Position numbers and translations under genes: made by a program
The notes under the pieces: model-generated
The model's database searches: none
The model's input: only the letters and a program-made list of their open reading frames with translations
Told to the model about the DNA's origin: nothing
Shown: in pieces, positions 1 to 64,000 of the stretch
How positions within the stretch are numbered: position 1 is the stretch's first letter
How the letters are laid out: each line of letters starts with the position of its first letter
Assembly: GCA_965223265.1 (NCBI GenBank)
Contig: OZ244999.1
Coordinates: forward strand, 2,208,001-2,272,000
Origin: Planctomycetota bacterium
GTDB taxonomy: Bacteria; Planctomycetota; UBA8108; SXIK01
Length of the DNA: 64,000 bases
Direction: 5' to 3'

Positions 1-1
1 C

Positions 2-832
2 TCGTCGTTTCAGCTTGTCGAAAACTCCACTAATCTCGGTGTTGCAGCGGCGCTGAATCAGGGCGTCGAGCTGGCCCGCGCCGGCGAGTTTCAATGGCTT
101 TTGACGCTCGATCAGGACACCTGGGTCGACGATGAACTGATCGCTACGTACGCCGAGGTCCATGCGCAGTGGGAGGCGGGTAGACGCCCCCTTGGAATGT
201 TGGGGGCGAATTATCGGCACGATCCTAGCGGCCGGCTAGCGTACATTCCGTCACCGAGCGATGGAGCTGCGATCGCCACCGAGGTGGTGATCACCTCCGG
301 CAGCTTGTTGTCGCTGCACGCCGCAGTGGACGTCGGGGGCTTCGCCGACGCGTTCTTCATCGACTGCGTCGACAACGAATACTGCCTTCGGCTACGCCGC
401 CGCGGCTACGAAGTGATCATGACGACCCGACCACTACTGCGGCATGCTCTCGGCGATCAAAGGGTGCACCGCCTGCTCTGGAAGCGGCCGATCTGTACGC
501 ATCATTCACCGCTGCGCCACTACTACATGACGCGCAATCGACTTCGTCTCGTGTGGACGTATCGGCGTGAGGAGCGACGTTGGGCGCGACGTGAGCTCAA
601 GGCCATGGCAGTTTCGATCCTCCTCCTCGTTCTGTATGAGCGACCGAAGATCCGTAAGCTGCGAGCTGTGCTCGCTGGCGCCATGGACGCGCTGCGAGGT
701 CGCTCGGGACCGCTCCTCGCCGAAGGTCGTGGGGGGGTGCCTGGGCCATCGCCGCAACAGTCGACCGCAGCCATGTCCGAGTCGAGTTCTCGATCGCCGG
801 GAGACAGTCGCCAATCGGTGAGCGCGCGTTGA
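2..832 (+). CDS. Glycosyltransferase family 2, rhamnosyltransferase-like (5'-partial)
   Basis: Frame open from the window edge: NLGVAAALNQG...WLLTLDQD, VITSGSLL, FFIDCVDNEYCLR, YYMTRNR motifs typical of RfbF-like GT2 rhamnosyltransferases. Confidence 0.85.
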   Translation, partial: SSFQLVENSTNLGVAAALNQGVELARAGEFQWLLTLDQDTWVDDELIATYAEVHAQWEAGRRPLGMLGANYRHDPSGRLAYIPSPSDGAAIATEVVITSGSLLSLHAAVDVGGFADAFFIDCVDNEYCLRLRRRGYEVIMTTRPLLRHALGDQRVHRLLWKRPICTHHSPLRHYYMTRNRLRLVWTYRREERRWARRELKAMAVSILLLVLYERPKIRKLRAVLAGAMDALRGRSGPLLAEGRGGVPGPSPQQSTAAMSESSSRSPGDSRQSVSAR

Positions 833-983
833 AAGAGATCCGTGACATGTCGAGACCGCTGGCAAAGGCGCTGGGATTTGGCGATTGAAAAACGCTCACG
901 GCTGCTTATTTTCTGTCTTGTGGTAGTGTGTTCTCTTAGTGGGTAGGTGCGACGTCGCGACTTGATGGAGGTCTCGCGCTCTT

Positions 984-1661
984 ATGCGCATCACTTGGTA
1001 TGGACATGCCGCGTTTGCGGTCGAGGGAGAACTGGACGCAGCTTCCGGGGCGCTGCGCAAGGTGATTCTGGACCCATACAACTATCCGCTGTGCGGTGGA
1101 TATCTGCCGATCGACGATACGGCGGATGTGGTCTCTGTCAGCCACGACAATCCCAAGTACCATTCCGACGTCTCGACGATTCGAGGCAAGCCACACATCC
1201 TCAAGGCGCTCGATCTTTGCGGCCAGACTCAGGTCATTCGCGACATAGAGTTCGCCGCGTGCGAAGTCTTTGAGAATGCTGTGGCAGAAGGCCCGAACGC
1301 GATGGTGAAGTTCTGTCTCGAGGGGCTGACCGTGGCGCACCAAGGTGATCTCGGGCACGCGCTCACCGGCGAATCCCTCGATTTTTTGCGCGACGTCGAT
1401 GTGCTGTTGGCACTTGCGGGTGGACCACCGACGCTGACGATCCCGGATCTTCTTGCCGTGATCCGTGAGACCACACCAGCGATTGTGATTCCTATGCATT
1501 ACAAGACACCGAAGGTCAATTTGGACCTATTCCCGGTCTCCGAGTTCCTGACTGCCTGCGACGAGCTCGCGATTGAACGACCGGGGACAAGCTGTTGGGA
1601 TGTACACCGGGACTCATTGCCGTCTTCAACGACGGTGATGGTGCTTGAGCACGCACGCTAG
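984..1661 (+). CDS. MBL-fold metallo-hydrolase (Lactamase_B_3-like)
   Basis: MRITWYGHAAF N-terminus, DPY, VSHDNPKYH, HQGDLG, VIPMHY motifs. Confidence 0.85.
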   Translation: MRITWYGHAAFAVEGELDAASGALRKVILDPYNYPLCGGYLPIDDTADVVSVSHDNPKYHSDVSTIRGKPHILKALDLCGQTQVIRDIEFAACEVFENAVAEGPNAMVKFCLEGLTVAHQGDLGHALTGESLDFLRDVDVLLALAGGPPTLTIPDLLAVIRETTPAIVIPMHYKTPKVNLDLFPVSEFLTACDELAIERPGTSCWDVHRDSLPSSTTVMVLEHAR

Positions 1662-1668
1662 ATAGGGC

Positions 1669-4575
1669 TTGGCGCTAATGACGGACGACCGCAATGAATC
1701 TTTGCCGATGCGCGCCGATCAAGAGGCGCTCTCCGAGCGTGAGACGATGCGCGAGCTCCGTAGCATTCCGGGAATGCGCCGGTATCTTCCTGCGGTCGGC
1801 CCACGCCTTCACAAGCTCTTGTATCTTGTTTTGACTCTCTTTCTGCTGCTCGCGATCAACTCGGTCTATCTCGTCAGCGTGACGATCTCGGAGTGGTACA
1901 CGGGCGTTGTCCGCCAGAACTACTTTTACCAGTACATGTTTCTCGCCCACTTGGGCCTGGGACTGTGTGGCATCTTTCCGCTGTTTCTCTTCGCTGCGCT
2001 CCACGTTCGCAACGCCAAGGATCGCCCAAACCGTCTCGCTGTCAGAGTCGGATACGCTCTTCTCGTCGCGGCTACCATCTTGGTGTTGACTGGTCTCTTG
2101 TTGACTCGGATCGAGGGTGTCTTCGACCTCAAACATCCGACGCTTCGCCGCACGATCTACTGGATCCACGCCGTGAGTCCGCTTGCGGTGATTTGGTTTT
2201 ACATCCTGCACCGGCTCGCCGGGCCGCCGCTCAAGTGGCGTGCGGGAATCGTTCTCGCCGCGCTGGGGGTTGCGAGCGCCCTCGTCATGATGGCGATGCA
2301 TGGTCACGACCCTCGTACGTGGAAGGACGGCGACGCCGTGGAGCGCGACTTCGCTCCGTCGTTTTCGAAGACGGCTTCTGGTCACACAATTCCCGAAGGC
2401 GTCTTCATGAACGATGCATATTGCATGAAGTGCCATCCCGATGTCTACGAGGACTGGTCACACAGCATGCATCGCATGAGCTCGTTCAATAATCCGGCTT
2501 ATGCATTCTCCATCAAGGCGCTCCGTAAGGAACTCATGGCACGCGACGGCAACGTCGAGGCCTCTCGCTTCTGTGCTGGGTGTCACGATCCGGTTCCTCT
2601 CTTCGCCGGCACCTTCGACGACCCGAATTTCGACGTCAAGAGCTCGGACGGCGGCACTTCGGGCAGCGACAGCGCCAGTGCCGGAATCACCTGCACGGTG
2701 TGCCACGGTATCGTCAGTGTGGACTCACCGCGGGGCAACGGCGATTACACCATTGACGAGCCAGTGCACTATCCATTCGCTGGGTCGCAAAACAGTTTTC
2801 TACGCTGGGTCAATGCGCAACTCATCAAGGCGAAGCCCGCGTTTCACAAGCGTACCTTTCTCAGGCCACTTCATCGCACACCGGAGTTTTGCGGCACGTG
2901 TCACAAGGTTCATTTGCCGAAGGAACTGAACGACTACAAGTGGCTCCGTGGGCAAAACCACTACGATTCGTACCACCTCAGCGGTGTCTCAGGGCATGGA
3001 GCATCCAGCTTTTACTACCCCGAGAAGGCGGAGGAGAACTGCAATGGTTGTCACATGCCGCTCATCGCATCCGGCGACTTCGGCGCTGCGTTTTTCGACG
3101 ATTCGAACGAGCTCAAGGTTCATGGGCATCAGTTTCCTTCAGCCAATACGGCGATTCCTCACATGCTTCGTTTTCCGGAGAAGGTCAATGAGGCGCATCG
3201 ACGTTTTCTCGACGGTGTTGTTCGTGTCGACCTCTTTGGTCTCAAGCGTGGTGAGGATGTTTCGGGCCAACTCCTGGCACCTCTGAGGCCCACCGTCCCG
3301 GAACTTGTCCCCGGCGAGACCTACCTTATCGAGACAGTTATCCGCACGCTTCGACTTGGGCATTTGCTCACGGAAGGGACGTCGGATTCTAACGAGCTGT
3401 GGATCGACGTGTCTGTGACGACCAACGGTCTCGAATTGATTGGCCGCAGTGGAGGGATGCTCTCCGATGGCAGTGTCGATCCGTGGTCGCACTTCATCAA
3501 TTCCTACGTGCTGGACCGGCAGGGACGTCGCATTGATCGGCGGAACGTCCAGGACGTGTTCGTGAGTTTGTGGAACCATCAGATTCCACCGGGCGCTGCC
3601 GACGTCGTGCACTATCGTCTCCGCGTCCCCGAGGATGTAAAGGAGAGCATTACGGTCACGGTCAAAGTGTTGTATCGAAAGTTCGACACGACGTTCTATC
3701 GCCATTTGAACGGAGCCGCCGTTCGCAACGATCTGCCGGTGACCACACTTGCGATCGACAAAGTGACTTTGCCGGTTCGAGGAACTGCGAGCACACCGTT
3801 CAATCGCCGCGTTGAAACGGAGCTCTGGGAGCGCTGGAATGACTACGGAATCGGCCTCCTGCGCAAAGGGAACAAGGGCTCGAGTCGAGGCGAGTTGCGC
3901 CAAGCCGAAGCGGCCTTTCGACAGGTGCAGGAACTCGGCAAGGTTGACGGGCTCGTGAATCGTGCCCGTGTCTACATCAAGGAGGGACGACTCGCCGAGG
4001 CAGTTCAGGTGCTTGGCGTGTCTGCCAAGCATGATCCTCCTCCGCTGCCCTGGACGCTTGCGTGGCTCACCGGAGTCGTCAACAAACAGAACGGTCGCCT
4101 TGCCGCAGCGCGTGAGAGTTTTTCGCAGTTGGCGCGAAACGAGTTCGCCGCCGCAGCTGATCGCGGTTTCGATTTTAGCCAGGACTATCGCGTCCTCAAC
4201 GAGCTCGGTTTGACAATCTTCGAGGAGAGCAAGCGAGAGCGAGGCGAAGCTAGAAGGGAACGGCGTCAGGCGCTGCAGCGAGAAGCGATCGCGTGGTTTC
4301 AAAAGACACTCCGGCTGGATCCGGAAAATACCTTGGCGCATCACAACCTTGCACTCATCTACGCTCGACTCGGGATGCCGGAGGAGGCCGAAGCCCACCG
4401 CGTTCTTCACGAGCGCTACAGGCCGGACGAAAACGCGCGGGATCGGGCTGTCACGCAACACCGAGCTGAGAACCCCGCCGCGGATCATGCGGCAGAAGCC
4501 GTGGTGATCTACGACCTTCAGCGCGTCGGCGCGTACGAGCTGCCGCCAGACCGAGCCGTCGAAATGGAGAAGTGA
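1669..4575 (+). CDS. Membrane-anchored multiheme cytochrome c with C-terminal TPR repeats
   Basis: About 5 N-terminal TM helices with paired His; five CxxCH motifs (CMKCH, CAGCH, CTVCH, CGTCH, CNGCH); TPR-like helices (WNDYGIGLL, AHHNLALIY). Start codon uncertain. Confidence 0.85.
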   Translation: MALMTDDRNESLPMRADQEALSERETMRELRSIPGMRRYLPAVGPRLHKLLYLVLTLFLLLAINSVYLVSVTISEWYTGVVRQNYFYQYMFLAHLGLGLCGIFPLFLFAALHVRNAKDRPNRLAVRVGYALLVAATILVLTGLLLTRIEGVFDLKHPTLRRTIYWIHAVSPLAVIWFYILHRLAGPPLKWRAGIVLAALGVASALVMMAMHGHDPRTWKDGDAVERDFAPSFSKTASGHTIPEGVFMNDAYCMKCHPDVYEDWSHSMHRMSSFNNPAYAFSIKALRKELMARDGNVEASRFCAGCHDPVPLFAGTFDDPNFDVKSSDGGTSGSDSASAGITCTVCHGIVSVDSPRGNGDYTIDEPVHYPFAGSQNSFLRWVNAQLIKAKPAFHKRTFLRPLHRTPEFCGTCHKVHLPKELNDYKWLRGQNHYDSYHLSGVSGHGASSFYYPEKAEENCNGCHMPLIASGDFGAAFFDDSNELKVHGHQFPSANTAIPHMLRFPEKVNEAHRRFLDGVVRVDLFGLKRGEDVSGQLLAPLRPTVPELVPGETYLIETVIRTLRLGHLLTEGTSDSNELWIDVSVTTNGLELIGRSGGMLSDGSVDPWSHFINSYVLDRQGRRIDRRNVQDVFVSLWNHQIPPGAADVVHYRLRVPEDVKESITVTVKVLYRKFDTTFYRHLNGAAVRNDLPVTTLAIDKVTLPVRGTASTPFNRRVETELWERWNDYGIGLLRKGNKGSSRGELRQAEAAFRQVQELGKVDGLVNRARVYIKEGRLAEAVQVLGVSAKHDPPPLPWTLAWLTGVVNKQNGRLAAARESFSQLARNEFAAAADRGFDFSQDYRVLNELGLTIFEESKRERGEARRERRQALQREAIAWFQKTLRLDPENTLAHHNLALIYARLGMPEEAEAHRVLHERYRPDENARDRAVTQHRAENPAADHAAEAVVIYDLQRVGAYELPPDRAVEMEK

Positions 4576-4654
4576 CGCCGGCGATCGCGTGTAGAATAGG
4601 TGGAGATGCCACCGCCTTCGACACGCGATTGCTGCAGATGATATTGAGCCTACG

Positions 4655-6514
4655 ATGACGCAAGAGAGCCGTGAGAACGAGATGCAGCCTCCTCGGCCTG
4701 GCGGCGAGGCCGTCATCGCCCGTGCGCTTAGGTGGTCGCTCGCCGTGGCTGTCGTGATTGGTGTGACGATCACTGCACTCGTTTGGTATTTGAACAAGCC
4801 GAACGACAGCGTGACGGTCGTGGAACCGCCGCCGACTCCCCCAGCTAACCCGCACCGACCTGCCGAGCCGCCGCGAGTCATCTTCACCGATATCACGGCG
4901 GCTTCAGGGCTCGATTTCGAACACACGAGTGGCGCAACTGGTGAGAAGCTGCTTCCAGAAACGATGGGGCCAGGCTGCGCGTTTTTGGATTATGACGCGG
5001 ACGGCGATCCTGACATCCTCTTGGTCAACGGTAGGCCATGGCAACACGACGTCGTCGGTGCAAGCGACCGGCCAGCGCCGGCACCTGCGCTCTTTCAAAA
5101 TGACGGTCGCGGTGGTTTCACCGACGTGACGAAGGACGTCGGCCTGGACGTTAGTTTCTATGGCATGGGGGTCGCAGTTGGTGATTTCGATAACGATGGC
5201 TGGGTCGACGTCTACTTCACGGCGGTCGGTAAGAATCGCCTATTTCGCAACGTGCAGCAGCGTTTCGCCGAAGTGACCGATCCGGCCAGGGTCGGTGGTG
5301 GCGAGGATGAGTGGAGCACGAGTGCTGGATTCTTCGACTATGACGCCGACGGAGACCTCGATCTCTTCGTTTGCAATTACGTGCGGTGGAGCCGTGAGAT
5401 TGATCTGAGCACGAATCAGCAGCTCATCGGCGATGGTCGTGCGTACGGACCGCCAACTGACTTTGCTGGCACGCAGCCGTATCTGTTTCGCAACAACGCG
5501 AACGGCACCTTTTCTGAGATCGCTGCCGAGGTTGGGCTGCACGTGACGTCGGCCGTCGGTGGCGAGGAGACAGCTGTAGCAAAGGCTTTGGCGTTCATTC
5601 CTGTTGACGTCGATCAGGACGGTCGTCTCGACGTGGTCGTCGCCAACGACACGGTACGTAACTTCCTGTTTCGGAACCGCGCCGACGATACTTTCGAAGA
5701 GATCGGTAGCATGGTCGGCGTCGCTTACGATGGCAACGGCGCCGCGACCGGTGCCATGGGGATCGACGCTGCGCACTATCGCAACGACGCCAGCTTAGCT
5801 ATTGGCATCGGCAATTTCGCCGGCGAGATGAGCTCACTATTCGTCTCCGATGGAACGTCCGCGTTCTTCTCCGACGAGACTATCGCAGAAGGTGTTGGAC
5901 CGGTCAGCCGGCAACTGCTGAGCTTCGGCCTCTTTTTCTTCGACTACGACCTCGATGGCCGTCTCGATCTCTTTCAAACCAACGGACACCTTGAAGAAGA
6001 GATCAACAAGCTGCAGCCGAGCCAGCATTACCGACAGCCATCACAGCTCTTTTGGAACTGCGGCGACGCGGGTCCGAGTTGCTTTGTGCCCGTGGCAAAG
6101 GGTAGTGCCGGCGATCTGGCCAGGCCGGTTGTTGGCAGGGCGGCGGCGTACGCCGACATCGACTCCGATGGCGACGTCGACGTTCTCCTGACGCAGACGG
6201 GAGATCGAGCACTTCTCTTTCGTAACGACCAGCAGGAGGGGCACCACTGGTTGCGACTTCGGCTTGTCGGCAGCCGTGCGAATCGCGATGCGATCGGAGC
6301 GCGCGTCGAGATTGATGCCGGAGGAGTGACACAGCATCGTGTCGTCATGCCAACGCGTAGTTACCTATCACAGATGGAGACGACGCTGACGTTCGGCTTG
6401 GGAGCCGTCGACCGTGTCGATCGCATAAGGATCAAGTGGCCCGGCGATGAGCGGCCGTTCGAGATCGGCGGCGGCAAGGTGGACCGCGTCCGCACGATTC
6501 ACCAGCCACGCTGA
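4655..6514 (+). CDS. CRTAC1/ASPIC-UnbV family protein with FG-GAP/VCBS repeats
   Basis: N-terminal TM helix; repeated DYDxDGDxD motifs; C-terminal NRDAIGARV...SYLSQ...FGLG...WP UnbV domain. Confidence 0.9.
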   Translation: MTQESRENEMQPPRPGGEAVIARALRWSLAVAVVIGVTITALVWYLNKPNDSVTVVEPPPTPPANPHRPAEPPRVIFTDITAASGLDFEHTSGATGEKLLPETMGPGCAFLDYDADGDPDILLVNGRPWQHDVVGASDRPAPAPALFQNDGRGGFTDVTKDVGLDVSFYGMGVAVGDFDNDGWVDVYFTAVGKNRLFRNVQQRFAEVTDPARVGGGEDEWSTSAGFFDYDADGDLDLFVCNYVRWSREIDLSTNQQLIGDGRAYGPPTDFAGTQPYLFRNNANGTFSEIAAEVGLHVTSAVGGEETAVAKALAFIPVDVDQDGRLDVVVANDTVRNFLFRNRADDTFEEIGSMVGVAYDGNGAATGAMGIDAAHYRNDASLAIGIGNFAGEMSSLFVSDGTSAFFSDETIAEGVGPVSRQLLSFGLFFFDYDLDGRLDLFQTNGHLEEEINKLQPSQHYRQPSQLFWNCGDAGPSCFVPVAKGSAGDLARPVVGRAAAYADIDSDGDVDVLLTQTGDRALLFRNDQQEGHHWLRLRLVGSRANRDAIGARVEIDAGGVTQHRVVMPTRSYLSQMETTLTFGLGAVDRVDRIRIKWPGDERPFEIGGGKVDRVRTIHQPR

Positions 6515-7251
6515 GTGGTGAGTCGTCTCCGATGCCGACGCCGACGCGGCCCTGGCGTCGGACGACTCTCGAGCGTGCCTCGGCCTTGGGAACGAGCGTC
6601 TTCGCAACGGTGCTCATCGCGTATTCACTGGGTGGGATGAGCAACCATCTGTTTTCAACCGGCTGTTGACTTCATTTCGACTCGGAACGTTGTCTTTGAC
6701 GAGATGTCGACGATGGGATTTCGTAGACCAGTTGTGGCTGCTTTCGTCGTGAGTTGTTGTTTGATCGGTGGGTGCAAGGACGAATCCGGGATCCGCGCCA
6801 ATTGGGATCAATTAGAACTTTCCGAGAGCGAAAGGGATGAGTTGCATTTCGTTCTCAAAAGACTGCCCTCTACTGCCTACACGTATGTTACAGAGGAGTT
6901 AGCGAAGGGGCTTGGGGACTGGGTGCTCGTGGAGTGCTACGACTATCATTCTGGGGAATACCGGTTTTTGCTTCTTTCAACTTCAGAGGCTGGACGGTTT
7001 AGAGTGCTGACGAATCTTGACGAGCCTACTTGGGGGCAGCCTACGGACGAAGGAGGATTTTCTTCTGAGTTCAGAATATCGAAGCATGATTTTTATTTTC
7101 AAAAACCCGAAGATGATGAAGTGAAGCAGCTCTGCAGTTTTCCAAAGCTCGACGTGGGTGTGGTGAGCGAAGCAGAGGATGGTGCTGCCTGGTTATTGTC
7201 AGATTACCGAGGCTCGCGCGCTTTTCTGTATCCCGGCCGTACACCGTACTT

Positions 7252-8739
7252 GGGTGCAGTCGCAGCATAACGCGGATCAGGCCGCGATTTTCATCTCGCC
7301 GAGTATTTGCTCATGAGCGCCCCAGAACGAATCCCACCGTCGACTCAAGACGGCGCAACGTAGATTCAAGATCTGCTGGCCGCCGCGAGAGGACCACCGC
7401 ATGCCGGATCGTTTGAGACGGTGTCCGACGACGGTCTTGCACGCAGCTTCGACGACACCGCTGCCAATCGGCAGTCCCTTGGTGAGATAGGTCGAGTAGC
7501 GCATGTGTTCACGGTTGCGGTCGTAGTATCGTTCGGTTTCGTGAAGAGTCTTCGCTCGCTTCCCTGACGTGATACCTCGCCTCGTGCGACGGTTGCGTAG
7601 GGACCGAAGTACGTGTTTGACCCCGTCCTTCTGCTCGAGAAGCTTCGCACGTTGCTCTCGGAACCACGTTGTCGCTTCCGGGCTCCCGGGACCAAACAGA
7701 GCTTCGGAAGCTTCGCGCAGCTTCTCGGCAGCGTGAAAGAAATCGAGGATGCCTGTGGCGCGCTTGAGGATCGGATGCCCAGACTGATACGTCCAGTTCG
7801 AGAGCGCTCCGTCGGCGAGAAAGACCAACTTCGCGCCCCGAGGAAGGCTGCCCTTGACAGCTCGGACCTCTCGGTCGAGCTTCTCGTTCAAACCTTCCAC
7901 GCTTCCATCGGGCATTTCAGCGACGTACTTTGTTGAGAGTCGTTCACCAGCTTTGTCGTAGAGCGCAATCGTGCCGACCTCCGCCTGACGCCAGCCCTCG
8001 CCGCGAACGTTCACCATGGTGCCGTCTCGACTCACAGCGGCGACCTTAGCCGACTCGGCTTCGTCTTCGGTGGACACAGCGTGCTCGAAATAGATCTCAG
8101 AGAGATCTTCTCCTAGCTCGCCGACTTCGCTTGCTACGTGCTTGATCACCGTCGCGCATGGACGAAGAAAGTGCCAGCGCCGACAGAACTCTTCGACTTC
8201 CGCGGGGACTGACAATGCCGTCGAGTAGCTCACGAATTCGGCGGCCAGCGGTGTCATGCCGTGGTGCAAAATGCCTGCATTGCGCTCCAACGGACACATG
8301 GTGCGAGCCCTCGCCCCGTTGGCCTGATAGACCGTCCGCTTCACTTCGATTTTCCCAAGAAAGCACTGATACTCCTTGGGGCCGCGGTACTTGCGGTAGT
8401 GCCGTTCGCCATCGATGTCGAGGTGCGGTTCGTCAACGTCGCTTTCTTCAAGAACCGACTGTTCGATCGTTCGCCCAAGCTCCCCGAGCTGTTCGAACAG
8501 CGACCGCTCGAAAGCCGACAATGACCGCGGGCTCAAGCCCGCCGACTCGAAATCCCCGAGCGTCTCACAGAGCTGACGCTTGAACTCTCCAAGCAAATCG
8601 TCGATCTTCTCCAGCATTGTCATGTCCTTTCTCTTCACTGACTTTCCAATTCGAAGAGAAAGGACTTTTTTCGTGCCGTGTCAAGCTGCTACGCCTTCGT
8701 AAATCCCTACGAAACCGACGTTATGCGACATCTGCACCC
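7252..8739 (-). mobile_element. Insertion sequence, ISKra4/ISLre2-like (Mutator-like DDE), 1488 bp
   Basis: Imperfect 21-bp IRs GGGTGCAG-N5-GCATAACG at both ends; 8-bp TSD CCGTACTT at 7244..7251 and 8740..8747. Confidence 0.9.
7277..8638 (-). CDS. DDE transposase (ISKra4/ISLre2/UPF0236-like)
   Basis: SRDGTMV, LADGA, LDFFHAAE, GLPIGSGVVEAACK...RLKRSGMRWS motifs. Confidence 0.9.
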   Translation of the reverse strand: MKRKDMTMLEKIDDLLGEFKRQLCETLGDFESAGLSPRSLSAFERSLFEQLGELGRTIEQSVLEESDVDEPHLDIDGERHYRKYRGPKEYQCFLGKIEVKRTVYQANGARARTMCPLERNAGILHHGMTPLAAEFVSYSTALSVPAEVEEFCRRWHFLRPCATVIKHVASEVGELGEDLSEIYFEHAVSTEDEAESAKVAAVSRDGTMVNVRGEGWRQAEVGTIALYDKAGERLSTKYVAEMPDGSVEGLNEKLDREVRAVKGSLPRGAKLVFLADGALSNWTYQSGHPILKRATGILDFFHAAEKLREASEALFGPGSPEATTWFREQRAKLLEQKDGVKHVLRSLRNRRTRRGITSGKRAKTLHETERYYDRNREHMRYSTYLTKGLPIGSGVVEAACKTVVGHRLKRSGMRWSSRGGQQILNLRCAVLSRRWDSFWGAHEQILGEMKIAA

Positions 8740-8913
8740 CCGTACTTTGGAGTGCGCCCGAAAGAATATATAGATATGCCGAGAGATCCCAAAGAACAGG
8801 CCGCGGTGAAGGCTCTACTCACGGTGTTCGAGGTGTGGCAACGGCTCCAGCAGCAAAGGCCAAGTCGCTCTTGTACTACGTACTTGTCAGATCCTGATGA
8901 CGAGTCGGATTAA

Positions 8914-9070
8914 CAGCCCGCCTGAAAAAGTCATTCGGCTGAGAAATCGGCCTCTTCGCGTCCAGATCGGCTGCGGCAAACGCAGGTAATCTCCGAGTTT
9001 TTTGCGGATTGACGCCGTCGAGCTGGGCGTGAAGAGGCCGGTTTCTCGGCCGACTTTTTCAGGCGGGCTG
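8914..9070. repeat. MITE family 1 (palindromic, IS5-like ends), copy A
   Basis: Ends CAGCCCGCCTGAAAAAG...CTTTTTCAGGCGGGCTG; flanked by TTAA/GTAA; core TCTTCGCGTCCAGATCGG shared with other copies. Confidence 0.8.
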
Positions 9071-9232
9071 GTAACACTCAGCGATCTCGAGCCAGCGCAC
9101 GAAGGTGACGCGCAGGTCGCGGAAGCGGATGTGAGGAGGAGACAATCAGGCCGCTCGTTCGGGGACTTCAACTGGCCTAAAAACTGACGAAGTCTAGTTC
9201 TTGGCCGTTGTCGTGAGTCCTTGCCCCGGATA

Positions 9233-9317
9233 TGGCTCTGCCCGGAGTCGAACCGGGACGCCCTTAACGGGCAACGGATTTTGAATCCGTCGCGTCTGCC
9301 AATTCCGCCACAGAGCC
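9233..9317 (-). tRNA. tRNA-Leu (anticodon CAA), CCA not encoded
   Basis: Acceptor GGCTCTG/CAGAGCC+A, D-loop GGAATTGGCAGAC, anticodon arm ACGGA-TTCAAAA-TCCGT, long variable arm, GGTTCGACTCC T-arm. Confidence 0.95.
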
Positions 9318-9580
9318 GCAAAGATGCACTTCGCCTCAGCGGGGCGGGAGCATTGTAGCGGCGACCTTGTCGGCTGTACACCCCTGTTTGGCAGTGTCTC
9401 CGCTCGTCGAGACGACGTCCGCCGCTTCGTTGGAAACACCTCTGGAGACGAGACGTTACCAGTCTCTCCAAAGAGTGCTTCCACGTAGACCGGCCGCTTG
9501 GCGTCAGAGGCGGCGAACGCATGGTCGTCTCCGGGCCTTCGGAGGATTTCCAAACTCGATGTTAACGCATCGGAGGTTAA

Positions 9581-9740
9581 CAGCCTGTTGAAAAAGTGCT
9601 TCGAGCCGAAAACTGGTCTCTTCGCGTCCAGATCGGCTGCGGCAAACGGAGGCAATCTTCGGGATTTTCGAGTATTGACGCGGTCGAGCTGGGCGTGAAG
9701 AGGCCAGTTTCTTCGGCCGAATGACTTTTTCAACGGGCTG
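9581..9740. repeat. MITE family 1, copy B
   Basis: CAGCCTGTTGAAAAAG...CTTTTTCAACGGGCTG with TTAA on both sides (9577..9580, 9741..9744). Confidence 0.85.
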
Positions 9741-9745
9741 TTAAG

Positions 9746-10510
9746 TTAATACATGGGACGCCCGCCCAGATCACGCTCAGCCTGAAACGACCGTTTGGAA
9801 CGGGGCGGTGAAAAAATCACCTGCGCTACGATCAGGTCTCTGAGAGTCAAGTGTCCGTACACTGGCGTGGAACGTGCCGCCAGAGCCGCCGCCCGTGAGC
9901 GCCGCCTTTCCCGCGTCGCGCGTCGCTGGTTCCACGAGCTGCGAAGACGACGTTTCGCCAGACCACTCTCGAGATGGCGGCGTTCGGCGACCGATTCGAT
10001 GTGCCGCGACTGGAGTTTTGAGACCAAAAGTTCGTCGCTCAGCTGTCGGTCGCCGCGCGCGTCTTCCGCCGCATTCGCTTCCTGCGGTTGTTCTAGCGGA
10101 CGCCGGCCTCGCTGCTGCCGTTGCCTCTGCGCCGCTTGACGCCGTTGCTGCAGCTCTCGGCGGCGTTCCCGCAGCGCTTCTTGTCGCGCCTGCTCTTGCT
10201 GCGCCGCCGCGACATCGTACTCGACGGCGGCGGGTTCCGCAGCTTCATCCGGCTGGACATCTCGTACATCCCGCGCGCCCTGGCCTTGCGCCTCTTCTGA
10301 CTCTCGCCGTACTTCTTCAAGAAACTCCCGCAGGCCACGCGTCGTCGGTGGTCGCCGTACTGCTTTGCGAGCACTGAAGAGTGCCCGCAGAATCCCACCG
10401 ACGATGACGACTACGACGAACAAGATTTTGACGAGCTGCTCTGGGTCGGCAAAGGCACCCATGAGCAGCATTGTCACGAGATCGGGCATGACTGCGTGTA
10501 GCTCGGACAT
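9746..10510 (-). CDS. Hypothetical membrane-anchored protein (YqfB-like position after floA)
   Basis: N-terminal TM, Gln/Arg-rich coiled region, C-terminal LRDLIVAQVIFSPP resembling the tail of floA-downstream proteins. Confidence 0.65.
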   Translation of the reverse strand: MSELHAVMPDLVTMLLMGAFADPEQLVKILFVVVVIVGGILRALFSARKAVRRPPTTRGLREFLEEVRRESEEAQGQGARDVRDVQPDEAAEPAAVEYDVAAAQQEQARQEALRERRRELQQRRQAAQRQRQQRGRRPLEQPQEANAAEDARGDRQLSDELLVSKLQSRHIESVAERRHLESGLAKRRLRSSWNQRRATRERRRSRAAALAARSTPVYGHLTLRDLIVAQVIFSPPRSKRSFQAERDLGGRPMY

Positions 10511-10688
10511 ATTGCGAAAGCCTGTTCAAGAGAATCGTTTTGGCCGGGAGAACGGCCTATTCTGCCAGCCCCATCGCTTCCATCTGGCACAATACTTTGC
10601 GGCAGCAGCTCAGTCATTGCCGGTGCTCGCGACGGCAGATCCGAGTGCGAGTAGCTTCGAATCTGTGGCGCAGCGCCGCAGCGGGCTC

Positions 10689-11765
10689 TTAGGTCCTTTC
10701 CGATTCGTCCAGCGAACGATCGTCTTCCTCCTCTTCGACGTTCTTCGCTAACTCCTCTCGCATACGTGTGTCGGCCTGCAAGTTGCGAAGATTGTAGTAG
10801 TCCATGACACCGAGGTTGCCGTGACGGAACGAGTCAGCGATCGCCGACGGAATCTCCTTCTCTGCCAGTACGACCTTGGCGCGGTTTTCCTGCGTCAGTG
10901 CCTCCATCTCTTGCGCGCGCGCCACGGCTTGCGCGCGCCGCACTTCGGCCTCGGCCTGCGCCCGTTTCTTTTCGGCTTCTGCCTTGTCGACAAGGAGCCT
11001 GGCGCCGATGTTCTCGCCGACGTCGATGTCGGCGATGTCGATCGACACGATTTCGTAGGCGGTTTGCGCATCGAGACCGGCGTTGAGAACTTCTTGGGAG
11101 ATCTTCCGCGGATTAGCTAGCACATCCTTGTGGGTGTCGGACTGGCCGATGGCAGCTACGATGCCCTCACCGACGCGCGCGATCACGGTCTCTTCCGTGG
11201 CGCCACCGACCAGCCGCGGCAGGTTCGTGCGCACTGTCACGCGGGCGCGGCAGCGGAGCTGAATCCCATCCTTGGCGACGGCATCGATGGTGGCGCGGCC
11301 GCGACCGGGACTGGGGCAGTCGATCACTTTCGGGTGCACACTCGTGCGTACCGCGTCGAGGACGTCGCGCCCCGCCAAATCGATGGCGGCTGCACGTTCG
11401 AACGACAGAGGAATTTCGGCGCGAGAGGCGGCGACGAGCGCCTGAACCACTTGGCGAACGTTGCCCCGGGCCAGCACGTGGCTCTGTAGCTTGTCGATGC
11501 CAACAGGAATGTTGGCCTTGGTGCTGGTGACGAGGACGTCCGTGATGAGCTGCGGGTTGATCTTCCGCAGGAACATACCGACGAATTCAGTGATCGCGAT
11601 CGGGCAGCCGGAAGAGTAGGCCTGGAGCCACAGCTTGCCGAAAGCGAGAAAGAAAAAGACGACTACGACAGCGAAGAGAATACCGACGGCGGCGCCGATT
11701 CCCTGCCAGATTGTTATGGCTAGCCACGGCGCATCCAGCCCAAACGTTGACCACATTGGGACCAT
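10689..11765 (-). CDS. floA: Flotillin-like protein FloA (YqfA/UPF0365)
   Basis: [59 protein letters not shown] motifs. Confidence 0.92.
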
Positions 11766-11876
11766 TACGTTCCTCTCTTTCCTCTTAGGCGCCCGCGTGT
11801 GGGCGGGTTGAGTTTCTATTTTGTCTCAAAATGAACCGATCGCCCCGCACTGCTCTCCGTCCCCGCGCCGCGATCC

Positions 11877-12374
11877 TCATGGCGGCGGCGTCGTCTCGGA
11901 TGTCTCAGCGCATAGCTTCACCAGCACTCGGTTTCCAGAGGCGTCGGTGACTTGGACTTTGGCTCCCTTGGGGATGAACCCGCCTGAGCTGATCACGTCG
12001 ATCTTGTGTCCCCCGATGGCGGCGATTCCGGCCGGGCGCAGCTCAGAGATGGTCACCCCCTCGAGGCCAACGAATTCCGAAATCGCGGTTTGGCCACGCA
12101 TCGGCTCATCGACCGTGAGCGCGGTCTTCAGAGAAACCTTTCGCAGCCAGTATCGAATCGATAGGAGCACGACCGTCACCGTGACCGCGATCGACGCGAC
12201 CGCTAGCACGGTGTGGCCCTGAGCGAAGAGACTGTAGATGCCAAAGACGGTACTCAGACCGCCGACGATGCCGAGAATGCCGAGCGACGGAATGAAGAGC
12301 TCAAGAAAGAGGCATGCGATCCCCACCGCAATGAGCAGGAACGCCAGCAGAGGGCTCGAGATGAATTCTGACAT
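11877..12374 (-). CDS. Short NfeD-family protein (TM + OB-fold)
   Basis: ELFIPSLGILG TM region; G.EGVTISELRPAG...IDVISSGGFI C-terminal NfeD domain. Confidence 0.85.
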   Translation of the reverse strand: MSEFISSPLLAFLLIAVGIACLFLELFIPSLGILGIVGGLSTVFGIYSLFAQGHTVLAVASIAVTVTVVLLSIRYWLRKVSLKTALTVDEPMRGQTAISEFVGLEGVTISELRPAGIAAIGGHKIDVISSGGFIPKGAKVQVTDASGNRVLVKLCAETSETTPPP

Positions 12375-12456
12375 TAGGGTTGTCCCAAGCGGCCGCTGCG
12401 ATCGGGCCGACTCGCCTCTTCATAACCTCTTCGGGTTGCGTCTGGCACGCAGCGTG

Positions 12457-14097
12457 TCATTCTGTCGTTTCCGGTGAGCCTTCGACAGCCGCGACGACGA
12501 CGTTGGCGCCAATCGACTCGACGATGCGGACCATTTGACCTTTCTCGATATACTGACCGTCCGAGACGACATCAAGCTGTCGTCCGTCCTCGAGCTCGAT
12601 CTTCCCCGCGGGGCGCAACGTGGTCACGGCGCTCCCCGTACAACCAACCAGCTCTGCCGTATCTGATTGGGACTCGAGCGCCGAATCCGCCGTCGGCACA
12701 CCGACGATGGCCGTCTCGGTCACCAACCCACGCTTGCGAAACGCAGAGGACGTCGACAGATACCATAGCAGCGCCATGAACAGCATGACTCCAACCCCAA
12801 ATGACCCAAAGAAAACGAATAGCGCCTCTTGGAATCTCTCGAGTCCGCCTTCTTCGGTCAACCCACCGCTGATCATGGCCAAAATGATGCTCAGTCCGCA
12901 GAGCGCTACCCCCAAAAGCGCGAAGATCGCGACACCCGGAAAGGCAAGCTCGAGGCCGATCAAGCCGAGCCCAACGACGAAGAGCAGCACTTCGTAGATC
13001 GTGGCGCTGGCCTGTTCGGCTCCGGAGACCGGGAAACATGCGGCGACGAAAAAGACGATAAAGCAGAGTGCACCGCACGCAGCAGGGATCATCGTGCCGA
13101 ACATCTTGAACTCGAGGAGGAGCCCGAGACAGCCTCCCATGATGAGCAGGAAGCGGACGAACGGGTGATTGAGAAAGTCGATGACGCTCTGCGCTTCAGG
13201 CGACTCCGGCTTGAACGCGGCGTGCGACGGGTCGACGACCTGAGCATCGGCGAGATCGAGTGCGACGCGGAGCTCATCAAAGTCGTTAACGATGTGGCGC
13301 GCGACGCCGAACGTTAGTGCATCGCGGGCGCCAATGGTGAGTGTGGTCCCCTTCGCGACGACGACACGTGCTTCGCCGACGACGCGAATCTTTCGTGCTC
13401 TGAGGTCCTGGAGATCTTCGGGGGTGACGAAGCGGTGCGTCTCCACGTCCTTACCGCCGCGGAACTCCGCCGTCCTGACGTGGAGGACGTCGCTCTGTGC
13501 CGGAGTGAAGAGAGCGCTCGCCAGTGCCACTGGATAGTTGCGACTGGCCGCATACTTTCGCGCCAGCCGCAGAATTCCATCGGCTGGTGCGGCGTCGCCG
13601 GCCCGGGCGCTTTCGCGCGGCGCGCCGAGATGGCTCTCTTCGCCCATGACGATTTCGTTGCAGGCGAGCGCAATGAGCGCCGTCAGCGCTGTCGCCTGTG
13701 CCCCGCGCTCCAGGAAAGCGGTTGTGCGAACGCTTTTTAGCCGGCCGAAGAGGTATTCTGCAAGTTCGACCGCGGCCTCCGAGTCGGCACCCGCCGAGTC
13801 GATCTCGACGATGACGTGGGTGATCCCCGGCTCCTGGCGGAGACGTCGTTCGACTTCTTCCTGGAGACTCTTCGAGAGTCCGTCGGTGACATGGCCCTTG
13901 ATGCGGACGGGGAGTAGCTTTGCCCGCACGTCGTCCTCCGCACCGCTCGGGTCTTGTGGCACCACCAGACCGCTCGCGAACAGGGCGCAGACAGCCGCCA
14001 GCCAAACTGGGCGACGGCCGCGCCGCCACCTCACGGCGAGCGCGCGCGACGTCGAAGTCGCGGCGTGGCGTCCGGCTCGATGCGGGAGAAAGATCAT
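12457..14097 (-). CDS. Long NfeD-family protein (ClpP/crotonase-like domain + TM + OB-fold), protease motif degenerate
   Basis: IVEIDSAG, ALIALACNEIVM, TM bundle, GSAVTTLRPAGK...DVVSDGQYI; ATG 14097 chosen as start (ORF open to 14523). Confidence 0.8.
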   Translation of the reverse strand: MIFLPHRAGRHAATSTSRALAVRWRRGRRPVWLAAVCALFASGLVVPQDPSGAEDDVRAKLLPVRIKGHVTDGLSKSLQEEVERRLRQEPGITHVIVEIDSAGADSEAAVELAEYLFGRLKSVRTTAFLERGAQATALTALIALACNEIVMGEESHLGAPRESARAGDAAPADGILRLARKYAASRNYPVALASALFTPAQSDVLHVRTAEFRGGKDVETHRFVTPEDLQDLRARKIRVVGEARVVVAKGTTLTIGARDALTFGVARHIVNDFDELRVALDLADAQVVDPSHAAFKPESPEAQSVIDFLNHPFVRFLLIMGGCLGLLLEFKMFGTMIPAACGALCFIVFFVAACFPVSGAEQASATIYEVLLFVVGLGLIGLELAFPGVAIFALLGVALCGLSIILAMISGGLTEEGGLERFQEALFVFFGSFGVGVMLFMALLWYLSTSSAFRKRGLVTETAIVGVPTADSALESQSDTAELVGCTGSAVTTLRPAGKIELEDGRQLDVVSDGQYIEKGQMVRIVESIGANVVVAAVEGSPETTE

Positions 14098-14625
14098 AAG
14101 TCGACGTGCCTCAAAGAATTGCAGCCTCTTACCCGAAGTTATTTTGGGTTCCTTTTCGGACCTTGTCAATGGCCTCACGCCGAGAGGCGTTGTGTTCCTT
14201 TTTCGGCCGCTTGCCGCCTCGAGCCAAAGGCCAATCGTGCACTGAGCGGAGCGTCTTGACACTCCCTTGGGATGAGCTCCTGCCAGGCGCATAGACTTGA
14301 TCCGCCACGGTCGTGCTTCATAATCGTTTCTGGGCCGCGAACGACGGTGTGCAGGCACGACCGTCCCGGGCGATCGCCGCGCCGTCGTGGAGCTCTTTCT
14401 GCGGCGCCTTTGGATCGGCTTTTCCGCGTCGGGGCGACCGCACGGCCAGGATCGAGCCGCCGTGCCAATGGCTGCTGCAAACTTCTGGACACCGGCGCGG
14501 TGAGTTCGATCGCCCAAACCCAACTACTGTGCGGACGCAATGGTCCCGGCCGCAACCGTTCGGCGCTGCGGTCCATCCGGCTGACTCTCGCGGCGTTGCG
14601 ATTCTGACGAATACGAAGAGGGCTC

Positions 14626-16293
14626 ATGAGCATCGCAGACGAGCTTTTGACTCGAGGGCTCATCACGGCCGACCAACTCGCCGAGGCGCTGGATTTCGGC
14701 ACCAACCAGGGAGTGCGTGTCGATCGCGCCCTTGTTCAGCTCGGCCACGTCAGCGAGCTGCGGCTGCTCGAGGTTCTCGCTGAGGAGCTGTCACTCGAGG
14801 TGGTCGACTTGTCGACGATCACAATCGATCCTCAAGTCCTACGTTCGCTCCCGCCTAAGTTTGTCTATCGTAAACGCCTCTTGCCATTGTCGCGGGAGAA
14901 CGGCACGCTGCGCGTCGCGACGAGCGACGCCTACGACCTCTACGCTCTCGACGAGGCTCGCATGCTGACGGGCCTCAGCGTCGAGCCTGTTTTGGCGCCC
15001 ACCGAAGAGATCGAAAAAGTCATCAAGGCGCAGTATGGAGTCGGTGGCGACACCATCGACGAGCTTGTTGGGACAGACGGGCTCGAGTTCCTCAGCGGCA
15101 GCGATGAACCGGAGGATCTTCTCGAGATGGCGCACGAAGCAAGCGTCATCAAGCTGGTCAATGAGATCATCCTCGAAGCGGTCAACGAGCGCGCTAGTGA
15201 CATTCATATCGAGCCGTTCGAACGCCATTTGTCCATCCGCTACCGCATTGACGGTGTGCTCCATGAGGCTGCCTTGCCGCCGCAAATTCACCGCTTTCAG
15301 GCGGCGATCATCAGTCGCATCAAGATCCTCTCCAACTTGAACATCGCTGAGAAACGATTGCCACAGGATGGCCGGATCAAGTTCAACGTCGGCGGACGGC
15401 AGCTCGACGTTCGCGTCAGCGTCATTCCGATGATCTTCGGCGAAGGCATCGTTATGCGTCTTTTGGATAAGTCGAACGTGCTGTATTCTCTTCCTGAGCT
15501 CGGCATGGACGCCGAGACGTTCGAGACGTTTCAGCGACTGATCGAGCGGCCGCACGGCATCATCCTTGTCACAGGGCCGACTGGTAGCGGTAAGACGACA
15601 ACGCTCTATGCGGCGCTCAACGCGATCGTCGGGCCTGAGAAGAAGGTCCTGACTGTCGAGGATCCGGTTGAGTACAACCTCGACGGCGTCAATCAGATCC
15701 CGGTGGAGCCGAAGGTCGGAATGACGTTTGAGCGTGGGCTCCGGGCCATCCTGCGCCACGATCCTGATGTGGTCATGATTGGTGAGATCCGCGATCTCGA
15801 AACTGCCGAGGCGGCGACTCAGGCGTCGTTGACCGGACACCTCGTGCTCTCGACACTGCACACCAATGATGCAGCCTCCGCGGCGACGCGGCTCATCGAC
15901 ATGGGCGTTGAGCCGTTTCTGGTCACCAGCACGCTCGTCGGCGCGATGGCGCAGCGGCTGGTGCGGTCGATTTGTGTCGACTGCAAGGAAAAGTACAAGC
16001 CGGACCGAACGCAATTTCCGGCTGACCTCAAAGTGTCCAAGTCGGCAAGGATTGCTCGCGGCGTTGGGTGCCGCGCGTGTCGCCAGACCGGCTATCGCGG
16101 TCGGACCGGTGTTTACGAGCTCATGCGGATGAGTGACGCGATCGGCGAACAGGTCATGCAGCGGGCTCCTGCCACCGACGTTGTTCGTGTGGCTCGCTCT
16201 GAAGGCTTGCGATTGCTACGGGAGGATGGCTGGGCTAAGGTTCTCGCCGGCATCACCACACCCGAAGAAGTCGCGCGGTGTACGGCCGGTTGA
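14626..16293 (+). CDS. gspE: Type II secretion ATPase GspE/PilB family
   Basis: ASDIHIEP, PQDGR, Walker A GPTGSGKTT, LRHDPDVVMIGEIRD, TGHLVLSTLHTND, Cys4 (CVDC/CRAC). Confidence 0.95.
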   Translation: MSIADELLTRGLITADQLAEALDFGTNQGVRVDRALVQLGHVSELRLLEVLAEELSLEVVDLSTITIDPQVLRSLPPKFVYRKRLLPLSRENGTLRVATSDAYDLYALDEARMLTGLSVEPVLAPTEEIEKVIKAQYGVGGDTIDELVGTDGLEFLSGSDEPEDLLEMAHEASVIKLVNEIILEAVNERASDIHIEPFERHLSIRYRIDGVLHEAALPPQIHRFQAAIISRIKILSNLNIAEKRLPQDGRIKFNVGGRQLDVRVSVIPMIFGEGIVMRLLDKSNVLYSLPELGMDAETFETFQRLIERPHGIILVTGPTGSGKTTTLYAALNAIVGPEKKVLTVEDPVEYNLDGVNQIPVEPKVGMTFERGLRAILRHDPDVVMIGEIRDLETAEAATQASLTGHLVLSTLHTNDAASAATRLIDMGVEPFLVTSTLVGAMAQRLVRSICVDCKEKYKPDRTQFPADLKVSKSARIARGVGCRACRQTGYRGRTGVYELMRMSDAIGEQVMQRAPATDVVRVARSEGLRLLREDGWAKVLAGITTPEEVARCTAG

Positions 16294-16318
16294 GCGCGGC
16301 AAGCACGTTAGGATTCTC

Positions 16319-17518
16319 ATGGCGAGCTTTGAATACACAGCGAGAAACGCCAGCGGCGAGAAGGTTGTCGGCTCGATCGAGGCTGACAGCGCGGCGGCGG
16401 CGATGCGCTCGCTCGATGAGCGGCGCCTTTTTCCCGTCCAAATCGTCGAGAAAGCAGCATCCCGCGCCGAGACGAGCACGCGGCGTGTCCGGTCGCGCGA
16501 TCTCGGAATCTTTTACGGCCAGCTAGCTGATCTCCTGCACAGCGGCGTGCCGCTTCTCAAGGCGATCGACTCTCTGATCCGTTCCTCGTTCAACCCGCGT
16601 CTCAAGGCGCTGCTGCGAAAGATTCGCGACGACGTCGCCGAGGGAACGTCACTCACCGAGGCGTTCCGTCAGCATCCTCACGCCTTTCCACTCCTCCACG
16701 TCGCCATGGTGCAGGCGGGGGAGCGAGCCAGCTTTCTCGAGGAGGTCCTCTACAGCCTGTCGGGCTTCATCGAGCGGCTCGACGAGCTGCAAGGAAAGGT
16801 GCGTGGGGCGATGATCTACCCCGCGCTTCTTTGCGCCCTCGGCACCACGGTCATGGTCGCGGCACTTATGTTTTTCGTGCCCAAGTTTGAACCCCTTCTC
16901 GAAGGCGTCGAGAAACCGCTTCCGACTCTGGTGATCTTCGGTCTGAGTGCTCTTGCGCGCCAGCACTGGTTCACCGCGATCCTGCTCATGGCTTTGGCGA
17001 CCTGGGTCCTCGTCAGCGTCGTCCGCAGCGAGTGGGGACGCGATGTCTACGAGCGCTTGCGTTTTCGCATCCCAGTGCTCGGAAACGCCATGCGTATGGT
17101 GGCGATCACCCGTTTCTGCCGCATCCTCGGCACCATGCTCGCCAACGGCGTGCCGATGCTCCAGGCGCTGACGATCAGCCGTGACGCGACAGGTTCTCGC
17201 GTCATGGCGGAGCTCATCGAAGCCGCAGCCGAAAGCGTCCGCGGCGGCGAGACTTTGAGCGGGCCCTTGGGTCAGGGGAATGTCTTTCCGGCGCAGATTT
17301 TGGCGATGATCACTGTTGCCGAGGAGTCGAATCAGCTCGAGAAGGTGTTAGTGCAGATTGCGGACACGGTCGAGCGCAGGACGCACCGGCAAGTCGACCA
17401 GGCGATGCGACTTCTGGAGCCGGTCATCCTCTGTTTGGTGGCTGTTGCAATCGGTTTTTTGGCGTTAGGCCTGCTGCTGCCGATTTTTACGCTCGCTGGT
17501 TCGATCGGCGCGACCTGA
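16319..17518 (+). CDS. gspF: Type II secretion platform protein GspF/PilC
   Basis: MASFEYTA start, LLHSGVPL, AMIYP, GVPMLQAL, two T2SSF domains with TMs. Confidence 0.92.
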   Translation: MASFEYTARNASGEKVVGSIEADSAAAAMRSLDERRLFPVQIVEKAASRAETSTRRVRSRDLGIFYGQLADLLHSGVPLLKAIDSLIRSSFNPRLKALLRKIRDDVAEGTSLTEAFRQHPHAFPLLHVAMVQAGERASFLEEVLYSLSGFIERLDELQGKVRGAMIYPALLCALGTTVMVAALMFFVPKFEPLLEGVEKPLPTLVIFGLSALARQHWFTAILLMALATWVLVSVVRSEWGRDVYERLRFRIPVLGNAMRMVAITRFCRILGTMLANGVPMLQALTISRDATGSRVMAELIEAAAESVRGGETLSGPLGQGNVFPAQILAMITVAEESNQLEKVLVQIADTVERRTHRQVDQAMRLLEPVILCLVAVAIGFLALGLLLPIFTLAGSIGAT

Positions 17519-17536
17519 GGCTTCGTCTACTTCTGT

Positions 17537-17565
17537 TTGACGGTGGCGCCATCACGCACTACAGT
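17537..17565 (+). promoter_or_regulatory. Putative sigma70 promoter upstream of gspG
   Basis: TTGACG-N17-TACAGT in the gspF-gspG spacer. Confidence 0.5.
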
Positions 17566-17656
17566 GATCAATTCACCCCGTTTTGCGGGAAGTCAACAGA
17601 CGCGGTCGACACTGGCGCGCCGGCCTCGTAGAGGAATTAGCGTAAAGAGGAAGAAG

Positions 17657-18175
17657 ATGCTGCACAGAATCAGCACGAACTCGGGTGGTTTTTCACTTGT
17701 TGAGGTCCTTCTCGTCATCGTGATCATTCTCATGCTTGCGGGTGCGCTCGTTGTTTACGTGCTGCCGCAGCAAGAGGGTGCTCAGGTCAATTCGACGGTG
17801 ATCAAGCTGAAGTCCATCGAGCAGGCTCTCAGTAGCTACAAAGTCAACGTCGGACGGTTTCCAAATGAGGACGAAGGCGGACTCCAGGCGCTCCTTCGGC
17901 GCCCTGACTTTGAAGACGAACGACTCGGTGACAAGTGGAATGGACCCTATATCAAGCCTGGTACCCCTCTCGACGATGCCTGGGGTAACACGCTGCGCTA
18001 CGAGCTCGTTGACAAGACTCTCATCGACGAACCTGACGCACCGGACTACGAGCTCTTCTCCGTTGGTCCGGACGGGCTCGAAGAGACGGAGGACGACATC
18101 CGCGTCGGCGCTAGCGTTGACGGCGATGGCATCGACATCGACACCGAAACCGGAAACGATACCGCGCCGATTTGA
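17657..18175 (+). CDS. gspG: Major pseudopilin GspG
   Basis: G|FSLVE prepilin motif, GRFP...GLQALL, WNGPYI, DAWG, LFSVGPDG motifs. Confidence 0.92.
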   Translation: MLHRISTNSGGFSLVEVLLVIVIILMLAGALVVYVLPQQEGAQVNSTVIKLKSIEQALSSYKVNVGRFPNEDEGGLQALLRRPDFEDERLGDKWNGPYIKPGTPLDDAWGNTLRYELVDKTLIDEPDAPDYELFSVGPDGLEETEDDIRVGASVDGDGIDIDTETGNDTAPI

Positions 18176-18268
18176 TGGCGTGGACTGATCGCGTCGGGCC
18201 GCGGCCTAACGTATGTGTGCCATACCACCGTGGTTCGGCGAGATTTGGGCTCCGCGTTCGGGACTTAA

Positions 18269-18354
18269 CAGCCTGCCTGATAAAGTGCTTCGAGTCGAAG
18301 AAGTTAACCCCAGCGCTTGCAGAGAAATTGACGACGAAGACCTGTTTTTTGTCG
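18269..18354. repeat. MITE family 1, degenerate copy F
   Basis: TTAA-CAGCCTGCCTGATAAAGTGCTTCGAG left end matches the family; right end decayed. Confidence 0.5.
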
Positions 18355-18403
18355 CTAGTTCCATGCTGGCATTGGAGCTTTCTGCGGGATCGCGGAGGTT
18401 GCG

Positions 18404-19465
18404 ATGGCGCGTACTGACGTCGGGGCGTGGCTGCGGCGCGTTCGGCGAATCAGGGAGACCGAGGCCCAGGCTCGCGACGGGGATGATCGTCGCAGGCGCG
18501 GCTTCAGTCTCATCGAAGTGCTGCTTTCCCTCGTCCTGCTCGGGCTTTTTCTTAGCGCCTTGGTGTGGAACTTCACGAATTTTGGACGCGGAAACGACTT
18601 CGAAGAAGGTGCGCGTCGAGTCGAAACGCTCCTGCGCTTCGCCCGCGGTGAGGCATCGCGACTGGGGCGACGCGTGCGGCTCGAATTCAAGCCGCGTCAC
18701 GAACCCGGACTCGAGGGCACTCTCGAAAGCGCTGCCGCGCCGCTAGGGGACGAGGCGACGCTCGCGTCGATCGTCTTCACCATTGAACGCGACCCGCTCC
18801 TCACACCGGGAGTTTTCACTTCTCCCACTGGCGACAGTTGGATGACAAGTGACGTCAATCAGCTCGTGGGTGTTGAATCGGTCTCCGAACTTGATCGTGT
18901 CACGGGCGTGGACGTGCTGGGAACCGCGGTTGACGGCGATCTGGACGCCGTGCCAGGTGAGGGGGAGCTCTTGGAATACGGGGAGGCGGGAGTGTCTCCG
19001 GAGGCGGGGGTGACCCTTGAAAACGCCGCAACGGACCAAGCGCGGCGCGGTTTTGTCGCCGCTGAGGAGGGTGACCTCGAGTCTCTGCTCGGCCCAGTGA
19101 CGTTTTACCCCGATGGTTCGAGCGACTCCGTACGTCTGACGTTGGCGCCGCTCGAGCCGAACGCTCGCCGGCGGGTCACGTTTGAGCTCGCTGGGGTGAC
19201 CGGCTCGATCCGCCGCATAGACCATGCCGTCAGCGAGGATGAAGATGGCGCGTTGGAGCCGGAGGAGTCGGCGACCTCGGAGCGCGACGAGTCGAGCTAT
19301 GAGCCGCAGACGCAGCGACAGGACCCGAATGACGGACGCGTCGCACCGAGCGTGCGCGAGCCCAACGTCTCACAGCCCACCGGGCCGCCACGCCGCGGGC
19401 GTCGCGATGGAGCTCTGCGTGACCGAGCTGGCGGCGGCGCTCGGGGATTGGAGGCGCGCCCATGA
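18404..19465 (+). CDS. Minor pseudopilin GspH-like
   Basis: G|FSLIE motif, ARGEA helix, VTFYPDGSS C-terminal motif; acidic/disordered inserts. Confidence 0.8.
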   Translation: MARTDVGAWLRRVRRIRETEAQARDGDDRRRRGFSLIEVLLSLVLLGLFLSALVWNFTNFGRGNDFEEGARRVETLLRFARGEASRLGRRVRLEFKPRHEPGLEGTLESAAAPLGDEATLASIVFTIERDPLLTPGVFTSPTGDSWMTSDVNQLVGVESVSELDRVTGVDVLGTAVDGDLDAVPGEGELLEYGEAGVSPEAGVTLENAATDQARRGFVAAEEGDLESLLGPVTFYPDGSSDSVRLTLAPLEPNARRRVTFELAGVTGSIRRIDHAVSEDEDGALEPEESATSERDESSYEPQTQRQDPNDGRVAPSVREPNVSQPTGPPRRGRRDGALRDRAGGGARGLEARP

Positions 19466-20094
19466 GGTCGGCTGAGGTGTCCCCCCAGCGATTGGTGCCG
19501 CTGCGGTCGGCGGCGATGGCTGCGCCGGGCGAGCCTGGCGTGCGGCGGCACGATCCAGCGTGCGTCCGCGGGGTCGTCCTGTTTGAGGTCGTGTTGGCGA
19601 TCGCGCTGTTTACGCTGACCGCGTCGATCGTGGTCGGTGGACTTGGAACGTCCGTGGCAGCGGTCGATCGCTTGAAGCTCAAGACGCACGCAGCCCATCT
19701 TGCCAGCAGCGTTCTAGCGCGCCTCGAGATGGGGCTCTTGTCGTCCAGTGAGGGGGGCGAGCGCCCGTTTCCCGCGCCCTATGGTGGTTGGACCTACGAA
19801 ATCGCTCGCGGGGACGAGACGGACGCGGCTGGAGGAGGAGGTGGCGGTGGTGGTGGCGGTCTTGCGGCTGGCGGGGCGCATGAGGCAGCAGGTAGCGGCC
19901 TCGAAGCACAGCTGCAAGCGTGGCAGGTGATCGTCCGCTACCAGCCAGACCCGTCGATCGAATATCGATTGACGCAGATCACGGCTGCATCGACCGCACG
20001 ACAACCCGGAGAGGAGCCCGCGGCGCACGAAAGCATCAGCGATGCTGAGCTCGAGCGCGTGCGCGAGATCTTTACAGCTGAGGCGGAGCGATGA
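19462..20094 (+). CDS. Minor pseudopilin GspI-like
   Basis: G|VVLFEVVLAIALF motif; poly-Gly insert; overlaps neighbours (ATGA). Confidence 0.75.
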   Translation: MRSAEVSPQRLVPLRSAAMAAPGEPGVRRHDPACVRGVVLFEVVLAIALFTLTASIVVGGLGTSVAAVDRLKLKTHAAHLASSVLARLEMGLLSSSEGGERPFPAPYGGWTYEIARGDETDAAGGGGGGGGGGLAAGGAHEAAGSGLEAQLQAWQVIVRYQPDPSIEYRLTQITAASTARQPGEEPAAHESISDAELERVREIFTAEAER

Positions 20095-21452
20095 GACGCG
20101 CAGCGACGAGCAGGAGCATGGACATGTCGCCGCGTCGCTGCGAACTGGGTCGGGAGCGGCTGCGGCGCGGCCGCATCGTGTCTTGCGGCGCGTTTACACT
20201 CATCGAAGTGGTCCTAGCGATCGCGCTCACCACCGGTCTTCTTCTGACAGTTCTCGTTTTCTACCAGGCCGCCGCAACGCTGCGCCGTGATCTTGAGGAA
20301 GATCTCGAGGGCACCGCTGAGGCGCGTCTGCTGCTCGACCGTATTGCAACGGAGCTGCGCGGCGCGGTCCACCAGTCGCGGGCCGGGTATGGCATGAAGG
20401 GCGGTGAGACCTGGATCGAGTTCGTCACAGCCGTGGTGCCAACAGATTCGGCTTGGAACATCGACTACGCCGCCTCGGCGCCGGTGCCTCAGACTGATCT
20501 TGAAGTGGTCCGTTACGAACTCAAGCTGCGGCACTTCGATGATGGGGGCTTCGAAGATGTCAGTGGCCGGAATGTCGGCACCGCTGCGGCGTCGCCTACC
20601 TCTCGGCGTGACCTTGACCTTCCAGCGGCCCCGGCGGGGGCGGCATCGAGGAGATCGGACGCGGCACCGCGACCGTCGACGCCGCAGACCGGCCGCTTCG
20701 ATGCGGCAGACGCGATCGATGCTGGATTGGAGCCGGTTGGGGACGGGATCGTGCGTGCGGCGCAGCGGATACCTACCGGATCGAGGCGCAGACGTTCGGT
20801 CGTGGTGGCGCCGCGCATGCGACGGATTCGCCTACGCTACTTCGACGGCGTACGGTGGCAGACAACCTGGAACCGATCCGGGATACCGATCGGGGTCGAG
20901 ATCGGCGTCAGTCCCGCACTGCCCCCTGCCGATGTAGTGACGCGCCCGTTCGACACGGGTGACGCCGACATCGCGGCTTCCACCGGCAACGCCGCACCGA
21001 CCACCGAATCCAGACGCGTCTCAAGGTCCAGCCAGATCCGCCGCCCGGGCACTCGCACCGAGCAGGGCTCTCGGGCACAAATGGCGCGCCCGGCAGCATC
21101 GCCGCGGTCGAGCTCGACGTCCCGGGCGGGGCGCCAGCGACCTTCGTCGCGATCGCTGTCGCCAACGTCGTCTCGCTCACGCTCGGCTCGCGGCGCGAGC
21201 GCGGCGGCCAATGAACCAATCGATGACGGCTGGGAAGACTCCAGCGCTGGATCTGAGGGCGGGGAGGAAGAGTTCAATATCGATTGGTACTCACGCGTCG
21301 TTTATTTGCCTGGCTCAGCGAACCCTCGCGCCGTCGCACGAATCGATGCTGACGGCTTTGGTGACGATCTCGATGGCGAGGAGACGGAGGGGGGCGCGAC
21401 GCAGAGCAGTGATCCATACCCCCGCGCAGCGCGGGAAGAGGGTGACGAATGA
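20091..21452 (+). CDS. Minor pseudopilin GspJ-like
   Basis: A|FTLIEVVLA, RIATELR, LRYFDG..WQTTW...PIGVEI motifs; long Ser/Arg-rich inserts. Confidence 0.8.
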   Translation: MRRAATSRSMDMSPRRCELGRERLRRGRIVSCGAFTLIEVVLAIALTTGLLLTVLVFYQAAATLRRDLEEDLEGTAEARLLLDRIATELRGAVHQSRAGYGMKGGETWIEFVTAVVPTDSAWNIDYAASAPVPQTDLEVVRYELKLRHFDDGGFEDVSGRNVGTAAASPTSRRDLDLPAAPAGAASRRSDAAPRPSTPQTGRFDAADAIDAGLEPVGDGIVRAAQRIPTGSRRRRSVVVAPRMRRIRLRYFDGVRWQTTWNRSGIPIGVEIGVSPALPPADVVTRPFDTGDADIAASTGNAAPTTESRRVSRSSQIRRPGTRTEQGSRAQMARPAASPRSSSTSRAGRQRPSSRSLSPTSSRSRSARGASAAANEPIDDGWEDSSAGSEGGEEEFNIDWYSRVVYLPGSANPRAVARIDADGFGDDLDGEETEGGATQSSDPYPRAAREEGDE

Positions 21453-22840
21453 AGCGCGCCGCACCGACGAACGGTTTTGTGCTTCTTGCCGTGCTCGTGG
21501 TCAGCATGTTGGCGGCGATGCTGGTTCTTAGCACGCTGTATCGGATCCGCGCTGAACACGGCGCTGAATCAGCGGGCGAGGGACGCGAGCAAGCGTGGCA
21601 CGCCGCGATGAGCGGTCTTCACCGCGCCGCGTCGATCGTCGCCGACGCCCCCTACGATCCTGAGCGTTGGCTCCACAATGCCGCGCTCTTTGAGCGCCAG
21701 TTCGTCGCTGACGACGGCGCCGACGACTGGTATTTCACGGTTTACGCGGAAGCGACCGACGAGCAAGAGAGCGGGGAAGTGCGCTACGGGGTCACTGACG
21801 AAAGCGCTAAGCTCAATCTTCACTTCGTGGATCGTGAGGTGCTAACCAAGATCCCCGCGCTGACCGAGCCGCAGATCGCCGGTCTCCTGGACTTCCTCGA
21901 TCCTGGAAGCGAGCCGAGGCCTGGTGGCGCGGAGGATATCTACTACGAGACACTGCCGACGCCATACCACAGTCTGGACGGTCAAGTGACGACGCTCGAC
22001 GAGCTGCTGCTCGTGCGTGGGTTCAACGCTGGTGTGCTCTATGGCGAGGACGCTAACCGTAACGCCCGCCTCGACGTCGGCGAGGATGATGGAGAGCTGA
22101 CGTTTCCGATGGACAACGGCGACGGTGAGCTCGACCTCGGCTTACGCCAATACTTGACAGTCCACACGGCGCGTTGGGCGGTCGACCGCGAGGGGCGTCC
22201 GCAAGTGAATCTTAACCGCGACGTCGATCGGCTTGCGGAGCTTGGATTCTCGGATGAGACGCTGCGATACATTGCGACAGCGCGGCGGCAATCGAGGCAA
22301 GCGGCGTTTTCGCACCCTGTCGACCTCCTCGAAGCAGAACCCATCGAAAGCGTTGACGAGAACGGCGAGACGGTCGAGCTTGAGTGCGGTGTTGGGGAGG
22401 CCGATCTCGAGAAGATCCTCGATCGCTGCACGACCCAGTCAGAGGAACGCGAGGTGACGCCGTGCATCAACGTCTACACCGCCAGCGCGAAGGTGCTGGA
22501 GCTCGTCGCCGACATCGACTCGGAACTCGCTGAGGCGATCGTGTCGCACCGCTTCTCCATACCTGTCGATCGCCGCCACACCACGGATTGGCTTCTCCGC
22601 GACGGCCTGTTAGACACCGAACACTACAAGAAGATCGCTCCGAGCCTGGGCACGCGCGGCTTCCAGTTTCATTTGCAGGTGATCGGGTTTGGAGTACCAT
22701 CAGGCAGATTTCGGGTGCTGGAGGCGGTGGTCGACGTGGGGTACCCGCAACCGCGAATCATCTATCTGCGCGACCTGACGCGTCTCGGCGTACCGTTCGC
22801 GCTCGCGACGGAGGAGGGCCGAAGCTTTGACCAGCCGTGA
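21449..22840 (+). CDS. gspK: Minor pseudopilin GspK
   Basis: G|FVLLAVL (no E5), DESAKLNL, ELLLVRG, INVYTAS motifs. Confidence 0.88.
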   Translation: MKRAAPTNGFVLLAVLVVSMLAAMLVLSTLYRIRAEHGAESAGEGREQAWHAAMSGLHRAASIVADAPYDPERWLHNAALFERQFVADDGADDWYFTVYAEATDEQESGEVRYGVTDESAKLNLHFVDREVLTKIPALTEPQIAGLLDFLDPGSEPRPGGAEDIYYETLPTPYHSLDGQVTTLDELLLVRGFNAGVLYGEDANRNARLDVGEDDGELTFPMDNGDGELDLGLRQYLTVHTARWAVDREGRPQVNLNRDVDRLAELGFSDETLRYIATARRQSRQAAFSHPVDLLEAEPIESVDENGETVELECGVGEADLEKILDRCTTQSEEREVTPCINVYTASAKVLELVADIDSELAEAIVSHRFSIPVDRRHTTDWLLRDGLLDTEHYKKIAPSLGTRGFQFHLQVIGFGVPSGRFRVLEAVVDVGYPQPRIIYLRDLTRLGVPFALATEEGRSFDQP

Positions 22841-24566
22841 GGCGAATCAAGAAGCGACTCGGATGGTGGAGCGCTTGGGCGCGACGCGCCGAAAGCCGCC
22901 TTCGAACGCCGTCGTCATCGAGCTCGGTGGGGCGTACTTGCGTGCCGTCGAATGTGCGCGTCGCGGCAAGAAAGTCGTCGTCACCCGCATCGTCACGGAA
23001 CGCTTGCCCGCGGATCTCATCTCCCAGCGCGATCCCGCGGCCACGGGTCGCTGGATCGCGAAGACGCTCGCGCCGTACAAACTTCCTCTCAATCAAGCCG
23101 TGATAGGCATCCCTCGCAGCCATGTCTTCTTGAAGCCGATCTCTCTTCCCCCTCCTGGGGATATGCATGAGCTTGCGTCGATGGTTGTTTTTCAGGCGGC
23201 GAAAGAACTGCCGTTCGCGGTCGAAGAGGCAGTGATCGACTACACAGTGCAGAGTCACTTCGATATTGTTCCGGCGACTGAAGGCGATCTGGCGGAGGAA
23301 GCTACCGGGCGCGTAGCCAAAGAGACCATTGAGAACCGTGGCTCCCGCAGCGGCGAAGGAACGGATGGCGCAACCGAGACGGTGCGCGTGCAGGTTCTCG
23401 TTGCTGCCGTTCGGCGCGACGTTGTGGACGAGTACAAGGCCATCGCCGCCGCGGCTCACTGTAAGCTGCGTTCGCTGACGCTCAGATCGCATGGAAACGT
23501 TCGAGCGATCGAGCTCTGCGAGGGGCGTCCGTCTGGCAGCGTCGCTCTTGTCCACGTGCGCGAACGAGAGCTGATCATCGACGTTTTGGACGACGGCGAC
23601 CTGGCGTTTAGCCGAGCGATCAATTTGCCGGCCGCTGCCGCGCCGGACGCCAGCGCTGATCGCAACGACGCTGTCGTGGAGCTTGCGAGTCGAGAGATCC
23701 TCCGCAGTGTGCGGAGCTACCAGGCGCTTGAGACGCGCGGTACATTGACGAAGGTTGTCGTCGTCGGGGAGGAGGAAAGAGCGACCGAACTCGTCGAACG
23801 CGTTGGAAGTCAGTTGGGCATCCCGACGTCACAGCTCGACCCAGCCCAACCACTTGGGCTCAAGGGCGAGGACGCAAAGAAGGCCCAGGGGTCGGTTGCA
23901 GCCATCGGACTCGGTATAGGGTTCCTCGATGGGCGTGGCCTCCTGTTCGACTTTCTACACCCGAAGAGAGTTCCGCCCAAAGTGAATTGGCGCCGACGCG
24001 CACGCGTTGGGGCGATCGTGCTCGTCGTGGCGACGTTGGCTGGGCTTTTCTTCGTGCGGTCACATTTTGTCGGTCAGCTCGATCAAGAGCTCAACCAGGT
24101 TCGTTCGCAGCTTTCGTCTAGAAAGGCGCTGAGACAGTTCAAGAGGGACGAGAAGAGCGCGCTCGAGATCGAACGCTGGATCGACGGCGACTATGGATGG
24201 CTTGATCAAATCGCCGACTTGAGTCGTGTCCTCCCCGATTCCGATGCGGTCTACGTCGACAATCTTGGCATGAGCGCGAACGGAAAGATCCTCGTGTCGC
24301 TCCGGGCTCGTTCCGGCGAACTTCCCGATGAGGTGTATCAGCGTTTCAAGAAGGCGGGGTATCACGTCAGCCCGCCCTCAGTGACGCCGTCGCGTGATGC
24401 GCACGGCTACGGCTTCAAGACGACCGTCGAGCTCACAGCTCGTCCGAACGAAAAGAAGAGAGCCAAACTAGCAGCGCTCACTTCACCGGTGCGGTCATCT
24501 AACGCTGTCAAGGCGACCAACGAGAGCGTCGATCCTGAGCTGGCAGGGAAGGAGTCACCAAAGTGA
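22827..24566 (+). CDS. PilM-like cytoplasmic domain + TM + PilN-like domain (GspL equivalent)
   Basis: ELPF...AVIDY, VLVAAVRR, FSRAI, AAIGLG motifs of PilM, then TM and periplasmic region. Confidence 0.8.
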   Translation: MTSREANQEATRMVERLGATRRKPPSNAVVIELGGAYLRAVECARRGKKVVVTRIVTERLPADLISQRDPAATGRWIAKTLAPYKLPLNQAVIGIPRSHVFLKPISLPPPGDMHELASMVVFQAAKELPFAVEEAVIDYTVQSHFDIVPATEGDLAEEATGRVAKETIENRGSRSGEGTDGATETVRVQVLVAAVRRDVVDEYKAIAAAAHCKLRSLTLRSHGNVRAIELCEGRPSGSVALVHVRERELIIDVLDDGDLAFSRAINLPAAAAPDASADRNDAVVELASREILRSVRSYQALETRGTLTKVVVVGEEERATELVERVGSQLGIPTSQLDPAQPLGLKGEDAKKAQGSVAAIGLGIGFLDGRGLLFDFLHPKRVPPKVNWRRRARVGAIVLVVATLAGLFFVRSHFVGQLDQELNQVRSQLSSRKALRQFKRDEKSALEIERWIDGDYGWLDQIADLSRVLPDSDAVYVDNLGMSANGKILVSLRARSGELPDEVYQRFKKAGYHVSPPSVTPSRDAHGYGFKTTVELTARPNEKKRAKLAALTSPVRSSNAVKATNESVDPELAGKESPK

Positions 24567-25558
24567 CGCGTCGCGAACGTATGCTTTTCAGCATCGTCTG
24601 TACTTTTGTGGGTGTCGCGTTCTTCGGCGTCGGCGTGAAGAAGTTCGTCGTTGATCCGCTGAAAGAGAAGAAGCAACAGATTGGAGTGATCAGTTCGCGC
24701 CTCGGTGAACATAGGCGAGCGAAGAAGCGAGCCGCGAATGCGAGACGAAGGATGGTCAACGTTGCGTCGCGGACCTACGCCGGTAGCCTCGACGAGGCGC
24801 AGGCCCGTTGCGGTCGAGAGATCAGCGAGCTGTTGCGGGCGGCCGGGCTCGACGAAAGTGTGTTCACGCGCAGGCCGGTTCGACCGAGTCGCGTCGGCTC
24901 GGAGGCGTTCGAGACCGGATGGACTCTCCGCGGCGTGGGGCCTCTAAAAAGTCTCGTAGACTTCCTGTATCTCCTCGATTCCGTGCCCTACGCCAGCAAG
25001 ATCGAAAAGTTGTCGCTCACTCCGAGCGATCGCGTCACCGGATCGATCCATTTTACGTACCTCACTTTGGCGCTGCCGAAGAAGTGGCGCGACGGTGTCC
25101 CGCCAATCGACAGGCAGCCGCCTGCGTCAGCGTTGGCGACAGCTGAGCGCAAGGCATACGACGTCATCACGGGGCGCAACTTCTTCGCGCCGTTCGCCCC
25201 AACGCCAGAGCCGCCACCGGTGCCCGCGCGTGATCCTGTCGCGGAAGAGCGTGATCGTTTGGCGGCGTTTAGGGTCGTGTCACTTTCCGAGTGGAAAGGT
25301 ACGCCCGAAGTCATGGTCCTCGATGTGGAAAAAGAGAGCACAGAAAAGTATTATCCTGGGGACACTCTCGCCGGCGGTGAAATCTTAACCATCGATTACC
25401 GCGCGCTCCCAAATCCGGCGAAGCCCGGGATGACTTCGATTAGTCGGGTCATTATTGGGGCCGGCGCCGAGTTTTGGGCGATCGAAAACGGCGCGACGCT
25501 CGCCGAACGCCGTCGCCTTAAACCCGAAGATCTTCCGTCTGGCCTGCAGGGTCGTTGA
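24563..25558 (+). CDS. GspM/PilO-like protein with C-terminal GspC-like domain
   Basis: MTRRERML + TM + coiled coil, LVDFLYLL..KIEKLSL (PilO-like), then YDVITGRNFFAP and a beta-rich tail. Confidence 0.65.
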   Translation: MTRRERMLFSIVCTFVGVAFFGVGVKKFVVDPLKEKKQQIGVISSRLGEHRRAKKRAANARRRMVNVASRTYAGSLDEAQARCGREISELLRAAGLDESVFTRRPVRPSRVGSEAFETGWTLRGVGPLKSLVDFLYLLDSVPYASKIEKLSLTPSDRVTGSIHFTYLTLALPKKWRDGVPPIDRQPPASALATAERKAYDVITGRNFFAPFAPTPEPPPVPARDPVAEERDRLAAFRVVSLSEWKGTPEVMVLDVEKESTEKYYPGDTLAGGEILTIDYRALPNPAKPGMTSISRVIIGAGAEFWAIENGATLAERRRLKPEDLPSGLQGR

Positions 25559-25695
25559 TCGGGACCGAGATTCCCACCTTTCTTCAATGTGGAGCCCGTG
25601 CTCCACGTCAGTCATTGTGAGTCAACCTTGGGCGCGTACCGCACCGTCGCTCTTTGATGGTGTGATTCCGCGTTTTCAGCGGAGCTAAGACACAG

Positions 25696-28600
25696 TTGAG
25701 CTTGAGAAGAACCGTCTGCCTGCTTTGCGTTCTCCTGTTGACCACTCGCACCCCGTTTGCTGACGAGACGGGGGGCGACTCTCAGCCTAAAAAGCCGACC
25801 GGCGACACGTCCGCAGGCGAGGCGGCGAATTCTGCTGCCCCGACTTCGCCAGAGAAGCACAGCGACGCGGCAAACGAGACTGCAGCGGAGAAGGACGCCT
25901 CCAAGAGCGAGCGCAACATTCGCTTTCAGTTCAGCGGCATTCCCTACGCTGACGCGGTGCGGCGTTTCGCTGATATGGCCGGCAAGCCTCTGGTGGGGGA
26001 GGTCAAAATCGACGGCCTGCTGACCTTCGCGGATGAGCAGGCCTACACGTACGATGAGGCACTCGATACGCTCAACGTGATTCTTGCCATGAAGGGGCAC
26101 GTGCTGGTCGAGGCCGGTCGCTACCTACGGCTAACGACGAAGGACGAGCTGCCGCAACTACCGCTCGAGATCTTGTACGGCACGAAGCGAACGGGAGACA
26201 AGCGTCCAGGCCAACTGGTGACGGTCGTCTTTCGCCTCAAGCACCTGGATGCCAACGAGACGGCGGTGGCTGCGAGCAAAATGCTTTCAGGCGCCGGGTC
26301 CGTCTCGCCGCTGCAGCGCGGCCGCGGCTTGGTTGTCACCGACGCACTCTCGACGATTCAGCGTATCGAGGAGTTAATTCTCGAGCTCGACGTCGAACAG
26401 CAGGGTACGCGGTCACTGAAGACGTTTCGCCTAGTGAATTCGTCCGGCGCTGTGCTCGGCGAGATGATCCAGCGAACTCTAGGGTCGGAGACTGCACCGC
26501 GCGAGGCGCGCTTCGTCAACAACAAGTGGGAGGTGGCTCCACCTGATCCCGAGCTTTTTGTCACCGTCACCTACGACGAGCCGACGCAGACGCTCGTCGT
26601 CTTCGGGCCGCGAGATCTTCTGAAGTTGGCGGAGGAACTCGTGACGCGCTTCGAGAAGGAAGGCGGCGATGAGGGTGAGCTTCGCGTCTACACGCCGCGC
26701 GTGTTGAAGGCGGAGACTCTCGCGCCCATGATCCGGCAAGCCGTACCGGGAATCGCTGGAGAGAGTGATAGCGCGGCGCAGGCGAGCAACAAGGCCCGCC
26801 TTATCGTCGACGCGCAGTCGAATCGTCTGATCATTTCCGCGCGCGTCGGAGAACAGATGCAGCGGATTGAAGAGTTCCTCCGCGTTGTGGACCGTCACGA
26901 ACGAGAGGCGAAGAGTGACAAGGACGACGATGGAGACGGCGGCCCGCAAAGTCGCGTCCTGCCCATCGCCACGGCTTCGTCAGCAGGAGTCATGGAGATC
27001 CTCCGCTCCGCAACGACCGAGCGCGATCGCGATGGCAACGTGCTGCAGCGACTTCACGTCGCTTTTGACGCTGAGACGAAGGCGTTGATCGTTTCCGGGT
27101 CGAAGCACTACGTCGAGCTCGCCCAGCGTCTCGTTCAGCAGCTCAACGACGCGGCGACGAGCACGAGTCCACGGCAGATGCGTTATCTCGACTTGACAGG
27201 AAAAGTCGCCGCCGCCGACCTTCCGAGCACAGTCACGCTGTTGCAGCAGCTCGTGAGACAGCAGCTGGGCACAGGAGCCGGAGATGCAGGAAGTGTCACG
27301 ATGACGCCCGCGCCGAATCGCGCTGGAATCATCGTCACGGCTTCGTCGGAGCACCTAACCACGGTCGAGTCGACACTGGCGGGATTGCTCGAGACGGCCC
27401 CCAAGCGTGAAGCACGCTCTCTCCGGGCCATCGTTTTGCGTCACGCGCGGGTTGACGACGTGATGTCGACGCTTCAGAAACTCACCGATGATGCTGCGCG
27501 TGACCGCTGGCCGGTATCGCCGCCCTCATTGGTTGCGGACTCTCGCGGCAACCGGATCCTCGTGACTGGCACCATGGAGCAGCTTGAAGCCGTCGCCAAG
27601 TTGACCGCGGAGCTCGATCATGCCCCGGTGAGGACCTCCCGGACGGTGCGCCGCGTTGCCGTGCGGTCCCATCGCCCCTCAGAGTTAAAGCCTCTGCTTG
27701 ACGCTTTCTTACGGCAAGAGTTCTCGGGTCGCGGTGCTAAACACCCGCTGCCTGAGGTCTTCGTCGACGACGTCGGCCGCCGCCTGATTGTCTTGGCGGA
27801 GTCTGACGATCACGCCCCGATCGAGGCGATGATCGGCGAGCTCGACGCGAAAGAGGTGCAAGTACGGACCACGCGCGCCCTCGACCTGAAAGCGCGCCGA
27901 GCCGCCGAGATCTTGCCACTTGTGAAGAAACTTTACGACGCACAGGTAGGTCAAGGGGGGGACGGGCGAGCTCCCAGCCTTGACGCTAGCGGCGACGGCA
28001 AGCGTCTCCTTGTCACGGGCACCGACGAAGAGATTCAACGCATCGAATCGATCGTGCGTGCGCTCGACGTCGCCGAGCGCCCGGAGATCGAGCGCCAAAC
28101 ACGGGCCATTCCCGTGATCGCGCGAGAGGTCGACGCCTTTCGCTCGCTGGTCGAGCAGCTTTACACCGCGCAGCGACGCGGGCAGCGTCCGCCACCTGGA
28201 GGAGCGACGACGATCGTCGCCGATCCGAAGAGCCGAAGGCTCCTCGTCACAGGCGCGGCAGAGGAGATTGCCCTGGTCGAGTCCATCGCCCGACAGCTCG
28301 ATCCGCATGAAGGGAAAAGCGAGAGACCCGAGACTCGCGTCTACAAGATCGGCACCGCGAACGCGACGGAGCTCGTGGGACTGTTGGAACAGACGCTGAA
28401 TCAGGATCCCGCGCGACCTGCGGCTCGTGTTTTGGCGGACGCTCCGAGCAACCGTTTGATCATCACCGCTCCCCCGTCCGTCCTCGACACCGCCGCCGCC
28501 GTGATCGAGGAGCTCGATCAGAAATTCGATCAGCAACCGCGTGAGCTTCGTATCGTCGAGCTCGACGTCGGCGACGCTGACGAGACCGCGGCGCTGGTCA

Positions 28601-31600
28601 CGCAGCTTCACGGCGAGCGCATGCGGAGCCTTCGTGGCGGGCGGTACCAACCGCGCGCGAAGATTCTCGGCGACCGGTCGACGAATCGGCTGATTCTGAC
28701 CGCGGGAAGCGATGAGATGAAGGTTCTCGACGAGATCGTCTCGCAGCTCAACCGCGTCGATCGGAAGGAGGAAGACTCGCGAGTCTTTCGGCTGGAGCAT
28801 GTCAGAGCCGAGCAGATCGCCGACGTGGTCGCGACTGCTATGACGACGTACGACGATCGTCGGCGCCCAGTCGAGCGCGTCCGGGTGGCGCCCGACGCCG
28901 CGACGAACAGTCTTGTGATTTCTGGCAAGACGAGCGATCTGGAGCTGGTCGCTTCGGTGGTGCAGCAACTCGATCGCGCCGACTCGCGCGGCAAGGTGGG
29001 GGTGCGAGTTGTGGAGGTCGACAGTGACCGAGCAGCGTCGGTGGCTGCAATGGCGGAGCGAGTTTGGGGTGAACAGAACCGGGATGCTCAGGGGGCCGAC
29101 GCCCTGGCGGTGACAAGTCGCGGCGGGCGAGTGGTGATCGCTGGACCGCAGAACGTTCTCGGACCTGTCGCCTCGCTCGTTGAGGAGATCGGCGCCCAGG
29201 TGACGAGCGCGCCGCGGCGTCTCCGAATGGTCAAGCTCGAGAACGGCTTGATCGCCGCTGATGCGCTGCCACTTCTCAAGCAGAGCTACGATGCCGAGAC
29301 GCGCGGTACCGCCAACGGCGATGCGACGTTTCGCGTCGACGCCGCCGGCAACCGTCTCCTCGTGATTGCCAGCGACGCCGAGTTCGAGATCATCGGCGAA
29401 ATTCTCGCGACGCTCGGCGAGGGGATTCGAACCGCCGAACGCAAGACGCGCATGTTTGAGTTCGCCGGCGCCACGGAGCTGACTCGCGTCGCGCCGCTCG
29501 TTCGCCAACTCTACGAACAGGAGCTCAAAGGTAGCGCTGAGCTCGGCCCACCTGAGGCTCAGTTTATCGAGGATTCGCGTGGCGCTCGGTTGATCGTCAC
29601 CGCGTCTGAGCCTCACTTGGAACGCGTCGCGTCGATCATCAGCCGGCTGGATGCCGAGGAGGGTTCAAGCGCCCAGCGTCGGCGCGAGACGCGCACGTTC
29701 AGTTTTACGACGGACGCAGAGCTGAGACAGACGCAAGATCTCGCGCAAAAGTTGTACGCCGCCGAACTCGAGGGTCAGCGCCCACCCGCCGGCGGTGAAG
29801 CGACGTTCACTGTCGACGCGGCAGACCGGCGTCTTCTCGTCACCGGGAGCTCGAGCGAGCTCGATCGTGTCGAAGCGATTTTTGCTCAGCTCCGCCGCGA
29901 CGCGGCGCGCGATCCGCGGCGCACGACCAAGTCACTCGAAGTCCACGCCGAGCGAGTAGGCGATGTTTTGGAGCTGCTACGAACGGTGTACCAGGCGCAG
30001 CTCGCGGGTGGCGACACTCCGGTTGGCGGTCCTGCCACGATCGTCGCCGATGCTAAGAATCGCCGACTTCTGGTCACTGGGGACGATATAGAGCTGGCGA
30101 AAATTGAGGCGCTGCTGCGACAGCTGGACCCTGCCGACGCCGAGCGGCAGGGAATCGGGACGCGCATACTGCGAGTGCGATCGGTGGCCGCTGCGGACGT
30201 TTTCGGTCTGGTCGAGAAAGCGCTCAACGGAGACCGTGAAGTGCCTCTCGTTCGACTTCAACTGGACCGTGAAAGTAACAGTATCGTCGCCACTGGTACG
30301 GAGTCGGCATTGAAGCTCACTGCCGAGATCGTGAGCGAGCTTGACGATGATCCTAGATCCGGTCCGCGCGAGCTGAAGGTGATCGAGCTCGAAGTTGGCG
30401 ACGCCGACTCAATGACGACGACGCTGAAGCGGCTCCACGAAGAGGCCCTTCGTTCCCAGTTCGGCCTCAACTACCGATCACGGGCCAGTTTCATCGCGGA
30501 TGCCGCCAACAATCGCGTCATCGTCACCGCTCCTCGCGACGAGATGGAAGCCATCGATCGATTCGCAGAGCAGCTCAACCGAGTCAGTCGCAAACAGGAA
30601 GACTCGGTCGTGATTCCGCTCAAGCATGGCCAGGCGTCGCGACTCGCCGAGATCGTACTGCGTGCGATGACGGTGTACGACCGCCGCAATCGCCCAATTG
30701 AGCGTGTGAGGGTTGCTGCCGACGATGCCTCGAACAGCCTCGTCGTCTCCGGCGCGACGGCTGATCTCGAGGCGGTTAAGGCGTTTATCGCGGAGCTCGA
30801 CTCTCCGCTGCAGCGGCCGCCGCTGTCGCTGCGCATCCTCCGTTTGGCGCGACCGCATGCAGACCAAGTCGCGTCGCTTGTGCAGAGAGTCGCGAGCGAA
30901 CACCAAGCCTCCGTCGGCCGCGACGCCGTCATTTCGGTTCAGCCGTCAGCCGATCGCCGCCGCGTGATCGTCGTCGCGCCGAAGGCAGAGATGGAACAGA
31001 TCGCCGGTCTCGTCGTCGAATTCGACAAAGCCTCGTTTGACACGCCGAAGGAGCTCTATGTCGAGGAGCTGACACATGCGAGAGCGCAGGAGATTGCGCC
31101 ACTCGTGCAGCGAGCCTACGACGATCAAGAGCTTGGCGCCGATCACGGCGCGGTGATTCGAGCCGATGCGCTACTCAATCGTCTTCTCGTCTTGACGCAC
31201 GCAAGCCAGATCGATCGTGTCCGCCAGATCATTGCGAAGCTTGATGTGACCAGCGATGAGGATCGAGAGACGCGCTTTTTCAGGCTTCGCGACGTCGACG
31301 AACTCGGACAACTCCACGTGCTCGCTGAGCGTCTTTATCGTGAGGAGATGAAAGGGAACGGTCCTCGCAACCAAGCCGACGCCCAGTTTATCCGGGACGA
31401 CACGAACGTGCGGTTGATCGTCACCGCGCGCGCGTCGCACATCGAAAAGATCGCCGAGATCCTCGACCGATTGCGGACAGGAAGCGATCGCGACCCACGC
31501 CAGGAATCTCAGATTTTCGCTCTTGCCGACTCCTCTGAGGTGAGCCGGCTGCTGCCACTCCTGCAGCGGCTCTATCGACAGGAGTTCGAGCATCAACCCG

Positions 31601-34600
31601 GCGGCGCAAGCGCTGAGTTCATCGCCGACGCCGAGGCGCATCGAATCATCGTCTCTGGTCCTCACGCTCACCTCGAACGCGTTGCCGAGCTTCTGTCGCG
31701 GCTGCGGGCAGAGACTGCGCCTGACGCCGAGCGTGAGCTACAGGTCGTGGAGCTTGATGCCGCTGACGCCGACTCCGCCGTACCGCTCGTTCTGGAGTTG
31801 CTGCGAGACCTGATGCAGAACCGGCGCGGACCGGGATACCGTGTACAGGCACGAATTGTTCCGGACGGCGCGAGTAATCGTCTGCTCGTCACGGCGCCGG
31901 AGCACGAGCTCGCCGAGATACGCAAAATCGCTGCCTCGCTCGACGCTGAGCGTGACGACCCGGAGCCTGAAACGCGTGTCTACGATCTTGAGACAGCGAT
32001 CGCCTCGAGCTTGGCGGAGACCGTGCGGCGGCTGTACGAAGAACGCTCCGCAGCACGAGGCGCGAAACGCGTCGGACAGGTCATGATTCTCTCGGACGAG
32101 GCGACGAACCGTTTGGTGGTCACTGCACCTGCCGACGAATACACGGTCATCGAGGAGATCATCGAGCGCCTCGATGCAGTCAGCAAACGAAGCGCCGGCA
32201 CGCGTATCTTCAAGCTGAAAACCGCCGATGCGCAGCAACTCGCGACGATTCTCTCCAGCTCGCTCACTCGACGCGTTGGCAACCGCCAAATCCCGCGTGT
32301 CAGCATTGGCGCCGATCGCAAGACGAACACTTTGATCATTTCGGGTGAGCCCGACGATCTGCAGGCGGCAGCGTTGATCGTCGAAGAGTTCGAGGGAATG
32401 GACTCCGAGGCACCCGCACTCTTGCGAGTCTATGAAGTCAAAGAGGTCGACGCCGGCAAACTGCGTTCGGATTTGGAGAGACTCTACCGCCGGCAGGCCG
32501 AGAATACCCCGAATCTCGGAACGGATGCACTCTTCCATGCTGACTCGGCGACCAACCGGCTGTTCATCATCGCTACGCAGGAGGAGCTTGTACGGATCCA
32601 CGAACTGATCGGACAGCTTGACGTCGACCAGGGACCGGACACGCGCCAGCTGCGCGTTTTTACCGTGAGTCGTACATCTGCGGCGTCAGTGTCAGCAATT
32701 CTGCAGCAGTTTTTTGTCGAACGCGCGCAGGGCAGCCACGCCGAACGCGTCCGCGTCTCGGCGTCGCCGGACGACCGCACGATCGTCGTCAACGCCCCAG
32801 CCGCGATACTCGAGCGCATAGAATCGCTTGTGACCGACCTCGACGGAGAAGGGCGATCGGATCAGCTTGTCTACCGGTCGTACCAACTAAGCGACGGCGA
32901 TGCGTCCATCCTCGCCCCGAAACTTGAGCGACTTTTTGCTCAGGAGCTTCAGACACCGACGACAGAGCCGCAGGCACGCTTCGAGGCTGACGTGACTCTG
33001 AATCGTTTACTTGTCGCGGCGAGGGTCGATGAGCTCCCAGAAATCGACCGTTTGGTGAACGAGTTGACCTCGAACGCGCAGCTCTCGTCTCAGGTGCAGA
33101 CGATTCTCCTGCGGGAGAGTAGCGCCACCCAAGTCGTCTCCGTTTTGAAGGAGCTTTTGGCCACTGAGAACAAAGAGCCTGAAGGTGCCCAGGCGCTCAG
33201 GGTCTCAGCCGCTCCAGCGCTCAATGCCGTCGTCGTGCATGGATTACCGCAGCGTATGGCGTTCGCGCGGGAGCTCATCAAGAGCCTCGATCGAGTGCCG
33301 GAAGGCGGCAAAGCCGTTGTGCAAACCGTCAAGCTCAACAGTGCCGAGGCTGTCGGTCTGGCTGCCGCGGTGTCGCAGGCTATCGAGGCACGCGGCTTGA
33401 GCGACCGCACGCGTCGCGTGCGCGTCACCGCAGAGCCGAACTCGAACAGCATCCTGATCGATGGGCCACGCGACGAGGTCAACGAGGTCATAAGAATCAT
33501 CCGAGAACTCGATTCGAGTGCGCGCGGCGGCGGCATCGACGTGCGGATCTACAAGCTTGAAAACGGTCAAGTGCGTGAGGTCTCAGCGACGATGCGGACG
33601 ATGCTCGATCAGATCATTCAGCAGCAGGTGCAGCGTAACCCGGGCATGCCGCGACCACCGTTCGTCGTCTCGGTCGACGAGCGCACCGAGACACTCATCG
33701 TGTACACCACTCCACGGCATTTTCCGATCGTCGAGCAGCTTCTCACGAACCTCGACAAGGCCCCGGAGCGCTCGGCGCGCACCGTTCACTACGTCGCGCT
33801 GGAGAATATCGATGCTCTTCGTGCCGTGCGACAGCTCGAAGCTCTCTATCTCAATCAGAGCTCCGGCGAACGTCCCGTGATCGAAGCCGACTCGCTCGAC
33901 AACTCCCTCACGATCATCGCGAAGACAGCGGATTTGGACGCGATCATCGATCTCGTCGAGCAGCTTGACGCCGCGGCGCCATCGAGTGAGATTCAAGTTC
34001 GTGTCGTACCGCTTGTACAGATGCCGGCGGACCAGATGGCGAGCATGCTCATCAGTCTCTACTCGCAGATGACTGAGAGCGAAGTGCAGCTAAGCGAGAG
34101 ATTGCCGCCCCGTGGAGGAGACGGAGTCTCCCGTGCCACAGACGGACCCACCGGGGCGCCGCCAGTGTCGCCGAGATCGTCCGAACCGTCGGTCACAAAC
34201 GGCGCCGACGAGGCAACTGGAGGAGCAAAAAAAAAAGAGGCTCCCGAAGATACGAACACCGGCAGGGACGGCGGATCTCAGGGGCGTGGAGCTGACACTG
34301 GTCGTGGCGAGTCAGGGGCCGGAAGTGCGGCGCCTGGAGAGCCGGCGGCGGGCACGGAGAAGCAGTCAGGCGACTTGGCGCCACCGTCCGATCCTGCTCG
34401 TCCGGGGGTGACAGAGGCACCCTTGGCTCCGGCGGATAGCACAGCGGATGACCGCGATCCGACGAGCGGGGATGCACCACCGACCGGGGCACGCCGAGGC
34501 GACGATGCGAGGCAAGAGGAGGCAGAGACGCCCAGCCACGCCAAAGTGTTTCTCGCGGTCGACAAGAGTGCCAATGCGATCCTCCTTTCCGGCCCGAGGC

Positions 34601-37600
34601 TGGAGCTCGACGTCATCGAGGAGCTCATCGAGGATTTGTCGTTCAACTTCGTCACCGGAGACGCCGAGTTCCGGTTCTTTCGAATCAAGCATGGCAACCC
34701 GACAGCGATCGCGACCGCTCTGGACAACCTCTTCAATTCGAAAACGCCGCGCGTGATCGATCCACGCGGCTTCGTTCAGTTGCCGCCGCCGGTGATTCAG
34801 ATCGCTACAGACCGTCGCCTTCGCAGTGTGATCGTGCGGGCTACGCCTGCAGACTTCACGTTGATTGAATCGATTATCGAGCAGCTCGACAGCGAGGGGG
34901 CGATGTCTGAGCTGAGGTTTCGGTCGTTTCCTCTGCAGCACGCTGACCTTGATGAGATCTTCCCTACGGTTCAGCAGCTCGCCGAGGAGCTTCAAGCCGA
35001 GAACCCTGGCGAGCCGGTGCGACTGGCGATGGACACGAGATCCGGGGCGATCGTGATTGCCTCGAGACCTCAGATCATCCTTCAATTCGAGCGCTTGATT
35101 CAGACAATCGACCGACCATCGACCTACTCCGCCGCCGAAGTTCTGCTCGTGCCTTTGCGTCAAGCCGATGCTGGCGCCGTCGCCGCCGTTTTGCAGCGCA
35201 TGCTGCAGCCCAGTCCGGGGGCGACCGCGACTCCAGCGGCGCGTGCTCTCCAGGAGCAGGTGCGCCAGTTGAGGATTCGTGACTCCGAGGGCGTGCCTGT
35301 GCTGCTTGATCTCTCGGAGCCGATCAAGATCATGGCCGATTCTGCCGCCGGCCAACCCGGTGGCAATCGACTGATCATCACTTCAACGCCTGGAAATCTG
35401 CGGGCTCTTGAGGCGGTCGTGCAGCTCCTCGACACTGTACCGATCGTCGACGGTGTGAGCGTTCGCCTGGTCAAGCTCAAGCGAGCCGATGCCAACACCG
35501 TTAGCCAGATCGTTCGTGACGTATTCCAACAGGGAGTGCGACTCGGTCTCGGCAGCGCGGGGCCGGGACAACCGGAGTCAGAAGCTGGCCGTGCGTTGAC
35601 GCGTCCGCTGAACGTTTCTGCTGATCGCCGGACCAACACGTTGGTGCTGAGCGGGCATCACGCTGCAGTCGCGCTCGCCTTAGGACTCATCGACGACATG
35701 GACCAGGCTGGGGATCTTTTCTTGACAGAGGTGAAGCTCTTTCCGCTGCGCTACAACTCGGCGCAGCGTCTTTTGCCGCTTCTGCGCTCGGTGTTCTCAG
35801 AGTCTGGTGCCACGCCTGGATCCGAAGGTGTCAGCACCCAGGTCACGCGTCTGCGGACTACCATGCCACAGCTTGAGCCCAAGACGACGGAAGTCGCAAA
35901 GGCGCGCGCACCCCTCACGATTCAAGCCGATGGCGCATCGAATACATTGATCGTTGCAGCGCGTTCGGACAGCATGCCGCTCATCGCCGACATCATCGCG
36001 ACGCTCGATATCCCGGCCGCTGCTCGCTTCGAAAACGTCCGCATTTTTCCTCTGGTGAACGCCAGGGCCCGCGACCTGCAGCAAATGTTGAGCGATCTCG
36101 TGCGGACCTCGACGGTGAGTCCTGCAGATCGACCATCAATCAGTGTCGACCTGCGAACGAACGCACTCGTTGTGGCCGCCTCGGAGCAAGGATTGGTCGT
36201 CATCAGACGGCTTGTCGAAGAGCTGGATCGAGAAGTGGTGGACGGCGTGGAAATGGTGGCGCTGCCTTTGAAGTACAACGATGCGCTTCAGGTCGCGGCC
36301 TCGCTGCGACAACTTTTCAACACGCGCCGCCGCGCGGTGACGCTCGGGGGTGGGCAGGCAGACCCTCGTGATCGAGTGGACGTCCGCGCCGATCGCTTCA
36401 CCAACTCACTTCTCGTCGTCGGCACGAGCGAGAACATCGAGCTTGTCCGGCAGATGCTACTGGATCTCGACGCCGAACCAACGGCCGAAGGGGGCGTGCT
36501 GCACATCTTTGTTCTTCAGCACGCAGACGCGCAGCGCGCAGCGACGATGCTCCGCAATCTGATCCGCCAGGGGCTTTATCGTCCAGGGGCCACATCCGGC
36601 GGCGCACAGGCGACGCGGGAACGTATGGCCGTCACGATCGACCCGCGCGTCAACGCGCTCATCGTTTCTGCTAGTCCCGAAAACTTGGCGATCGTCAAAC
36701 AGCTTGTCGGCCAGATCGACCGTGAGGAGTTTGCCGGTGTTGCTGGAGTCAGGCTCTTCAAGCTCAACCATGCATCCTCCGCTCGATTGGCTCCGATTCT
36801 GCAGCAGTTCTTTACGGCGCGGCGAACAGGCGAGGCGACGGTCGGCGATCCAGAGCGGCTCGTGCCCGTTTTCTTCATGGCCGACAGTCGGACGAATACG
36901 CTGCTTGTGGCCGGCAGCCAAGAGAGCTTTGCCGCGATCGAGCGTATGGTGAAAAAACTCGATGTGCCGGATGTCAGAAGCAACGAGATCTTTCAGGTCT
37001 TTCATCTTCGCCAATCGAGTGCGACGCAGCTGCGCGACACGCTGGACAAGCTCTTCCTCAATCGGCCAGCCGTCCTCGGCAACGTTCCCGTGCAGCCGAT
37101 CACAATTGTTGTCGACACGTGGGCGAACGCTCTGATTGTGCGCGCGTCGGTCGATGACATGGAGATGGTGGCGTCGCTCGTCGAGCGTCTTGATATCGAG
37201 CTCACATCGAGCGGTACGAAAGTCCAAGTGATCTCTCTCGAGAAGGCCAACGCTCAGAGCGTCGCGACGACGATTCGCTCACTCTACGCCTCGGGCGGCG
37301 ACAGCGCACCGGTAGCCATCAGTGTGGACGAGCGACTCAACGCCCTTGTGATTTCTGCCGGAGAAACCGATCAGAAGCGTATCGAAGATCTTGTCCAGAA
37401 GCTCGATTCCGGATCGGTTGCAAACGTCAGCGAGATTCGCGTCTTCACTCTTGAATTCGCCGATTCGGTGCAAGTGGCAGCGCTTCTTTCTGACGTCCTC
37501 ACGAACGCACCGATCAATGACCTCAACACCAATCGCCAGACGCTTCTTCAGTTCATCTCGCAAACGGAAGACGGGGAAGAATTGATCGCTTCGGCGCTGC

Positions 37601-39279
37601 AAGAGGGCGTCGTCGTGCTTCCGGATACGCGTACGAATTCGCTTTTGGTTTCGACTCCAGTCGATAGTTTGCCACTTCTCGAACAGCTTGTGCACAGGCT
37701 CGACAGCAGTACGCCGCCGCTCGCCGCGATCAAGGTGTTCACCCTCAAGAATGCCGATGCGCGTCAGATGGCAGAGCTCCTTTTGGACATCTTTCGCTTG
37801 CGTGAACCGGGTGCGAGTGCAGCTCGGTCGATTCGCTATAGCCTTGATCGACGCGGTGGTCAGGACGAAGGCGAGCCAGATGCAGAAGGAATGCAACCGT
37901 TTGAGTCCGCTGATGACTTGGGTGTCGCGACCATCGGTTCGGCAGAGCAGGCTTCGCTTACGGTTACCGTCGACGTTCGCACCAATAGCATTCTGGTCGG
38001 CGGCAGCGAACAGTATGTCGCCTTCGCCGGGGAAATTATCGAAGAGCTGGATTCCAGTCCAGCGCGTGAGCGACGGACGCAGGTCTATCGCCTGCGTAAC
38101 GCTCAAGCGGAGAGTATACAGACTGCGCTGACGAGTTTTCTTGAGCAGAGCCGTCAGCGCATTACCGAAGCGCTCGGTGTCGAGGCTCTCGGGTCGGCAG
38201 AGCGGCAGCTCGAGGAAGAAGTCGCCATCGTCGCAGAGCCTGTCAGCAACACATTGCTCTTGTCGGCGAGCCCTCGATTTTTCGACGAAATCTACGACAT
38301 GATCGAGGAACTGGATCAGCCAGTGCCACAGGTACTCATCCAGGTGCTGCTCGCCGAAGTGACGCTCGACAGCACGAACGATCTCGGGATCGAATGGATC
38401 ACCTCGGGTGACATCGACGGCACTCCGTTCGAGAGCTCGACCGACTTCGGGGTGCCCCAAGACCTGGACACCGCCGGCGGTCTTGCGGCGTCGATCACAG
38501 GCGGCGACGTGCGGTTCCTGCTCCGTGCTTTGCAGACGGACGGGCGACTCGAAGTGCTGAGTCGTCCCCAGATCCTCGCGACCGACAACCAGCAAGCCGA
38601 GATCAACATCGGGCAAAACGTCCCTCAGATTACAGGCAGTCAGTCGACGGAGCTAGGCAGCGTCAACAACCTCGTCGAGTATCGAAACGTCGGTGTCATT
38701 CTGCGTGTCACGCCGCGGATTTCACCCGACGGTTTCGTCAAGATGGACGTCGAGCCGGAAATCAGCTCCCTCAGTAGTTCGTCGGTCGATTTTGGTACTG
38801 GTGTGACCGCTCCCATTTTCAACGAGCGCAGCGCGACGACAACGGTGAGCGTGCAAAACGGTCACACCATCATCATCGGTGGCCTCATCAGCACCTCGGA
38901 CGATGAGCGAGAGCGCAAGGTCCCGATTCTTGGTGACATTCCTTTCCTGGGGGCGGCATTCCGTAGCCGCAAAATGGAGAAGAGACGGACCGAGCTGCTC
39001 ATTATTTTGACGCCGCACGTGCTCGTCAATGTGGCAGAAGCGGATCGCATTACCGACGACAACATACAAAAATCAGGAATCCAAGGGCAGGAGAAGCGCG
39101 ATGAGATGCAGAAGGCGCTTCTTGACGAGCTGTACGACCTGAACCGACAGCGCGAGCTCGAGGTGAACCAGCCGCACGACGATGTGTCTCCCTTCGTACC
39201 TGGCTCCGAAGACGAGGAGCTGCGGCCGCTTGAGCCGACCCCGGAAGGGCTCGACATCTCACCATTCGTCGACGCGTGA
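25696..39279 (+). CDS. gspD: Giant secretin (GspD-like), 4527 aa: signal peptide, N0, about 49 Secretin_N repeats, C-terminal secretin domain
   Basis: N0 (IRFQFSG...LNVIL); repeated R-v-f-x-L...D-x-x-x-N-x-L-I-V-x-g...I-x-x-L-D units; C-domain PQVLIQVLLAEV, LSRPQILATDN, VGVILRVTPRI, IIIGGL, KVPILGDIPFLG, TELLIILTPHV. Confidence 0.93.
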   Translation: MSLRRTVCLLCVLLLTTRTPFADETGGDSQPKKPTGDTSAGEAANSAAPTSPEKHSDAANETAAEKDASKSERNIRFQFSGIPYADAVRRFADMAGKPLVGEVKIDGLLTFADEQAYTYDEALDTLNVILAMKGHVLVEAGRYLRLTTKDELPQLPLEILYGTKRTGDKRPGQLVTVVFRLKHLDANETAVAASKMLSGAGSVSPLQRGRGLVVTDALSTIQRIEELILELDVEQQGTRSLKTFRLVNSSGAVLGEMIQRTLGSETAPREARFVNNKWEVAPPDPELFVTVTYDEPTQTLVVFGPRDLLKLAEELVTRFEKEGGDEGELRVYTPRVLKAETLAPMIRQAVPGIAGESDSAAQASNKARLIVDAQSNRLIISARVGEQMQRIEEFLRVVDRHEREAKSDKDDDGDGGPQSRVLPIATASSAGVMEILRSATTERDRDGNVLQRLHVAFDAETKALIVSGSKHYVELAQRLVQQLNDAATSTSPRQMRYLDLTGKVAAADLPSTVTLLQQLVRQQLGTGAGDAGSVTMTPAPNRAGIIVTASSEHLTTVESTLAGLLETAPKREARSLRAIVLRHARVDDVMSTLQKLTDDAARDRWPVSPPSLVADSRGNRILVTGTMEQLEAVAKLTAELDHAPVRTSRTVRRVAVRSHRPSELKPLLDAFLRQEFSGRGAKHPLPEVFVDDVGRRLIVLAESDDHAPIEAMIGELDAKEVQVRTTRALDLKARRAAEILPLVKKLYDAQVGQGGDGRAPSLDASGDGKRLLVTGTDEEIQRIESIVRALDVAERPEIERQTRAIPVIAREVDAFRSLVEQLYTAQRRGQRPPPGGATTIVADPKSRRLLVTGAAEEIALVESIARQLDPHEGKSERPETRVYKIGTANATELVGLLEQTLNQDPARPAARVLADAPSNRLIITAPPSVLDTAAAVIEELDQKFDQQPRELRIVELDVGDADETAALVTQLHGERMRSLRGGRYQPRAKILGDRSTNRLILTAGSDEMKVLDEIVSQLNRVDRKEEDSRVFRLEHVRAEQIADVVATAMTTYDDRRRPVERVRVAPDAATNSLVISGKTSDLELVASVVQQLDRADSRGKVGVRVVEVDSDRAASVAAMAERVWGEQNRDAQGADALAVTSRGGRVVIAGPQNVLGPVASLVEEIGAQVTSAPRRLRMVKLENGLIAADALPLLKQSYDAETRGTANGDATFRVDAAGNRLLVIASDAEFEIIGEILATLGEGIRTAERKTRMFEFAGATELTRVAPLVRQLYEQELKGSAELGPPEAQFIEDSRGARLIVTASEPHLERVASIISRLDAEEGSSAQRRRETRTFSFTTDAELRQTQDLAQKLYAAELEGQRPPAGGEATFTVDAADRRLLVTGSSSELDRVEAIFAQLRRDAARDPRRTTKSLEVHAERVGDVLELLRTVYQAQLAGGDTPVGGPATIVADAKNRRLLVTGDDIELAKIEALLRQLDPADAERQGIGTRILRVRSVAAADVFGLVEKALNGDREVPLVRLQLDRESNSIVATGTESALKLTAEIVSELDDDPRSGPRELKVIELEVGDADSMTTTLKRLHEEALRSQFGLNYRSRASFIADAANNRVIVTAPRDEMEAIDRFAEQLNRVSRKQEDSVVIPLKHGQASRLAEIVLRAMTVYDRRNRPIERVRVAADDASNSLVVSGATADLEAVKAFIAELDSPLQRPPLSLRILRLARPHADQVASLVQRVASEHQASVGRDAVISVQPSADRRRVIVVAPKAEMEQIAGLVVEFDKASFDTPKELYVEELTHARAQEIAPLVQRAYDDQELGADHGAVIRADALLNRLLVLTHASQIDRVRQIIAKLDVTSDEDRETRFFRLRDVDELGQLHVLAERLYREEMKGNGPRNQADAQFIRDDTNVRLIVTARASHIEKIAEILDRLRTGSDRDPRQESQIFALADSSEVSRLLPLLQRLYRQEFEHQPGGASAEFIADAEAHRIIVSGPHAHLERVAELLSRLRAETAPDAERELQVVELDAADADSAVPLVLELLRDLMQNRRGPGYRVQARIVPDGASNRLLVTAPEHELAEIRKIAASLDAERDDPEPETRVYDLETAIASSLAETVRRLYEERSAARGAKRVGQVMILSDEATNRLVVTAPADEYTVIEEIIERLDAVSKRSAGTRIFKLKTADAQQLATILSSSLTRRVGNRQIPRVSIGADRKTNTLIISGEPDDLQAAALIVEEFEGMDSEAPALLRVYEVKEVDAGKLRSDLERLYRRQAENTPNLGTDALFHADSATNRLFIIATQEELVRIHELIGQLDVDQGPDTRQLRVFTVSRTSAASVSAILQQFFVERAQGSHAERVRVSASPDDRTIVVNAPAAILERIESLVTDLDGEGRSDQLVYRSYQLSDGDASILAPKLERLFAQELQTPTTEPQARFEADVTLNRLLVAARVDELPEIDRLVNELTSNAQLSSQVQTILLRESSATQVVSVLKELLATENKEPEGAQALRVSAAPALNAVVVHGLPQRMAFARELIKSLDRVPEGGKAVVQTVKLNSAEAVGLAAAVSQAIEARGLSDRTRRVRVTAEPNSNSILIDGPRDEVNEVIRIIRELDSSARGGGIDVRIYKLENGQVREVSATMRTMLDQIIQQQVQRNPGMPRPPFVVSVDERTETLIVYTTPRHFPIVEQLLTNLDKAPERSARTVHYVALENIDALRAVRQLEALYLNQSSGERPVIEADSLDNSLTIIAKTADLDAIIDLVEQLDAAAPSSEIQVRVVPLVQMPADQMASMLISLYSQMTESEVQLSERLPPRGGDGVSRATDGPTGAPPVSPRSSEPSVTNGADEATGGAKKKEAPEDTNTGRDGGSQGRGADTGRGESGAGSAAPGEPAAGTEKQSGDLAPPSDPARPGVTEAPLAPADSTADDRDPTSGDAPPTGARRGDDARQEEAETPSHAKVFLAVDKSANAILLSGPRLELDVIEELIEDLSFNFVTGDAEFRFFRIKHGNPTAIATALDNLFNSKTPRVIDPRGFVQLPPPVIQIATDRRLRSVIVRATPADFTLIESIIEQLDSEGAMSELRFRSFPLQHADLDEIFPTVQQLAEELQAENPGEPVRLAMDTRSGAIVIASRPQIILQFERLIQTIDRPSTYSAAEVLLVPLRQADAGAVAAVLQRMLQPSPGATATPAARALQEQVRQLRIRDSEGVPVLLDLSEPIKIMADSAAGQPGGNRLIITSTPGNLRALEAVVQLLDTVPIVDGVSVRLVKLKRADANTVSQIVRDVFQQGVRLGLGSAGPGQPESEAGRALTRPLNVSADRRTNTLVLSGHHAAVALALGLIDDMDQAGDLFLTEVKLFPLRYNSAQRLLPLLRSVFSESGATPGSEGVSTQVTRLRTTMPQLEPKTTEVAKARAPLTIQADGASNTLIVAARSDSMPLIADIIATLDIPAAARFENVRIFPLVNARARDLQQMLSDLVRTSTVSPADRPSISVDLRTNALVVAASEQGLVVIRRLVEELDREVVDGVEMVALPLKYNDALQVAASLRQLFNTRRRAVTLGGGQADPRDRVDVRADRFTNSLLVVGTSENIELVRQMLLDLDAEPTAEGGVLHIFVLQHADAQRAATMLRNLIRQGLYRPGATSGGAQATRERMAVTIDPRVNALIVSASPENLAIVKQLVGQIDREEFAGVAGVRLFKLNHASSARLAPILQQFFTARRTGEATVGDPERLVPVFFMADSRTNTLLVAGSQESFAAIERMVKKLDVPDVRSNEIFQVFHLRQSSATQLRDTLDKLFLNRPAVLGNVPVQPITIVVDTWANALIVRASVDDMEMVASLVERLDIELTSSGTKVQVISLEKANAQSVATTIRSLYASGGDSAPVAISVDERLNALVISAGETDQKRIEDLVQKLDSGSVANVSEIRVFTLEFADSVQVAALLSDVLTNAPINDLNTNRQTLLQFISQTEDGEELIASALQEGVVVLPDTRTNSLLVSTPVDSLPLLEQLVHRLDSSTPPLAAIKVFTLKNADARQMAELLLDIFRLREPGASAARSIRYSLDRRGGQDEGEPDAEGMQPFESADDLGVATIGSAEQASLTVTVDVRTNSILVGGSEQYVAFAGEIIEELDSSPARERRTQVYRLRNAQAESIQTALTSFLEQSRQRITEALGVEALGSAERQLEEEVAIVAEPVSNTLLLSASPRFFDEIYDMIEELDQPVPQVLIQVLLAEVTLDSTNDLGIEWITSGDIDGTPFESSTDFGVPQDLDTAGGLAASITGGDVRFLLRALQTDGRLEVLSRPQILATDNQQAEINIGQNVPQITGSQSTELGSVNNLVEYRNVGVILRVTPRISPDGFVKMDVEPEISSLSSSSVDFGTGVTAPIFNERSATTTVSVQNGHTIIIGGLISTSDDERERKVPILGDIPFLGAAFRSRKMEKRRTELLIILTPHVLVNVAEADRITDDNIQKSGIQGQEKRDEMQKALLDELYDLNRQRELEVNQPHDDVSPFVPGSEDEELRPLEPTPEGLDISPFVDA

Positions 39280-39294
39280 CGACGATTGATCTAG

Positions 39295-39472
39295 CAGCCT
39301 GTTGAAAAAGTGCTTCGAGCCGAAAACTGGTCTCTTCGCGTCCAGATCGGCTGCGGCAAACGGAGGCAATCTTCGGGCCCTCTTTTTTCGATTCTGATGG
39401 CGAGTATTGACGCGGTCGAGCTGGGCGTGAAGAGGCCAGTTTCTTCGGCCGAATGACTTTTTCAACGGGCTG
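39295..39472. repeat. MITE family 1, copy C
   Basis: Near-identical to copy B with a longer loop; CTAG on both sides (39291..39294, 39473..39476). Confidence 0.85.
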
Positions 39473-39477
39473 CTAGC

Positions 39478-39724
39478 CTCGAGTTTGGCCATTTCGCGCC
39501 GGCCTGGCCGGACGAGTTTCGCGGGGATTCAAAGGCCCTTTCAACTTTTTTGTACCTTGAAAGCCCTTGTGCATGTTCAAAAACTCCTGTCCGGCCCTTC
39601 GGGGAACGCCAGGAGCGCCGATGCCCGCGCCCGTCCTCCGCCACGACCCGAGCGGGATCGCGCCCGAGTCGTTCCTTGGCCTCGACGCTCCTGGCGCTGT
39701 CAGGCTCGACGCGAAATGGCCAAA
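39478..39724. repeat. MITE family 2, copy 1 (right IR split by the IS91-like element)
   Basis: Closely similar to 54105..54358; left IR CTCGAGTTTGGCCATTTCGCG; right IR CGCGAAATGGCCAAA continues as CTCGAG at 42250. Confidence 0.85.
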
Positions 39725-40028
39725 TCCTGAGTTCAAGGAGCCTCGCGGCTCCTCGTTGGCCGCAGGAGCGACCGTCGGACGTGATGGGAAACGCTTCGAT
39801 TTGACGGCGAGGTCAGAGGGAGAGGCAGCGGCGATAAGGCTCACGCGAGGGAGCCCCAGGAGCGGAATCAACCGCGTGAACGGTGTCTGCGACGTGCTGA
39901 GCGCACCGAATCTCGCGTTGGCAGTCGCGCTGGTCACTGTGGGAGCAGACCGGGGGCGCCCCGCCGTTGGCATGGCGGGTTTTCGGGCGCAGTGGGTCGT
40001 TCGGTGGGAGAGTGTTCACGGTGTCTTT

Positions 40029-41159
40029 CTACCGGGAGTCGCGGAAACCGACGCGATGAAAGACGATCGCAATGACATGTAGCCGGCCCCCGCAGCACGA
40101 GCAGAAGGGATGTTCGGTGGGACTGTCCGTCGTCGTCGACGGCGCCGCCCTGGCTCCGTTCGCATCGGAATGAATCTGTGCGCCGTCGGCGGGAGGGTTC
40201 ACTCTAGCGACAAAGACTCGCACCTCGTGGAGGGAGACGGCGCTTTGCGGACTGAGGAATCCGTAGTGACGCACCTTCTGTAGCCCCCGAGGTAGGACGT
40301 GCTGGAGGAAGCGGCGGATGAACTCCAGAGCATCGAGCTCCATGGTCCGCCACCGCCGACTGCCCGACTTCTTCCAGCGAAAGCGAACGCGACCATCGTC
40401 GCAGGAGACGATGCGGGCATTGGAGATCGCTACGCGAAAGACGTAGCGTGATAGATACGTGAGTGTCGACTCGCCGTCACCGACGGCGCGCGAGTCGGTG
40501 ACGAAGTTCTCTGTCCACACCGCAGGCGCAATGTCCTTGAGAAGACCAGCCCGCTGCAGCTCGTGGCGGAATTTGGCGCGAAAGATCTTCGACAGCGCCT
40601 TGACCGGCACGAGAAAGTCGGGGCGCGAGGTGATCCAGCTCGCACCATCGTCGCTCAAGCCGCCGGCCGGCACCAACACGTGCAGGTGCGGGTGATATGC
40701 CAACGCCCGTCCCCAAGTGTGCAGAACCGCGGTGAAGCCAAGGCGCGCCGCACCGAGAAAGCGTGGATCGCGTGCGAGCTTCTGAAGCGATTCAGCGGCG
40801 GCGCGAAAGAGCGCCCGGTAGCAGGCACGCTGCTGCGAGCGCACGAAGGGTCGTAGCGTTGCGGGCAGAGTGAATGTAAGGAGAAAGTAGGGCACCTCGA
40901 GTCGATGCTGTAATTGCTCGGCGAGCCAGCGCACGTTCTTGGAGGACTGACAGCCCGGACAATGGCGGTTGCCGCACGAGCGGGGCGTCCGGTGAGAGCG
41001 AGCGCAGCTCTCGCAGCGCCAGCGCACGTAACCCAGATCGCCAGTGCCACAGGCGCTCAGCAGCGCCAGGACACGACGGTGCTGCAGAGGCACGCTGGAA
41101 CCGTGACACTCCAGATACTCCTCGCCATAGCGCGTGAAAATCTCCGCAAGCGACGCCAC
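40029..41159 (-). CDS. IS91-family transposase (Zn-binding + Y2_Tnp)
   Basis: SCGNRHCPGC, LHTWG...HPHLH (HUH), YLSRY (Y2), RRFLQHVLP..VRHYG. Confidence 0.93.
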   Translation of the reverse strand: MASLAEIFTRYGEEYLECHGSSVPLQHRRVLALLSACGTGDLGYVRWRCESCARSHRTPRSCGNRHCPGCQSSKNVRWLAEQLQHRLEVPYFLLTFTLPATLRPFVRSQQRACYRALFRAAAESLQKLARDPRFLGAARLGFTAVLHTWGRALAYHPHLHVLVPAGGLSDDGASWITSRPDFLVPVKALSKIFRAKFRHELQRAGLLKDIAPAVWTENFVTDSRAVGDGESTLTYLSRYVFRVAISNARIVSCDDGRVRFRWKKSGSRRWRTMELDALEFIRRFLQHVLPRGLQKVRHYGFLSPQSAVSLHEVRVFVARVNPPADGAQIHSDANGARAAPSTTTDSPTEHPFCSCCGGRLHVIAIVFHRVGFRDSR

Positions 41160-42073
41160 GGTGCGCTATTGGCCGGCGTTCGTCCTCGCCGCTTTGCCTC
41201 CTCTGAGCGAGGGCGTACCATGAGCGCGTTGATCGTCGCGTGGGCCTGCTCTTCGCCATCACGTGTAAGGTGCAGGTAGATCGACGTAGCCTTGAGCGAC
41301 CTGTGGCCGAGGTACTTCTGGATAACACGGAGGTTGACACCAGCCTCGAGTAAGTGTGTCGCATAGCTGTGGCGCAGAGTGTGGGGCGAAACGCGTTTCT
41401 TGATGCCAAGCTGCGTGGCGACGCGACGCAACGCTGCCTGAGCTGTCTTCCTCGACACGGGCTGCGTGGCCGATCGTCCCTGCTTGTCCCCGCGGCCGCG
41501 GGCGGGGAAAAGAAGTCGCGGGTTGCGATGCGTCTTCCAGTAGCGGCGCAGCGCTTCGAGAGTATCGGGGGGAAGCGGCACATAGCGGTCAGCGGCACCC
41601 TTGCCGCCACGAACGTGCACGAAAGAGCGTGCCGCGTCGACATCTCCTACTTCGAGCGAGATGCCCTCAGAGATCCTCAGGCCAAGGGAGTAGATCATCC
41701 AGAAGCAGGTGCGCCACTGCTGGCTGCAGGTCGCCGCGATGATCTCGTGAACCTCTTCGACGCTGAGGACGTCTGGCAGCTTGGATTCCTTCGGCGTTCG
41801 CAAATCCTCCAGCGTCTTCCAGTCGCGCGGCACCGTGCGTCTGAAGAAAAATCTCAAAGCGCTGTAGGCGATTTTCAAGGACCCGATAGCGAACTGACGC
41901 TCGTGCCTGAGGTGGAAAAGATAGTCGCGGACTTGAGTTTCCGAGAGCGTATCGGGAGACTTGTGATAGTGTTTCGCCAGCTGCCCGACGGCCCAAACGT
42001 AGACCCTGCAGGTACCGTCGGCGAGGCCGGCAAGTTCCAGATCCTGGAGAAACTTTTGGCGAAGAGGCGTCAT
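41057..42073 (-). CDS. Tyrosine recombinase/integrase (IS91-associated)
   Basis: SAM_4-like N-terminus, KLPDVLS, GLRISE, GKG..DR, HTLRHSYATHLLE, LGHRSL..TSIY. Confidence 0.93.
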   Translation of the reverse strand: MTPLRQKFLQDLELAGLADGTCRVYVWAVGQLAKHYHKSPDTLSETQVRDYLFHLRHERQFAIGSLKIAYSALRFFFRRTVPRDWKTLEDLRTPKESKLPDVLSVEEVHEIIAATCSQQWRTCFWMIYSLGLRISEGISLEVGDVDAARSFVHVRGGKGAADRYVPLPPDTLEALRRYWKTHRNPRLLFPARGRGDKQGRSATQPVSRKTAQAALRRVATQLGIKKRVSPHTLRHSYATHLLEAGVNLRVIQKYLGHRSLKATSIYLHLTRDGEEQAHATINALMVRPRSEEAKRRGRTPANSAPWRRLRRFSRAMARSIWSVTVPACLCSTVVSWRC

Positions 42074-42442
42074 AGCGTGCTCCTTTCTGAGAGGTTGCTT
42101 TCTGCAGAAAGAGCATCATCGACGCCTCGACGCCTTTACGCCTCATCGAACGGGCCGCAGAGCGAGCACACCGGTGGCCCGAGGCGGCCGGCGATCGTCA
42201 CCCAGAACGCCTGAACGAACCGGGCCTGCCGCGAAGCGGCTTCCTTGAACTCGAGGCTAGCGCAGACGGCGTCCCATTCATCCGTAGGCGTCGCGAGCAT
42301 AGGGCGTTGCCATGTTGCGACGCTTACGGATAATTGCGGCGCGGTGACGGCCGCAGTTCGTGGCCGTCTGGCGCGCCAATCGCCGCCAGTCGCGACGAGA
42401 CTCAACGAATGAATACGCTCAACGAACCAACACGAGAATGCG

Positions 42443-42940
42443 ATGGGACGCTTTTCGATGCACCGCCGGTGGGCTGATGTTCCTCAACTCGTCGTGTGCG
42501 TCAGCACTGGCTTCGTGCTGTGGAGCTGTGCGGCGCTACAGCGCGAGCGCACCGATCCCTCGTCGCCGGTCGTGGCTCTCAACGTCCTCTCGACCCCCGC
42601 GCCGACAGCCGAGGGTTTCGGCGTGAACGTCTTCGCGCACCGCAAAGGTGAAACAAAGGCGAGCCCGATCGTTGATGGTTCTCTTGAGGTGAAGCTGTTC
42701 GACGGGCTGGCCTCTGGGGACGACGCCGGCGCGCTCGAGCCATTGGCATCTTGGACCTATTCCGCCGAGGATCTTCTTGGGCGTGAACATCGCTCGTATC
42801 TTGGCGTGTCCTACGGTCTCAGGGTACAGTGGGGACGCAGGAAGCCGTCGGCGCGACATGTGACCATTTCCGTTCGCTACATACCTCCCCAAGGACAGGC
42901 CGTGGTGGCGCCGCTCACATCGCTTCTCGTGGCGCCGTAG
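42443..42940 (+). CDS. Putative lipoprotein (candidate secretin pilotin/accessory)
   Basis: Lipobox-like VLWSC after a hydrophobic stretch; beta-rich 165 aa; co-oriented just after gspD once mobile DNA is removed. Confidence 0.6.
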   Translation: MGRFSMHRRWADVPQLVVCVSTGFVLWSCAALQRERTDPSSPVVALNVLSTPAPTAEGFGVNVFAHRKGETKASPIVDGSLEVKLFDGLASGDDAGALEPLASWTYSAEDLLGREHRSYLGVSYGLRVQWGRRKPSARHVTISVRYIPPQGQAVVAPLTSLLVAP

Positions 42941-43022
42941 CTCACCGGGCTGTCTGGACGGCGTCCGGACTCCGGACGTAGAGCAGGAAGTGGCAGAAGC
43001 AGAGCGCCAAAAAAAAAGCGCC

Positions 43023-43057
43023 AAAAAAAAGCGAGAGTGAACGGTGTTCACCCTCGC
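43023..43057 (-). terminator. Rho-independent terminator after tRNA-Ala
   Basis: Hairpin GCGAGAGTGAAC/GTTCACCCTCGC next to an A8 run (U-tract on the - strand). Confidence 0.7.
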
Positions 43058-43067
43058 TTGCGTCTTG

Positions 43068-43143
<76 letters not shown>

Positions 43144-43761
43144 GTAGCATGCGGACAGTTTCCGGCGGTGCCGCTAATGATTCGGCAGCGCGCCGGTTGA
43201 TTCTTTTTCGGTCCACCGCGACATGACTTCACGGCAGGTCTTCTGTACCTGGTCTGCGACCGTTTTTGACGGTGACCTTTAACTGCGGCCGTTTTGGCTG
43301 TGACTTTTTTGGGCTGCGATCTGGTTGGCTGCGGCCTGGCCCTGCGATCCGATTTTTCTTCGGTCAATGCATAGCATCGACTTGATCGATCGATCGCAGG
43401 AAAAAAAGATCATAGAGCCGGTGCGATGCCTGTCAAGGTCGATTTTGTTTGAATGAGACAGCCATGCATTATACTTTCTGAGCCACACGGCGCGTCGCTC
43501 GCTGGTGAATGGAACGTCGGTGCTTCGCCGCTGCAATAGGCTTTTGATCGCCGGTCGAAGAGCCGTTCGGCCGAGAATCTGGCCTCTGTCCGTCGTGCTC
43601 GACTGTGTCGGTGTCGCCGACCACGTACAAAAAACCATAGAAGGCTCGGAGATTTCCTGCGTTTGCCACCGACGATCTGAGCGGGAAGACAGGTGTCGGC
43701 TCGAAGCGCTCCGGCGGGCCGCACTTGCTGCGCAGACAGTCAGCTACGGTGACCCAAGGCA

Positions 43762-46700
43762 ATGCCGAACCCAAAGCCGAGAAGCAAGCAAATGGTCTAT
43801 GTGTCTCCGGCGGCTGTCGGAGGTCCTCCGCGCGAAGTTGATCTGAGTTTCGTCAGACGGCTGCTGCTCGCGGATACGTGGGCCAGATACGCGACGCATC
43901 GCCGGCAGCGGGAGCCTCTCGTTGCCACCGGGGTGGAAGCTTTCGGGCAGGCCGCCACTGACCGTGCCGCGGCGGAGGAGCGGAGCGGCTTCGACGTGGC
44001 AGCCAGCGGGATGGCCGGCGTCAAGGAGCTCTGCGAGCAGTTGCAAATTACGCCGACCCCATCGCTCCACTCAACGGCCGACCCTGTGTCTTGCGGTTTC
44101 ACACAGTGGATTTTCTTGCGCCTCTTGGAGGGAGGGCTTCTCGAGCGTGTTGAGCGCGATCGAAGTGTTTGCGAGCAGTGCCAACGAACGTTCCCGATAG
44201 GTCGCTACACCCGCTGCCCGTTTGACCAAGGCGCGTTTGTGGACGATCAAGTGACTCGGTGGTACCTGAATCCGGGGCCGTTTGCTGAACGACTCCTGAA
44301 CGACGTCGACAAGGGAAAATGGAGCCGATCCAATCGGCGTGAGCAGCGGGAGATGCTCGATCGTCGTCGCGGTGTCGAACTGATCTTTTCGATCTCACGC
44401 CCTTTCGAGCAGGAGTACTTTGAGGTCGAGGTCTTCACGACGAATATTGAGGCGATCCATGGCGCGACTTTCCTGCTCTTCGACCCATTCCATCCGCTCG
44501 CCGATAGTATCGTCGACGCCGCGTATTTGGACGAGGTCAACCGTTATCGAGAGCGCGTCAAACATGGAACCGAACGCCGTGGTTCTGCGGTGCGGACCGG
44601 GGGGTTCGCACTCAATCCGGCCACGCTCCAGCACATCCCGATTCTATTGAGCCCACTGGCGAACGAGCCGTTCGGTGACGGGGTCGTGATGGGGGTGCCG
44701 GCACACGACCGCGAGCTCTTTGCCCTGGCCCGCAGTATGCGTTTACCGATTCGGGAAGTGATCCATGGCAACGGCGCTAAGTTCGATGACAAGAGCCGGC
44801 TGGTGGAGCCGTGGCTTGGCGATGGTGTCCTCACCAACTCGGGACCGCTGACGAGTCTGTCGCGTAAGGTTGGGCGCGACCGCATCATCTCGACGCTCTC
44901 GCGTCGCGGGATCTGTCGCCGCGTTACCCGACACCGATATCGTCGCCACGCGATCTCAGGTCCCTATGGCTGGGGAGCGCCCGTTCCGGTCCTTCATTGC
45001 GGAATCTGCGGACCCGTGGGCGTTCGCGACGACGAGTTGCCGTACGCGTTTGCTTCGGCTGCGACCAAGAGCGACCAGGCGCCAAGCGATGCGTCGCTGC
45101 GATGTCCTGAATGTGGTGGGCGCGCTGACGCCGATCCGCACACGATTCTGCCATGGCTCGGGCATTCGTGGCATTTCTTGCGGTCGATCCTGCCGAGACT
45201 TGAGGTCGCCGCATCTGTACCTGAGGTCGACGCGTCGCAGGCGACTGCGGTGTCTGAGCCAGCCGTAGTTGAGCCGGCAGAGGCAGCCGAGGAAGCCGCT
45301 TCGAGCTTGAGTTCGACTCCGAGCCCAACACCGGCGACACCTTCTTCGAGCATCGCTTCGCGCCACGCTGCCGTCGATTCTGACGCGCCAGCTGACGAAC
45401 CTGTGGCGACGGGCACACCGCCGCCGTCCGCGCCGTCGATCAAGACTGCATCGGGCGATGCCGCCGAAGAAGAAGTGGTGTCCGGCGACCAAAGTCGCGG
45501 TGGGGCCGAAGTCCGTGTGCCGGCTCATGCGGAGAGTTCCCCGGCTGTCTCCAGCGACGCGGGAGTTCCCACGCAGCCAGTACCGGAGTCGCAAAATGCC
45601 ACGAGCGAGTTGCCCGAGGAGCTCGACGCTCCCGAGCGTCCCGACGCGTCCTCTGAGGCGAGAGAGACTGGCGCGGCGGCCAAAGTGAGCAGCGAGGCTG
45701 TGGGAACGGAAGGTGAGAGCAGCGACGAGGATCAAGCCGAACCATCGGTGGTGGCGGCGCCTCAAACCGCGGCTGCTCCAGCGGGAGACGGTCGGCCGCA
45801 ATCATCGCCGGCAGAGCGGCTTGCTCCTCCTCGTCCTCGCAAAGGGTTTCGTCAGCGTCGTACGTTTTCCGGCCCGCAGCTGCCACTACCAGTTGACGCG
45901 GCTTTCGGAGCCCCCGACGAATGCGTCAAAGAGGTTCTTGGATATCGTTTCGTCACCAAGTTTCTGTACGACCTAGGCGAGTGCCCAGTCTATGAGCCGT
46001 TCAGTCGGTTTTGTTCGGTCGCCACGGCGAAGTGGGGTGACGACGGTGACAACGCCGCTGCCGCTCGCTGTGTCGATCGGGGGAAGGTGGACGAATGGAT
46101 TTCACGTTACGGCCTTGACGCTTTGCGGTTGTCCGTCTTGTTTGCCGGGGCGGTCGATTCCCCTATCGAGTTCGACGCACGACGAGTACGGCAGATGCGG
46201 CGACTCTGCGAACGCATTCGACGACAGGTGAAAGAGCGTCACGAAAAGGGTAAGTTCGTCTCCGGCCGCATCCTTCGCCGTAAGCACCTCTTGATTCATG
46301 CGCTCACGGAGCGTTTGGAGGCGTGGAAGTTCCACACTGCCATCGCCGCACTGCTGCGTTTCGTGCGCCTGCTCGGCAGTCCGGAGGTCACCATCGAGGA
46401 AATGGACTCCGCATCCTTGCGGACCTTCGTCATTCTGCTCTCTCCGTTTGCTCCGCAGCTCGCCCAAGAGTTGTGGGGGATCTTGGGCCAGGAGGGTGAG
46501 GTGGCCTCACAGCCTTGGCCCGTCGCCATCGACGAGCATGTCCATCCTCCGGAGCGTGAGTTCGCGATTCTCGTCAATGGCAAAGTGCGCGACCGAATGG
46601 AGCAACCGGCGACGTTGAAGGCCGAAAAAATCGAGTCGAACGCCTTACAGCGCGAGGCGATTCGCGAGCTCGTTGGCCCGAGAAAGATCAGCAAAGTCGT

Positions 46701-46767
46701 CGTCGTACCGCACCGGTTAGTGAGCATCGTGTTGGAGGCAGAGCCGAAAGCCGACGACGATGCTTGA
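43762..46767 (+). CDS. Leucyl-tRNA synthetase-like protein with degenerate catalytic motifs (pseudo-LeuRS)
   Basis: Colinear with bacterial LeuRS (EVFTT, VMGVPAHD, WGAPVP, LPVD, YGLDALRL, FHTAIA, LSPFAP, VNGKVRD, KVVVVPHRLVSIV); no HIGH or KMSKS. Confidence 0.85.
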   Translation: MPNPKPRSKQMVYVSPAAVGGPPREVDLSFVRRLLLADTWARYATHRRQREPLVATGVEAFGQAATDRAAAEERSGFDVAASGMAGVKELCEQLQITPTPSLHSTADPVSCGFTQWIFLRLLEGGLLERVERDRSVCEQCQRTFPIGRYTRCPFDQGAFVDDQVTRWYLNPGPFAERLLNDVDKGKWSRSNRREQREMLDRRRGVELIFSISRPFEQEYFEVEVFTTNIEAIHGATFLLFDPFHPLADSIVDAAYLDEVNRYRERVKHGTERRGSAVRTGGFALNPATLQHIPILLSPLANEPFGDGVVMGVPAHDRELFALARSMRLPIREVIHGNGAKFDDKSRLVEPWLGDGVLTNSGPLTSLSRKVGRDRIISTLSRRGICRRVTRHRYRRHAISGPYGWGAPVPVLHCGICGPVGVRDDELPYAFASAATKSDQAPSDASLRCPECGGRADADPHTILPWLGHSWHFLRSILPRLEVAASVPEVDASQATAVSEPAVVEPAEAAEEAASSLSSTPSPTPATPSSSIASRHAAVDSDAPADEPVATGTPPPSAPSIKTASGDAAEEEVVSGDQSRGGAEVRVPAHAESSPAVSSDAGVPTQPVPESQNATSELPEELDAPERPDASSEARETGAAAKVSSEAVGTEGESSDEDQAEPSVVAAPQTAAAPAGDGRPQSSPAERLAPPRPRKGFRQRRTFSGPQLPLPVDAAFGAPDECVKEVLGYRFVTKFLYDLGECPVYEPFSRFCSVATAKWGDDGDNAAAARCVDRGKVDEWISRYGLDALRLSVLFAGAVDSPIEFDARRVRQMRRLCERIRRQVKERHEKGKFVSGRILRRKHLLIHALTERLEAWKFHTAIAALLRFVRLLGSPEVTIEEMDSASLRTFVILLSPFAPQLAQELWGILGQEGEVASQPWPVAIDEHVHPPEREFAILVNGKVRDRMEQPATLKAEKIESNALQREAIRELVGPRKISKVVVVPHRLVSIVLEAEPKADDDA

Positions 46768-46971
46768 CGGGCTGTCGACCTCCGTTTGAGCTCGACGCCG
46801 GCTCGCGTTTTGTCTCGCCGGTCATGGACCGAGTAAGCGTGGCGACGCGGCGATCGAGCGCTCTGGCTCGGCCTCCCGCTCTCTCTCAGCGGAATCTTGC
46901 GCGTTGAGACGTGCCTTCAGCCGAAGAAGGTTGGGAATAACCGAAACTGCAAAAGCCGCCGGAGACCTTTC

Positions 46972-48177
46972 ATGCGTTTTGGGAACGTATCCAAGAGACT
47001 GCTAGCAGATCTGACGAAGCTCGCGTTGCTCGTTTCGATGTTCTTCGTTCTACAGCATCAGGTTACGGGAGTGCGCGCAGTTGCAGAGAGTGAGTCGCGG
47101 GTTGTGGCCAATCACGCCGCCGATCAGCGGCGTCTCGCTGAGCGGAACGAAGAGCTGCAGACCCAACTTGAGCACGCGGTACTCACGCTGACGGAGCTCA
47201 AGAAAGAAGTGCGGAGCCTCTCGACGACACTCTCTCGGGCGCGTACCGAAACCGTGCGTGTGGACGAAAAGATGGCGTCGCTTGAGACTCTCGTGTCGCG
47301 GCGAATCGACGGCGAGAGCCGTCGCGTTGACGCGCTTGAGAAGCAGACTGTGAAGGCAGATTCCCAGATCGCCGAGCTGTCGAACAACCGCGTCCGCGAC
47401 GCGAAGCGAATGAAACGCCTCATGCTTGACCCCACTGCTCAGCTGCGCGGCAACGGCACCGTGGGGAGTGGTGTCTTGTTCTACAGCGAAGCGCAACGGG
47501 AAGAGTCTGTAGATGCCGGTTACACAACCTTCGTTTTGACCGCCTATCACGTGGTCTTGGAAGTGTCTGGAGACGATCACCCGCTCTTCGTCGAAGAAGT
47601 GCGCGTGACGATTCCCGGGGCTGACGAAATGACGCCGTTCTCCGCGCGCGTGGTCCTGTTTGATCGCCAGCGCGACTTGGCTCTGCTCAGACTCGACGCA
47701 GATGTGCGATTCGACAATCTCGTCGATCTCATGCCCCTGGAGGCGCTCGACCGTCTTGATGTCTTCTCACCGGCTTACGCAGTTGGCTGTCCGCTCGGCA
47801 ATCAGCCGTTCCCGACGCTTGGCGAAGTGTCTTCTCGCAACAAACCAGTGGGCGCGCAGAATTTTTGGATGCTCAACGCGCCGACGTTTTTCGGCAACTC
47901 GGGCGGCGGAGTCTATCTCGCCGAGAGCTGCCGGCTGATCGGGATCTCCAGCATGATCTACACCTACGGCAAGTCGAACCCCACCGTCGTTCCCCACATG
48001 GGTCTTTTTGTGCCGCTGCGGGAAGTTTATCGCTGGCTTGACGAGGAAGACTTCGCGTTCGTCTACCGTCGCCGGCCTGTCCCGGATCGCCTGGTCTGGA
48101 AGCTGCTTCCCTCCGTCGAAGAGGGGGAGGCCAGCTCTCCGTTCGCGAGCACCAGCGCGACCGCAGACGACGATTGA
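46972..48177 (+). CDS. Membrane-anchored trypsin-like serine protease with coiled-coil stalk
   Basis: TM, long coiled coil, GSGV, LTAYHVV, DLALL, GNSGG (triad intact); no PDZ evident. Confidence 0.88.
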   Translation: MRFGNVSKRLLADLTKLALLVSMFFVLQHQVTGVRAVAESESRVVANHAADQRRLAERNEELQTQLEHAVLTLTELKKEVRSLSTTLSRARTETVRVDEKMASLETLVSRRIDGESRRVDALEKQTVKADSQIAELSNNRVRDAKRMKRLMLDPTAQLRGNGTVGSGVLFYSEAQREESVDAGYTTFVLTAYHVVLEVSGDDHPLFVEEVRVTIPGADEMTPFSARVVLFDRQRDLALLRLDADVRFDNLVDLMPLEALDRLDVFSPAYAVGCPLGNQPFPTLGEVSSRNKPVGAQNFWMLNAPTFFGNSGGGVYLAESCRLIGISSMIYTYGKSNPTVVPHMGLFVPLREVYRWLDEEDFAFVYRRRPVPDRLVWKLLPSVEEGEASSPFASTSATADDD

Positions 48178-48273
48178 GGGCCGTGAGGCCTTCGTAACTC
48201 GACGCAGAGGAGAGGGATCTCGCCGACGGCTACAGCGACCGGGGGCGAGCGCTCAGGGTGTTCAAAAACTCCT

Positions 48274-48302
48274 TTGTGACGCACCCGAACAGTTCCTATA
48301 AT
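48274..48302 (+). promoter_or_regulatory. Putative sigma70 promoter
   Basis: TTGTGA-N17-TATAAT. Confidence 0.55.
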
Positions 48303-48645
48303 CTGGGGTTCGCAGGGAGTGAACCATCGGGCGGTACTGGTGGCACTCCCACAACCGACCATAGCGTTGCCTCGCAGACTGGATTGGCGTACATTCGTGC
48401 CTCTTCGGTCCATCGGGATCGACGGGGTGGGGGCGAAGCCGATTTTTTCCGAGAATCGCTTCGACCATGATACGTAAGTAAACTGACGGTCGAGCCGTTC
48501 GCGCCTGTGTCTATTGGCGGGTGCAGCGGGCGACCGAGTCTAAAGTTAGCGGAAATTGAGCTCGGCCTGGTTTCGTAAGCCAGGGCGGCGGCGTGCGCGC
48601 CGCGCCGAGAGCTTTCCAAGCGGCCGACGAACGGAGAGTCGAAAC

Positions 48646-49749
48646 ATGCGGAACAGTCATCCTTTTGGTTGTCAGCGAATCCTCAGACGGGCGGCTGTCC
48701 TGACGGCCAGTCTCCTTTTCGTCGCCAGTTTCCGCGTTGCACCCGGCTTATATGGCCAGACGGACGCTCCAGTGCTGATTGGGCCAGGAAACACGGCACG
48801 CACGAGTGATCCCGCCGCCGTCAAGATCGTCGATCGATATCTCGACTCGATCGGTGGGCGTGAGACGCTGAGCAAGATCAAGGATCGTCGGACTGCGGTC
48901 ACCAACGTGCTCTACCAGCCTGCCGGGGAGGCCCACGCGCGGATCTCCCTGTTCATCAAGGATCACTACAACTTGCGTGAGGAGTGGGAGCTCGACTATG
49001 AGCTCATGGAGAACCAGAAACTTGCGTTTGTGCAGATCTACAACGCTGAAGAAGAGGAGGCGTGGGTCCGCGTCCTCGATCGTGTCGATCAGCTTGACGG
49101 CCGGACGTTGCATGTCTTCGTGTACGGGAAGTACATGGACGATTTTTTCAATCACTGGGAAGCGGATGGCTACACCCTAAGACTTGATGGTGAAGCCGAA
49201 GTCGACATGGGCGAGGATAGCGAGCCCATCCCTGCTGACATTGTGTTGGTGACTGACTTTGGGCGACGCCAATCGGAGCGCTACTTCTTCTCGAAGGAGA
49301 CAGGCCTACTGATCAAGAAGGAGTGGCGCGACACGACGAAAGACCCGAAGAAGCCGATCCGCCGCGAGCAGTACTACAAGCGCTACAAATCGATTCCTTT
49401 CATGGACGACTCGGGCCTGTCGATCAAGTTTGCGATGGTGCTCGAGATCTTCGGCGACGGTGATCTCGACACAGAGCGGAGATTCTCCCTCGTGCAGTTC
49501 AACTCTGGACTCAGTCAGGATCTGTTCAAGCGACCGGAAGGTAAGCCCGGTCCGCGCGTCACTGGATCAGGGCAGCGCGGCGTCCCGCCGGTCGCTCCCA
49601 AACCGGAAGGGAGCGGGACGCGAACGCGTCCGGGAGGCAAACCTGGAGGCAGTGCCACGCGCAGACCAGGAGCGTCGGCTCCGACGCCCGCCCCGGCTCC
49701 GACGCCCGCCCCGGCTCCGACGCCCGCTCCGGCTCCTTCCCAGCCGTGA
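48646..49749 (+). CDS. Exported protein, LolA-like/lipoprotein-sorting-type fold (tentative), Pro/Ala-rich tail
   Basis: Signal peptide; IVDRYLDSIGG start, YFFSKETGLLIK, VQFNSGLSQDLFKRP end. Confidence 0.6.
   Translation: MRNSHPFGCQRILRRAAVLTASLLFVASFRVAPGLYGQTDAPVLIGPGNTARTSDPAAVKIVDRYLDSIGGRETLSKIKDRRTAVTNVLYQPAGEAHARISLFIKDHYNLREEWELDYELMENQKLAFVQIYNAEEEEAWVRVLDRVDQLDGRTLHVFVYGKYMDDFFNHWEADGYTLRLDGEAEVDMGEDSEPIPADIVLVTDFGRRQSERYFFSKETGLLIKKEWRDTTKDPKKPIRREQYYKRYKSIPFMDDSGLSIKFAMVLEIFGDGDLDTERRFSLVQFNSGLSQDLFKRPEGKPGPRVTGSGQRGVPPVAPKPEGSGTRTRPGGKPGGSATRRPGASAPTPAPAPTPAPAPTPAPAPSQP
49678..49735 (+). repeat. 18-bp tandem repeat (about 3 copies) encoding (APTPAP)n
   Basis: GCTCCGACGCCCGCCCCG repeated. 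Confidence 0.85.
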
Positions 49750-49859
49750 CCATTTTTGGTGCGACTTCACAGCGTCTGGCCGGTGTCTGAAGGTTGGACA
49801 CTCCTGCGCGCGCTCGCGGTTTTCATCGCTTGTGCTAGTCGTAAGTCCGGCATCTATAG

Positions 49860-50080
49860 CGCTCTGGCGATGAGCCGCGCCTTGCTGCTGGGCGCCCACC
49901 GACGCGGACTGTGTGGTTGGCGCGGCCATTGCAATTCGTTCGGGCGAGTCGAACGACGTGGGGCAGTTGCCTGAGTGATCAGCCCCGAACAACGACCCCT
50001 CCTCCGAAGTCCCCACGTCCGATTTCTGCTCTCCCACCGCGCCCCGGGTACCCTCCTCCCACACCTGGGGCTTTTTTTTT
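49860..50080 (+). ncRNA. Candidate small RNA with CCUCCUCC (anti-SD) loops
   Basis: Stems GCCGCGCC/GGCGCGGC, TCGTTCG/CGAACGA, GACGTGGGG/CCCCACGTC and a terminator; CCCTCCTCC twice in unpaired positions; 5' end uncertain. Confidence 0.4.
50041..50080 (+). terminator. Rho-independent terminator
   Basis: GCCCCGGGT...ACCTGGGGC followed by T9. Confidence 0.75.
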
Positions 50081-50119
50081 GCCTTCAACCGATTGCGCTA
50101 GCGCCAGGCTGAGCGTGAC

Positions 50120-51211
50120 TCACCCGGCGCAACTGCTTCTCCGCGTCGCCAAGCTGAGCTGTCCGCACGCGCCTTGAATGTCTTCGCCCCGGCTGCGGCG
50201 GATCGTCACGCTCCCACGAAATTCCGCCTCGATCAGCCAGCGGCGAAACTGAGTGACGCGACTCAACTCTGGTTTTTCGTAGGGCGCTTGCGGGAATGGG
50301 TTCATGCCGATGAGGTTGATATTGCCGGCACTGCGCCGCAGGAGGCGGGCTAAGTCTCGTGCCATCGCATGCGAATCATTGACGCCCGGGAGCACGATGT
50401 ACTCGAACGTCGGCCGCCGGCCTGTGGCAGCGGCATGATCGGCCACGGCAGCGAGAACGTCGCCAATGGGGTGGCTCTGGTTGAGGGGGATGAGCTTGGT
50501 GCGCAGTTCATCGGTCGGGGCGTGTAGCGAGAGTGCTACGTTCACCTGTGGGAAACGTTCACCCAGCGCGCGGATTCGTTCAGGAACACCTACCGTTGAC
50601 ACCGTGATGCGCCGTGCGCCGATGGCGACCAGGTCGCGATGAGTCAGGATCTCGAGGGATGCCGCAACCGCGCCAAAGTTGAGCAGCGGCTCGCCCATGC
50701 CCATGTACACGACGTTGGTTTCCTGAGCGCCGGTAGCTCTACGCATCAAGAGAACCTGATCGACGATCTCTCCGGCGGAGAGTTGACCGCTGAAGCCGCC
50801 ATACCCAGTGGCGCAGAACGTGCACTTCACGGGGCAGCCTGCCTGGCTCGAGATGCAGTAGGTCGTTCGATCGCCGTCCGGAATGACGACGCTTTCGATG
50901 GTAGCGCCGGAGGCTTGCCGCCAAAGGAACTTTTTCGTACCGTCGCGCGACTCCAAGGCGGAACGACTTTCGAGAGGATGTAGGACGAACCGGTCGGTCA
51001 AACGCGTTCGCAGTGTCTTCGGCAGATTCAACATAGCCGCGAAATCGGCCGGTGGTCGCCGATAGACCCACTCCGTAATCTGCCGTTCTCGGTAGGCTGG
51101 TTCGCCACACTCTGCCAGAAATGTCTGCAGCTGCTCGGAAAGAGCCGCGGCCGAAAGATCCAGCAGGGTAATCTGTTGGTGGCGAGGCGTTGGCGGCGTG
51201 AGCTCACTCAT
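50120..51211 (-). CDS. rlmN: 23S rRNA/tRNA m2A methyltransferase RlmN (radical SAM)
   Basis: DGTKKFL, CISSQAGCPVKCTFCATG, MGMGEPL, SLHAP, RGEDIQGACGQL. Confidence 0.93.
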   Translation of the reverse strand: MSELTPPTPRHQQITLLDLSAAALSEQLQTFLAECGEPAYRERQITEWVYRRPPADFAAMLNLPKTLRTRLTDRFVLHPLESRSALESRDGTKKFLWRQASGATIESVVIPDGDRTTYCISSQAGCPVKCTFCATGYGGFSGQLSAGEIVDQVLLMRRATGAQETNVVYMGMGEPLLNFGAVAASLEILTHRDLVAIGARRITVSTVGVPERIRALGERFPQVNVALSLHAPTDELRTKLIPLNQSHPIGDVLAAVADHAAATGRRPTFEYIVLPGVNDSHAMARDLARLLRRSAGNINLIGMNPFPQAPYEKPELSRVTQFRRWLIEAEFRGSVTIRRSRGEDIQGACGQLSLATRRSSCAG

Positions 51212-51253
51212 GGTGGGGGCGGGGCGTGCTTGCTCTTGTGTGCTCGAGGTGAG

Positions 51254-51385
51254 CAGTCTGTTGAGAAAGTGCTTCGCGCCGAGACCTGGTCTCTTCGCGT
51301 CCAGATCGGCCGCGACGAACGTTGGTGATCTCCGTGCTGATTGAAGATCCCAGTTTCTCGGTCGAATGATTTTTTCAACGGTTTG
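51254..51385. repeat. MITE family 1, diverged copy D
   Basis: CAGTCTGTTGAGAAAGTGCTTCG...TCTTCGCGTCCAGATCGG...GAATGATTTTTTCAACGG. Confidence 0.75.
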
Positions 51386-51407
51386 TGTTGAGTTAAACAG
51401 CTATAGA

Positions 51408-52157
51408 TCACATCCGGGGCCGCGCTGGCTGGACCTTTCTGAGTACCTCGATGGCTTCACCTGGCTGCAGATAGTAAGGGCGACCATCGATGTGCCACGT
51501 TTTCGCCAGAGAATCGAATTCCAGCGTGGCGAGGCCGACTTGAATCGTTTCTCGAACGATGTGTCGGCGCTGAAAGCGCGATCGTGAACGTCGCGTTTCC
51601 GTTCCGGCGACGGCTCTGCCGACCTCTTCTTCAACGTAGTAGTAGTGGACTGACGGAATCCAACTCAGCTCCGTTCGAACGACGATTTCTTGGCCGCGAA
51701 ACAGAAAACGGAAGTCGCCGCGACCCTGTTTGAAAACGAACAGGCGAGCGCGAGGCTGGCGAGAGTACTGGTGGGTCCCGACCCACCAGCGGGCGTGACT
51801 GAGCGTTACCTGGTGAATGTCGCCGACGGAATAGAGCTCTTCGCCGCCGCGGAGGCGGGGCGTCACAACGGGCATCTGCAGCGTGTCGGACGACCATGGT
51901 AGAAGATGCTCACGATCGAGTTCCGCATGCATCTCAAACGCGATACTCGTTCCGTGGTAGGAGCCAGCATCGACGATATGCGCGCCAGAAGGAAGTTGAA
52001 TGAACTGAAAGAGCGGCGGCAGAGAAGCTTCGGGCTGCGTCACGCACGCGAGAGAGAGACAGCACGCCGCGGTGAGAACCGTTGTCGTCAGGCGCACAGC
52101 GATGGGGACGTCGACGGCGTTCATTCGGTGGCGGCGTGGTGGCGAGGCGAGACTCAT
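51408..52157 (-). CDS. Hypothetical lipoprotein
   Basis: Lipobox-like LSLAC; no recognised domain; start may be a downstream Met. Confidence 0.55.
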   Translation of the reverse strand: MSLASPPRRHRMNAVDVPIAVRLTTTVLTAACCLSLACVTQPEASLPPLFQFIQLPSGAHIVDAGSYHGTSIAFEMHAELDREHLLPWSSDTLQMPVVTPRLRGGEELYSVGDIHQVTLSHARWWVGTHQYSRQPRARLFVFKQGRGDFRFLFRGQEIVVRTELSWIPSVHYYYVEEEVGRAVAGTETRRSRSRFQRRHIVRETIQVGLATLEFDSLAKTWHIDGRPYYLQPGEAIEVLRKVQPARPRM

Positions 52158-52419
52158 TCTCTAAGATCCTTGTACCGTCGCAAGAGGGTCGTTGCGGGTC
52201 GAACGTGCGTTATAGCACGGTTCCTTGATTGTGGCTGGTCCGACCGAAAAGTCCACCCTCGCTACGTCCCTCGGTGGCGAGCTACGTCGCTTCCGCGCTT
52301 CCATTTGCCATTCGTCCGAATCGTGGTATGCCAACTGTAGTCGAGCTCCCGCGAGCTCGGCGAGACCGCCATCGGATCACTTTTCACTCCGCTTTCACGG
52401 GATCACTTGGAGGTCGACG

Positions 52420-53739
52420 ATGGATTCCATCTCGGGAGGCGTTCCGCTGCACTCGGCTGAACACGAGTCGCGCTCCCCGGCGCTGGACGCGGCAGACTCT
52501 CACGAATCGATCGCCGGCGCGGAGTCACGCGGCCTCATGCCCGGGAGTGAAGACCCCGAAAAGGTGATCGCGTTTCTAAGGCTGCATCTTGCCACTCTCT
52601 ACACAGTCGGCTTGGGAGTCGGTATCCTCCGCGCTGTCGGCGGAGGTGTCGAGGCGCTTTTCAGCCACACCCCCGAGTCGCTTTGCGATTGTGCCGACAT
52701 TCCGATCGCGACGGCGCGGCGGATTCTCTCCGCCCGTGTCGCCGGTGCTGCGACGAAGGAATACGAGCGTGCCCGCCGCGAGGGTGTCGCAATCCTCTGT
52801 GCGCCGCGATGGAGCTTGCCTCCCCTGCGCGACGAGCACGAACAGCCCGTCGTTTTGTTTGCACGCGGTGATTGGCGCCGCGTGGCGCAGCGACACGCCC
52901 ACCTTCGAGGCGGTTCCTGGCCAACGGTCGGGGTGGTGGGTTCTCGCGAACCGTCTCCGTATGCGCTGCGGAGTGCTCAGCGTTTCACGAGTTTCCTGGC
53001 AAGGCATGGCGTCGTCATTGTCAGCGGGCTCGCGCGTGGCATCGATCGGCAGGCTCACGCTGCTTGCGTCGAAAGTGGTGGATGCACGATCGCTGTCCTC
53101 GGTTCCGGGCTGGGTCGCGTCTACCCAGCCGAGAACCAGCCGCTCGCTCGCCGCATTGAAGACGATAGCGCGGGGGTGATCGTGACTCCGTTTCTCTTCA
53201 CAGCGCCGCCACGTGGGTTTCACTTTCCGCTGCGGAACGCCGTTATCAGCGCCCTCTCGACGCTCGTTTTCGTCGTCGAGGCCGGCGAGAGAAGCGGCAG
53301 CCTCATCACCGCAGACCACGCGCTGCGCCAGGGGAAGCCTATCTACACCCTGCCGAACCGTGTCGACGATCGACGTGCGGCCGGTTCGCTGCGGCTGCTA
53401 CAGGACGGCGCCGCAGTTGCGCTGGCGCCGTCAGATTTGGTCTCCGCTCTTCTCTTAGAGGAGGGAGGTCGCGTCTCTGATGGAGCTCGATTTCGTCTCG
53501 TGGGCGCGGTAACACGTGGCGGCGACTCGTCCGAAGATCGCGTCGGGCTAGGAATTAGAATCGACGGGCCGTTTGGCGCACAGTTGCGTCTCCTTTTTCG
53601 CGACGAGGAGGCCTGGACGTGCGACGCTCTGGCCACACGACTTGGCGTTCAGGGAGGCGAACTCTTGGCGGAACTGGGTCGGCTCGAAATGCAGGGAATC
53701 CTCAGACGCGCGCCCGACGGAGCCTACGTCTTGGCGTAA
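52420..53739 (+). CDS. dprA: DNA-processing protein DprA
   Basis: VVGSR, IVSGLARGID..AH, VLGSG..VYP.EN, FPLRN, VVEAGERSGSLITA, C-terminal winged helix; start uncertain. Confidence 0.92.
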   Translation: MDSISGGVPLHSAEHESRSPALDAADSHESIAGAESRGLMPGSEDPEKVIAFLRLHLATLYTVGLGVGILRAVGGGVEALFSHTPESLCDCADIPIATARRILSARVAGAATKEYERARREGVAILCAPRWSLPPLRDEHEQPVVLFARGDWRRVAQRHAHLRGGSWPTVGVVGSREPSPYALRSAQRFTSFLARHGVVIVSGLARGIDRQAHAACVESGGCTIAVLGSGLGRVYPAENQPLARRIEDDSAGVIVTPFLFTAPPRGFHFPLRNAVISALSTLVFVVEAGERSGSLITADHALRQGKPIYTLPNRVDDRRAAGSLRLLQDGAAVALAPSDLVSALLLEEGGRVSDGARFRLVGAVTRGGDSSEDRVGLGIRIDGPFGAQLRLLFRDEEAWTCDALATRLGVQGGELLAELGRLEMQGILRRAPDGAYVLA

Positions 53740-54104
53740 CTCGCATGAGCGACCGACGATTTTGGACGTGCGGACACCGCCCATCGAGAGGCCGATCGAA
53801 CCTTCGGACGGGTTTCTGAGCCCTGCCTGCCAAAGATCGATGCAGCTGTAGGGCGGAGATGGGGATTATCGCGTGGGCGCCAGTTCCTTCCTCACATCTC
53901 GGAATCGGGCGAAGACATGCGGTTCCCGTAAGGTTCGGACATTTAGCTCTGCTCGGCGACAGGGACGTGGACCAAATGCGCGAAGTATAAGGGGTTCGAT
54001 CTCGAGTTGTGAGAGCGACGTTCTCGGCACGCGCGGTGGGCGCGCGAAACTGTCTCGACATCGTATTCTTCTTTGTCCAATCGAGAACTGCGGCTCTCCA
54101 TGTC

Positions 54105-54358
54105 CTCGAGTTTGGCCATTTCGCGCCGGCCTGGCCGGACGAGTTTCGCGGGAATTCAACGGCCCTTTCGACTTTTTCGTACCCTGAGAACCCTTGTGCA
54201 TGTTCAAAAACTCCTGTCCGGCCCTTCGGGGAACGCCAGGAGCGCCGATGCCTGCGCCCGTCCTCCGCCACGACCCGAGCGGGATCGCGCCCGAGTCGCG
54301 CCTTGGCCTCGACGCTCCTTGGCGCTGGCAGGCTCGACGCGAAATGGCCAAACTCGAG
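54105..54358. repeat. MITE family 2, intact copy (254 bp)
   Basis: Perfect 21-bp IRs CTCGAGTTTGGCCATTTCGCG / CGCGAAATGGCCAAACTCGAG; no credible ORF. Confidence 0.88.
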
Positions 54359-54362
54359 CTAG

Positions 54363-54446
54363 CAGTCCGTTGAAAAAGTGCTTCGAGCTGAAAACTGGGC
54401 GCAAAGAGGCCAGTTTCTCAGCCGAATGACTTTTTCAGGCGGGCTG
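54363..54446. repeat. MITE family 1, internally deleted copy E
   Basis: CTAG-CAGTCCGTTGAAAAAGTGCTTCGAG...GAATGACTTTTTCAGGCGGGCTG. Confidence 0.8.
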
Positions 54447-54606
54447 GCTGGGCGATCAGGCAGCTTGGAAAGGTGTCGGGGCTTCTTGTCTTGGTTCAAC
54501 GGGCACTCACGTTGCCGAGAATGTCGACGAAGTCAAGCTGGGCGGGAAGCGGTAGACCTCAACTTCGGAAAGATTTTTTCGGGCAGGTTGATAGCCCACG
54601 AAACTG

Positions 54607-57600
54607 ATGACCTTACAGGTGGCTACACCGAACGCTACTAGCACCAGTCTCGCGGAACGCTATCGCATTGTCCGTGAACTCGGACGAGGTGGTATGGGTA
54701 GCGTGTACCTCGTCGAGGATCTGCGCGTTGGACGGCTGGTCGCGCTGAAGCAGATGCGACCTTCCGTCGGTGGCGGCGCTCGCATACTGCAGAAGGAGTT
54801 TCGTGCCCTCGCGACGCTCCGTCACCCTGGTTTGGCTCGAGTGTATGACTTCGGGGTCGACGACAAGACTCAGGACGTTTTTTTTACGTCGGAGTTCGTC
54901 GACGGTAAAGACGTTGTCAGCGTCTGCAAACCATTGGATCTGTCGCGTCAAGAGAGCTTGGTAGAATTCCTCGATGTGATCGCCCAGATTCTTCGCGGAC
55001 TTGAGTTCGTTCATTCGCGTGGGCTTGTGCACGGCGACCTTAAGCCTGCGAACATTCTTGTTGCCCGAACATCGAACGAGAGCTTCCTCAGCAAGCTGAT
55101 CGATTTTGGATTGATCAGTCGTGAGAAAGACTTCGGCGGCCGACGCCTCGTCGGCACCGCGTACTACATCGCACCTGAGCGAATCCTGGGGGCGCAGATC
55201 GACCGCCGGAGCGACCTCTATTCTTTCGGCGCGTTACTCTATCGTCTGGTGACTGGTCGCGTGCCGTTCCCTAGTAAGTCGAAGTTGGCAGTATTGAAAG
55301 GGCACATGGAAGGTGTCCCCTTGATGCCGGTGGACCTCGTGCCCACGATTCCGCGCAAGGTCAGCGACATCATCATGAAGCTGCTTCGCAAACAGCCAGC
55401 GCAGCGGTTCGCTAGTTGTCTCGAGATCATTGAAGCGCTGAATGACGCCTACCAGCTCTCCATGCCTCTCGAGACGGAGGAGACGACGGCGAGCTATGTT
55501 GATAGTCCGAAATTCGAGGCGCGCGATCGCCACATGAGGACCTGCTACGAATACTTCCTCTCGGCGTGCAATACCGAGGTCGCGCGTGACGAGAAGGAGG
55601 ACATGGAGTTGACTCTCTTCGCGTCGTCGCGCGATGACGAGCTTGGCTCCGCGGGGAGAAGCGCGTTCCCTTGCGGCCGCATGGTGATCCTCAGAGGTGA
55701 GTACAATCTGCAGAGTATGTCGTTTCTCGACGAGCTCAAGAGCCTCGTCGAAACGAGTCATGCACGGTTCGTAGCCATCGATTGTGGGCAGGAAGAGCAC
55801 GGTAGCCAGGGAGACTTTCTGCATCTCGTCCGTGAGCTCGCATTCATCGACAAGAACCTCATAGAGGAAGGGTTGTTGGAACAAGCCGAAGCACTCTGTG
55901 CATCGGGCGAGTTGCAACCCAACGGTGCGCTCCTCAAGATGTTGATCTACGGATTGCTTCAGCGCACGAAGAGCGAGCCGTGCGTCCTCTACTTCGAAAA
56001 CCTTCACGCCGCGGGCGAGATGTGTCTGCTGTTTCTCGACTATCTGATGGGCGTTCAAACGCGAAGCGAAGTCGACGGTAGCAGGCTCTTCACCGTCGGG
56101 GTGTTCGACGACGATGCCTTCGATGAGTCCGGAAGACTTGGAGAACTGCTCCATGGGGCCGAGTGGTCGGGGCAGTTTTTGGATGTATGGCTCGAACGCC
56201 TGAAGCAGCCGGAAGTGGTCCGAATGTTGAACTCAACGTTCGTTGGTCACGATTTTCCAGACAGTTTCGTCGGTTCCCTGACCGAAACGAGCGACGGTCA
56301 GCCGGAGATCATCGTGCAGATTTGCCGCCAGTACCTGAAGGAGGGAATGATTCGGCGAGCTCCGAACGGTTGGACGTTGGACGACAACTTCCACCAGGTC
56401 GAATTGCCACATCATGTTCGGACGACATTGAAGAAGACGATTGCGGCGCTGCCTCCGGACGCACTCAAGCTCGCCATTGGTATGGCTTTTCTCGGTGGCC
56501 GTCCCGACACCCAACTGGCGGCGAAGTTCTCGCGATTGAAGACGTCTCGAGCCGAAGAGTGCATTGACTTGCTACGAGAACGGAAGATTCTTCGTCGTGA
56601 TGGCACGGGGTATGCCTTCAAGTATCGCAGCGCTGGAAGAATCCTCTACGATCTGGTGCCAGAGCAGCAACGTCAATCTTTTCACGAGCGTGCCGGTGTC
56701 CTCTGCGAGGAGTACTGCAAACTACGAGGGGAGGCGAATCACCCCCTGATCGCGAGACACTTCATTCTCGCAGGGAATGTCGACAAAGGAGTCAATTATG
56801 GGCGTATGGCCGCGCGCGACCACGAAGAGCGCAAGCGGCTGCGTCAGGCGCTTTCGACGTATGTCGAAGTCGTCTCCCTCGCTCGTCGTGGACCGCGTGA
56901 GGACTATCTCCGGGCGCTTCACGAACTCGTCCGCGTCCGGCTTAGCGTTGGTGAGTACCCGCAAGCCTACGAGGAGCTATCCGAGCTGGTCATCGAAGCA
57001 TCGAATACGACGACCCCCAGCCGCGCAGAGGTCCTGATCGACCTCGGAAGGGTGAACGTCGGACTCGGGGACATGCGAGGGGCTGAGTCGTACATCGACG
57101 AGGCGGTTCATCTTCTCGCGGGTGCCGACGACGGGACTCTCCGGGCAGACGCATACACCGTACGCGCCCGTATTCGGTTGATTCAGGGACGGTTCGAAGA
57201 AGGCATTCGAGACTGCGAGTTGGCACTTCGAGTTGAGAAGCCGCGGAAGAAACTGGATTGCGCGTTGGCCGACGCACAAAACGCACTCGCCGACTGCAAC
57301 TTCGCACGTGGGGATCGTCTCGCTGCGATCAACGCTTGCGTGCGTGCATTGACAATTCTCGACGACGAGCGACGCCCTGAGCTTGTTGACGAAATTCTTT
57401 TCACTCTTGGAAAGCTCTACAAGTTCAAAGACAAGTTCTCCATGGCGCGTCACGAGTTTCGGGTTTGTGCGCGCCTTCGTGGTGGCATGGGAGCAGTGGC
57501 CGCTCAGGCCGAGGCACTGAGCGAGCTCGGAGGTATCGAGCTCTTCCTCGGCAAGACGCGTCGTGCGACTGCGTTCCTCGCTCATGCGGTCGAGCTTTAC

Positions 57601-58512
57601 GATCGGACCGGCAACTCCCTGGCGAAAGTCAAATCGCTCAACTTGCTGGCAGAAGGGCATCGCCTGCTCGGCGAGTACGACGATGCGACCAACGCAGTTG
57701 AGAGCGCCTTAGCCATCGCGAAAGACAATGACAATCAGTTTAGCGCATCGGAGGGACTGTTCGTTCTGAGCAAGATCGCCCTCGACACCGGCGCAATCGA
57801 TCGCGCCAAGGAATACCTCTCGATCGCCTACGAGGAAGAGCCGACGGAGAACCCTCGTGCGCTGGTGAAACTGCTGGGATTTCGCTCGCGCATTGCCGCG
57901 GAGGTCGGAGATCTCATGAGCCTCGCGAGCTTCGCCAATCGCGGTCTCGAGGTGAGCGACTCGTATCGACTCGCGTTCTACTCGGCAAGGTTCCTAGCCA
58001 CACTTTCAGAGCTGCATCTTCGCCTTGGCAATATCGACGATGCAGAGCGAACGGTCGCGCGCTTGAGGGAAGAGTCGCTGCGCTGCAGCTCGCCGATCTT
58101 CACGGCGCGTGGTCTGCTTGCTGAGGCGACGCTGTTCGCAGCGCAGAAGAGTACTCGGCGCGCGGCTACATATTTCCGGCGCGCCGAGAGGATTTTCGAC
58201 CAGGAGGGCAGTGAAAGAGACCTCTTACAGCTCTACTACGCGTTCGGACTCTTTTGCACAGAGCAGCGCGAGTTTGAGCAGGCTTTCGTCTGTTTCGAGG
58301 AGGGTGGGTACCTTTCGAAGAAACTGAAGCTGAACTACTGGCGCGCTCAGTTCAGCTACGCCAAGGGAAAGTTCGAGTGTGCATCACCCGAGGGGATTCA
58401 AACGCGGGCGCTGCGTTTCTTCCAAGAGGCTCAGCGTATCGCGTCCGAATCAGGCTACGCAGGCGTACTGTCTCTTGTGCGGAAGTCGCTCGTCGCGTCG
58501 GGGCGGCCGTGA
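54607..58512 (+). CDS. Hanks-type Ser/Thr kinase + degenerate AAA/STAND-like domain + TPR repeats
   Basis: LGRGGMGSVY, VALK, HGDLKPAN, DFG, GTAYYIAPE; middle domain lacks Walker A GKS/T; long C-terminal TPR array. Confidence 0.85.
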   Translation: MTLQVATPNATSTSLAERYRIVRELGRGGMGSVYLVEDLRVGRLVALKQMRPSVGGGARILQKEFRALATLRHPGLARVYDFGVDDKTQDVFFTSEFVDGKDVVSVCKPLDLSRQESLVEFLDVIAQILRGLEFVHSRGLVHGDLKPANILVARTSNESFLSKLIDFGLISREKDFGGRRLVGTAYYIAPERILGAQIDRRSDLYSFGALLYRLVTGRVPFPSKSKLAVLKGHMEGVPLMPVDLVPTIPRKVSDIIMKLLRKQPAQRFASCLEIIEALNDAYQLSMPLETEETTASYVDSPKFEARDRHMRTCYEYFLSACNTEVARDEKEDMELTLFASSRDDELGSAGRSAFPCGRMVILRGEYNLQSMSFLDELKSLVETSHARFVAIDCGQEEHGSQGDFLHLVRELAFIDKNLIEEGLLEQAEALCASGELQPNGALLKMLIYGLLQRTKSEPCVLYFENLHAAGEMCLLFLDYLMGVQTRSEVDGSRLFTVGVFDDDAFDESGRLGELLHGAEWSGQFLDVWLERLKQPEVVRMLNSTFVGHDFPDSFVGSLTETSDGQPEIIVQICRQYLKEGMIRRAPNGWTLDDNFHQVELPHHVRTTLKKTIAALPPDALKLAIGMAFLGGRPDTQLAAKFSRLKTSRAEECIDLLRERKILRRDGTGYAFKYRSAGRILYDLVPEQQRQSFHERAGVLCEEYCKLRGEANHPLIARHFILAGNVDKGVNYGRMAARDHEERKRLRQALSTYVEVVSLARRGPREDYLRALHELVRVRLSVGEYPQAYEELSELVIEASNTTTPSRAEVLIDLGRVNVGLGDMRGAESYIDEAVHLLAGADDGTLRADAYTVRARIRLIQGRFEEGIRDCELALRVEKPRKKLDCALADAQNALADCNFARGDRLAAINACVRALTILDDERRPELVDEILFTLGKLYKFKDKFSMARHEFRVCARLRGGMGAVAAQAEALSELGGIELFLGKTRRATAFLAHAVELYDRTGNSLAKVKSLNLLAEGHRLLGEYDDATNAVESALAIAKDNDNQFSASEGLFVLSKIALDTGAIDRAKEYLSIAYEEEPTENPRALVKLLGFRSRIAAEVGDLMSLASFANRGLEVSDSYRLAFYSARFLATLSELHLRLGNIDDAERTVARLREESLRCSSPIFTARGLLAEATLFAAQKSTRRAATYFRRAERIFDQEGSERDLLQLYYAFGLFCTEQREFEQAFVCFEEGGYLSKKLKLNYWRAQFSYAKGKFECASPEGIQTRALRFFQEAQRIASESGYAGVLSLVRKSLVASGRP

Positions 58513-58613
58513 GCTTCGATTTGGCTCGCCCTTGCTCAGGGTGCACGGTAGAATCCCGCTTTCGAGTTTCGCCTCTTCACTGGTCTTGTTAGCGGAGCAC
58601 CTGAAAAACTTCC

Positions 58614-60416
58614 ATGGCCGAAGATCGATTAGAGCGACCTGCGTTGTCGGCAGGGTTTCCCAAGAGATCCCACAACTGCGGTGCACTGCGGATCGAGGAC
58701 GCGGACACAAGCGTCGTTCTCAACGGCTGGGTCGAATCGATCCGTGACCATGGCGGTCTGCGGTTCGTCGATTTGCGAGATCGATATGGCATCACCCAAG
58801 TCGTGCTTGATCCGTCGCACAGCTACAGCGCCGATCAGAAGTCGCTGAGGAGTCAGTTTGTCATTGCGGTGAGCGGGCGAGTTCGCGGGCGCCCCGAGGG
58901 TATGCGGAATCCGAACCTCGCGACGGGGGACGTAGAGGTGTGCGCCGACGACCTCCATATCCTGAATCAGTCGGAAGTTCCGCCTTTTGAGATTGGTGCG
59001 AGCGACGCGGAACCAGGCGAGGAGATTCGTCTCCGCTACCGCTACCTCGATTTGCGCCGTGAACCCGTGCGCCAGCGACTCATCTTAAGGTCCAGAGTGA
59101 CGCAGCTGCTTCGCGGTTTTCTCGCCGACGAGGGATTCCTCGACCTCGAGACGCCGCTGCTGACAAAGAGCACTCCAGAAGGCGCGCGCGACTTTCTCGT
59201 GCCGTCGCGCAACCATCGTGGGAAATTCTTTGCCTTGCCTCAATCGCCGCAGCTGTTCAAGCAGCTGTTCATGATCAGTGGGTTCGATCGTTACTATCAG
59301 ATCGTCAAGTGTCTACGGGATGAAGATTTTCGCGCCGACCGTCAGCCGGAATTTACGCAGCTCGACCTTGAGCTCGCATTCATCGATGAGGAAGACGTCT
59401 ACGATTTGATCGATCGGTTGCTGGCGCACCTCTTCGGACAAGTGCTTGGGGTCGACGTCGCGACGCCGATCGACCGCATGCGGTACGCCGATGCGATGGA
59501 GCGCTACGGGACGGACCGTCCCGACCTTCGGTTTGGACTCGAAATCGAGGACGTCTCGGCGTCCGCGGCGGAGACAGAGTTTCAAGTATTTCGTGCCACA
59601 GTCGCCAGCGGTGGGCGTGTCCGCGCGCTCAAGGTGCCGGGCGGTGGTGGGCTCTCCCGCAAGCAAATTACGGCGTGCGAGGCGATTGTCAAAGAGTTCG
59701 GAGCGAAGGGGCTGGCCTGGGCGAAGATGGACTCGGATGGATTCAAAGGGCCGGTCGCAAAGTTCCTTGCAGGCACCGCGCTTGCGGCCCGTCTTGCGGC
59801 CGAGCCAGGGGACATCGTCTTTTTCTGCGCGGACCAAGACGGCATCACGAACCCCGCGCTCGGAGAACTACGACTACACGTCGCGAGAGAGCTCGAGCTG
59901 ATCGACCAAAATCGTTTCGAGTTTGTATGGGTGACAGACTTTCCTCTGGTCGATTGGGATGCGGACGATGAGAGATGGGTCGCACTTCATCACCCGTTCA
60001 CGAGTCCACGTCCAAGCGACGTCCCGCTCTTGGATTCTGACCCTGGAAAGGTACTTTCCAGAGCCTACGATATCGTACTGAACGGTCTGGAATTGGGCGG
60101 TGGTAGCATTCGTATTCACGAGCCTGAAACGCAGCGAAAGCTGTTTTCGTTGATCGCCCTTGGCGAAGAAGAGGCGCGGCAGAAGTTCGGGTTCTTGCTC
60201 GATGCGCTGGCGCACGGAGCGCCGCCTCACGGTGGGATCGCGTTGGGACTCGACCGTCTGATCATGTTGATGACTGGCGCGCCGTCGATCCGAGACGTCA
60301 TCGCCTTTCCGAAGACGGCGCGTGGCAACTGCCTGATGACGGACGCCCCGGGTGGCGTTTCTGGCGACCAGCTGTCCGAACTCGGGCTCAAAATCGTCGC
60401 TGATGCCACCGATTAG
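58614..60416 (+). CDS. aspS: Aspartate--tRNA ligase
   Basis: RSHNCG, DLRDRYG, TPEGARDF, LPQSPQLFKQL, RDEDFRADRQPEFTQ, GAPPHGGIALGLDR. Confidence 0.97.
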   Translation: MAEDRLERPALSAGFPKRSHNCGALRIEDADTSVVLNGWVESIRDHGGLRFVDLRDRYGITQVVLDPSHSYSADQKSLRSQFVIAVSGRVRGRPEGMRNPNLATGDVEVCADDLHILNQSEVPPFEIGASDAEPGEEIRLRYRYLDLRREPVRQRLILRSRVTQLLRGFLADEGFLDLETPLLTKSTPEGARDFLVPSRNHRGKFFALPQSPQLFKQLFMISGFDRYYQIVKCLRDEDFRADRQPEFTQLDLELAFIDEEDVYDLIDRLLAHLFGQVLGVDVATPIDRMRYADAMERYGTDRPDLRFGLEIEDVSASAAETEFQVFRATVASGGRVRALKVPGGGGLSRKQITACEAIVKEFGAKGLAWAKMDSDGFKGPVAKFLAGTALAARLAAEPGDIVFFCADQDGITNPALGELRLHVARELELIDQNRFEFVWVTDFPLVDWDADDERWVALHHPFTSPRPSDVPLLDSDPGKVLSRAYDIVLNGLELGGGSIRIHEPETQRKLFSLIALGEEEARQKFGFLLDALAHGAPPHGGIALGLDRLIMLMTGAPSIRDVIAFPKTARGNCLMTDAPGGVSGDQLSELGLKIVADATD

Positions 60417-60456
60417 GGCCGGCATTCGGTCGCGATTGGGTTTATGGGAATTTCTG

Positions 60457-60486
60457 TTGACGCTTCCTTCGACGCTCCGTTAGCCT
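60457..60486 (+). promoter_or_regulatory. Putative sigma70 promoter of the infC operon
   Basis: TTGACG-N18-TAGCCT in the aspS-infC spacer. Confidence 0.4.
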
Positions 60487-60719
60487 CTATACGTCTTAGG
60501 TGTTTCGTCACCAGGCTGAAGGTCCGCCGGTGTTTGGTTTCTTCAAGCTGAGCCGACGTGCGGCGACCTTGCGAAAGTCTGGTGACAGAACCTGGTGCCG
60601 AGAGACGGTGCCGCGAGACAGAGTTTCGTGCTAGTTGGTCTCGTACTAGTTGGTTGTGTGCAAGGTTGCGAAGCTGCAACTTCACACGAGTGATTCACAG
60701 TAGTGCAGGAGGAACTGCC

Positions 60720-61256
60720 ATTCGACCACCGCCTCCGAACAAGAACCCCGTTGCGAAACGAGGTCCACGCATCATCTACCGGCAGCGCCCTGGTGATGTA
60801 CGGCTCATTTCTGAAACGGGAGAGCAGTTGGGCATTGTGTCGGTCAATGATGCGTTGGCACTCGCCGAAGAGCGTGGGCTTGATCTGGTAGAAATGGCTG
60901 CCATGGCAGATCCTCCTACCTGCAAGCTCATGGACTATGGCAAGTACAAGTTCGACCAAAAGAAAAAGGGTCGGGGTCAGCGCAAAACGGTTCAGCGGCG
61001 CAAGGAAATCAAGCTCCGTCCCAAGTGTGAGGAGCACGATTTCTCCGTCAAACTGAATCGCGCCCGCAACTTCTTGGAGAAGGGACACAAGGTCCAGGTG
61101 ACCATGATGTTCCGAGGCCGAGAGTCCGTTCATGTCGGGATTGGAACCGAGCTGATGCGGCGTTTCGCCGGCGAGCTCGAAGAGATCTCGAAGGTGGAGC
61201 AGGCGCCGTCGCGGGAAGGTCGTAACCGAATGGTTATGATTCTTGTGCGTAAGTGA
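60720..61256 (+). CDS. infC: Translation initiation factor IF-3, ATT start
   Basis: VRLISETGEQLG, LDLVE, CKLMDYGKYKF, KEIKLRP, MFRGRE; GGAGG 7 nt before an in-frame ATT at 60720. Confidence 0.93.
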   Translation: MRPPPPNKNPVAKRGPRIIYRQRPGDVRLISETGEQLGIVSVNDALALAEERGLDLVEMAAMADPPTCKLMDYGKYKFDQKKKGRGQRKTVQRRKEIKLRPKCEEHDFSVKLNRARNFLEKGHKVQVTMMFRGRESVHVGIGTELMRRFAGELEEISKVEQAPSREGRNRMVMILVRK

Positions 61257-61516
61257 TCTCAGCCAGCAGATCGGCAACCTGGCTTCGTGCGGACGACGAG
61301 GGCTTCGGGGGTCGACCGGGTCCTATGCGTGCTGCCCTGCGCACGGGAGTTTCGTCAGAAAAACGCTTTCGTGGGCCGGGCTTGGTGGTAGAATCCTGGC
61401 TTTTCGCCGTCCGCCAGCGACCCGCCTCGAGGCGGCGTTGGTGACGGTGGGGCTCGCGCCGAAGGACGAGCCCAGTGAAGAACTACCCTGGAAGAACTAC
61501 CCTGAGAGCTGAGTCC

Positions 61517-61714
61517 ATGCCGAAGTTGAAGACGAACAAGGCGGCCAAGAAGCGTTTTCGCGTTTCGAAGACCGGGAAGGTCAAGCGAAGTCGGCCAGGG
61601 CGACGGCACTTGTTGTCGTCAAAGACGCCCAAGCGCAAGCGAAAGTTACGGTCGCGAGAGGTCTGTCCTCCGGCAGATGGGCGCAAGGTGAGAACTCTCC
61701 TGCGCGTCGAATGA
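61517..61714 (+). CDS. rpmI: 50S ribosomal protein L35
   Basis: MPKLKTNKAAKKRFRVSKTGKVKR...RHLL..KTPKRKRKLR. Confidence 0.95.
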   Translation: MPKLKTNKAAKKRFRVSKTGKVKRSRPGRRHLLSSKTPKRKRKLRSREVCPPADGRKVRTLLRVE

Positions 61715-61828
61715 GCCGCAAGCCGTCTCCTTTGGGTGTCGAATGACCGTTGTCATTCGCACGGCTTATCTAGGGAGCGGGTTTTCGGTTACCGCAGAAA
61801 CCACTGAGATCGATCACGGAGAAGAACG

Positions 61829-62191
61829 ATGCCTCGTGCACGCAACGGAGTGGCCAAGCTCCGTAAAAAGCGTCGCCTGATGCGGCGCGTGAAGGGGTTT
61901 TGGGGTGGGAGAAGCAAGCTCCTGCGTACAGCGAAGGAGACGCTGGTACGTGCGGAGGCTTTTGCCACCAAGCATCGCCGAAAGAAGAAAGGTGATTGGC
62001 GACGATTGTGGATCGTGCGCGTCAATGCTGCCTGCCGTGCTCGCGGTATCACCTACAGCCAATTCATTCACGGGCTGTCGCGTGCGAACGTGCAGCTCAA
62101 TCGCAAGATGCTGGCTGAGATCGCCATCAACGACGAAGCGGCGTTCGACCAGTTGGTCGCGACGGCGAAGAAATCCGTCGGGGCGAGCTGA
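61829..62191 (+). CDS. rplT: 50S ribosomal protein L20
   Basis: KGFWGGRS, RRLWIVRVNAA, YSQFIHGL, LNRKMLAEIA. Confidence 0.97.
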   Translation: MPRARNGVAKLRKKRRLMRRVKGFWGGRSKLLRTAKETLVRAEAFATKHRRKKKGDWRRLWIVRVNAACRARGITYSQFIHGLSRANVQLNRKMLAEIAINDEAAFDQLVATAKKSVGAS

Positions 62192-62438
62192 CCGCCGGTT
62201 GAAAGAGCCGTGTGACCAAGCGACTGGTTCTCGCGCCCAGCAACCGCCTCCACACTCGGGTCACGACTTTGAGAAGCTCAGAGATTACCTGCGCTTGTAG
62301 CAGCCGAACCGGGCGGCACGAGGTCAGTTTTCAGCTCGGGAAATTCGTTCAGCAGGCTGTTCATCGTCGCAGCTTCGCTCTGTGTCGATCACGCGGTTGC
62401 GTCCATGCGATGGGACGATCACGAGTCAGATCTATCCC

Positions 62439-63482
62439 GTGAAGGAAGAACTCGACACCCTTTGGACTGAGTTCGAGGAGGCGCTCGACAGCGCCGAAAA
62501 CGAGCACGACCTCCAGCAGCTCAAAACGCGGCTGCTCGGCAAGAACGGTCTGCTGACGGCAAAGTTGCGCCAGCTCGGGCAGTTGCCCACCGGGGAGCGC
62601 AAGAGCGCCGGACAACTCGTCAACGAGCGTAAAGCTGCGGTCGCTCGTCGCTTGGACGAACGGCGCGAGCAGCTCGCTCAAGCGGCTCTCAGTCACCAGC
62701 TCGCGTCCGACTGGCTCGACGTGACGTTTGACGCTCGTGAGGTTTCGGACCCCGGACGACGTGGACCTGGCAACCTTCATCCGACCACTCAGATCCAATA
62801 CGAAATCGAGGACGTCTTCACCTCGATGGGCTTTGAGGTGCTTGATGGCCCGCAAGTCGAGACCGATTTTTATAACTTCGAGGCGCTCAACATTCCTGCG
62901 GATCACCCGGCGCGTGATATGCAGGACACCTTTTATCTAGAGGACGGCAATCTCCTCCGCACCCATACCTCGAGCATTCAGGTACGGGGCATGAGGCGTC
63001 TGCGCCCGCCCTTTAAGATCATCGGCCCTGGCAAGGTGTTTCGCTGCGAGCGCCTGGACGCGAGCCACGAAGCGACATTTCATCAGCTTGAGGGCATGAT
63101 GGTCGATCGCGACATCAAGGTGGCTCATTTGATCTATTTCATGAAGACCTTGCTGTCGCGGATCTTCGGGCGCGATGAAGACGTTCGATTGCGTCCAGGC
63201 TATTTCCCCTTTGTCGAACCAGGATTCGAGCTCGACATTCGCTGCCTGATTTGTTCTGGCAGCGGCTGCTCTGTGTGCAAGCAGAGCGGGTGGGTCGAGC
63301 TCGTACCTTGCGGCATGGTGCATCCGAACGTCCTGCGGGCTGGCGAGATTGATCCGCTCGAGTATTCAGGGTTCGCATTCGGGCTTGGCCTTGATCGCCT
63401 CGTCATGATGCGCTACGGCATCGAAGATATACGCCATCTGCACAGCGCCGATCTTCGATTCATTCGCCAATTCGGACACTGA
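62439..63482 (+). CDS. pheS: Phenylalanine--tRNA ligase alpha subunit
   Basis: GNLHP, NFEALNIP.DHPARDMQDTFY, LLRTHTS, YFPFVEP, GFAFGLGLDR; probable GTG start at 62439. Confidence 0.96.
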   Translation: MKEELDTLWTEFEEALDSAENEHDLQQLKTRLLGKNGLLTAKLRQLGQLPTGERKSAGQLVNERKAAVARRLDERREQLAQAALSHQLASDWLDVTFDAREVSDPGRRGPGNLHPTTQIQYEIEDVFTSMGFEVLDGPQVETDFYNFEALNIPADHPARDMQDTFYLEDGNLLRTHTSSIQVRGMRRLRPPFKIIGPGKVFRCERLDASHEATFHQLEGMMVDRDIKVAHLIYFMKTLLSRIFGRDEDVRLRPGYFPFVEPGFELDIRCLICSGSGCSVCKQSGWVELVPCGMVHPNVLRAGEIDPLEYSGFAFGLGLDRLVMMRYGIEDIRHLHSADLRFIRQFGH

Positions 63483-63491
63483 CGCAGAATC

Positions 63492-64000
63492 ATGTTGATT
63501 TCGTTGAACTGGGTGCGGGAGTTTTGTCCGTTCGAGACTGGCGAGTCGGCCAACGAGATCGGAGTCCGATTCTCTCTGCACACAGCTGAGGTTGAATCCG
63601 TCGTCGAGATCGGCGAGGCCCTACGTGGAGTTCGCGTCTGCGAGGTCCAAACCGTCGAGCCGCACCCGGATGCAGATCGACTCGCCGTGGTCAAGGTCAG
63701 CGTCGGTGAGGACACCGCACACGTGGTCTGCGGGGCTCCGAATGTGCGGCCTGGCCTGTTGGTCCCTTACGCGCCACCCGGCGCGACGGTCTCTGGGAGG
63801 CAGATCGCGCGAGCGAAAGTGCGCGGCATCAGTTCTGAAGGGATGCTCTGCTCGCAGAAAGAGCTTGGCGTCTCAGCGGATGGCGCCGGACTTTGGGAGT
63901 TGCCCGCCGGGATCACTCCCGGCACGGCGCTCGTCGAAGAATTAGCCCAGCTGGATGACGTGATTCTAGAGGTCGACAACAAGTCCCTCACACACCGCCC
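63492..64000 (+). CDS. pheT: Phenylalanine--tRNA ligase beta subunit (3'-partial)
   Basis: MLISLNWVREF, HPDADRL, VVCGAPNV, RGISSEGMLCS, LEVDNKSLTHR. Confidence 0.95.
   Translation, partial: MLISLNWVREFCPFETGESANEIGVRFSLHTAEVESVVEIGEALRGVRVCEVQTVEPHPDADRLAVVKVSVGEDTAHVVCGAPNVRPGLLVPYAPPGATVSGRQIARAKVRGISSEGMLCSQKELGVSADGAGLWELPAGITPGTALVEELAQLDDVILEVDNKSLTHR

Follow-up and report, generated by a model that had tools for sequence, protein, structure and literature searches.

The 64,000-nucleotide stretch of DNA analyzed here (the window), which belongs to a planctomycetotal genome assembled as one 9.18-Mb contig, carries a real full-length secretin gene that encodes an array of N-domains together with a complete pore. 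Judged from its sequence, the 4527-aa product belongs to a large and so far unstudied giant-secretin family, and the system in which it would act is probably an accessory type II secretion system (T2SS) encoded immediately upstream. In the ORF translation, the gene is a single open frame of 4527 codons (25696-39279, + strand) with a TTG start. Its features are as follows:

25696..39279, + strand: giant GspD-type secretin (4527 aa, 493 kDa, pI 5.05)
25696..25764, + strand: putative Sec-type signal peptide, residues 1-23, without a lipobox (translation, read by eye)
25954..26121, + strand: weak N0 domain, residues ~87-142 (sub-threshold PF21305; alignment to 5wq7)
26227..38316, + strand: array of 49 Secretin_N domains, N1-N49, residues 178-4207 (Pfam; self-trained HMM)
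34093..34512, + strand: low-complexity loop of ~130-140 aa inside N35, rich in Pro, Gly, Ala and Asp (gap between HMM half-matches)
35146..38316, + strand: pore-proximal stack N38-N49, conserved in position (comparison with 128 homologues)
38527..39024, + strand: Secretin pore domain, residues 4278-4443 (PF00263, TIGR02517)
39025..39276, + strand: C-terminal tail, 84 aa, acidic and rich in Pro, where an S-domain would lie (translation)

The N-domain array is detected both by Pfam (PF03958 Secretin_N, 39 stretches, whole-protein E = 0, 1172 bits) and by an HMM iterated on the giant secretin itself, which gave 51 matches. In two cases a pair of matches represents one domain interrupted by a loop insert, so the count is 49 and not 51; an earlier note on this DNA, which had counted about 49 N-units at about 26210-38320 by hand, was thus essentially exact. 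The self-trained HMM had 0 matches in 50 shuffles and the reversed sequence, and among 17,713 genome ORFs of at least 150 aa it matched four secretins, one 337-aa ORF and nothing else. Mutual protein identity of the N-domains is ~24%, and 41 of the 44 well-defined linkers between them are 9-12 aa long. The loop in N35 lies between HMM half-matches at residues 2769-2799 and 2939-2981, and Pfam finds nothing in it even at E 10. The secretin C-domain is intact, as had been claimed, with one complete copy of PF00263 (profile positions 1-168 of 169, E 5.9e-52), while residues 4431-4527, at the C-terminal tail, match no Pfam family at the same relaxed limit of E 10. The signal peptide noted earlier is also present by eye reading of the translation, with cleavage at MSLRRTVCLLCVLLLTTRTPFA/DE; the protein has two Cys in all (residues 8 and 11). 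The claim of one N0 domain has sub-threshold support: residues 87-142 match PF21305 with E 2e-4, and residues 88-332 align with residues 14-248 (N0-N2) of Escherichia coli GspD 5wq7 (phmmer, E 5.7e-4), but the PF21305 score of 21.6 bits is below the cut-off of 27. PF21305 also occurs in the precomputed domain lists of many giant-secretin homologues.

Profile searches place the protein with GspD. Its TIGR02517 (GspD) score is 1231 bits against a cut-off of 351, a total to which 23 repeated N-domain stretches contribute and which is therefore too high; its best single stretch, at residues 3974-4453, takes in profile positions 126-600 of 600. The TIGR02515 (type IV pilus PilQ) score is lower, at 447 bits, AMIN families are absent from the Pfam list, and the operon has GspG and GspK. 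With GspD of Vibrio, E. coli, Klebsiella and Pseudomonas (PDB 5wq7, 5wq8, 5zdh, 6hcg, 5wln) the giant secretin shares the pore domain, the N-domain fold, an N0-like start and a gspE-to-L operon. GspD has N0 and three N-domains in about 650 aa, and the matched GspD chains are 627-646 long. In contrast to this canonical N0-N1-N2-N3 architecture, the giant secretin has a weak N0 and 49 N-domains in 4527 aa, a C-terminal tail without a family match, and no identified GspC or pilotin.

The giant secretin is the last gene of an operon whose order, on one strand, is gspE-F-G-H-I-?-K-L-?-D. Upstream of it are:

14626..16293, + strand: GspE-type secretion ATPase, at the start of the operon (PF00437 T2SSE, E 1e-138; PF05157 MshEN)
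16133..17518, + strand: GspF inner-membrane platform protein (PF00482 T2SSF, 2 stretches, E 3.8e-53)
17537..18175, + strand: GspG major pseudopilin (TIGR01710, 89.6 bits against a cut-off of 88.85; PF08334; N_methyl motif)
18404..19465, + strand: oversized GspH-like minor pseudopilin, 353 aa (N_methyl; weak GspH matches, PF12019 E 4e-6 and TIGR01708 31 bits, below cut-off)
19462..20094, + strand: GspI-like minor pseudopilin (weak matches to NF047828 XpsI, E 3.4e-6, and TIGR01707 GspI, 23.4 bits against a cut-off of 44)
20091..21452, + strand: 453-aa ORF in the GspJ position (gene order alone; no Pfam or NCBIfam match)
21449..22840, + strand: GspK minor pseudopilin (PF21687 T2SSK_1st, E 1.8e-8; NF037980 GspK, E 1e-18, 67.9 bits against a cut-off of 130)
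22827..24566, + strand: GspL/PilM-like platform protein, 579 aa (PF11104 PilM_2, E 3e-14; TIGR01175, E 2e-18)
24563..25558, + strand: 331-aa ORF in the GspM/GspC position (gene position; ESM Atlas feature search; no Pfam or NCBIfam match)

The gspE, F, G, H, I, K and L-like genes directly upstream bear out a T2SS context, and GspK is a hallmark of T2SS. Neither GspC nor GspJ was identified in the operon with Pfam and NCBIfam. By ESM Atlas features, the 331-aa ORF is nearest to unnamed PVC clusters (0.95-0.97) and then to PilO/PilP/T2SSM_b clusters (0.89-0.91); it is possibly PilO/PilP-like, which we offer as a lead only.

The same gene order recurs around the giant secretins of three other genomes (G117, G269 and G172), and the operon's GspE is 67-68% identical to the GspE encoded beside them, in distant families, compared with 45-49% for the best GspE paralogues in the nearest relatives. 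A homologue of the GspL/PilM-like protein lies directly upstream of the giant secretin in four of five genomes searched (G117, G269, G382 and G155). LeuRS, compared as a control for possible horizontal transfer of the operon, is 46% identical within the same family and has no match at E 1e-50 in G117, G269 or G172, and so was uninformative. The GC content of the operon, 0.619, is close to that of the genome, 0.608. None of the five nearest relatives searched yielded the giant secretin locus, and the genome is therefore an outlier in its own neighborhood and the locus is not tied to the general cell plan of the lineage. The genome encodes eight further secretins (546-1206 aa), including a 1055-aa secretin in a second T2SS-like cluster that could serve ordinary secretion. 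Given these lengths, the cell's envelope-spanning machines need no such reach in general. Both the sizes of the other secretins and the five relatives without a giant one count against the stacked conduit proposed below.

Beyond this lineage, giant secretins are numerous, and the rarity that the earlier note implied is not upheld. At least 745 protein clusters of 2489-7923 aa have the same pore domain, the pore region being 49-66% identical to that of the 4527-aa secretin. Their annotated carriers are Planctomycetota, Phycisphaerae and Verrucomicrobia metagenome-assembled genomes, and they are annotated under the names 'secretin N-terminal domain-containing protein' and 'type II secretion system protein D', in agreement with the statement that long planctomycete secretins exist in annotations. 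The number of N-domains ranges from 23 to 64 among the 120 giant secretins inspected, and members with counted domains are 2490-6165 aa long, which puts the 4527-aa secretin in the middle of the family. In a survey of the phylum, giant secretins occurred in at least 10 of 401 genomes among the best 150 of 2277 matches, those of the more distant family f45 included; a separate search at E 1e-60 was too strict to recover the latter. Their presence in few of the sampled genomes makes it unlikely that planctomycete crateriform structures in general consist of giant secretins. As the earlier note had anticipated, no study of giant PVC secretins, functional or other, was found in the openly accessible main texts searched.

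Comparison with 128 homologues divides the array into two parts. For N38-N49, the best-matching domain mostly keeps its rank, exactly or nearly so, when counted from the C-terminus, and median identities are 41-64%, whereas N1-N37 have no fixed rank and 27-44% identity. BLASTP segments from residues ~2950-3045 to ~4480 likewise have 41-55% identity in seven of the nine homologues compared. The linkers between domains are nearly invariant in length across these homologues (97.6% of 5025 linkers are 8-13 aa, 90% are 9-11 aa, and 56% are exactly 10 aa). With the other, uncharacterized giant secretins, the protein shares more than 20 tandem Secretin_N domains (49 here), the 12-domain pore-proximal stack and linkers of ~10 aa; it differs from them just in copy number and in lineage-specific inserts such as the N35 loop. 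Newly described here are the positional conservation of the 12 pore-nearest domains against a variable distal array, the near-invariant linker length across giant secretins, and the absence of the locus from the five nearest relatives searched. An N35-like insert ~1600 aa from the C-terminus occurs in closer homologues only. The N35 loop was also considered as a conserved hinge and rejected, given that 71 of 129 family members are without any gap of 60 aa or more, and that the largest gap lies 1450-1700 aa from the C-terminus in just 7 of the 58 gap-bearing members.

The fold and stacking of the N-domains were examined with an AlphaFold2 (AF2) model of N26-N28 and a tri-domain alignment of 95 non-overlapping segments (12 from the 4527-aa secretin and 83 from nine orthologues). 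The model has three beta-alpha-beta-beta-alpha units (pLDDT 90), the second helix of each running almost straight into the next first strand through connectors that are largely helical and very short. In a Foldseek search of the PDB, the eleven best matches are T2SS secretins, all with probability 1.00. Together with the Pfam matches, these predictions suggest that each N unit takes the secretin ring-domain fold, and they agree with the earlier identification of the repeats as Secretin_N-like. However, the pTM of 0.52 leaves the relative orientations of the three domains uncertain, and superposition of the whole model on solved GspD and XcpQ N-domain stacks is poor (TMq 0.25-0.48, rmsd 10-38 Å). 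The unit fold expected by the earlier note is thus supported by the model, while the inter-domain geometry of known rings is not reproduced by it.

We propose that the protein is the full-length, functional GspD-type secretin of the adjacent T2SS, with its 49 N-domains stacked as successive periplasmic rings, a proposal to which we give even chances. Under this proposal, the giant secretin would oligomerize like other secretins, which have 12-16 copies in solved structures. Conserved and specific in position, the 12 rings next to the pore would make up one module, and the ~37 distal rings an evolvable extension, whose ring number would determine how far the channel extends. An inner-membrane platform of GspL-like, PilO/PilP-like and GspF proteins would be the docking site of N0 at the opposite end. 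If each ring adds roughly 3-4 nm, a figure that comes from GspD and PilQ structures, the conduit would have a length of the order of 150 nm; the tube of 100 nm or more put forward in the earlier note would be plausible. With such a conduit, a T2SS driven by a pseudopilus could operate over the enlarged periplasm of PVC type.

The closest mechanistic precedent is PilQ of Thermus thermophilus, a protein of 757 aa with rings N0-N5. Its six stacked N-rings span a wide periplasm, and extra beta-alpha-beta-beta-alpha rings lengthen its channel (PMC5745081). No larger secretin is known to have been characterized structurally. Thermus PilQ, however, serves a type IV pilus and DNA-uptake machine, whereas the giant secretin is assigned to a T2SS. 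What speaks for a conduit is the predicted unit fold in combination with the near-invariant spacing between units across the family. Against it stand the low pTM and poor superposition of the N26-N28 model, the N0 score below the Pfam cut-off and the lack of an identified GspC. A closed tube of ~150 nm also poses mechanical questions, namely where substrates would enter and whether the cell makes a pseudopilus that long.

An extension of this proposal, which we put forward tentatively and consider doubtful, is that giant secretins in general are modular, length-tunable conduits, in which a fixed 12-ring module is combined with 10-50 distal rings, and ring number acts as a molecular ruler between the membranes to give sealed tubes of 100-200 nm. 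If true, these would be the longest envelope-spanning channels known in bacteria and could underlie some membrane-to-membrane connections in PVC cells.

The two-part conservation of the array could also mean that the ~12-domain module alone forms rings. In this alternative, the distal array would be 12-16 flexible or extensible strands that hold the pore and the inner-membrane platform together, in the manner of an elastic tether or a press-stud and not of a sealed tube, as the width of the periplasm changes. We consider this rather unlikely, though it accounts for the positional orthology of N38-N49 against the drifting ranks of N1-N37, for the spread in copy number (23 to 64), and for the uncertain orientations in the distal tri-domain model. 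Distal N-domains are often disordered in solved secretins. Flexibility between rings is described for Thermus PilQ (PMC5745081), and the crateriform complexes of Planctopirus limnophila have been likened to press-studs that join the outer membrane to the cytoplasmic membrane (PMC5394234), although the text of the latter paper gives no protein for them and contains the word 'secretin' 0 times. However, a floppy tether would not be expected to keep a spacing of 9-11 aa in 90% of the linkers, and the short, largely helical connectors of the AF2 model point to a stiff rod.

Less probable still, and in our view improbable, is that the system is not a classical exoprotein T2SS and that its channel guides a pilus-like fiber or a polymer (exopolysaccharide or holdfast), with the N-array as sheath or nozzle. 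The PilM-like platform protein, the resemblance of the 331-aa neighbor to PilO/PilP (again a lead only), the oversized minor pseudopilins (353, 453 and 463 aa) and the availability of the second T2SS-like cluster for ordinary secretion would fit such a role. PilQ and GspD have been identified as slime nozzles in cyanobacteria and Myxococcus (PMC12475490), and secretins with such non-classical cargo indicate a function broader than exoprotein release; these nozzles are of ordinary size (~80-90 kDa per subunit) and without an expanded N-array, unlike the giant secretin. Contrary to a fiber or polymer role, GspG scores above the equivalog cut-off for T2SS major pseudopilins, GspK is present, the GspD model outscores the PilQ model (1231 versus 447 bits), and no retraction ATPase or polysaccharide genes were seen in the operon.

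Finally, the notion that mis-assembly joined several secretin genes or repeats into one artificially long ORF, or that the gene is decaying and yields its C-terminal part alone, could draw on the TTG start and on mobile elements directly downstream, but it is scarcely credible and already largely refuted. The gene has no long or near-identical DNA repeats, its paralogous domains being only ~24% identical, and one contig from each of three sequencing runs (X1, X2 and X3) spans positions 25000-39318 with 0 differences; these contigs are separate assemblies, but all come from one study and probably from the source material. Given these observations and the single genomic contig, mis-assembly, which the earlier note had raised against its own reading, is unlikely. 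Some bins of a fourth set from the same study (X4) have little or no cover, which carries no weight either way. A few 'joints' within the gene, with sides of just 20-22 letters in short contigs, were taken as chance k-mer overlaps between diverged repeats. Selection on the full length is indicated by the lack of any stop in 13.6 kb, by a GC1/GC2/GC3 codon-position pattern that is uniform over the whole gene, and by intact open frames of 3474-5073 aa in the orthologues of nine other genomes, in addition to the long homologues counted above.

Secretins are among the best-studied bacterial outer-membrane machines, and 23-64 N-domains arranged as rings would be an order-of-magnitude extension of the six-ring design of PilQ. 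If the rings stack, one may ask how a pseudopilus piston or cargo travels ~150 nm inside the tube, how a 7-MDa complex (15 × 493 kDa) is exported and assembled, and whether ring number tracks periplasm width in bacteria with enlarged periplasms. Public data hold many members of the family, at least one of them in a closed genome, and the question is therefore directly testable.

Sequence evidence securely identifies the predicted product of the giant gspD gene as a genuine GspD-type secretin, full-length and under selection, belonging to an accessory type II secretion system (T2SS) and to a large family that is annotated but unstudied. Two features define it:

25696-39279, + strand: giant secretin ORF, 4527 codons without interruption, TTG start
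26227-38316, + strand: array of 49 N-domains (residues 178-4207), delimited with a self-trained HMM

The protein scored 1231 bits against the NCBIfam GspD equivalog (TIGR02517; cut-off, 351), with profile positions 126-600, the pore-proximal part, aligned to residues 3974-4453; scores against the PilQ and SctC models were lower (447 and 381 bits, respectively). Pfam searches recovered Secretin_N in 39 stretches (E = 0). An HMM seeded with one repeat and iterated on the protein converged at 51 hits, which correspond to 49 domains (N1 to N49 from the N-terminus), since two hit pairs are halves of a single domain interrupted by a loop insert. This HMM gave 0 hits in 50 shuffled copies and the reversed protein, and among 17,713 stop-to-stop ORFs of at least 150 aa from the entire genome its only matches were in a 337-aa ORF and in four secretins (with 51, 6, 3, and 1 hits). 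Given these clean controls, the count made by inspection in the earlier note (about 49 N-domains at about 26210-38320) was essentially exact. The intact C-terminal domain described there is likewise present, as one complete PF00263-type pore domain (residues 4278-4443; E 5.9e-52, profile 1-168 of 169). Its signal peptide held up by eye: the N-terminus reads as a putative Sec signal peptide without a lipobox, and cysteine occurs only at residues 8 and 11. Its N0 was matched weakly, as PF21305 scored 21.6 bits, under the cut-off of 27; residues 88-332 align with residues 14-248 of Escherichia coli GspD (5wq7; phmmer, E 5.7e-4).

By their divergence, the N-domain repeats are old, with a mean pairwise identity of 21-26% at every offset and a single ancient block duplication, of 8 domains (N9/N17, 49%; N12/N20, 55%). 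Because tandem repeats are absent from the gene at the DNA level and direct repeats are limited to three short, diverged families (38-57 nt, 63-74% identity), repeat-driven mis-assembly, a concern of the earlier note, would have had no substrate. The genome is a single contig of 9,179,496 bases. In each of three public runs (two samples from one study, probably the source material of the genome itself), one contig spans 25000-39318 and thus the whole gene, without a differing letter or a gap. GC1/GC2/GC3 is about 0.7/0.45/0.7 in all 1.5-kb blocks of the gene.

The survey of secretin lengths that the earlier note proposed shows a mid-range member among hundreds. Searching proteins of 2489-7923 aa with the pore region (residues 4120-4527), we found at least 745 clusters at E ≤ 1e-3 among 1459 scored candidates. 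Lengths among the best 120 run from 2490 to 6165 aa, and their pore regions show 49-66% identity; those with a name are listed as "secretin N-terminal domain-containing protein" or "type II secretion system protein D" and come from metagenome genomes of Planctomycetota, Phycisphaerae, and Verrucomicrobia. By the self-trained HMM, these 120 (window protein included) carry 23-64 N-domains (median, 42.5), and protein length follows domain number (r = 0.97). Within the phylum, 399 of 401 sampled genomes have a secretin domain, and at least 10, the window's included, have secretin frames of 3474-5073 aa among the best 150 of 2277 rows, where the next-longest frame is 1413 aa. At each of nine other giant loci inspected, a single long ORF carries 31-50 N-domain hits.

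Nine genes, most of which overlap or abut, precede the giant gene directly and on its strand:

gene 1: GspE
gene 2: GspF
gene 3: GspG, scoring above the TIGR01710 cut-off
gene 4: GspH-like pseudopilin, 353 aa
gene 5: GspI-like pseudopilin
gene 6: 453-aa ORF at the GspJ position
gene 7: GspK, 463 aa
gene 8: PilM/GspL-like protein, 579 aa
gene 9: 331-aa ORF whose closest named look-alikes are PilO/PilP/T2SSM_b clusters (a lead only)

Neither GspC nor a pilotin was recognised in this operon. Genes 4, 6, and 7, in the minor-pseudopilin region (18404-22840), encode products far above the usual size, most of which match their family models at the N-terminus only. Just upstream of gspE lies a divergent gene (12457-14523, − strand) for an NfeD-like membrane protein of 688 aa.

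The order gspE, L-like gene, giant gspD recurs in three other sampled genomes, whose GspE proteins are 67-68% identical to the window's; in two more, the L-like gene lies directly upstream of the giant secretin and the best GspE elsewhere. Among the five nearest relatives searched (two share the family, one the order, and two the class), we obtained 39 secretin matches, the longest 1143 aa, and did not find the operon. Because these relatives have no giant secretin and their best GspE paralogues are only 45-49% identical, the distribution is patchy. Together with the similarity of GspE in distant families, this pattern fits either horizontal transfer or repeated loss; GC content gives no signal of transfer (0.619 in the operon versus 0.608 in the genome).

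The genome encodes eight further secretins of 546-1206 aa. One of them (1055 aa, 6 N-domain hits) adjoins paralogues of GspE, GspF, and GspK, and we therefore consider the giant-secretin system to be an additional, accessory T2SS. This second T2SS-like cluster lies at about 7,093,890-7,107,400 of the same contig, and its GspK paralogue is 30% identical. The 337-aa ORF (positions 1474889-1475899 of that contig), with two Secretin_N-like hits and outside all nine secretin-domain matches, may be a free-standing N-domain protein.

Conservation divides the array in two. When each of the 49 domains was compared with every domain in 128 homologues, N38 to N49 mostly had their best match at an identical or almost identical rank from the C-terminus (median identity, 41-64%), and N1 to N37 had median best identities of 27-44% without stable rank. 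In BLASTP comparisons, seven of nine homologues, Verrucomicrobia-labelled proteins included, aligned from about residues 2950-3045 to about residue 4480 at 41-55% identity, and the front part at 24-30%. Loop insertions have enlarged N38, N39, N40, N47, and N48 to 80-107 aa; the low-complexity loop in N35 (about 130 aa) is lineage-specific, since gaps of at least 60 aa are absent from 71 of 129 family members. Spacing is nearly invariant: of 5025 well-defined linkers in the 128 homologues, lengths of 8-13 aa account for 97.6%, of 9-11 aa for 90%, and of exactly 10 aa for 56%; in the window's protein, 41 of 44 fall within 9-12 aa. Both the rank conservation and this spacing are new here. The split in conservation points to a pore-proximal module that is fixed and a distal one that sets length.

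An AlphaFold2 model of N26-N28 (alignment of 95 rows, from non-overlapping tri-domain windows of the giant secretin and nine orthologues) shows three beta-alpha-beta-beta-alpha units (mean pLDDT, 90.0; pTM, 0.52), with 1-8 residues between the last helix of a unit and the first strand of the next. Foldseek returned 37 PDB matches at E ≤ 1e-3, the top eleven exclusively T2SS secretins (GspD, ExeD, EpsD, PulD, XcpQ; probability, 1.00), with whole-model TM-scores of 0.25-0.48. The model thus confirms the Secretin_N-type fold on which the earlier note depended, and does not confirm the known stacking geometry.

In every solved secretin, N-domains form stacked periplasmic rings. By this analogy, those of the giant secretin would stack as successive rings, giving, at about 3-4 nm per ring, a predicted tube of about 150-200 nm for 49 rings; with 15 subunits of 493 kDa, the complex would reach about 7.4 MDa. 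In the main rival model, rings form in the proximal module alone, and the distal array would serve as a tether of several strands. Two features favour an ordered, rod-like stack over beads on a floppy string: the strict 10-aa spacing kept through deep divergence, and connectors that are short and partly helical. A further rival is that the cargo would be a fibre or polymer, not folded exoproteins, by analogy with secretins that serve as slime nozzles (PMC12475490). A link to the crateriform complexes of planctomycetes, termed "press-stud" in PMC5394234, is speculative, and the patchy distribution makes giant secretins unlikely as their general identity.

A search of the main full text of open articles found no description of giant secretins; "secretion system" has 0 occurrences in a 2025 review of the phylum, as does "secretin" in the 2017 planctomycete cell-biology paper (PMC5394234). 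Secretins and T2SSs are known as a kind, and this extreme variant only from database annotation. With giant secretins, an order-of-magnitude extension of a textbook machine becomes directly testable.

Directly after the secretin stop codon lies a MITE-like element (39292-39485), about 195 bp long and bounded by terminal inverted repeats. It has about 210-380 BLASTN matches in the genome (mean over 20-nt bins) and a summed contig depth in the thousands in the public runs, and all three contigs spanning the secretin gene stop at it. The flank at 39500-39700 is matched about 56 times across the genome and is followed by:

40029-41159, − strand: IS91-family transposase, overlapping the integrase
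41057-42073, − strand: tyrosine integrase, downstream of the giant secretin

Mobile DNA therefore adjoins the 3′ end of the T2SS operon. Farther downstream, the leucyl-tRNA synthetase (43762-46767) shares only 46% identity with its counterpart in a genome of the same family, and three genomes from other families gave no match at E 1e-50; the enzyme may be divergent or of a different type.

Follow-up and report, generated by a model that had tools for sequence, protein, structure and literature searches.

Synthetase scaffolds can be put to use without catalysis, as in the HisRS-like domain of GCN2, which has been reused for binding or regulation. The protein described here, a second LeuRS-like protein of a planctomycete that we call pseudo-LeuRS, has its closest analogues in two archaeal proteins, LeuRS-I and LeuRS2. 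In the sections of a 2022 review drawn upon here (PMC9437257), which has the HisRS paralogue HisZ in a table, these two are the only non-catalytic or reduced second LeuRSs named, and the function of both is given as unknown. LeuRS-I of Sulfolobaceae, the non-aminoacylating protein to which the earlier note had pointed, binds tRNA-Leu and still makes leucyl-adenylate, and a role that depends on tRNA but lies outside translation has been proposed for it (same sections of PMC9437257). LeuRS2 keeps its affinity for tRNA-Leu, and its role is unknown, according to the parts of PMC9437257 and PMC4005665 that deal with it. Searches of the literature turned up no described bacterial equivalent of pseudo-LeuRS, and that note knew of none. 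In the resting LeuRS of E. coli, tRNA-Leu is held by the CP1, anticodon-binding and C-terminal domains (PMC13454842, in the portion used here).

Pseudo-LeuRS lies in a window of 64,000 nucleotides, the whole stretch of DNA that was analysed. Its frame is unbroken, as first reported; a database annotation has the gene begin at Met11, for a product of 991 aa. Alignment with phmmer to T. thermophilus LeuRS (1h3n; E 2.8e-76), column mapping to the E. coli enzyme, and an AlphaFold2 model searched with Foldseek all point to a LeuRS fold, and the two alignments reproduce almost every motif loss of the first reading. The model has a pTM of 0.71, with pLDDT mostly above 85 in the folded parts, and its best Foldseek matches are all bacterial LeuRSs (2bte_A, E 1.7e-51; target-normalised TM 0.6-0.72). 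Pfam recognises the LeuRS editing domain PF13603 at residues 200-379 (1.2e-24) and Anticodon_1, PF08264, at residues 837-956 (4.8e-13), and both domain order and overall fold are kept. Since pseudo-LeuRS scores 280 bits against TIGR00396 (bacterial LeuRS equivalog, EC 6.1.1.4; cut-off 548.4 bits, not reached) as opposed to 46.7 bits against the archaeal TIGR00395, and since the closest solved structures are bacterial, it has a bacterial-type LeuRS fold and not an archaeal/eukaryotic-type ancestry. The features of the gene and its surroundings are the following.

43071..43143, minus strand: tRNA-Ala(GGC) gene just upstream, at the edge of a ~29 kb segment (from synteny)
43762..46767, plus strand: pseudo-LeuRS gene (P0001), 1001 codons plus stop, unbroken frame
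43837..43851, plus strand: degenerate HIGH site, V26-D-L-S-F30 for LHMGH (alignment to T. thermophilus and E. coli LeuRS)
44137..44271, plus strand: ZN (zinc-finger) domain, about residues 126-170, with Cys137, Cys140 and Cys152 (E. coli column mapping)
44359..44961, plus strand: CP1 "editing" domain, residues 200-400, with TTNIEA at 226-231 and AHDREL at 314-319 (PF13603, 1.2e-24)
44962..45201, plus strand: residues 401-480, which close the connective region and carry the second zinc-binding segment with H412, C413, C416, C448 and C451 (alignment)
45205..45864, plus strand: residues 482-701, an acidic insert predicted to be disordered, set within the Rossmann fold's second half (pLDDT ~30)
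45865..46086, plus strand: residues 702-775, the latter half of the degenerate catalytic fold, with GAPDEC at 716-721 and without KMSKS loop or leucine-specific domain (alignments)
46087..46551, plus strand: anticodon-binding helical domain, residues 776-930 (PF08264)
46237-46287, plus strand: family motif R826..G830-K-F-V-S..R835..K841-H842 in the anticodon-binding domain (shared-derived positions)
46552..46764, plus strand: C-terminal domain, residues 931-1001, VNGKVRDRM ... VVPHRLVSIV (aligned with the last part of T. thermophilus LeuRS)
46897..48177, plus strand: HtrA/DegS-like serine protease, the downstream neighbour (Pfam Trypsin_2, weak TIGR02037)

The 9.18 Mb contig also carries a canonical leuS, at a distance of about 816 kb (G000:C1:3067311-3070349), so pseudo-LeuRS is not the genome's sole leuS. 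The resident enzyme scores 899.8 bits against TIGR00396 and has HVGH, TTRPDT, AHDERD, RQRYWG, GGAEHA and KMGKS all intact. A recent duplication within the genome was considered and rejected: pseudo-LeuRS scores 367 bits against a canonical LeuRS from outside (P0160) and 139 bits against the resident one, and the pseudo copies are closer by score to outside canonical LeuRSs than to their resident counterparts. In a quick IQ-TREE analysis of 54 rows, a branch with SH-aLRT 100 has all 34 canonical rows to one side; the tree lacks a root and has long branches, with long-branch attraction possible, and synteny is the stronger argument for a separate family. Nor does this appear to be an ancestral leuS locus: in other classes of the phylum, 18 canonical leuS loci were inspected and none has a FloA/NfeD, protease, rlmN or dprA gene within ~9 kb.

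Positional orthologues occur across a class-level lineage of uncultured Planctomycetota, in a conserved block that holds FloA/NfeD, pseudo-LeuRS, the HtrA-like protease, rlmN, dprA and aspS. The order around the family (FloA/NfeD, x, HtrA-like protease, exported protein, rlmN) is found here too, and the syntenic block comprises 10 genes, including one for a Ser/Thr kinase-TPR protein. In this genome the ~29 kb segment lies between NfeD1b and pseudo-LeuRS; relatives have no such segment at this place. A second LeuRS-like frame is present in 35 of the 39 genomes of the class with completeness of at least 88%, and the query matched 41/41 related genomes, a tally that includes matches to canonical LeuRS. 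A pattern scan of the named genomes gave five loci that clearly belong to the family, and L074 besides; canonical LeuRSs made up the remaining 63 loci, which served as the control set for the protease-adjacency check. Genomes of the same order hold full-length pseudo-LeuRS frames without stops: in 13 of 19 loci the frame is single and uninterrupted (967-1287 aa), two (L020 and L023) have it split into two frames, and four end at contig ends (L018, L019, L025 and the shorter L027/L028).

The family takes three forms at one conserved locus: a less degenerate form, the insert-bearing form found here, and a third that is very divergent. The less degenerate form (sister families, e.g., L031 and P0125-P0159) is a positional orthologue, with the same block around it and the same protease next to it. 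It retains RQRYWG (32/35), GGxEH (34/35) and Asp80 (35/35), has SVNQ fixed in place of HIGH in 28/35, and scores 552-710 bits against TIGR00396, above the 548.4 cut-off. The internal acidic insert is absent from it; in the single member whose whole sequence was read, an acidic insert lies at the N-terminus instead. The pocket that this form keeps is destroyed in pseudo-LeuRS and in 27/27 close relatives.

The substitutions in pseudo-LeuRS were read from the phmmer alignment to 1h3n and from the E. coli columns; in the N-terminal third, where LHMGH has become VDLSF and DAFGLP has become EAFGQA with E59 in the Asp80 column, the alignment is of low identity and single-residue calls are less sure. 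Further along, ISRQRYWG reads ISGPYGWG, and GGxEHA (GGIEHA in the first reading) is G716-APDEC-721, with D719 for E532 and E720 for H533. In CP1, T226-TNIEA-231 stands for TTRPDT and A314-HDREL-319 for AHDQRD, which places L319 at the position of the E. coli editing Asp345; Thr252 is lost as well. These two residues of the E. coli enzyme we take to be required for CP1 editing. Residues ~585-647 of T. thermophilus LeuRS, comprising the leucine-specific domain and KMSKS, have no counterpart in the phmmer alignment. The earlier note had read these motif substitutions and the absence of KMSKS from the sequence, and almost all hold up as given; its LPWL for MDTF needs a small correction, since the aligned residues are ILPW, offset by one. 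Also missing are the counterparts of E. coli Asn168 and Glu169, two columns at which 23/27 close relatives have a gap. In the portion of PMC13454842 used here, Asp80, Glu532 and His533 are residues of the leucine/adenylate pocket, and Asn168 and Glu169 are ZN-domain residues whose role is set out there. Those residues that serve activation or transfer alone (Asn168, Glu169, Glu532, His533 and KMSKS) are all gone.

The H.GH pattern occurs in 0/27 close relatives and in 41/41 canonical LeuRSs; the same counts hold for KMSKS and the editing Asp, and each of the three is also missing from 35/35 sequences of the less degenerate form. Since the same losses are fixed in all 27 close relatives while the motifs are kept in all 41 canonical LeuRSs, the losses are, as judged from sequence, far beyond chance. 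The missing HIGH, KMSKS and pocket residues argue against the formation of leucyl-adenylate, and we infer that pseudo-LeuRS would carry out neither leucine activation, nor tRNA charging, nor deacylation.

The domains that face the tRNA in canonical LeuRS have fared differently. The Zn-knuckle cysteines are retained (C137, C140 and C152; H412-C413..C416 and C448..C451), with D155 at the place of the fourth ZN cysteine, which most relatives have; the ZN-domain columns are missing in 13/35 of the less degenerate form. The columns of the second zinc segment are nearly invariant in the family alignment (A1), and residues 401-480 contain 19 of the 67 positions that all three groups, canonical LeuRS included, have kept. 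The Thr-Thr pair of CP1 is kept in 20/27 close relatives and in 0/35 of the less degenerate form; because the CP1 pocket is altered differently in the two forms, a common CCA-binding mode is not assured. The anticodon-binding and C-terminal domains are likewise preserved, as the earlier note had it, the latter with pLDDT ~90 for residues 931-990, dropping to 69 and then to 42 over the two final blocks of 10 residues. The close relatives and the less degenerate form have 13 shared-derived positions in common, 10 of them in the anticodon-binding domain. They include the motif R..xG[KR][FY]VS.R....KH, found in pseudo-LeuRS as R826, G830, K831, F832, V833, S834, R835, K841 and H842, in a loop that is variable in canonical LeuRS.

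Selection has acted in line with this division. Over the whole gene, pairwise dN/dS is 0.19-0.30 for pseudo-LeuRS, versus 0.10-0.135 for canonical LeuRS in the same genome pairs, the reliable values being those from pairs with dS of 0.1-0.7, as dS exceeds 1 in more distant pairs. By domain, it is 0.07-0.10 in CP1, 0.08-0.10 in the anticodon-binding domain and 0.05-0.13 in the C-terminal domain; it rises to 0.20-0.28 in the N-terminal catalytic half, the least constrained folded part, and to 0.25-0.33 in the acidic insert. Purifying selection acts on pseudo-LeuRS and bears hardest on CP1 and on the anticodon-binding and C-terminal domains. The possibility that it is a decaying duplicate, a functionless pseudogene in the making, would suit the loss of so many catalytic motifs and a whole-gene dN/dS about twice that of canonical LeuRS. 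That value is not near 1, however, and a reading of decay is barely credible for a gene with dN/dS of 0.05-0.13 in three domains, one uninterrupted frame in 13/19 order-level loci, derived motifs common to the family, and a locus kept across a class-level lineage.

The same data bear on whether pseudo-LeuRS might still be an enzyme, with non-standard residues doing the work of an atypical LeuRS or of a ligase that activates leucine, or whether it might serve against antibiotics that target LeuRS, as a resistant back-up or as a decoy. The LeuRS fold is complete, and self-immunity second LeuRSs are known, such as AgnB2 of Agrobacterium radiobacter K84 (relevant part of PMC5059758). We nevertheless consider an enzymatic role highly unlikely: HIGH, KMSKS, the leucine-specific domain, Glu532/His533 and, here, Asp80 are all missing; the catalytic half is where constraint on the folded parts is weakest; the gene sits in a housekeeping block rather than in a biosynthetic cluster; and conservation throughout a class is unlike that of an immunity gene.

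The insert comprises 220 residues rich in Ala, Ser, Pro and Glu, and is predicted to be disordered (pLDDT ~30). It is present in 13/13 order-level orthologues, with 152-253 residues and a net charge of -22 to -79, whereas the same site has 11 residues in the less degenerate form and in canonical LeuRS. A short LPED.D.F-like motif lies within the insert of 10/23 relatives and is absent from that of pseudo-LeuRS. The earlier note makes no mention of the insert.

An alternative is that the retained domains serve something other than tRNA-Leu, for instance another RNA (an mRNA element resembling tRNA, say), a protein recruited by the insert, or a small ligand; pseudo-LeuRS would then be a scaffold or sensor that plays no part with tRNA. 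The shared-derived motif, placed as it is in a loop that varies among canonical LeuRSs, might be there for a protein partner or a different RNA; the acidic, disordered insert with its LPED.D.F-like motif in some relatives would fit a recruited protein; and the pocket of the less degenerate form (Asp80 in 35/35, Glu-His in 34/35), together with SVNQ in 28/35, hints at ligand binding. Against this, the most constrained parts are exactly the three domains with which LeuRS holds tRNA, and the destruction of the pocket in pseudo-LeuRS and all 27 close relatives means that ligand sensing is not a function common to both forms. We regard a target other than tRNA-Leu as unlikely, though not far-fetched.

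Directly 3' of pseudo-LeuRS, on the same strand, is the HtrA-like protease, with the motifs TAYHV, DLALL and GNSGG. Its N-terminus has a hydrophobic anchor or signal, and the protein also has a helical stretch that resembles a coiled coil but no PDZ domain. It is single-copy in this genome, and it occupies this place in all three family forms and in 0/85 canonical leuS loci. It is tempting to propose that the two proteins work together, with pseudo-LeuRS as, e.g., a cytoplasmic regulator, substrate or adaptor of a membrane protease; the constant adjacency and orientation, the single copy, and the absence of the protease from canonical loci would all agree. However, synteny across the lineage extends to all 10 genes of the block, so the adjacency may be inherited order only; the anchor or signal probably places the catalytic domain outside the cytoplasm, while pseudo-LeuRS has no signal sequence; and the genes are separated by ~130 bp with a weak terminator-like hairpin. 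Joint action thus seems very doubtful, and we treat the protease as genomic context with a putative partner role.

Taken together, we are confident that this is a conserved non-catalytic LeuRS paralogue. Because the parts needed for chemistry have been lost and yet the gene is kept under selection throughout the lineage, a new role other than that of an enzyme is probable, for example the holding of tRNA. The motif losses, the canonical leuS elsewhere, the orthologues and the constraint all favour what the earlier note had proposed, an intact but catalytically dead paralogue, with its tRNA-facing domains kept, put to a new use. The best overall explanation, which we hold to be probable on balance, is a bacterial paralogue that works by binding RNA, most likely tRNA-Leu. 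Whether it binds tRNA-Leu or a tRNA-like RNA, taken by itself, is about evenly poised; domain-level conservation and analogy speak for it, and the deletion of the leucine-specific domain, which in E. coli also touches the tRNA D-loop, speaks against it.

If tRNA-Leu is indeed bound, pseudo-LeuRS would hold it as in the resting, "editing-like" state of LeuRS: the C-terminal and anticodon-binding domains would carry the elbow and variable arm of the tRNA, and the altered CP1 pocket would take up the CCA end. The lineage-specific basic motif of the anticodon-binding domain may tune RNA binding, and the acidic insert, in this order, may either be a competitor of RNA or bring in partners. Rather than catalysis, pseudo-LeuRS would most likely achieve the sequestering, sensing or handing on of tRNA-Leu. 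A bolder and improbable version makes pseudo-LeuRS a sensor of the charging state of tRNA-Leu, an analogue of the GCN2 HisRS-like domain evolved independently in Planctomycetota. Here, tRNA-Leu in its resting pose would have its free or leucylated CCA end read in the rebuilt CP1 pocket, and the signal would pass through the acidic insert, either displaced by RNA or recruiting a partner, for which the Ser/Thr kinase-TPR gene of the block could be considered; the less degenerate form, with its leucine pocket kept, would sense leucine too.

Two other candidates were set aside. An array of nine tRNA genes includes two "tRNA-Leu" genes of only 77-78 nt, which were considered as possible special ligands; nothing connects them with pseudo-LeuRS. 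Some LeuRSs have a side job as group I intron splicing cofactors; RF00028 has no matches in this genome.

The less degenerate form passes the LeuRS cut-off and may therefore be annotated as a true leucine--tRNA ligase, and such an annotation could count as leuS in genome-completeness or metabolic reconstructions. The family also forms a natural series, in which the pocket is first kept, then lost with an acidic insert, with a very divergent third form beyond. Since the three forms occupy one locus and are all under selection, the use of a non-catalytic synthetase scaffold can be tested by comparison.

With canonical bacterial LeuRS (TIGR00396; 1h3n/2bte, and 4aq7/4arc of E. coli), pseudo-LeuRS shares the Rossmann core, the ZN finger, CP1, the second zinc site, the anticodon-binding helical and C-terminal domains and the 67 conserved positions. 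It differs in lacking HIGH, KMSKS, the leucine-specific domain, Glu532/His533, Asp345 and Thr252, in its 220-residue acidic insert, in its score below the cut-off, and in having a true leuS in the same genome. Its less degenerate sister has the same locus, protease and anticodon-domain motif and equally lacks HIGH, KMSKS and the editing Asp, but keeps RQRYWG, GGxEH and Asp80, has no internal insert and passes the TIGR00396 cut-off.

Like LeuRS-I, pseudo-LeuRS is a second copy beside a working LeuRS; LeuRS-I is non-aminoacylating, and it too has a disrupted CP1 and an acidic divergent segment (sections of PMC9437257 cited above). However, LeuRS-I is of archaeal type and forms adenylate, whereas pseudo-LeuRS is of bacterial type and its activation motifs are absent altogether; moreover, the acidic segment is an internal insert in pseudo-LeuRS and a C-terminal domain in LeuRS-I. 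LeuRS2 of Halobacteria (NmLeuRS2 of Natrialba magadii) is likewise a duplicated LeuRS with strongly reduced function (PMC9437257 and PMC4005665, in the parts used), but it aminoacylates at a low level and keeps the signature motifs (PMC9437257), of which pseudo-LeuRS has none. HisZ and the HisRS-like domain of GCN2 resemble it in that a synthetase scaffold is reused for binding or regulation without catalysis, and they differ in being of class II, of other ancestry and with known partners. Together with LeuRS-I, they mark non-catalytic synthetase copies as a known source of regulators.

The LeuRS-like gene at 43762-46767 (+) of the window consists of one uninterrupted frame of 1001 codons (one database gene call starts at Met11, giving a product of 991 aa). 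Its product, pseudo-LeuRS, scores 280 bits against TIGR00396, the curated bacterial LeuRS model, well below the cut-off of 548.4, and among proteins of known structure the nearest to it in sequence is T. thermophilus LeuRS (1h3n, E 2.8e-76). Pfam finds three domains:

residues 31-153, class I catalytic core, weak match
residues 200-379, LeuRS editing domain (E 1.2e-24)
residues 837-956, anticodon-binding domain

The earlier note had listed degenerate LeuRS motifs in this gene. The observation is real: the alignment with 1h3n and a column map to E. coli LeuRS bear out the list, and the losses lie within the unbroken frame.

Motif states, canonical LeuRS or E. coli residue first, pseudo-LeuRS second
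HMGH: D27-L-S-F30
Asp80 (E. coli): E59
TTRPDT: T226-TNIEA
editing Asp345 (E. coli): L319
RQRYWG: GPYGWG
Glu532-His533 (E. coli): D719-E720

Zinc-binding cysteines are retained at both sites, namely C137, C140 and C152 in the ZN finger and C413, C416, C448 and C451 in the second site.

An AlphaFold2 model of pseudo-LeuRS, with 23 family members as input, has a pTM of 0.71, and pLDDT is mostly above 85 across the folded parts and about 30 at residues 482-701. The top Foldseek matches of the model in the PDB are exclusively bacterial LeuRS (2bte_A, E 1.7e-51; 5on2_A, target-normalised TM 0.72). Because of this pLDDT pattern and these matches, pseudo-LeuRS is predicted to have the whole LeuRS body, interrupted by a disordered loop in the second half of the Rossmann fold. 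The insert, which the earlier note did not mention, comprises the 220 residues 482-701 and is rich in Ala, Ser, Pro and Glu. All 13 of the order-level orthologues carry an acidic insert at the same site (152-253 residues, net charge -22 to -79). The site has 11 residues and no acidic insert in canonical LeuRS and in a less degenerate kind of pseudo-LeuRS, described below; the single member of that kind examined in full has an acidic insert close to the N-terminus instead. A short LPED.D.F-like motif, missing from the window's protein, is present in 10 of 23 relatives. The insert might serve as an acidic, RNA-competing tail or as a partner-docking region.

Is there a working enzyme elsewhere in the genome? 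The genome is a single contig (C1) of 9.18 Mb, and a canonical leuS is present at C1:3067311-3070349, scoring 899.8 bits against TIGR00396 with its motifs intact (HVGH, TTRPDT, AHDERD, RQRYWG, GGAEHA and KMGKS). Identity between this LeuRS and pseudo-LeuRS is merely 22-27% over alignable parts, and by bit score the pseudo copies are closer to some outside canonical LeuRS than to the resident working copy. The window protein scores 367 bits to P0160, one such outside enzyme, versus 139 bits to its own canonical enzyme; therefore, a recent duplication within the genome is ruled out.

A word-indexed search of 5.8 billion proteins with pseudo-LeuRS found 27 clusters at 303-2242 bits, all from Planctomycetota metagenome bins and all without the Pfam tRNA-synt_1 core, named by their sources either 'class I tRNA ligase family protein' or 'leucyl-tRNA synthetase'. 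Ordinary LeuRS follow without a break from 299 bits down, so that domain content, not a score gap, delimits the family. In reference genomes, the window's family and order hold stop-free full-length frames at 35-46% identity. Related families of the same class carry the less degenerate second LeuRS-like gene, and one family of the class has a very divergent kind of 772 residues. In a sample of 39 genomes of the class, each at least 88% complete, 35 have a second LeuRS-like frame; the exceptions are G022, with the very divergent kind, G007 and G028, with fragments only, and G021, with none seen. Outside the class, no separate second LeuRS frame was seen among the matches listed for 121 genomes across the phylum.

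Motif census in 27 window-type, 35 less degenerate and 41 canonical proteins (4 or 5 of the window-type rows, mostly partial sequences, are gapped at the N-terminal columns)
HIGH: 0/27, 0/35, 41/41
KMSKS: 0/27, 0/35, 41/41
editing Asp: 0/27, 0/35, 41/41
RQRYWG: 0/27, 32/35, 41/41
GGxEH: 0/27, 34/35, 41/41
first two Thr of TTRPDT: 20/27, 0/35, 40/41

Despite having no HIGH, KMSKS or editing Asp, the less degenerate form exceeds the TIGR00396 cut-off of 548.4, at 552-710 bits (examples are the loci L029, L031, L033 and others, and contigs G023:C19, G025:C28, G027:C10 and G156:C412). Automatic annotation may thus label it as a genuine leucine--tRNA ligase, and a source does name one member 'leucine--tRNA ligase, partial'. 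The very divergent kind (loci L037/L131, on G022:C16) scores 160 bits to the window's pseudo-LeuRS and 34 bits to canonical LeuRS, and the working LeuRS of its family is of a sequence type (LHMGH, DTMDTF) unlike that of the rest of the class.

In a quick maximum-likelihood tree (54 rows, 812 columns), a fully supported branch parts all 34 canonical LeuRS from the three pseudo kinds. The branches are long, and therefore the tree is weak by itself. The stronger argument comes from the locus, whose genes in the window include:

46897-48177, HtrA/DegS-like serine protease, directly downstream of pseudo-LeuRS
48556-49749 (+), exported protein; N-terminus signal-like, tail rich in Pro/Ala and closing with (TPAPAP)n
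54607-58512 (+), Ser/Thr protein kinase with TPR repeats, 1301 residues
58614-60416 (+), aspS, a class II AspRS with a GAD domain

The protease, single copy in the genome, has a hydrophobic segment at its N-terminus, a long stretch of helix and the motifs TAYHV, DLALL and GNSGG. When the window genes were compared by tblastn with the fetched loci, it lay downstream of pseudo-LeuRS at every locus with sufficient flank, for all three kinds; even the very divergent kind sits at the same locus, ahead of the same protease. The protease is absent from all 85 canonical leuS loci examined, which together span about 1 Mb; L074, the remaining one of the 86 control loci, is itself a member of the pseudo-LeuRS family. 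In the larger fetched loci, the conserved block reads FloA, NfeD and NfeD1b (minus strand), pseudo-LeuRS, protease, exported protein, rlmN (minus), a small ORF, dprA, kinase-TPR and aspS. The exported protein, which has no family match, is conserved and comes next after the protease in every larger locus examined, and the kinase-TPR gene and aspS belong to the block in several relatives. The three kinds are thus positional orthologues, and the shared locus argues for one origin. The idea that the pseudo copy marks an ancestral leuS site is without support, since canonical leuS lies outside the FloA/protease/rlmN block in the 18 genomes compared from the phylum's other classes.

In the window's own genome, about 29 kb are wedged between NfeD1b and pseudo-LeuRS; relatives are without the segment there. 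It comprises a type II secretion-like cluster that includes a 4527-residue secretin, together with a tRNA-Ala, an integrase and an IS91-type transposase. Its features are:

14626-16293, GspE-like
16133-17518, GspF-like
18404-19465, pseudopilin-like
21449-22840, GspK-like
22827-24566, PilM-like
25696-39279 (+), giant secretin, open frame of 4527 residues
40029-42073 (-), IS91-family transposase (Y2_Tnp and zinc-binding domain), overlapping or abutting a tyrosine integrase gene
43071-43143 (-), tRNA-Ala(GGC), adjoining the transposase/integrase

In the giant secretin, which comes after the T2SS/T4P-like genes, Pfam matches Secretin_N at 33 separate stretches and a single Secretin domain at the C-terminus. 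The secretion cluster is missing at this place in the related loci examined.

Selection was estimated by pairwise Nei-Gojobori dN/dS on close pairs (dS 0.10-0.67), distant pairs with dS >1 being less reliable.

dN/dS of pseudo-LeuRS and its parts, with canonical LeuRS of the same genome pairs
whole gene: 0.19-0.30
N-terminal catalytic half: 0.20-0.28
CP1: 0.07-0.10
second zinc segment: 0.14-0.18
acidic insert: 0.25-0.33
anticodon-binding domain: 0.08-0.10
C-terminal domain: 0.05-0.13
canonical LeuRS: 0.10-0.135

[quoted passage not shown] The orthologues and the low ratios of these three domains speak for a conserved family, not debris. The earlier note's interpretation, a dead but functionally kept LeuRS paralog, is supported by this conservation, by the working leuS elsewhere and by the three constrained domains, and it is very probable that the window gene is a conserved non-catalytic LeuRS paralogue.

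What might such a protein do? A 2026 structural paper (PMC13454842) describes a resting E. coli LeuRS-tRNA complex whose editing pocket holds the CCA end. Activation and transfer, by its account, require the KMSKS loop, three pocket residues (Asp80, Glu532 and His533) and, in the ZN domain, Asn168 and Glu169. Of the 27 window-type proteins, 23 lack the counterparts of Asn168 and Glu169 through a deletion, and Glu532/His533 are replaced; this list of catalytic parts is gone from the window type. Selection keeps most of the tRNA-holding parts of the resting complex, the exception being the leucine-specific domain, which is deleted. Because catalytic residues are lost and most tRNA-holding parts are under selection, we propose that pseudo-LeuRS would bind tRNA-Leu, or a similarly shaped RNA, in the resting, non-reactive pose. 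Binding of tRNA-Leu without catalysis is the best-supported mechanism, and we put the chance that the protein binds tRNA-Leu or tRNA-like RNA at about even.

Thirteen shared-derived positions (a given residue in 80% or more of each pseudo kind and in no more than 15% of canonical LeuRS) are common to the two kinds. Ten lie in the anticodon-binding domain (R826, G830, F832, V833, R835, K841, E879, S923, E925 and P929), and the others are R945, in the C-terminal domain, and two in CP1. The basic loop G[KR]FVS..R....KH would be the clearest mark of a new function common to the pseudo kinds.

Outside the window, the genome also has a nine-tRNA array at C1:5388119-5389466 (Glu, Glu, Leu-GAG, Leu-TAG, Ser, Ser, Arg, Gln, Trp). 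The pair of 'tRNA-Leu' in it measure just 77-78 nt and are therefore without the long variable arm of the other five tRNA-Leu genes (84-89 nt). An odd tRNA with a two-base anticodon is reported by aragorn at 2022659-2022732.

A published description of a bacterial pseudo-LeuRS or LeuRS paralogue was not found in open-access papers and bioRxiv, and the available part of a 2016 survey of more than 2500 genomes (PMC5388404) mentions neither Planctomycetes nor pseudo-LeuRS. Two LeuRS cases figure in the available part of a 2022 review of duplicated synthetases (PMC9437257). LeuRS-I of Sulfolobaceae, whose CP1 is disrupted and whose C-terminal domain is acidic, binds tRNA-Leu and forms leucyl-adenylate but does not aminoacylate, and LeuRS2 of Halobacteria has low activity and retains tRNA affinity. 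The window gene belongs to a conserved, undescribed bacterial pseudo-LeuRS family, which takes its place among the non-catalytic synthetase paralogues.
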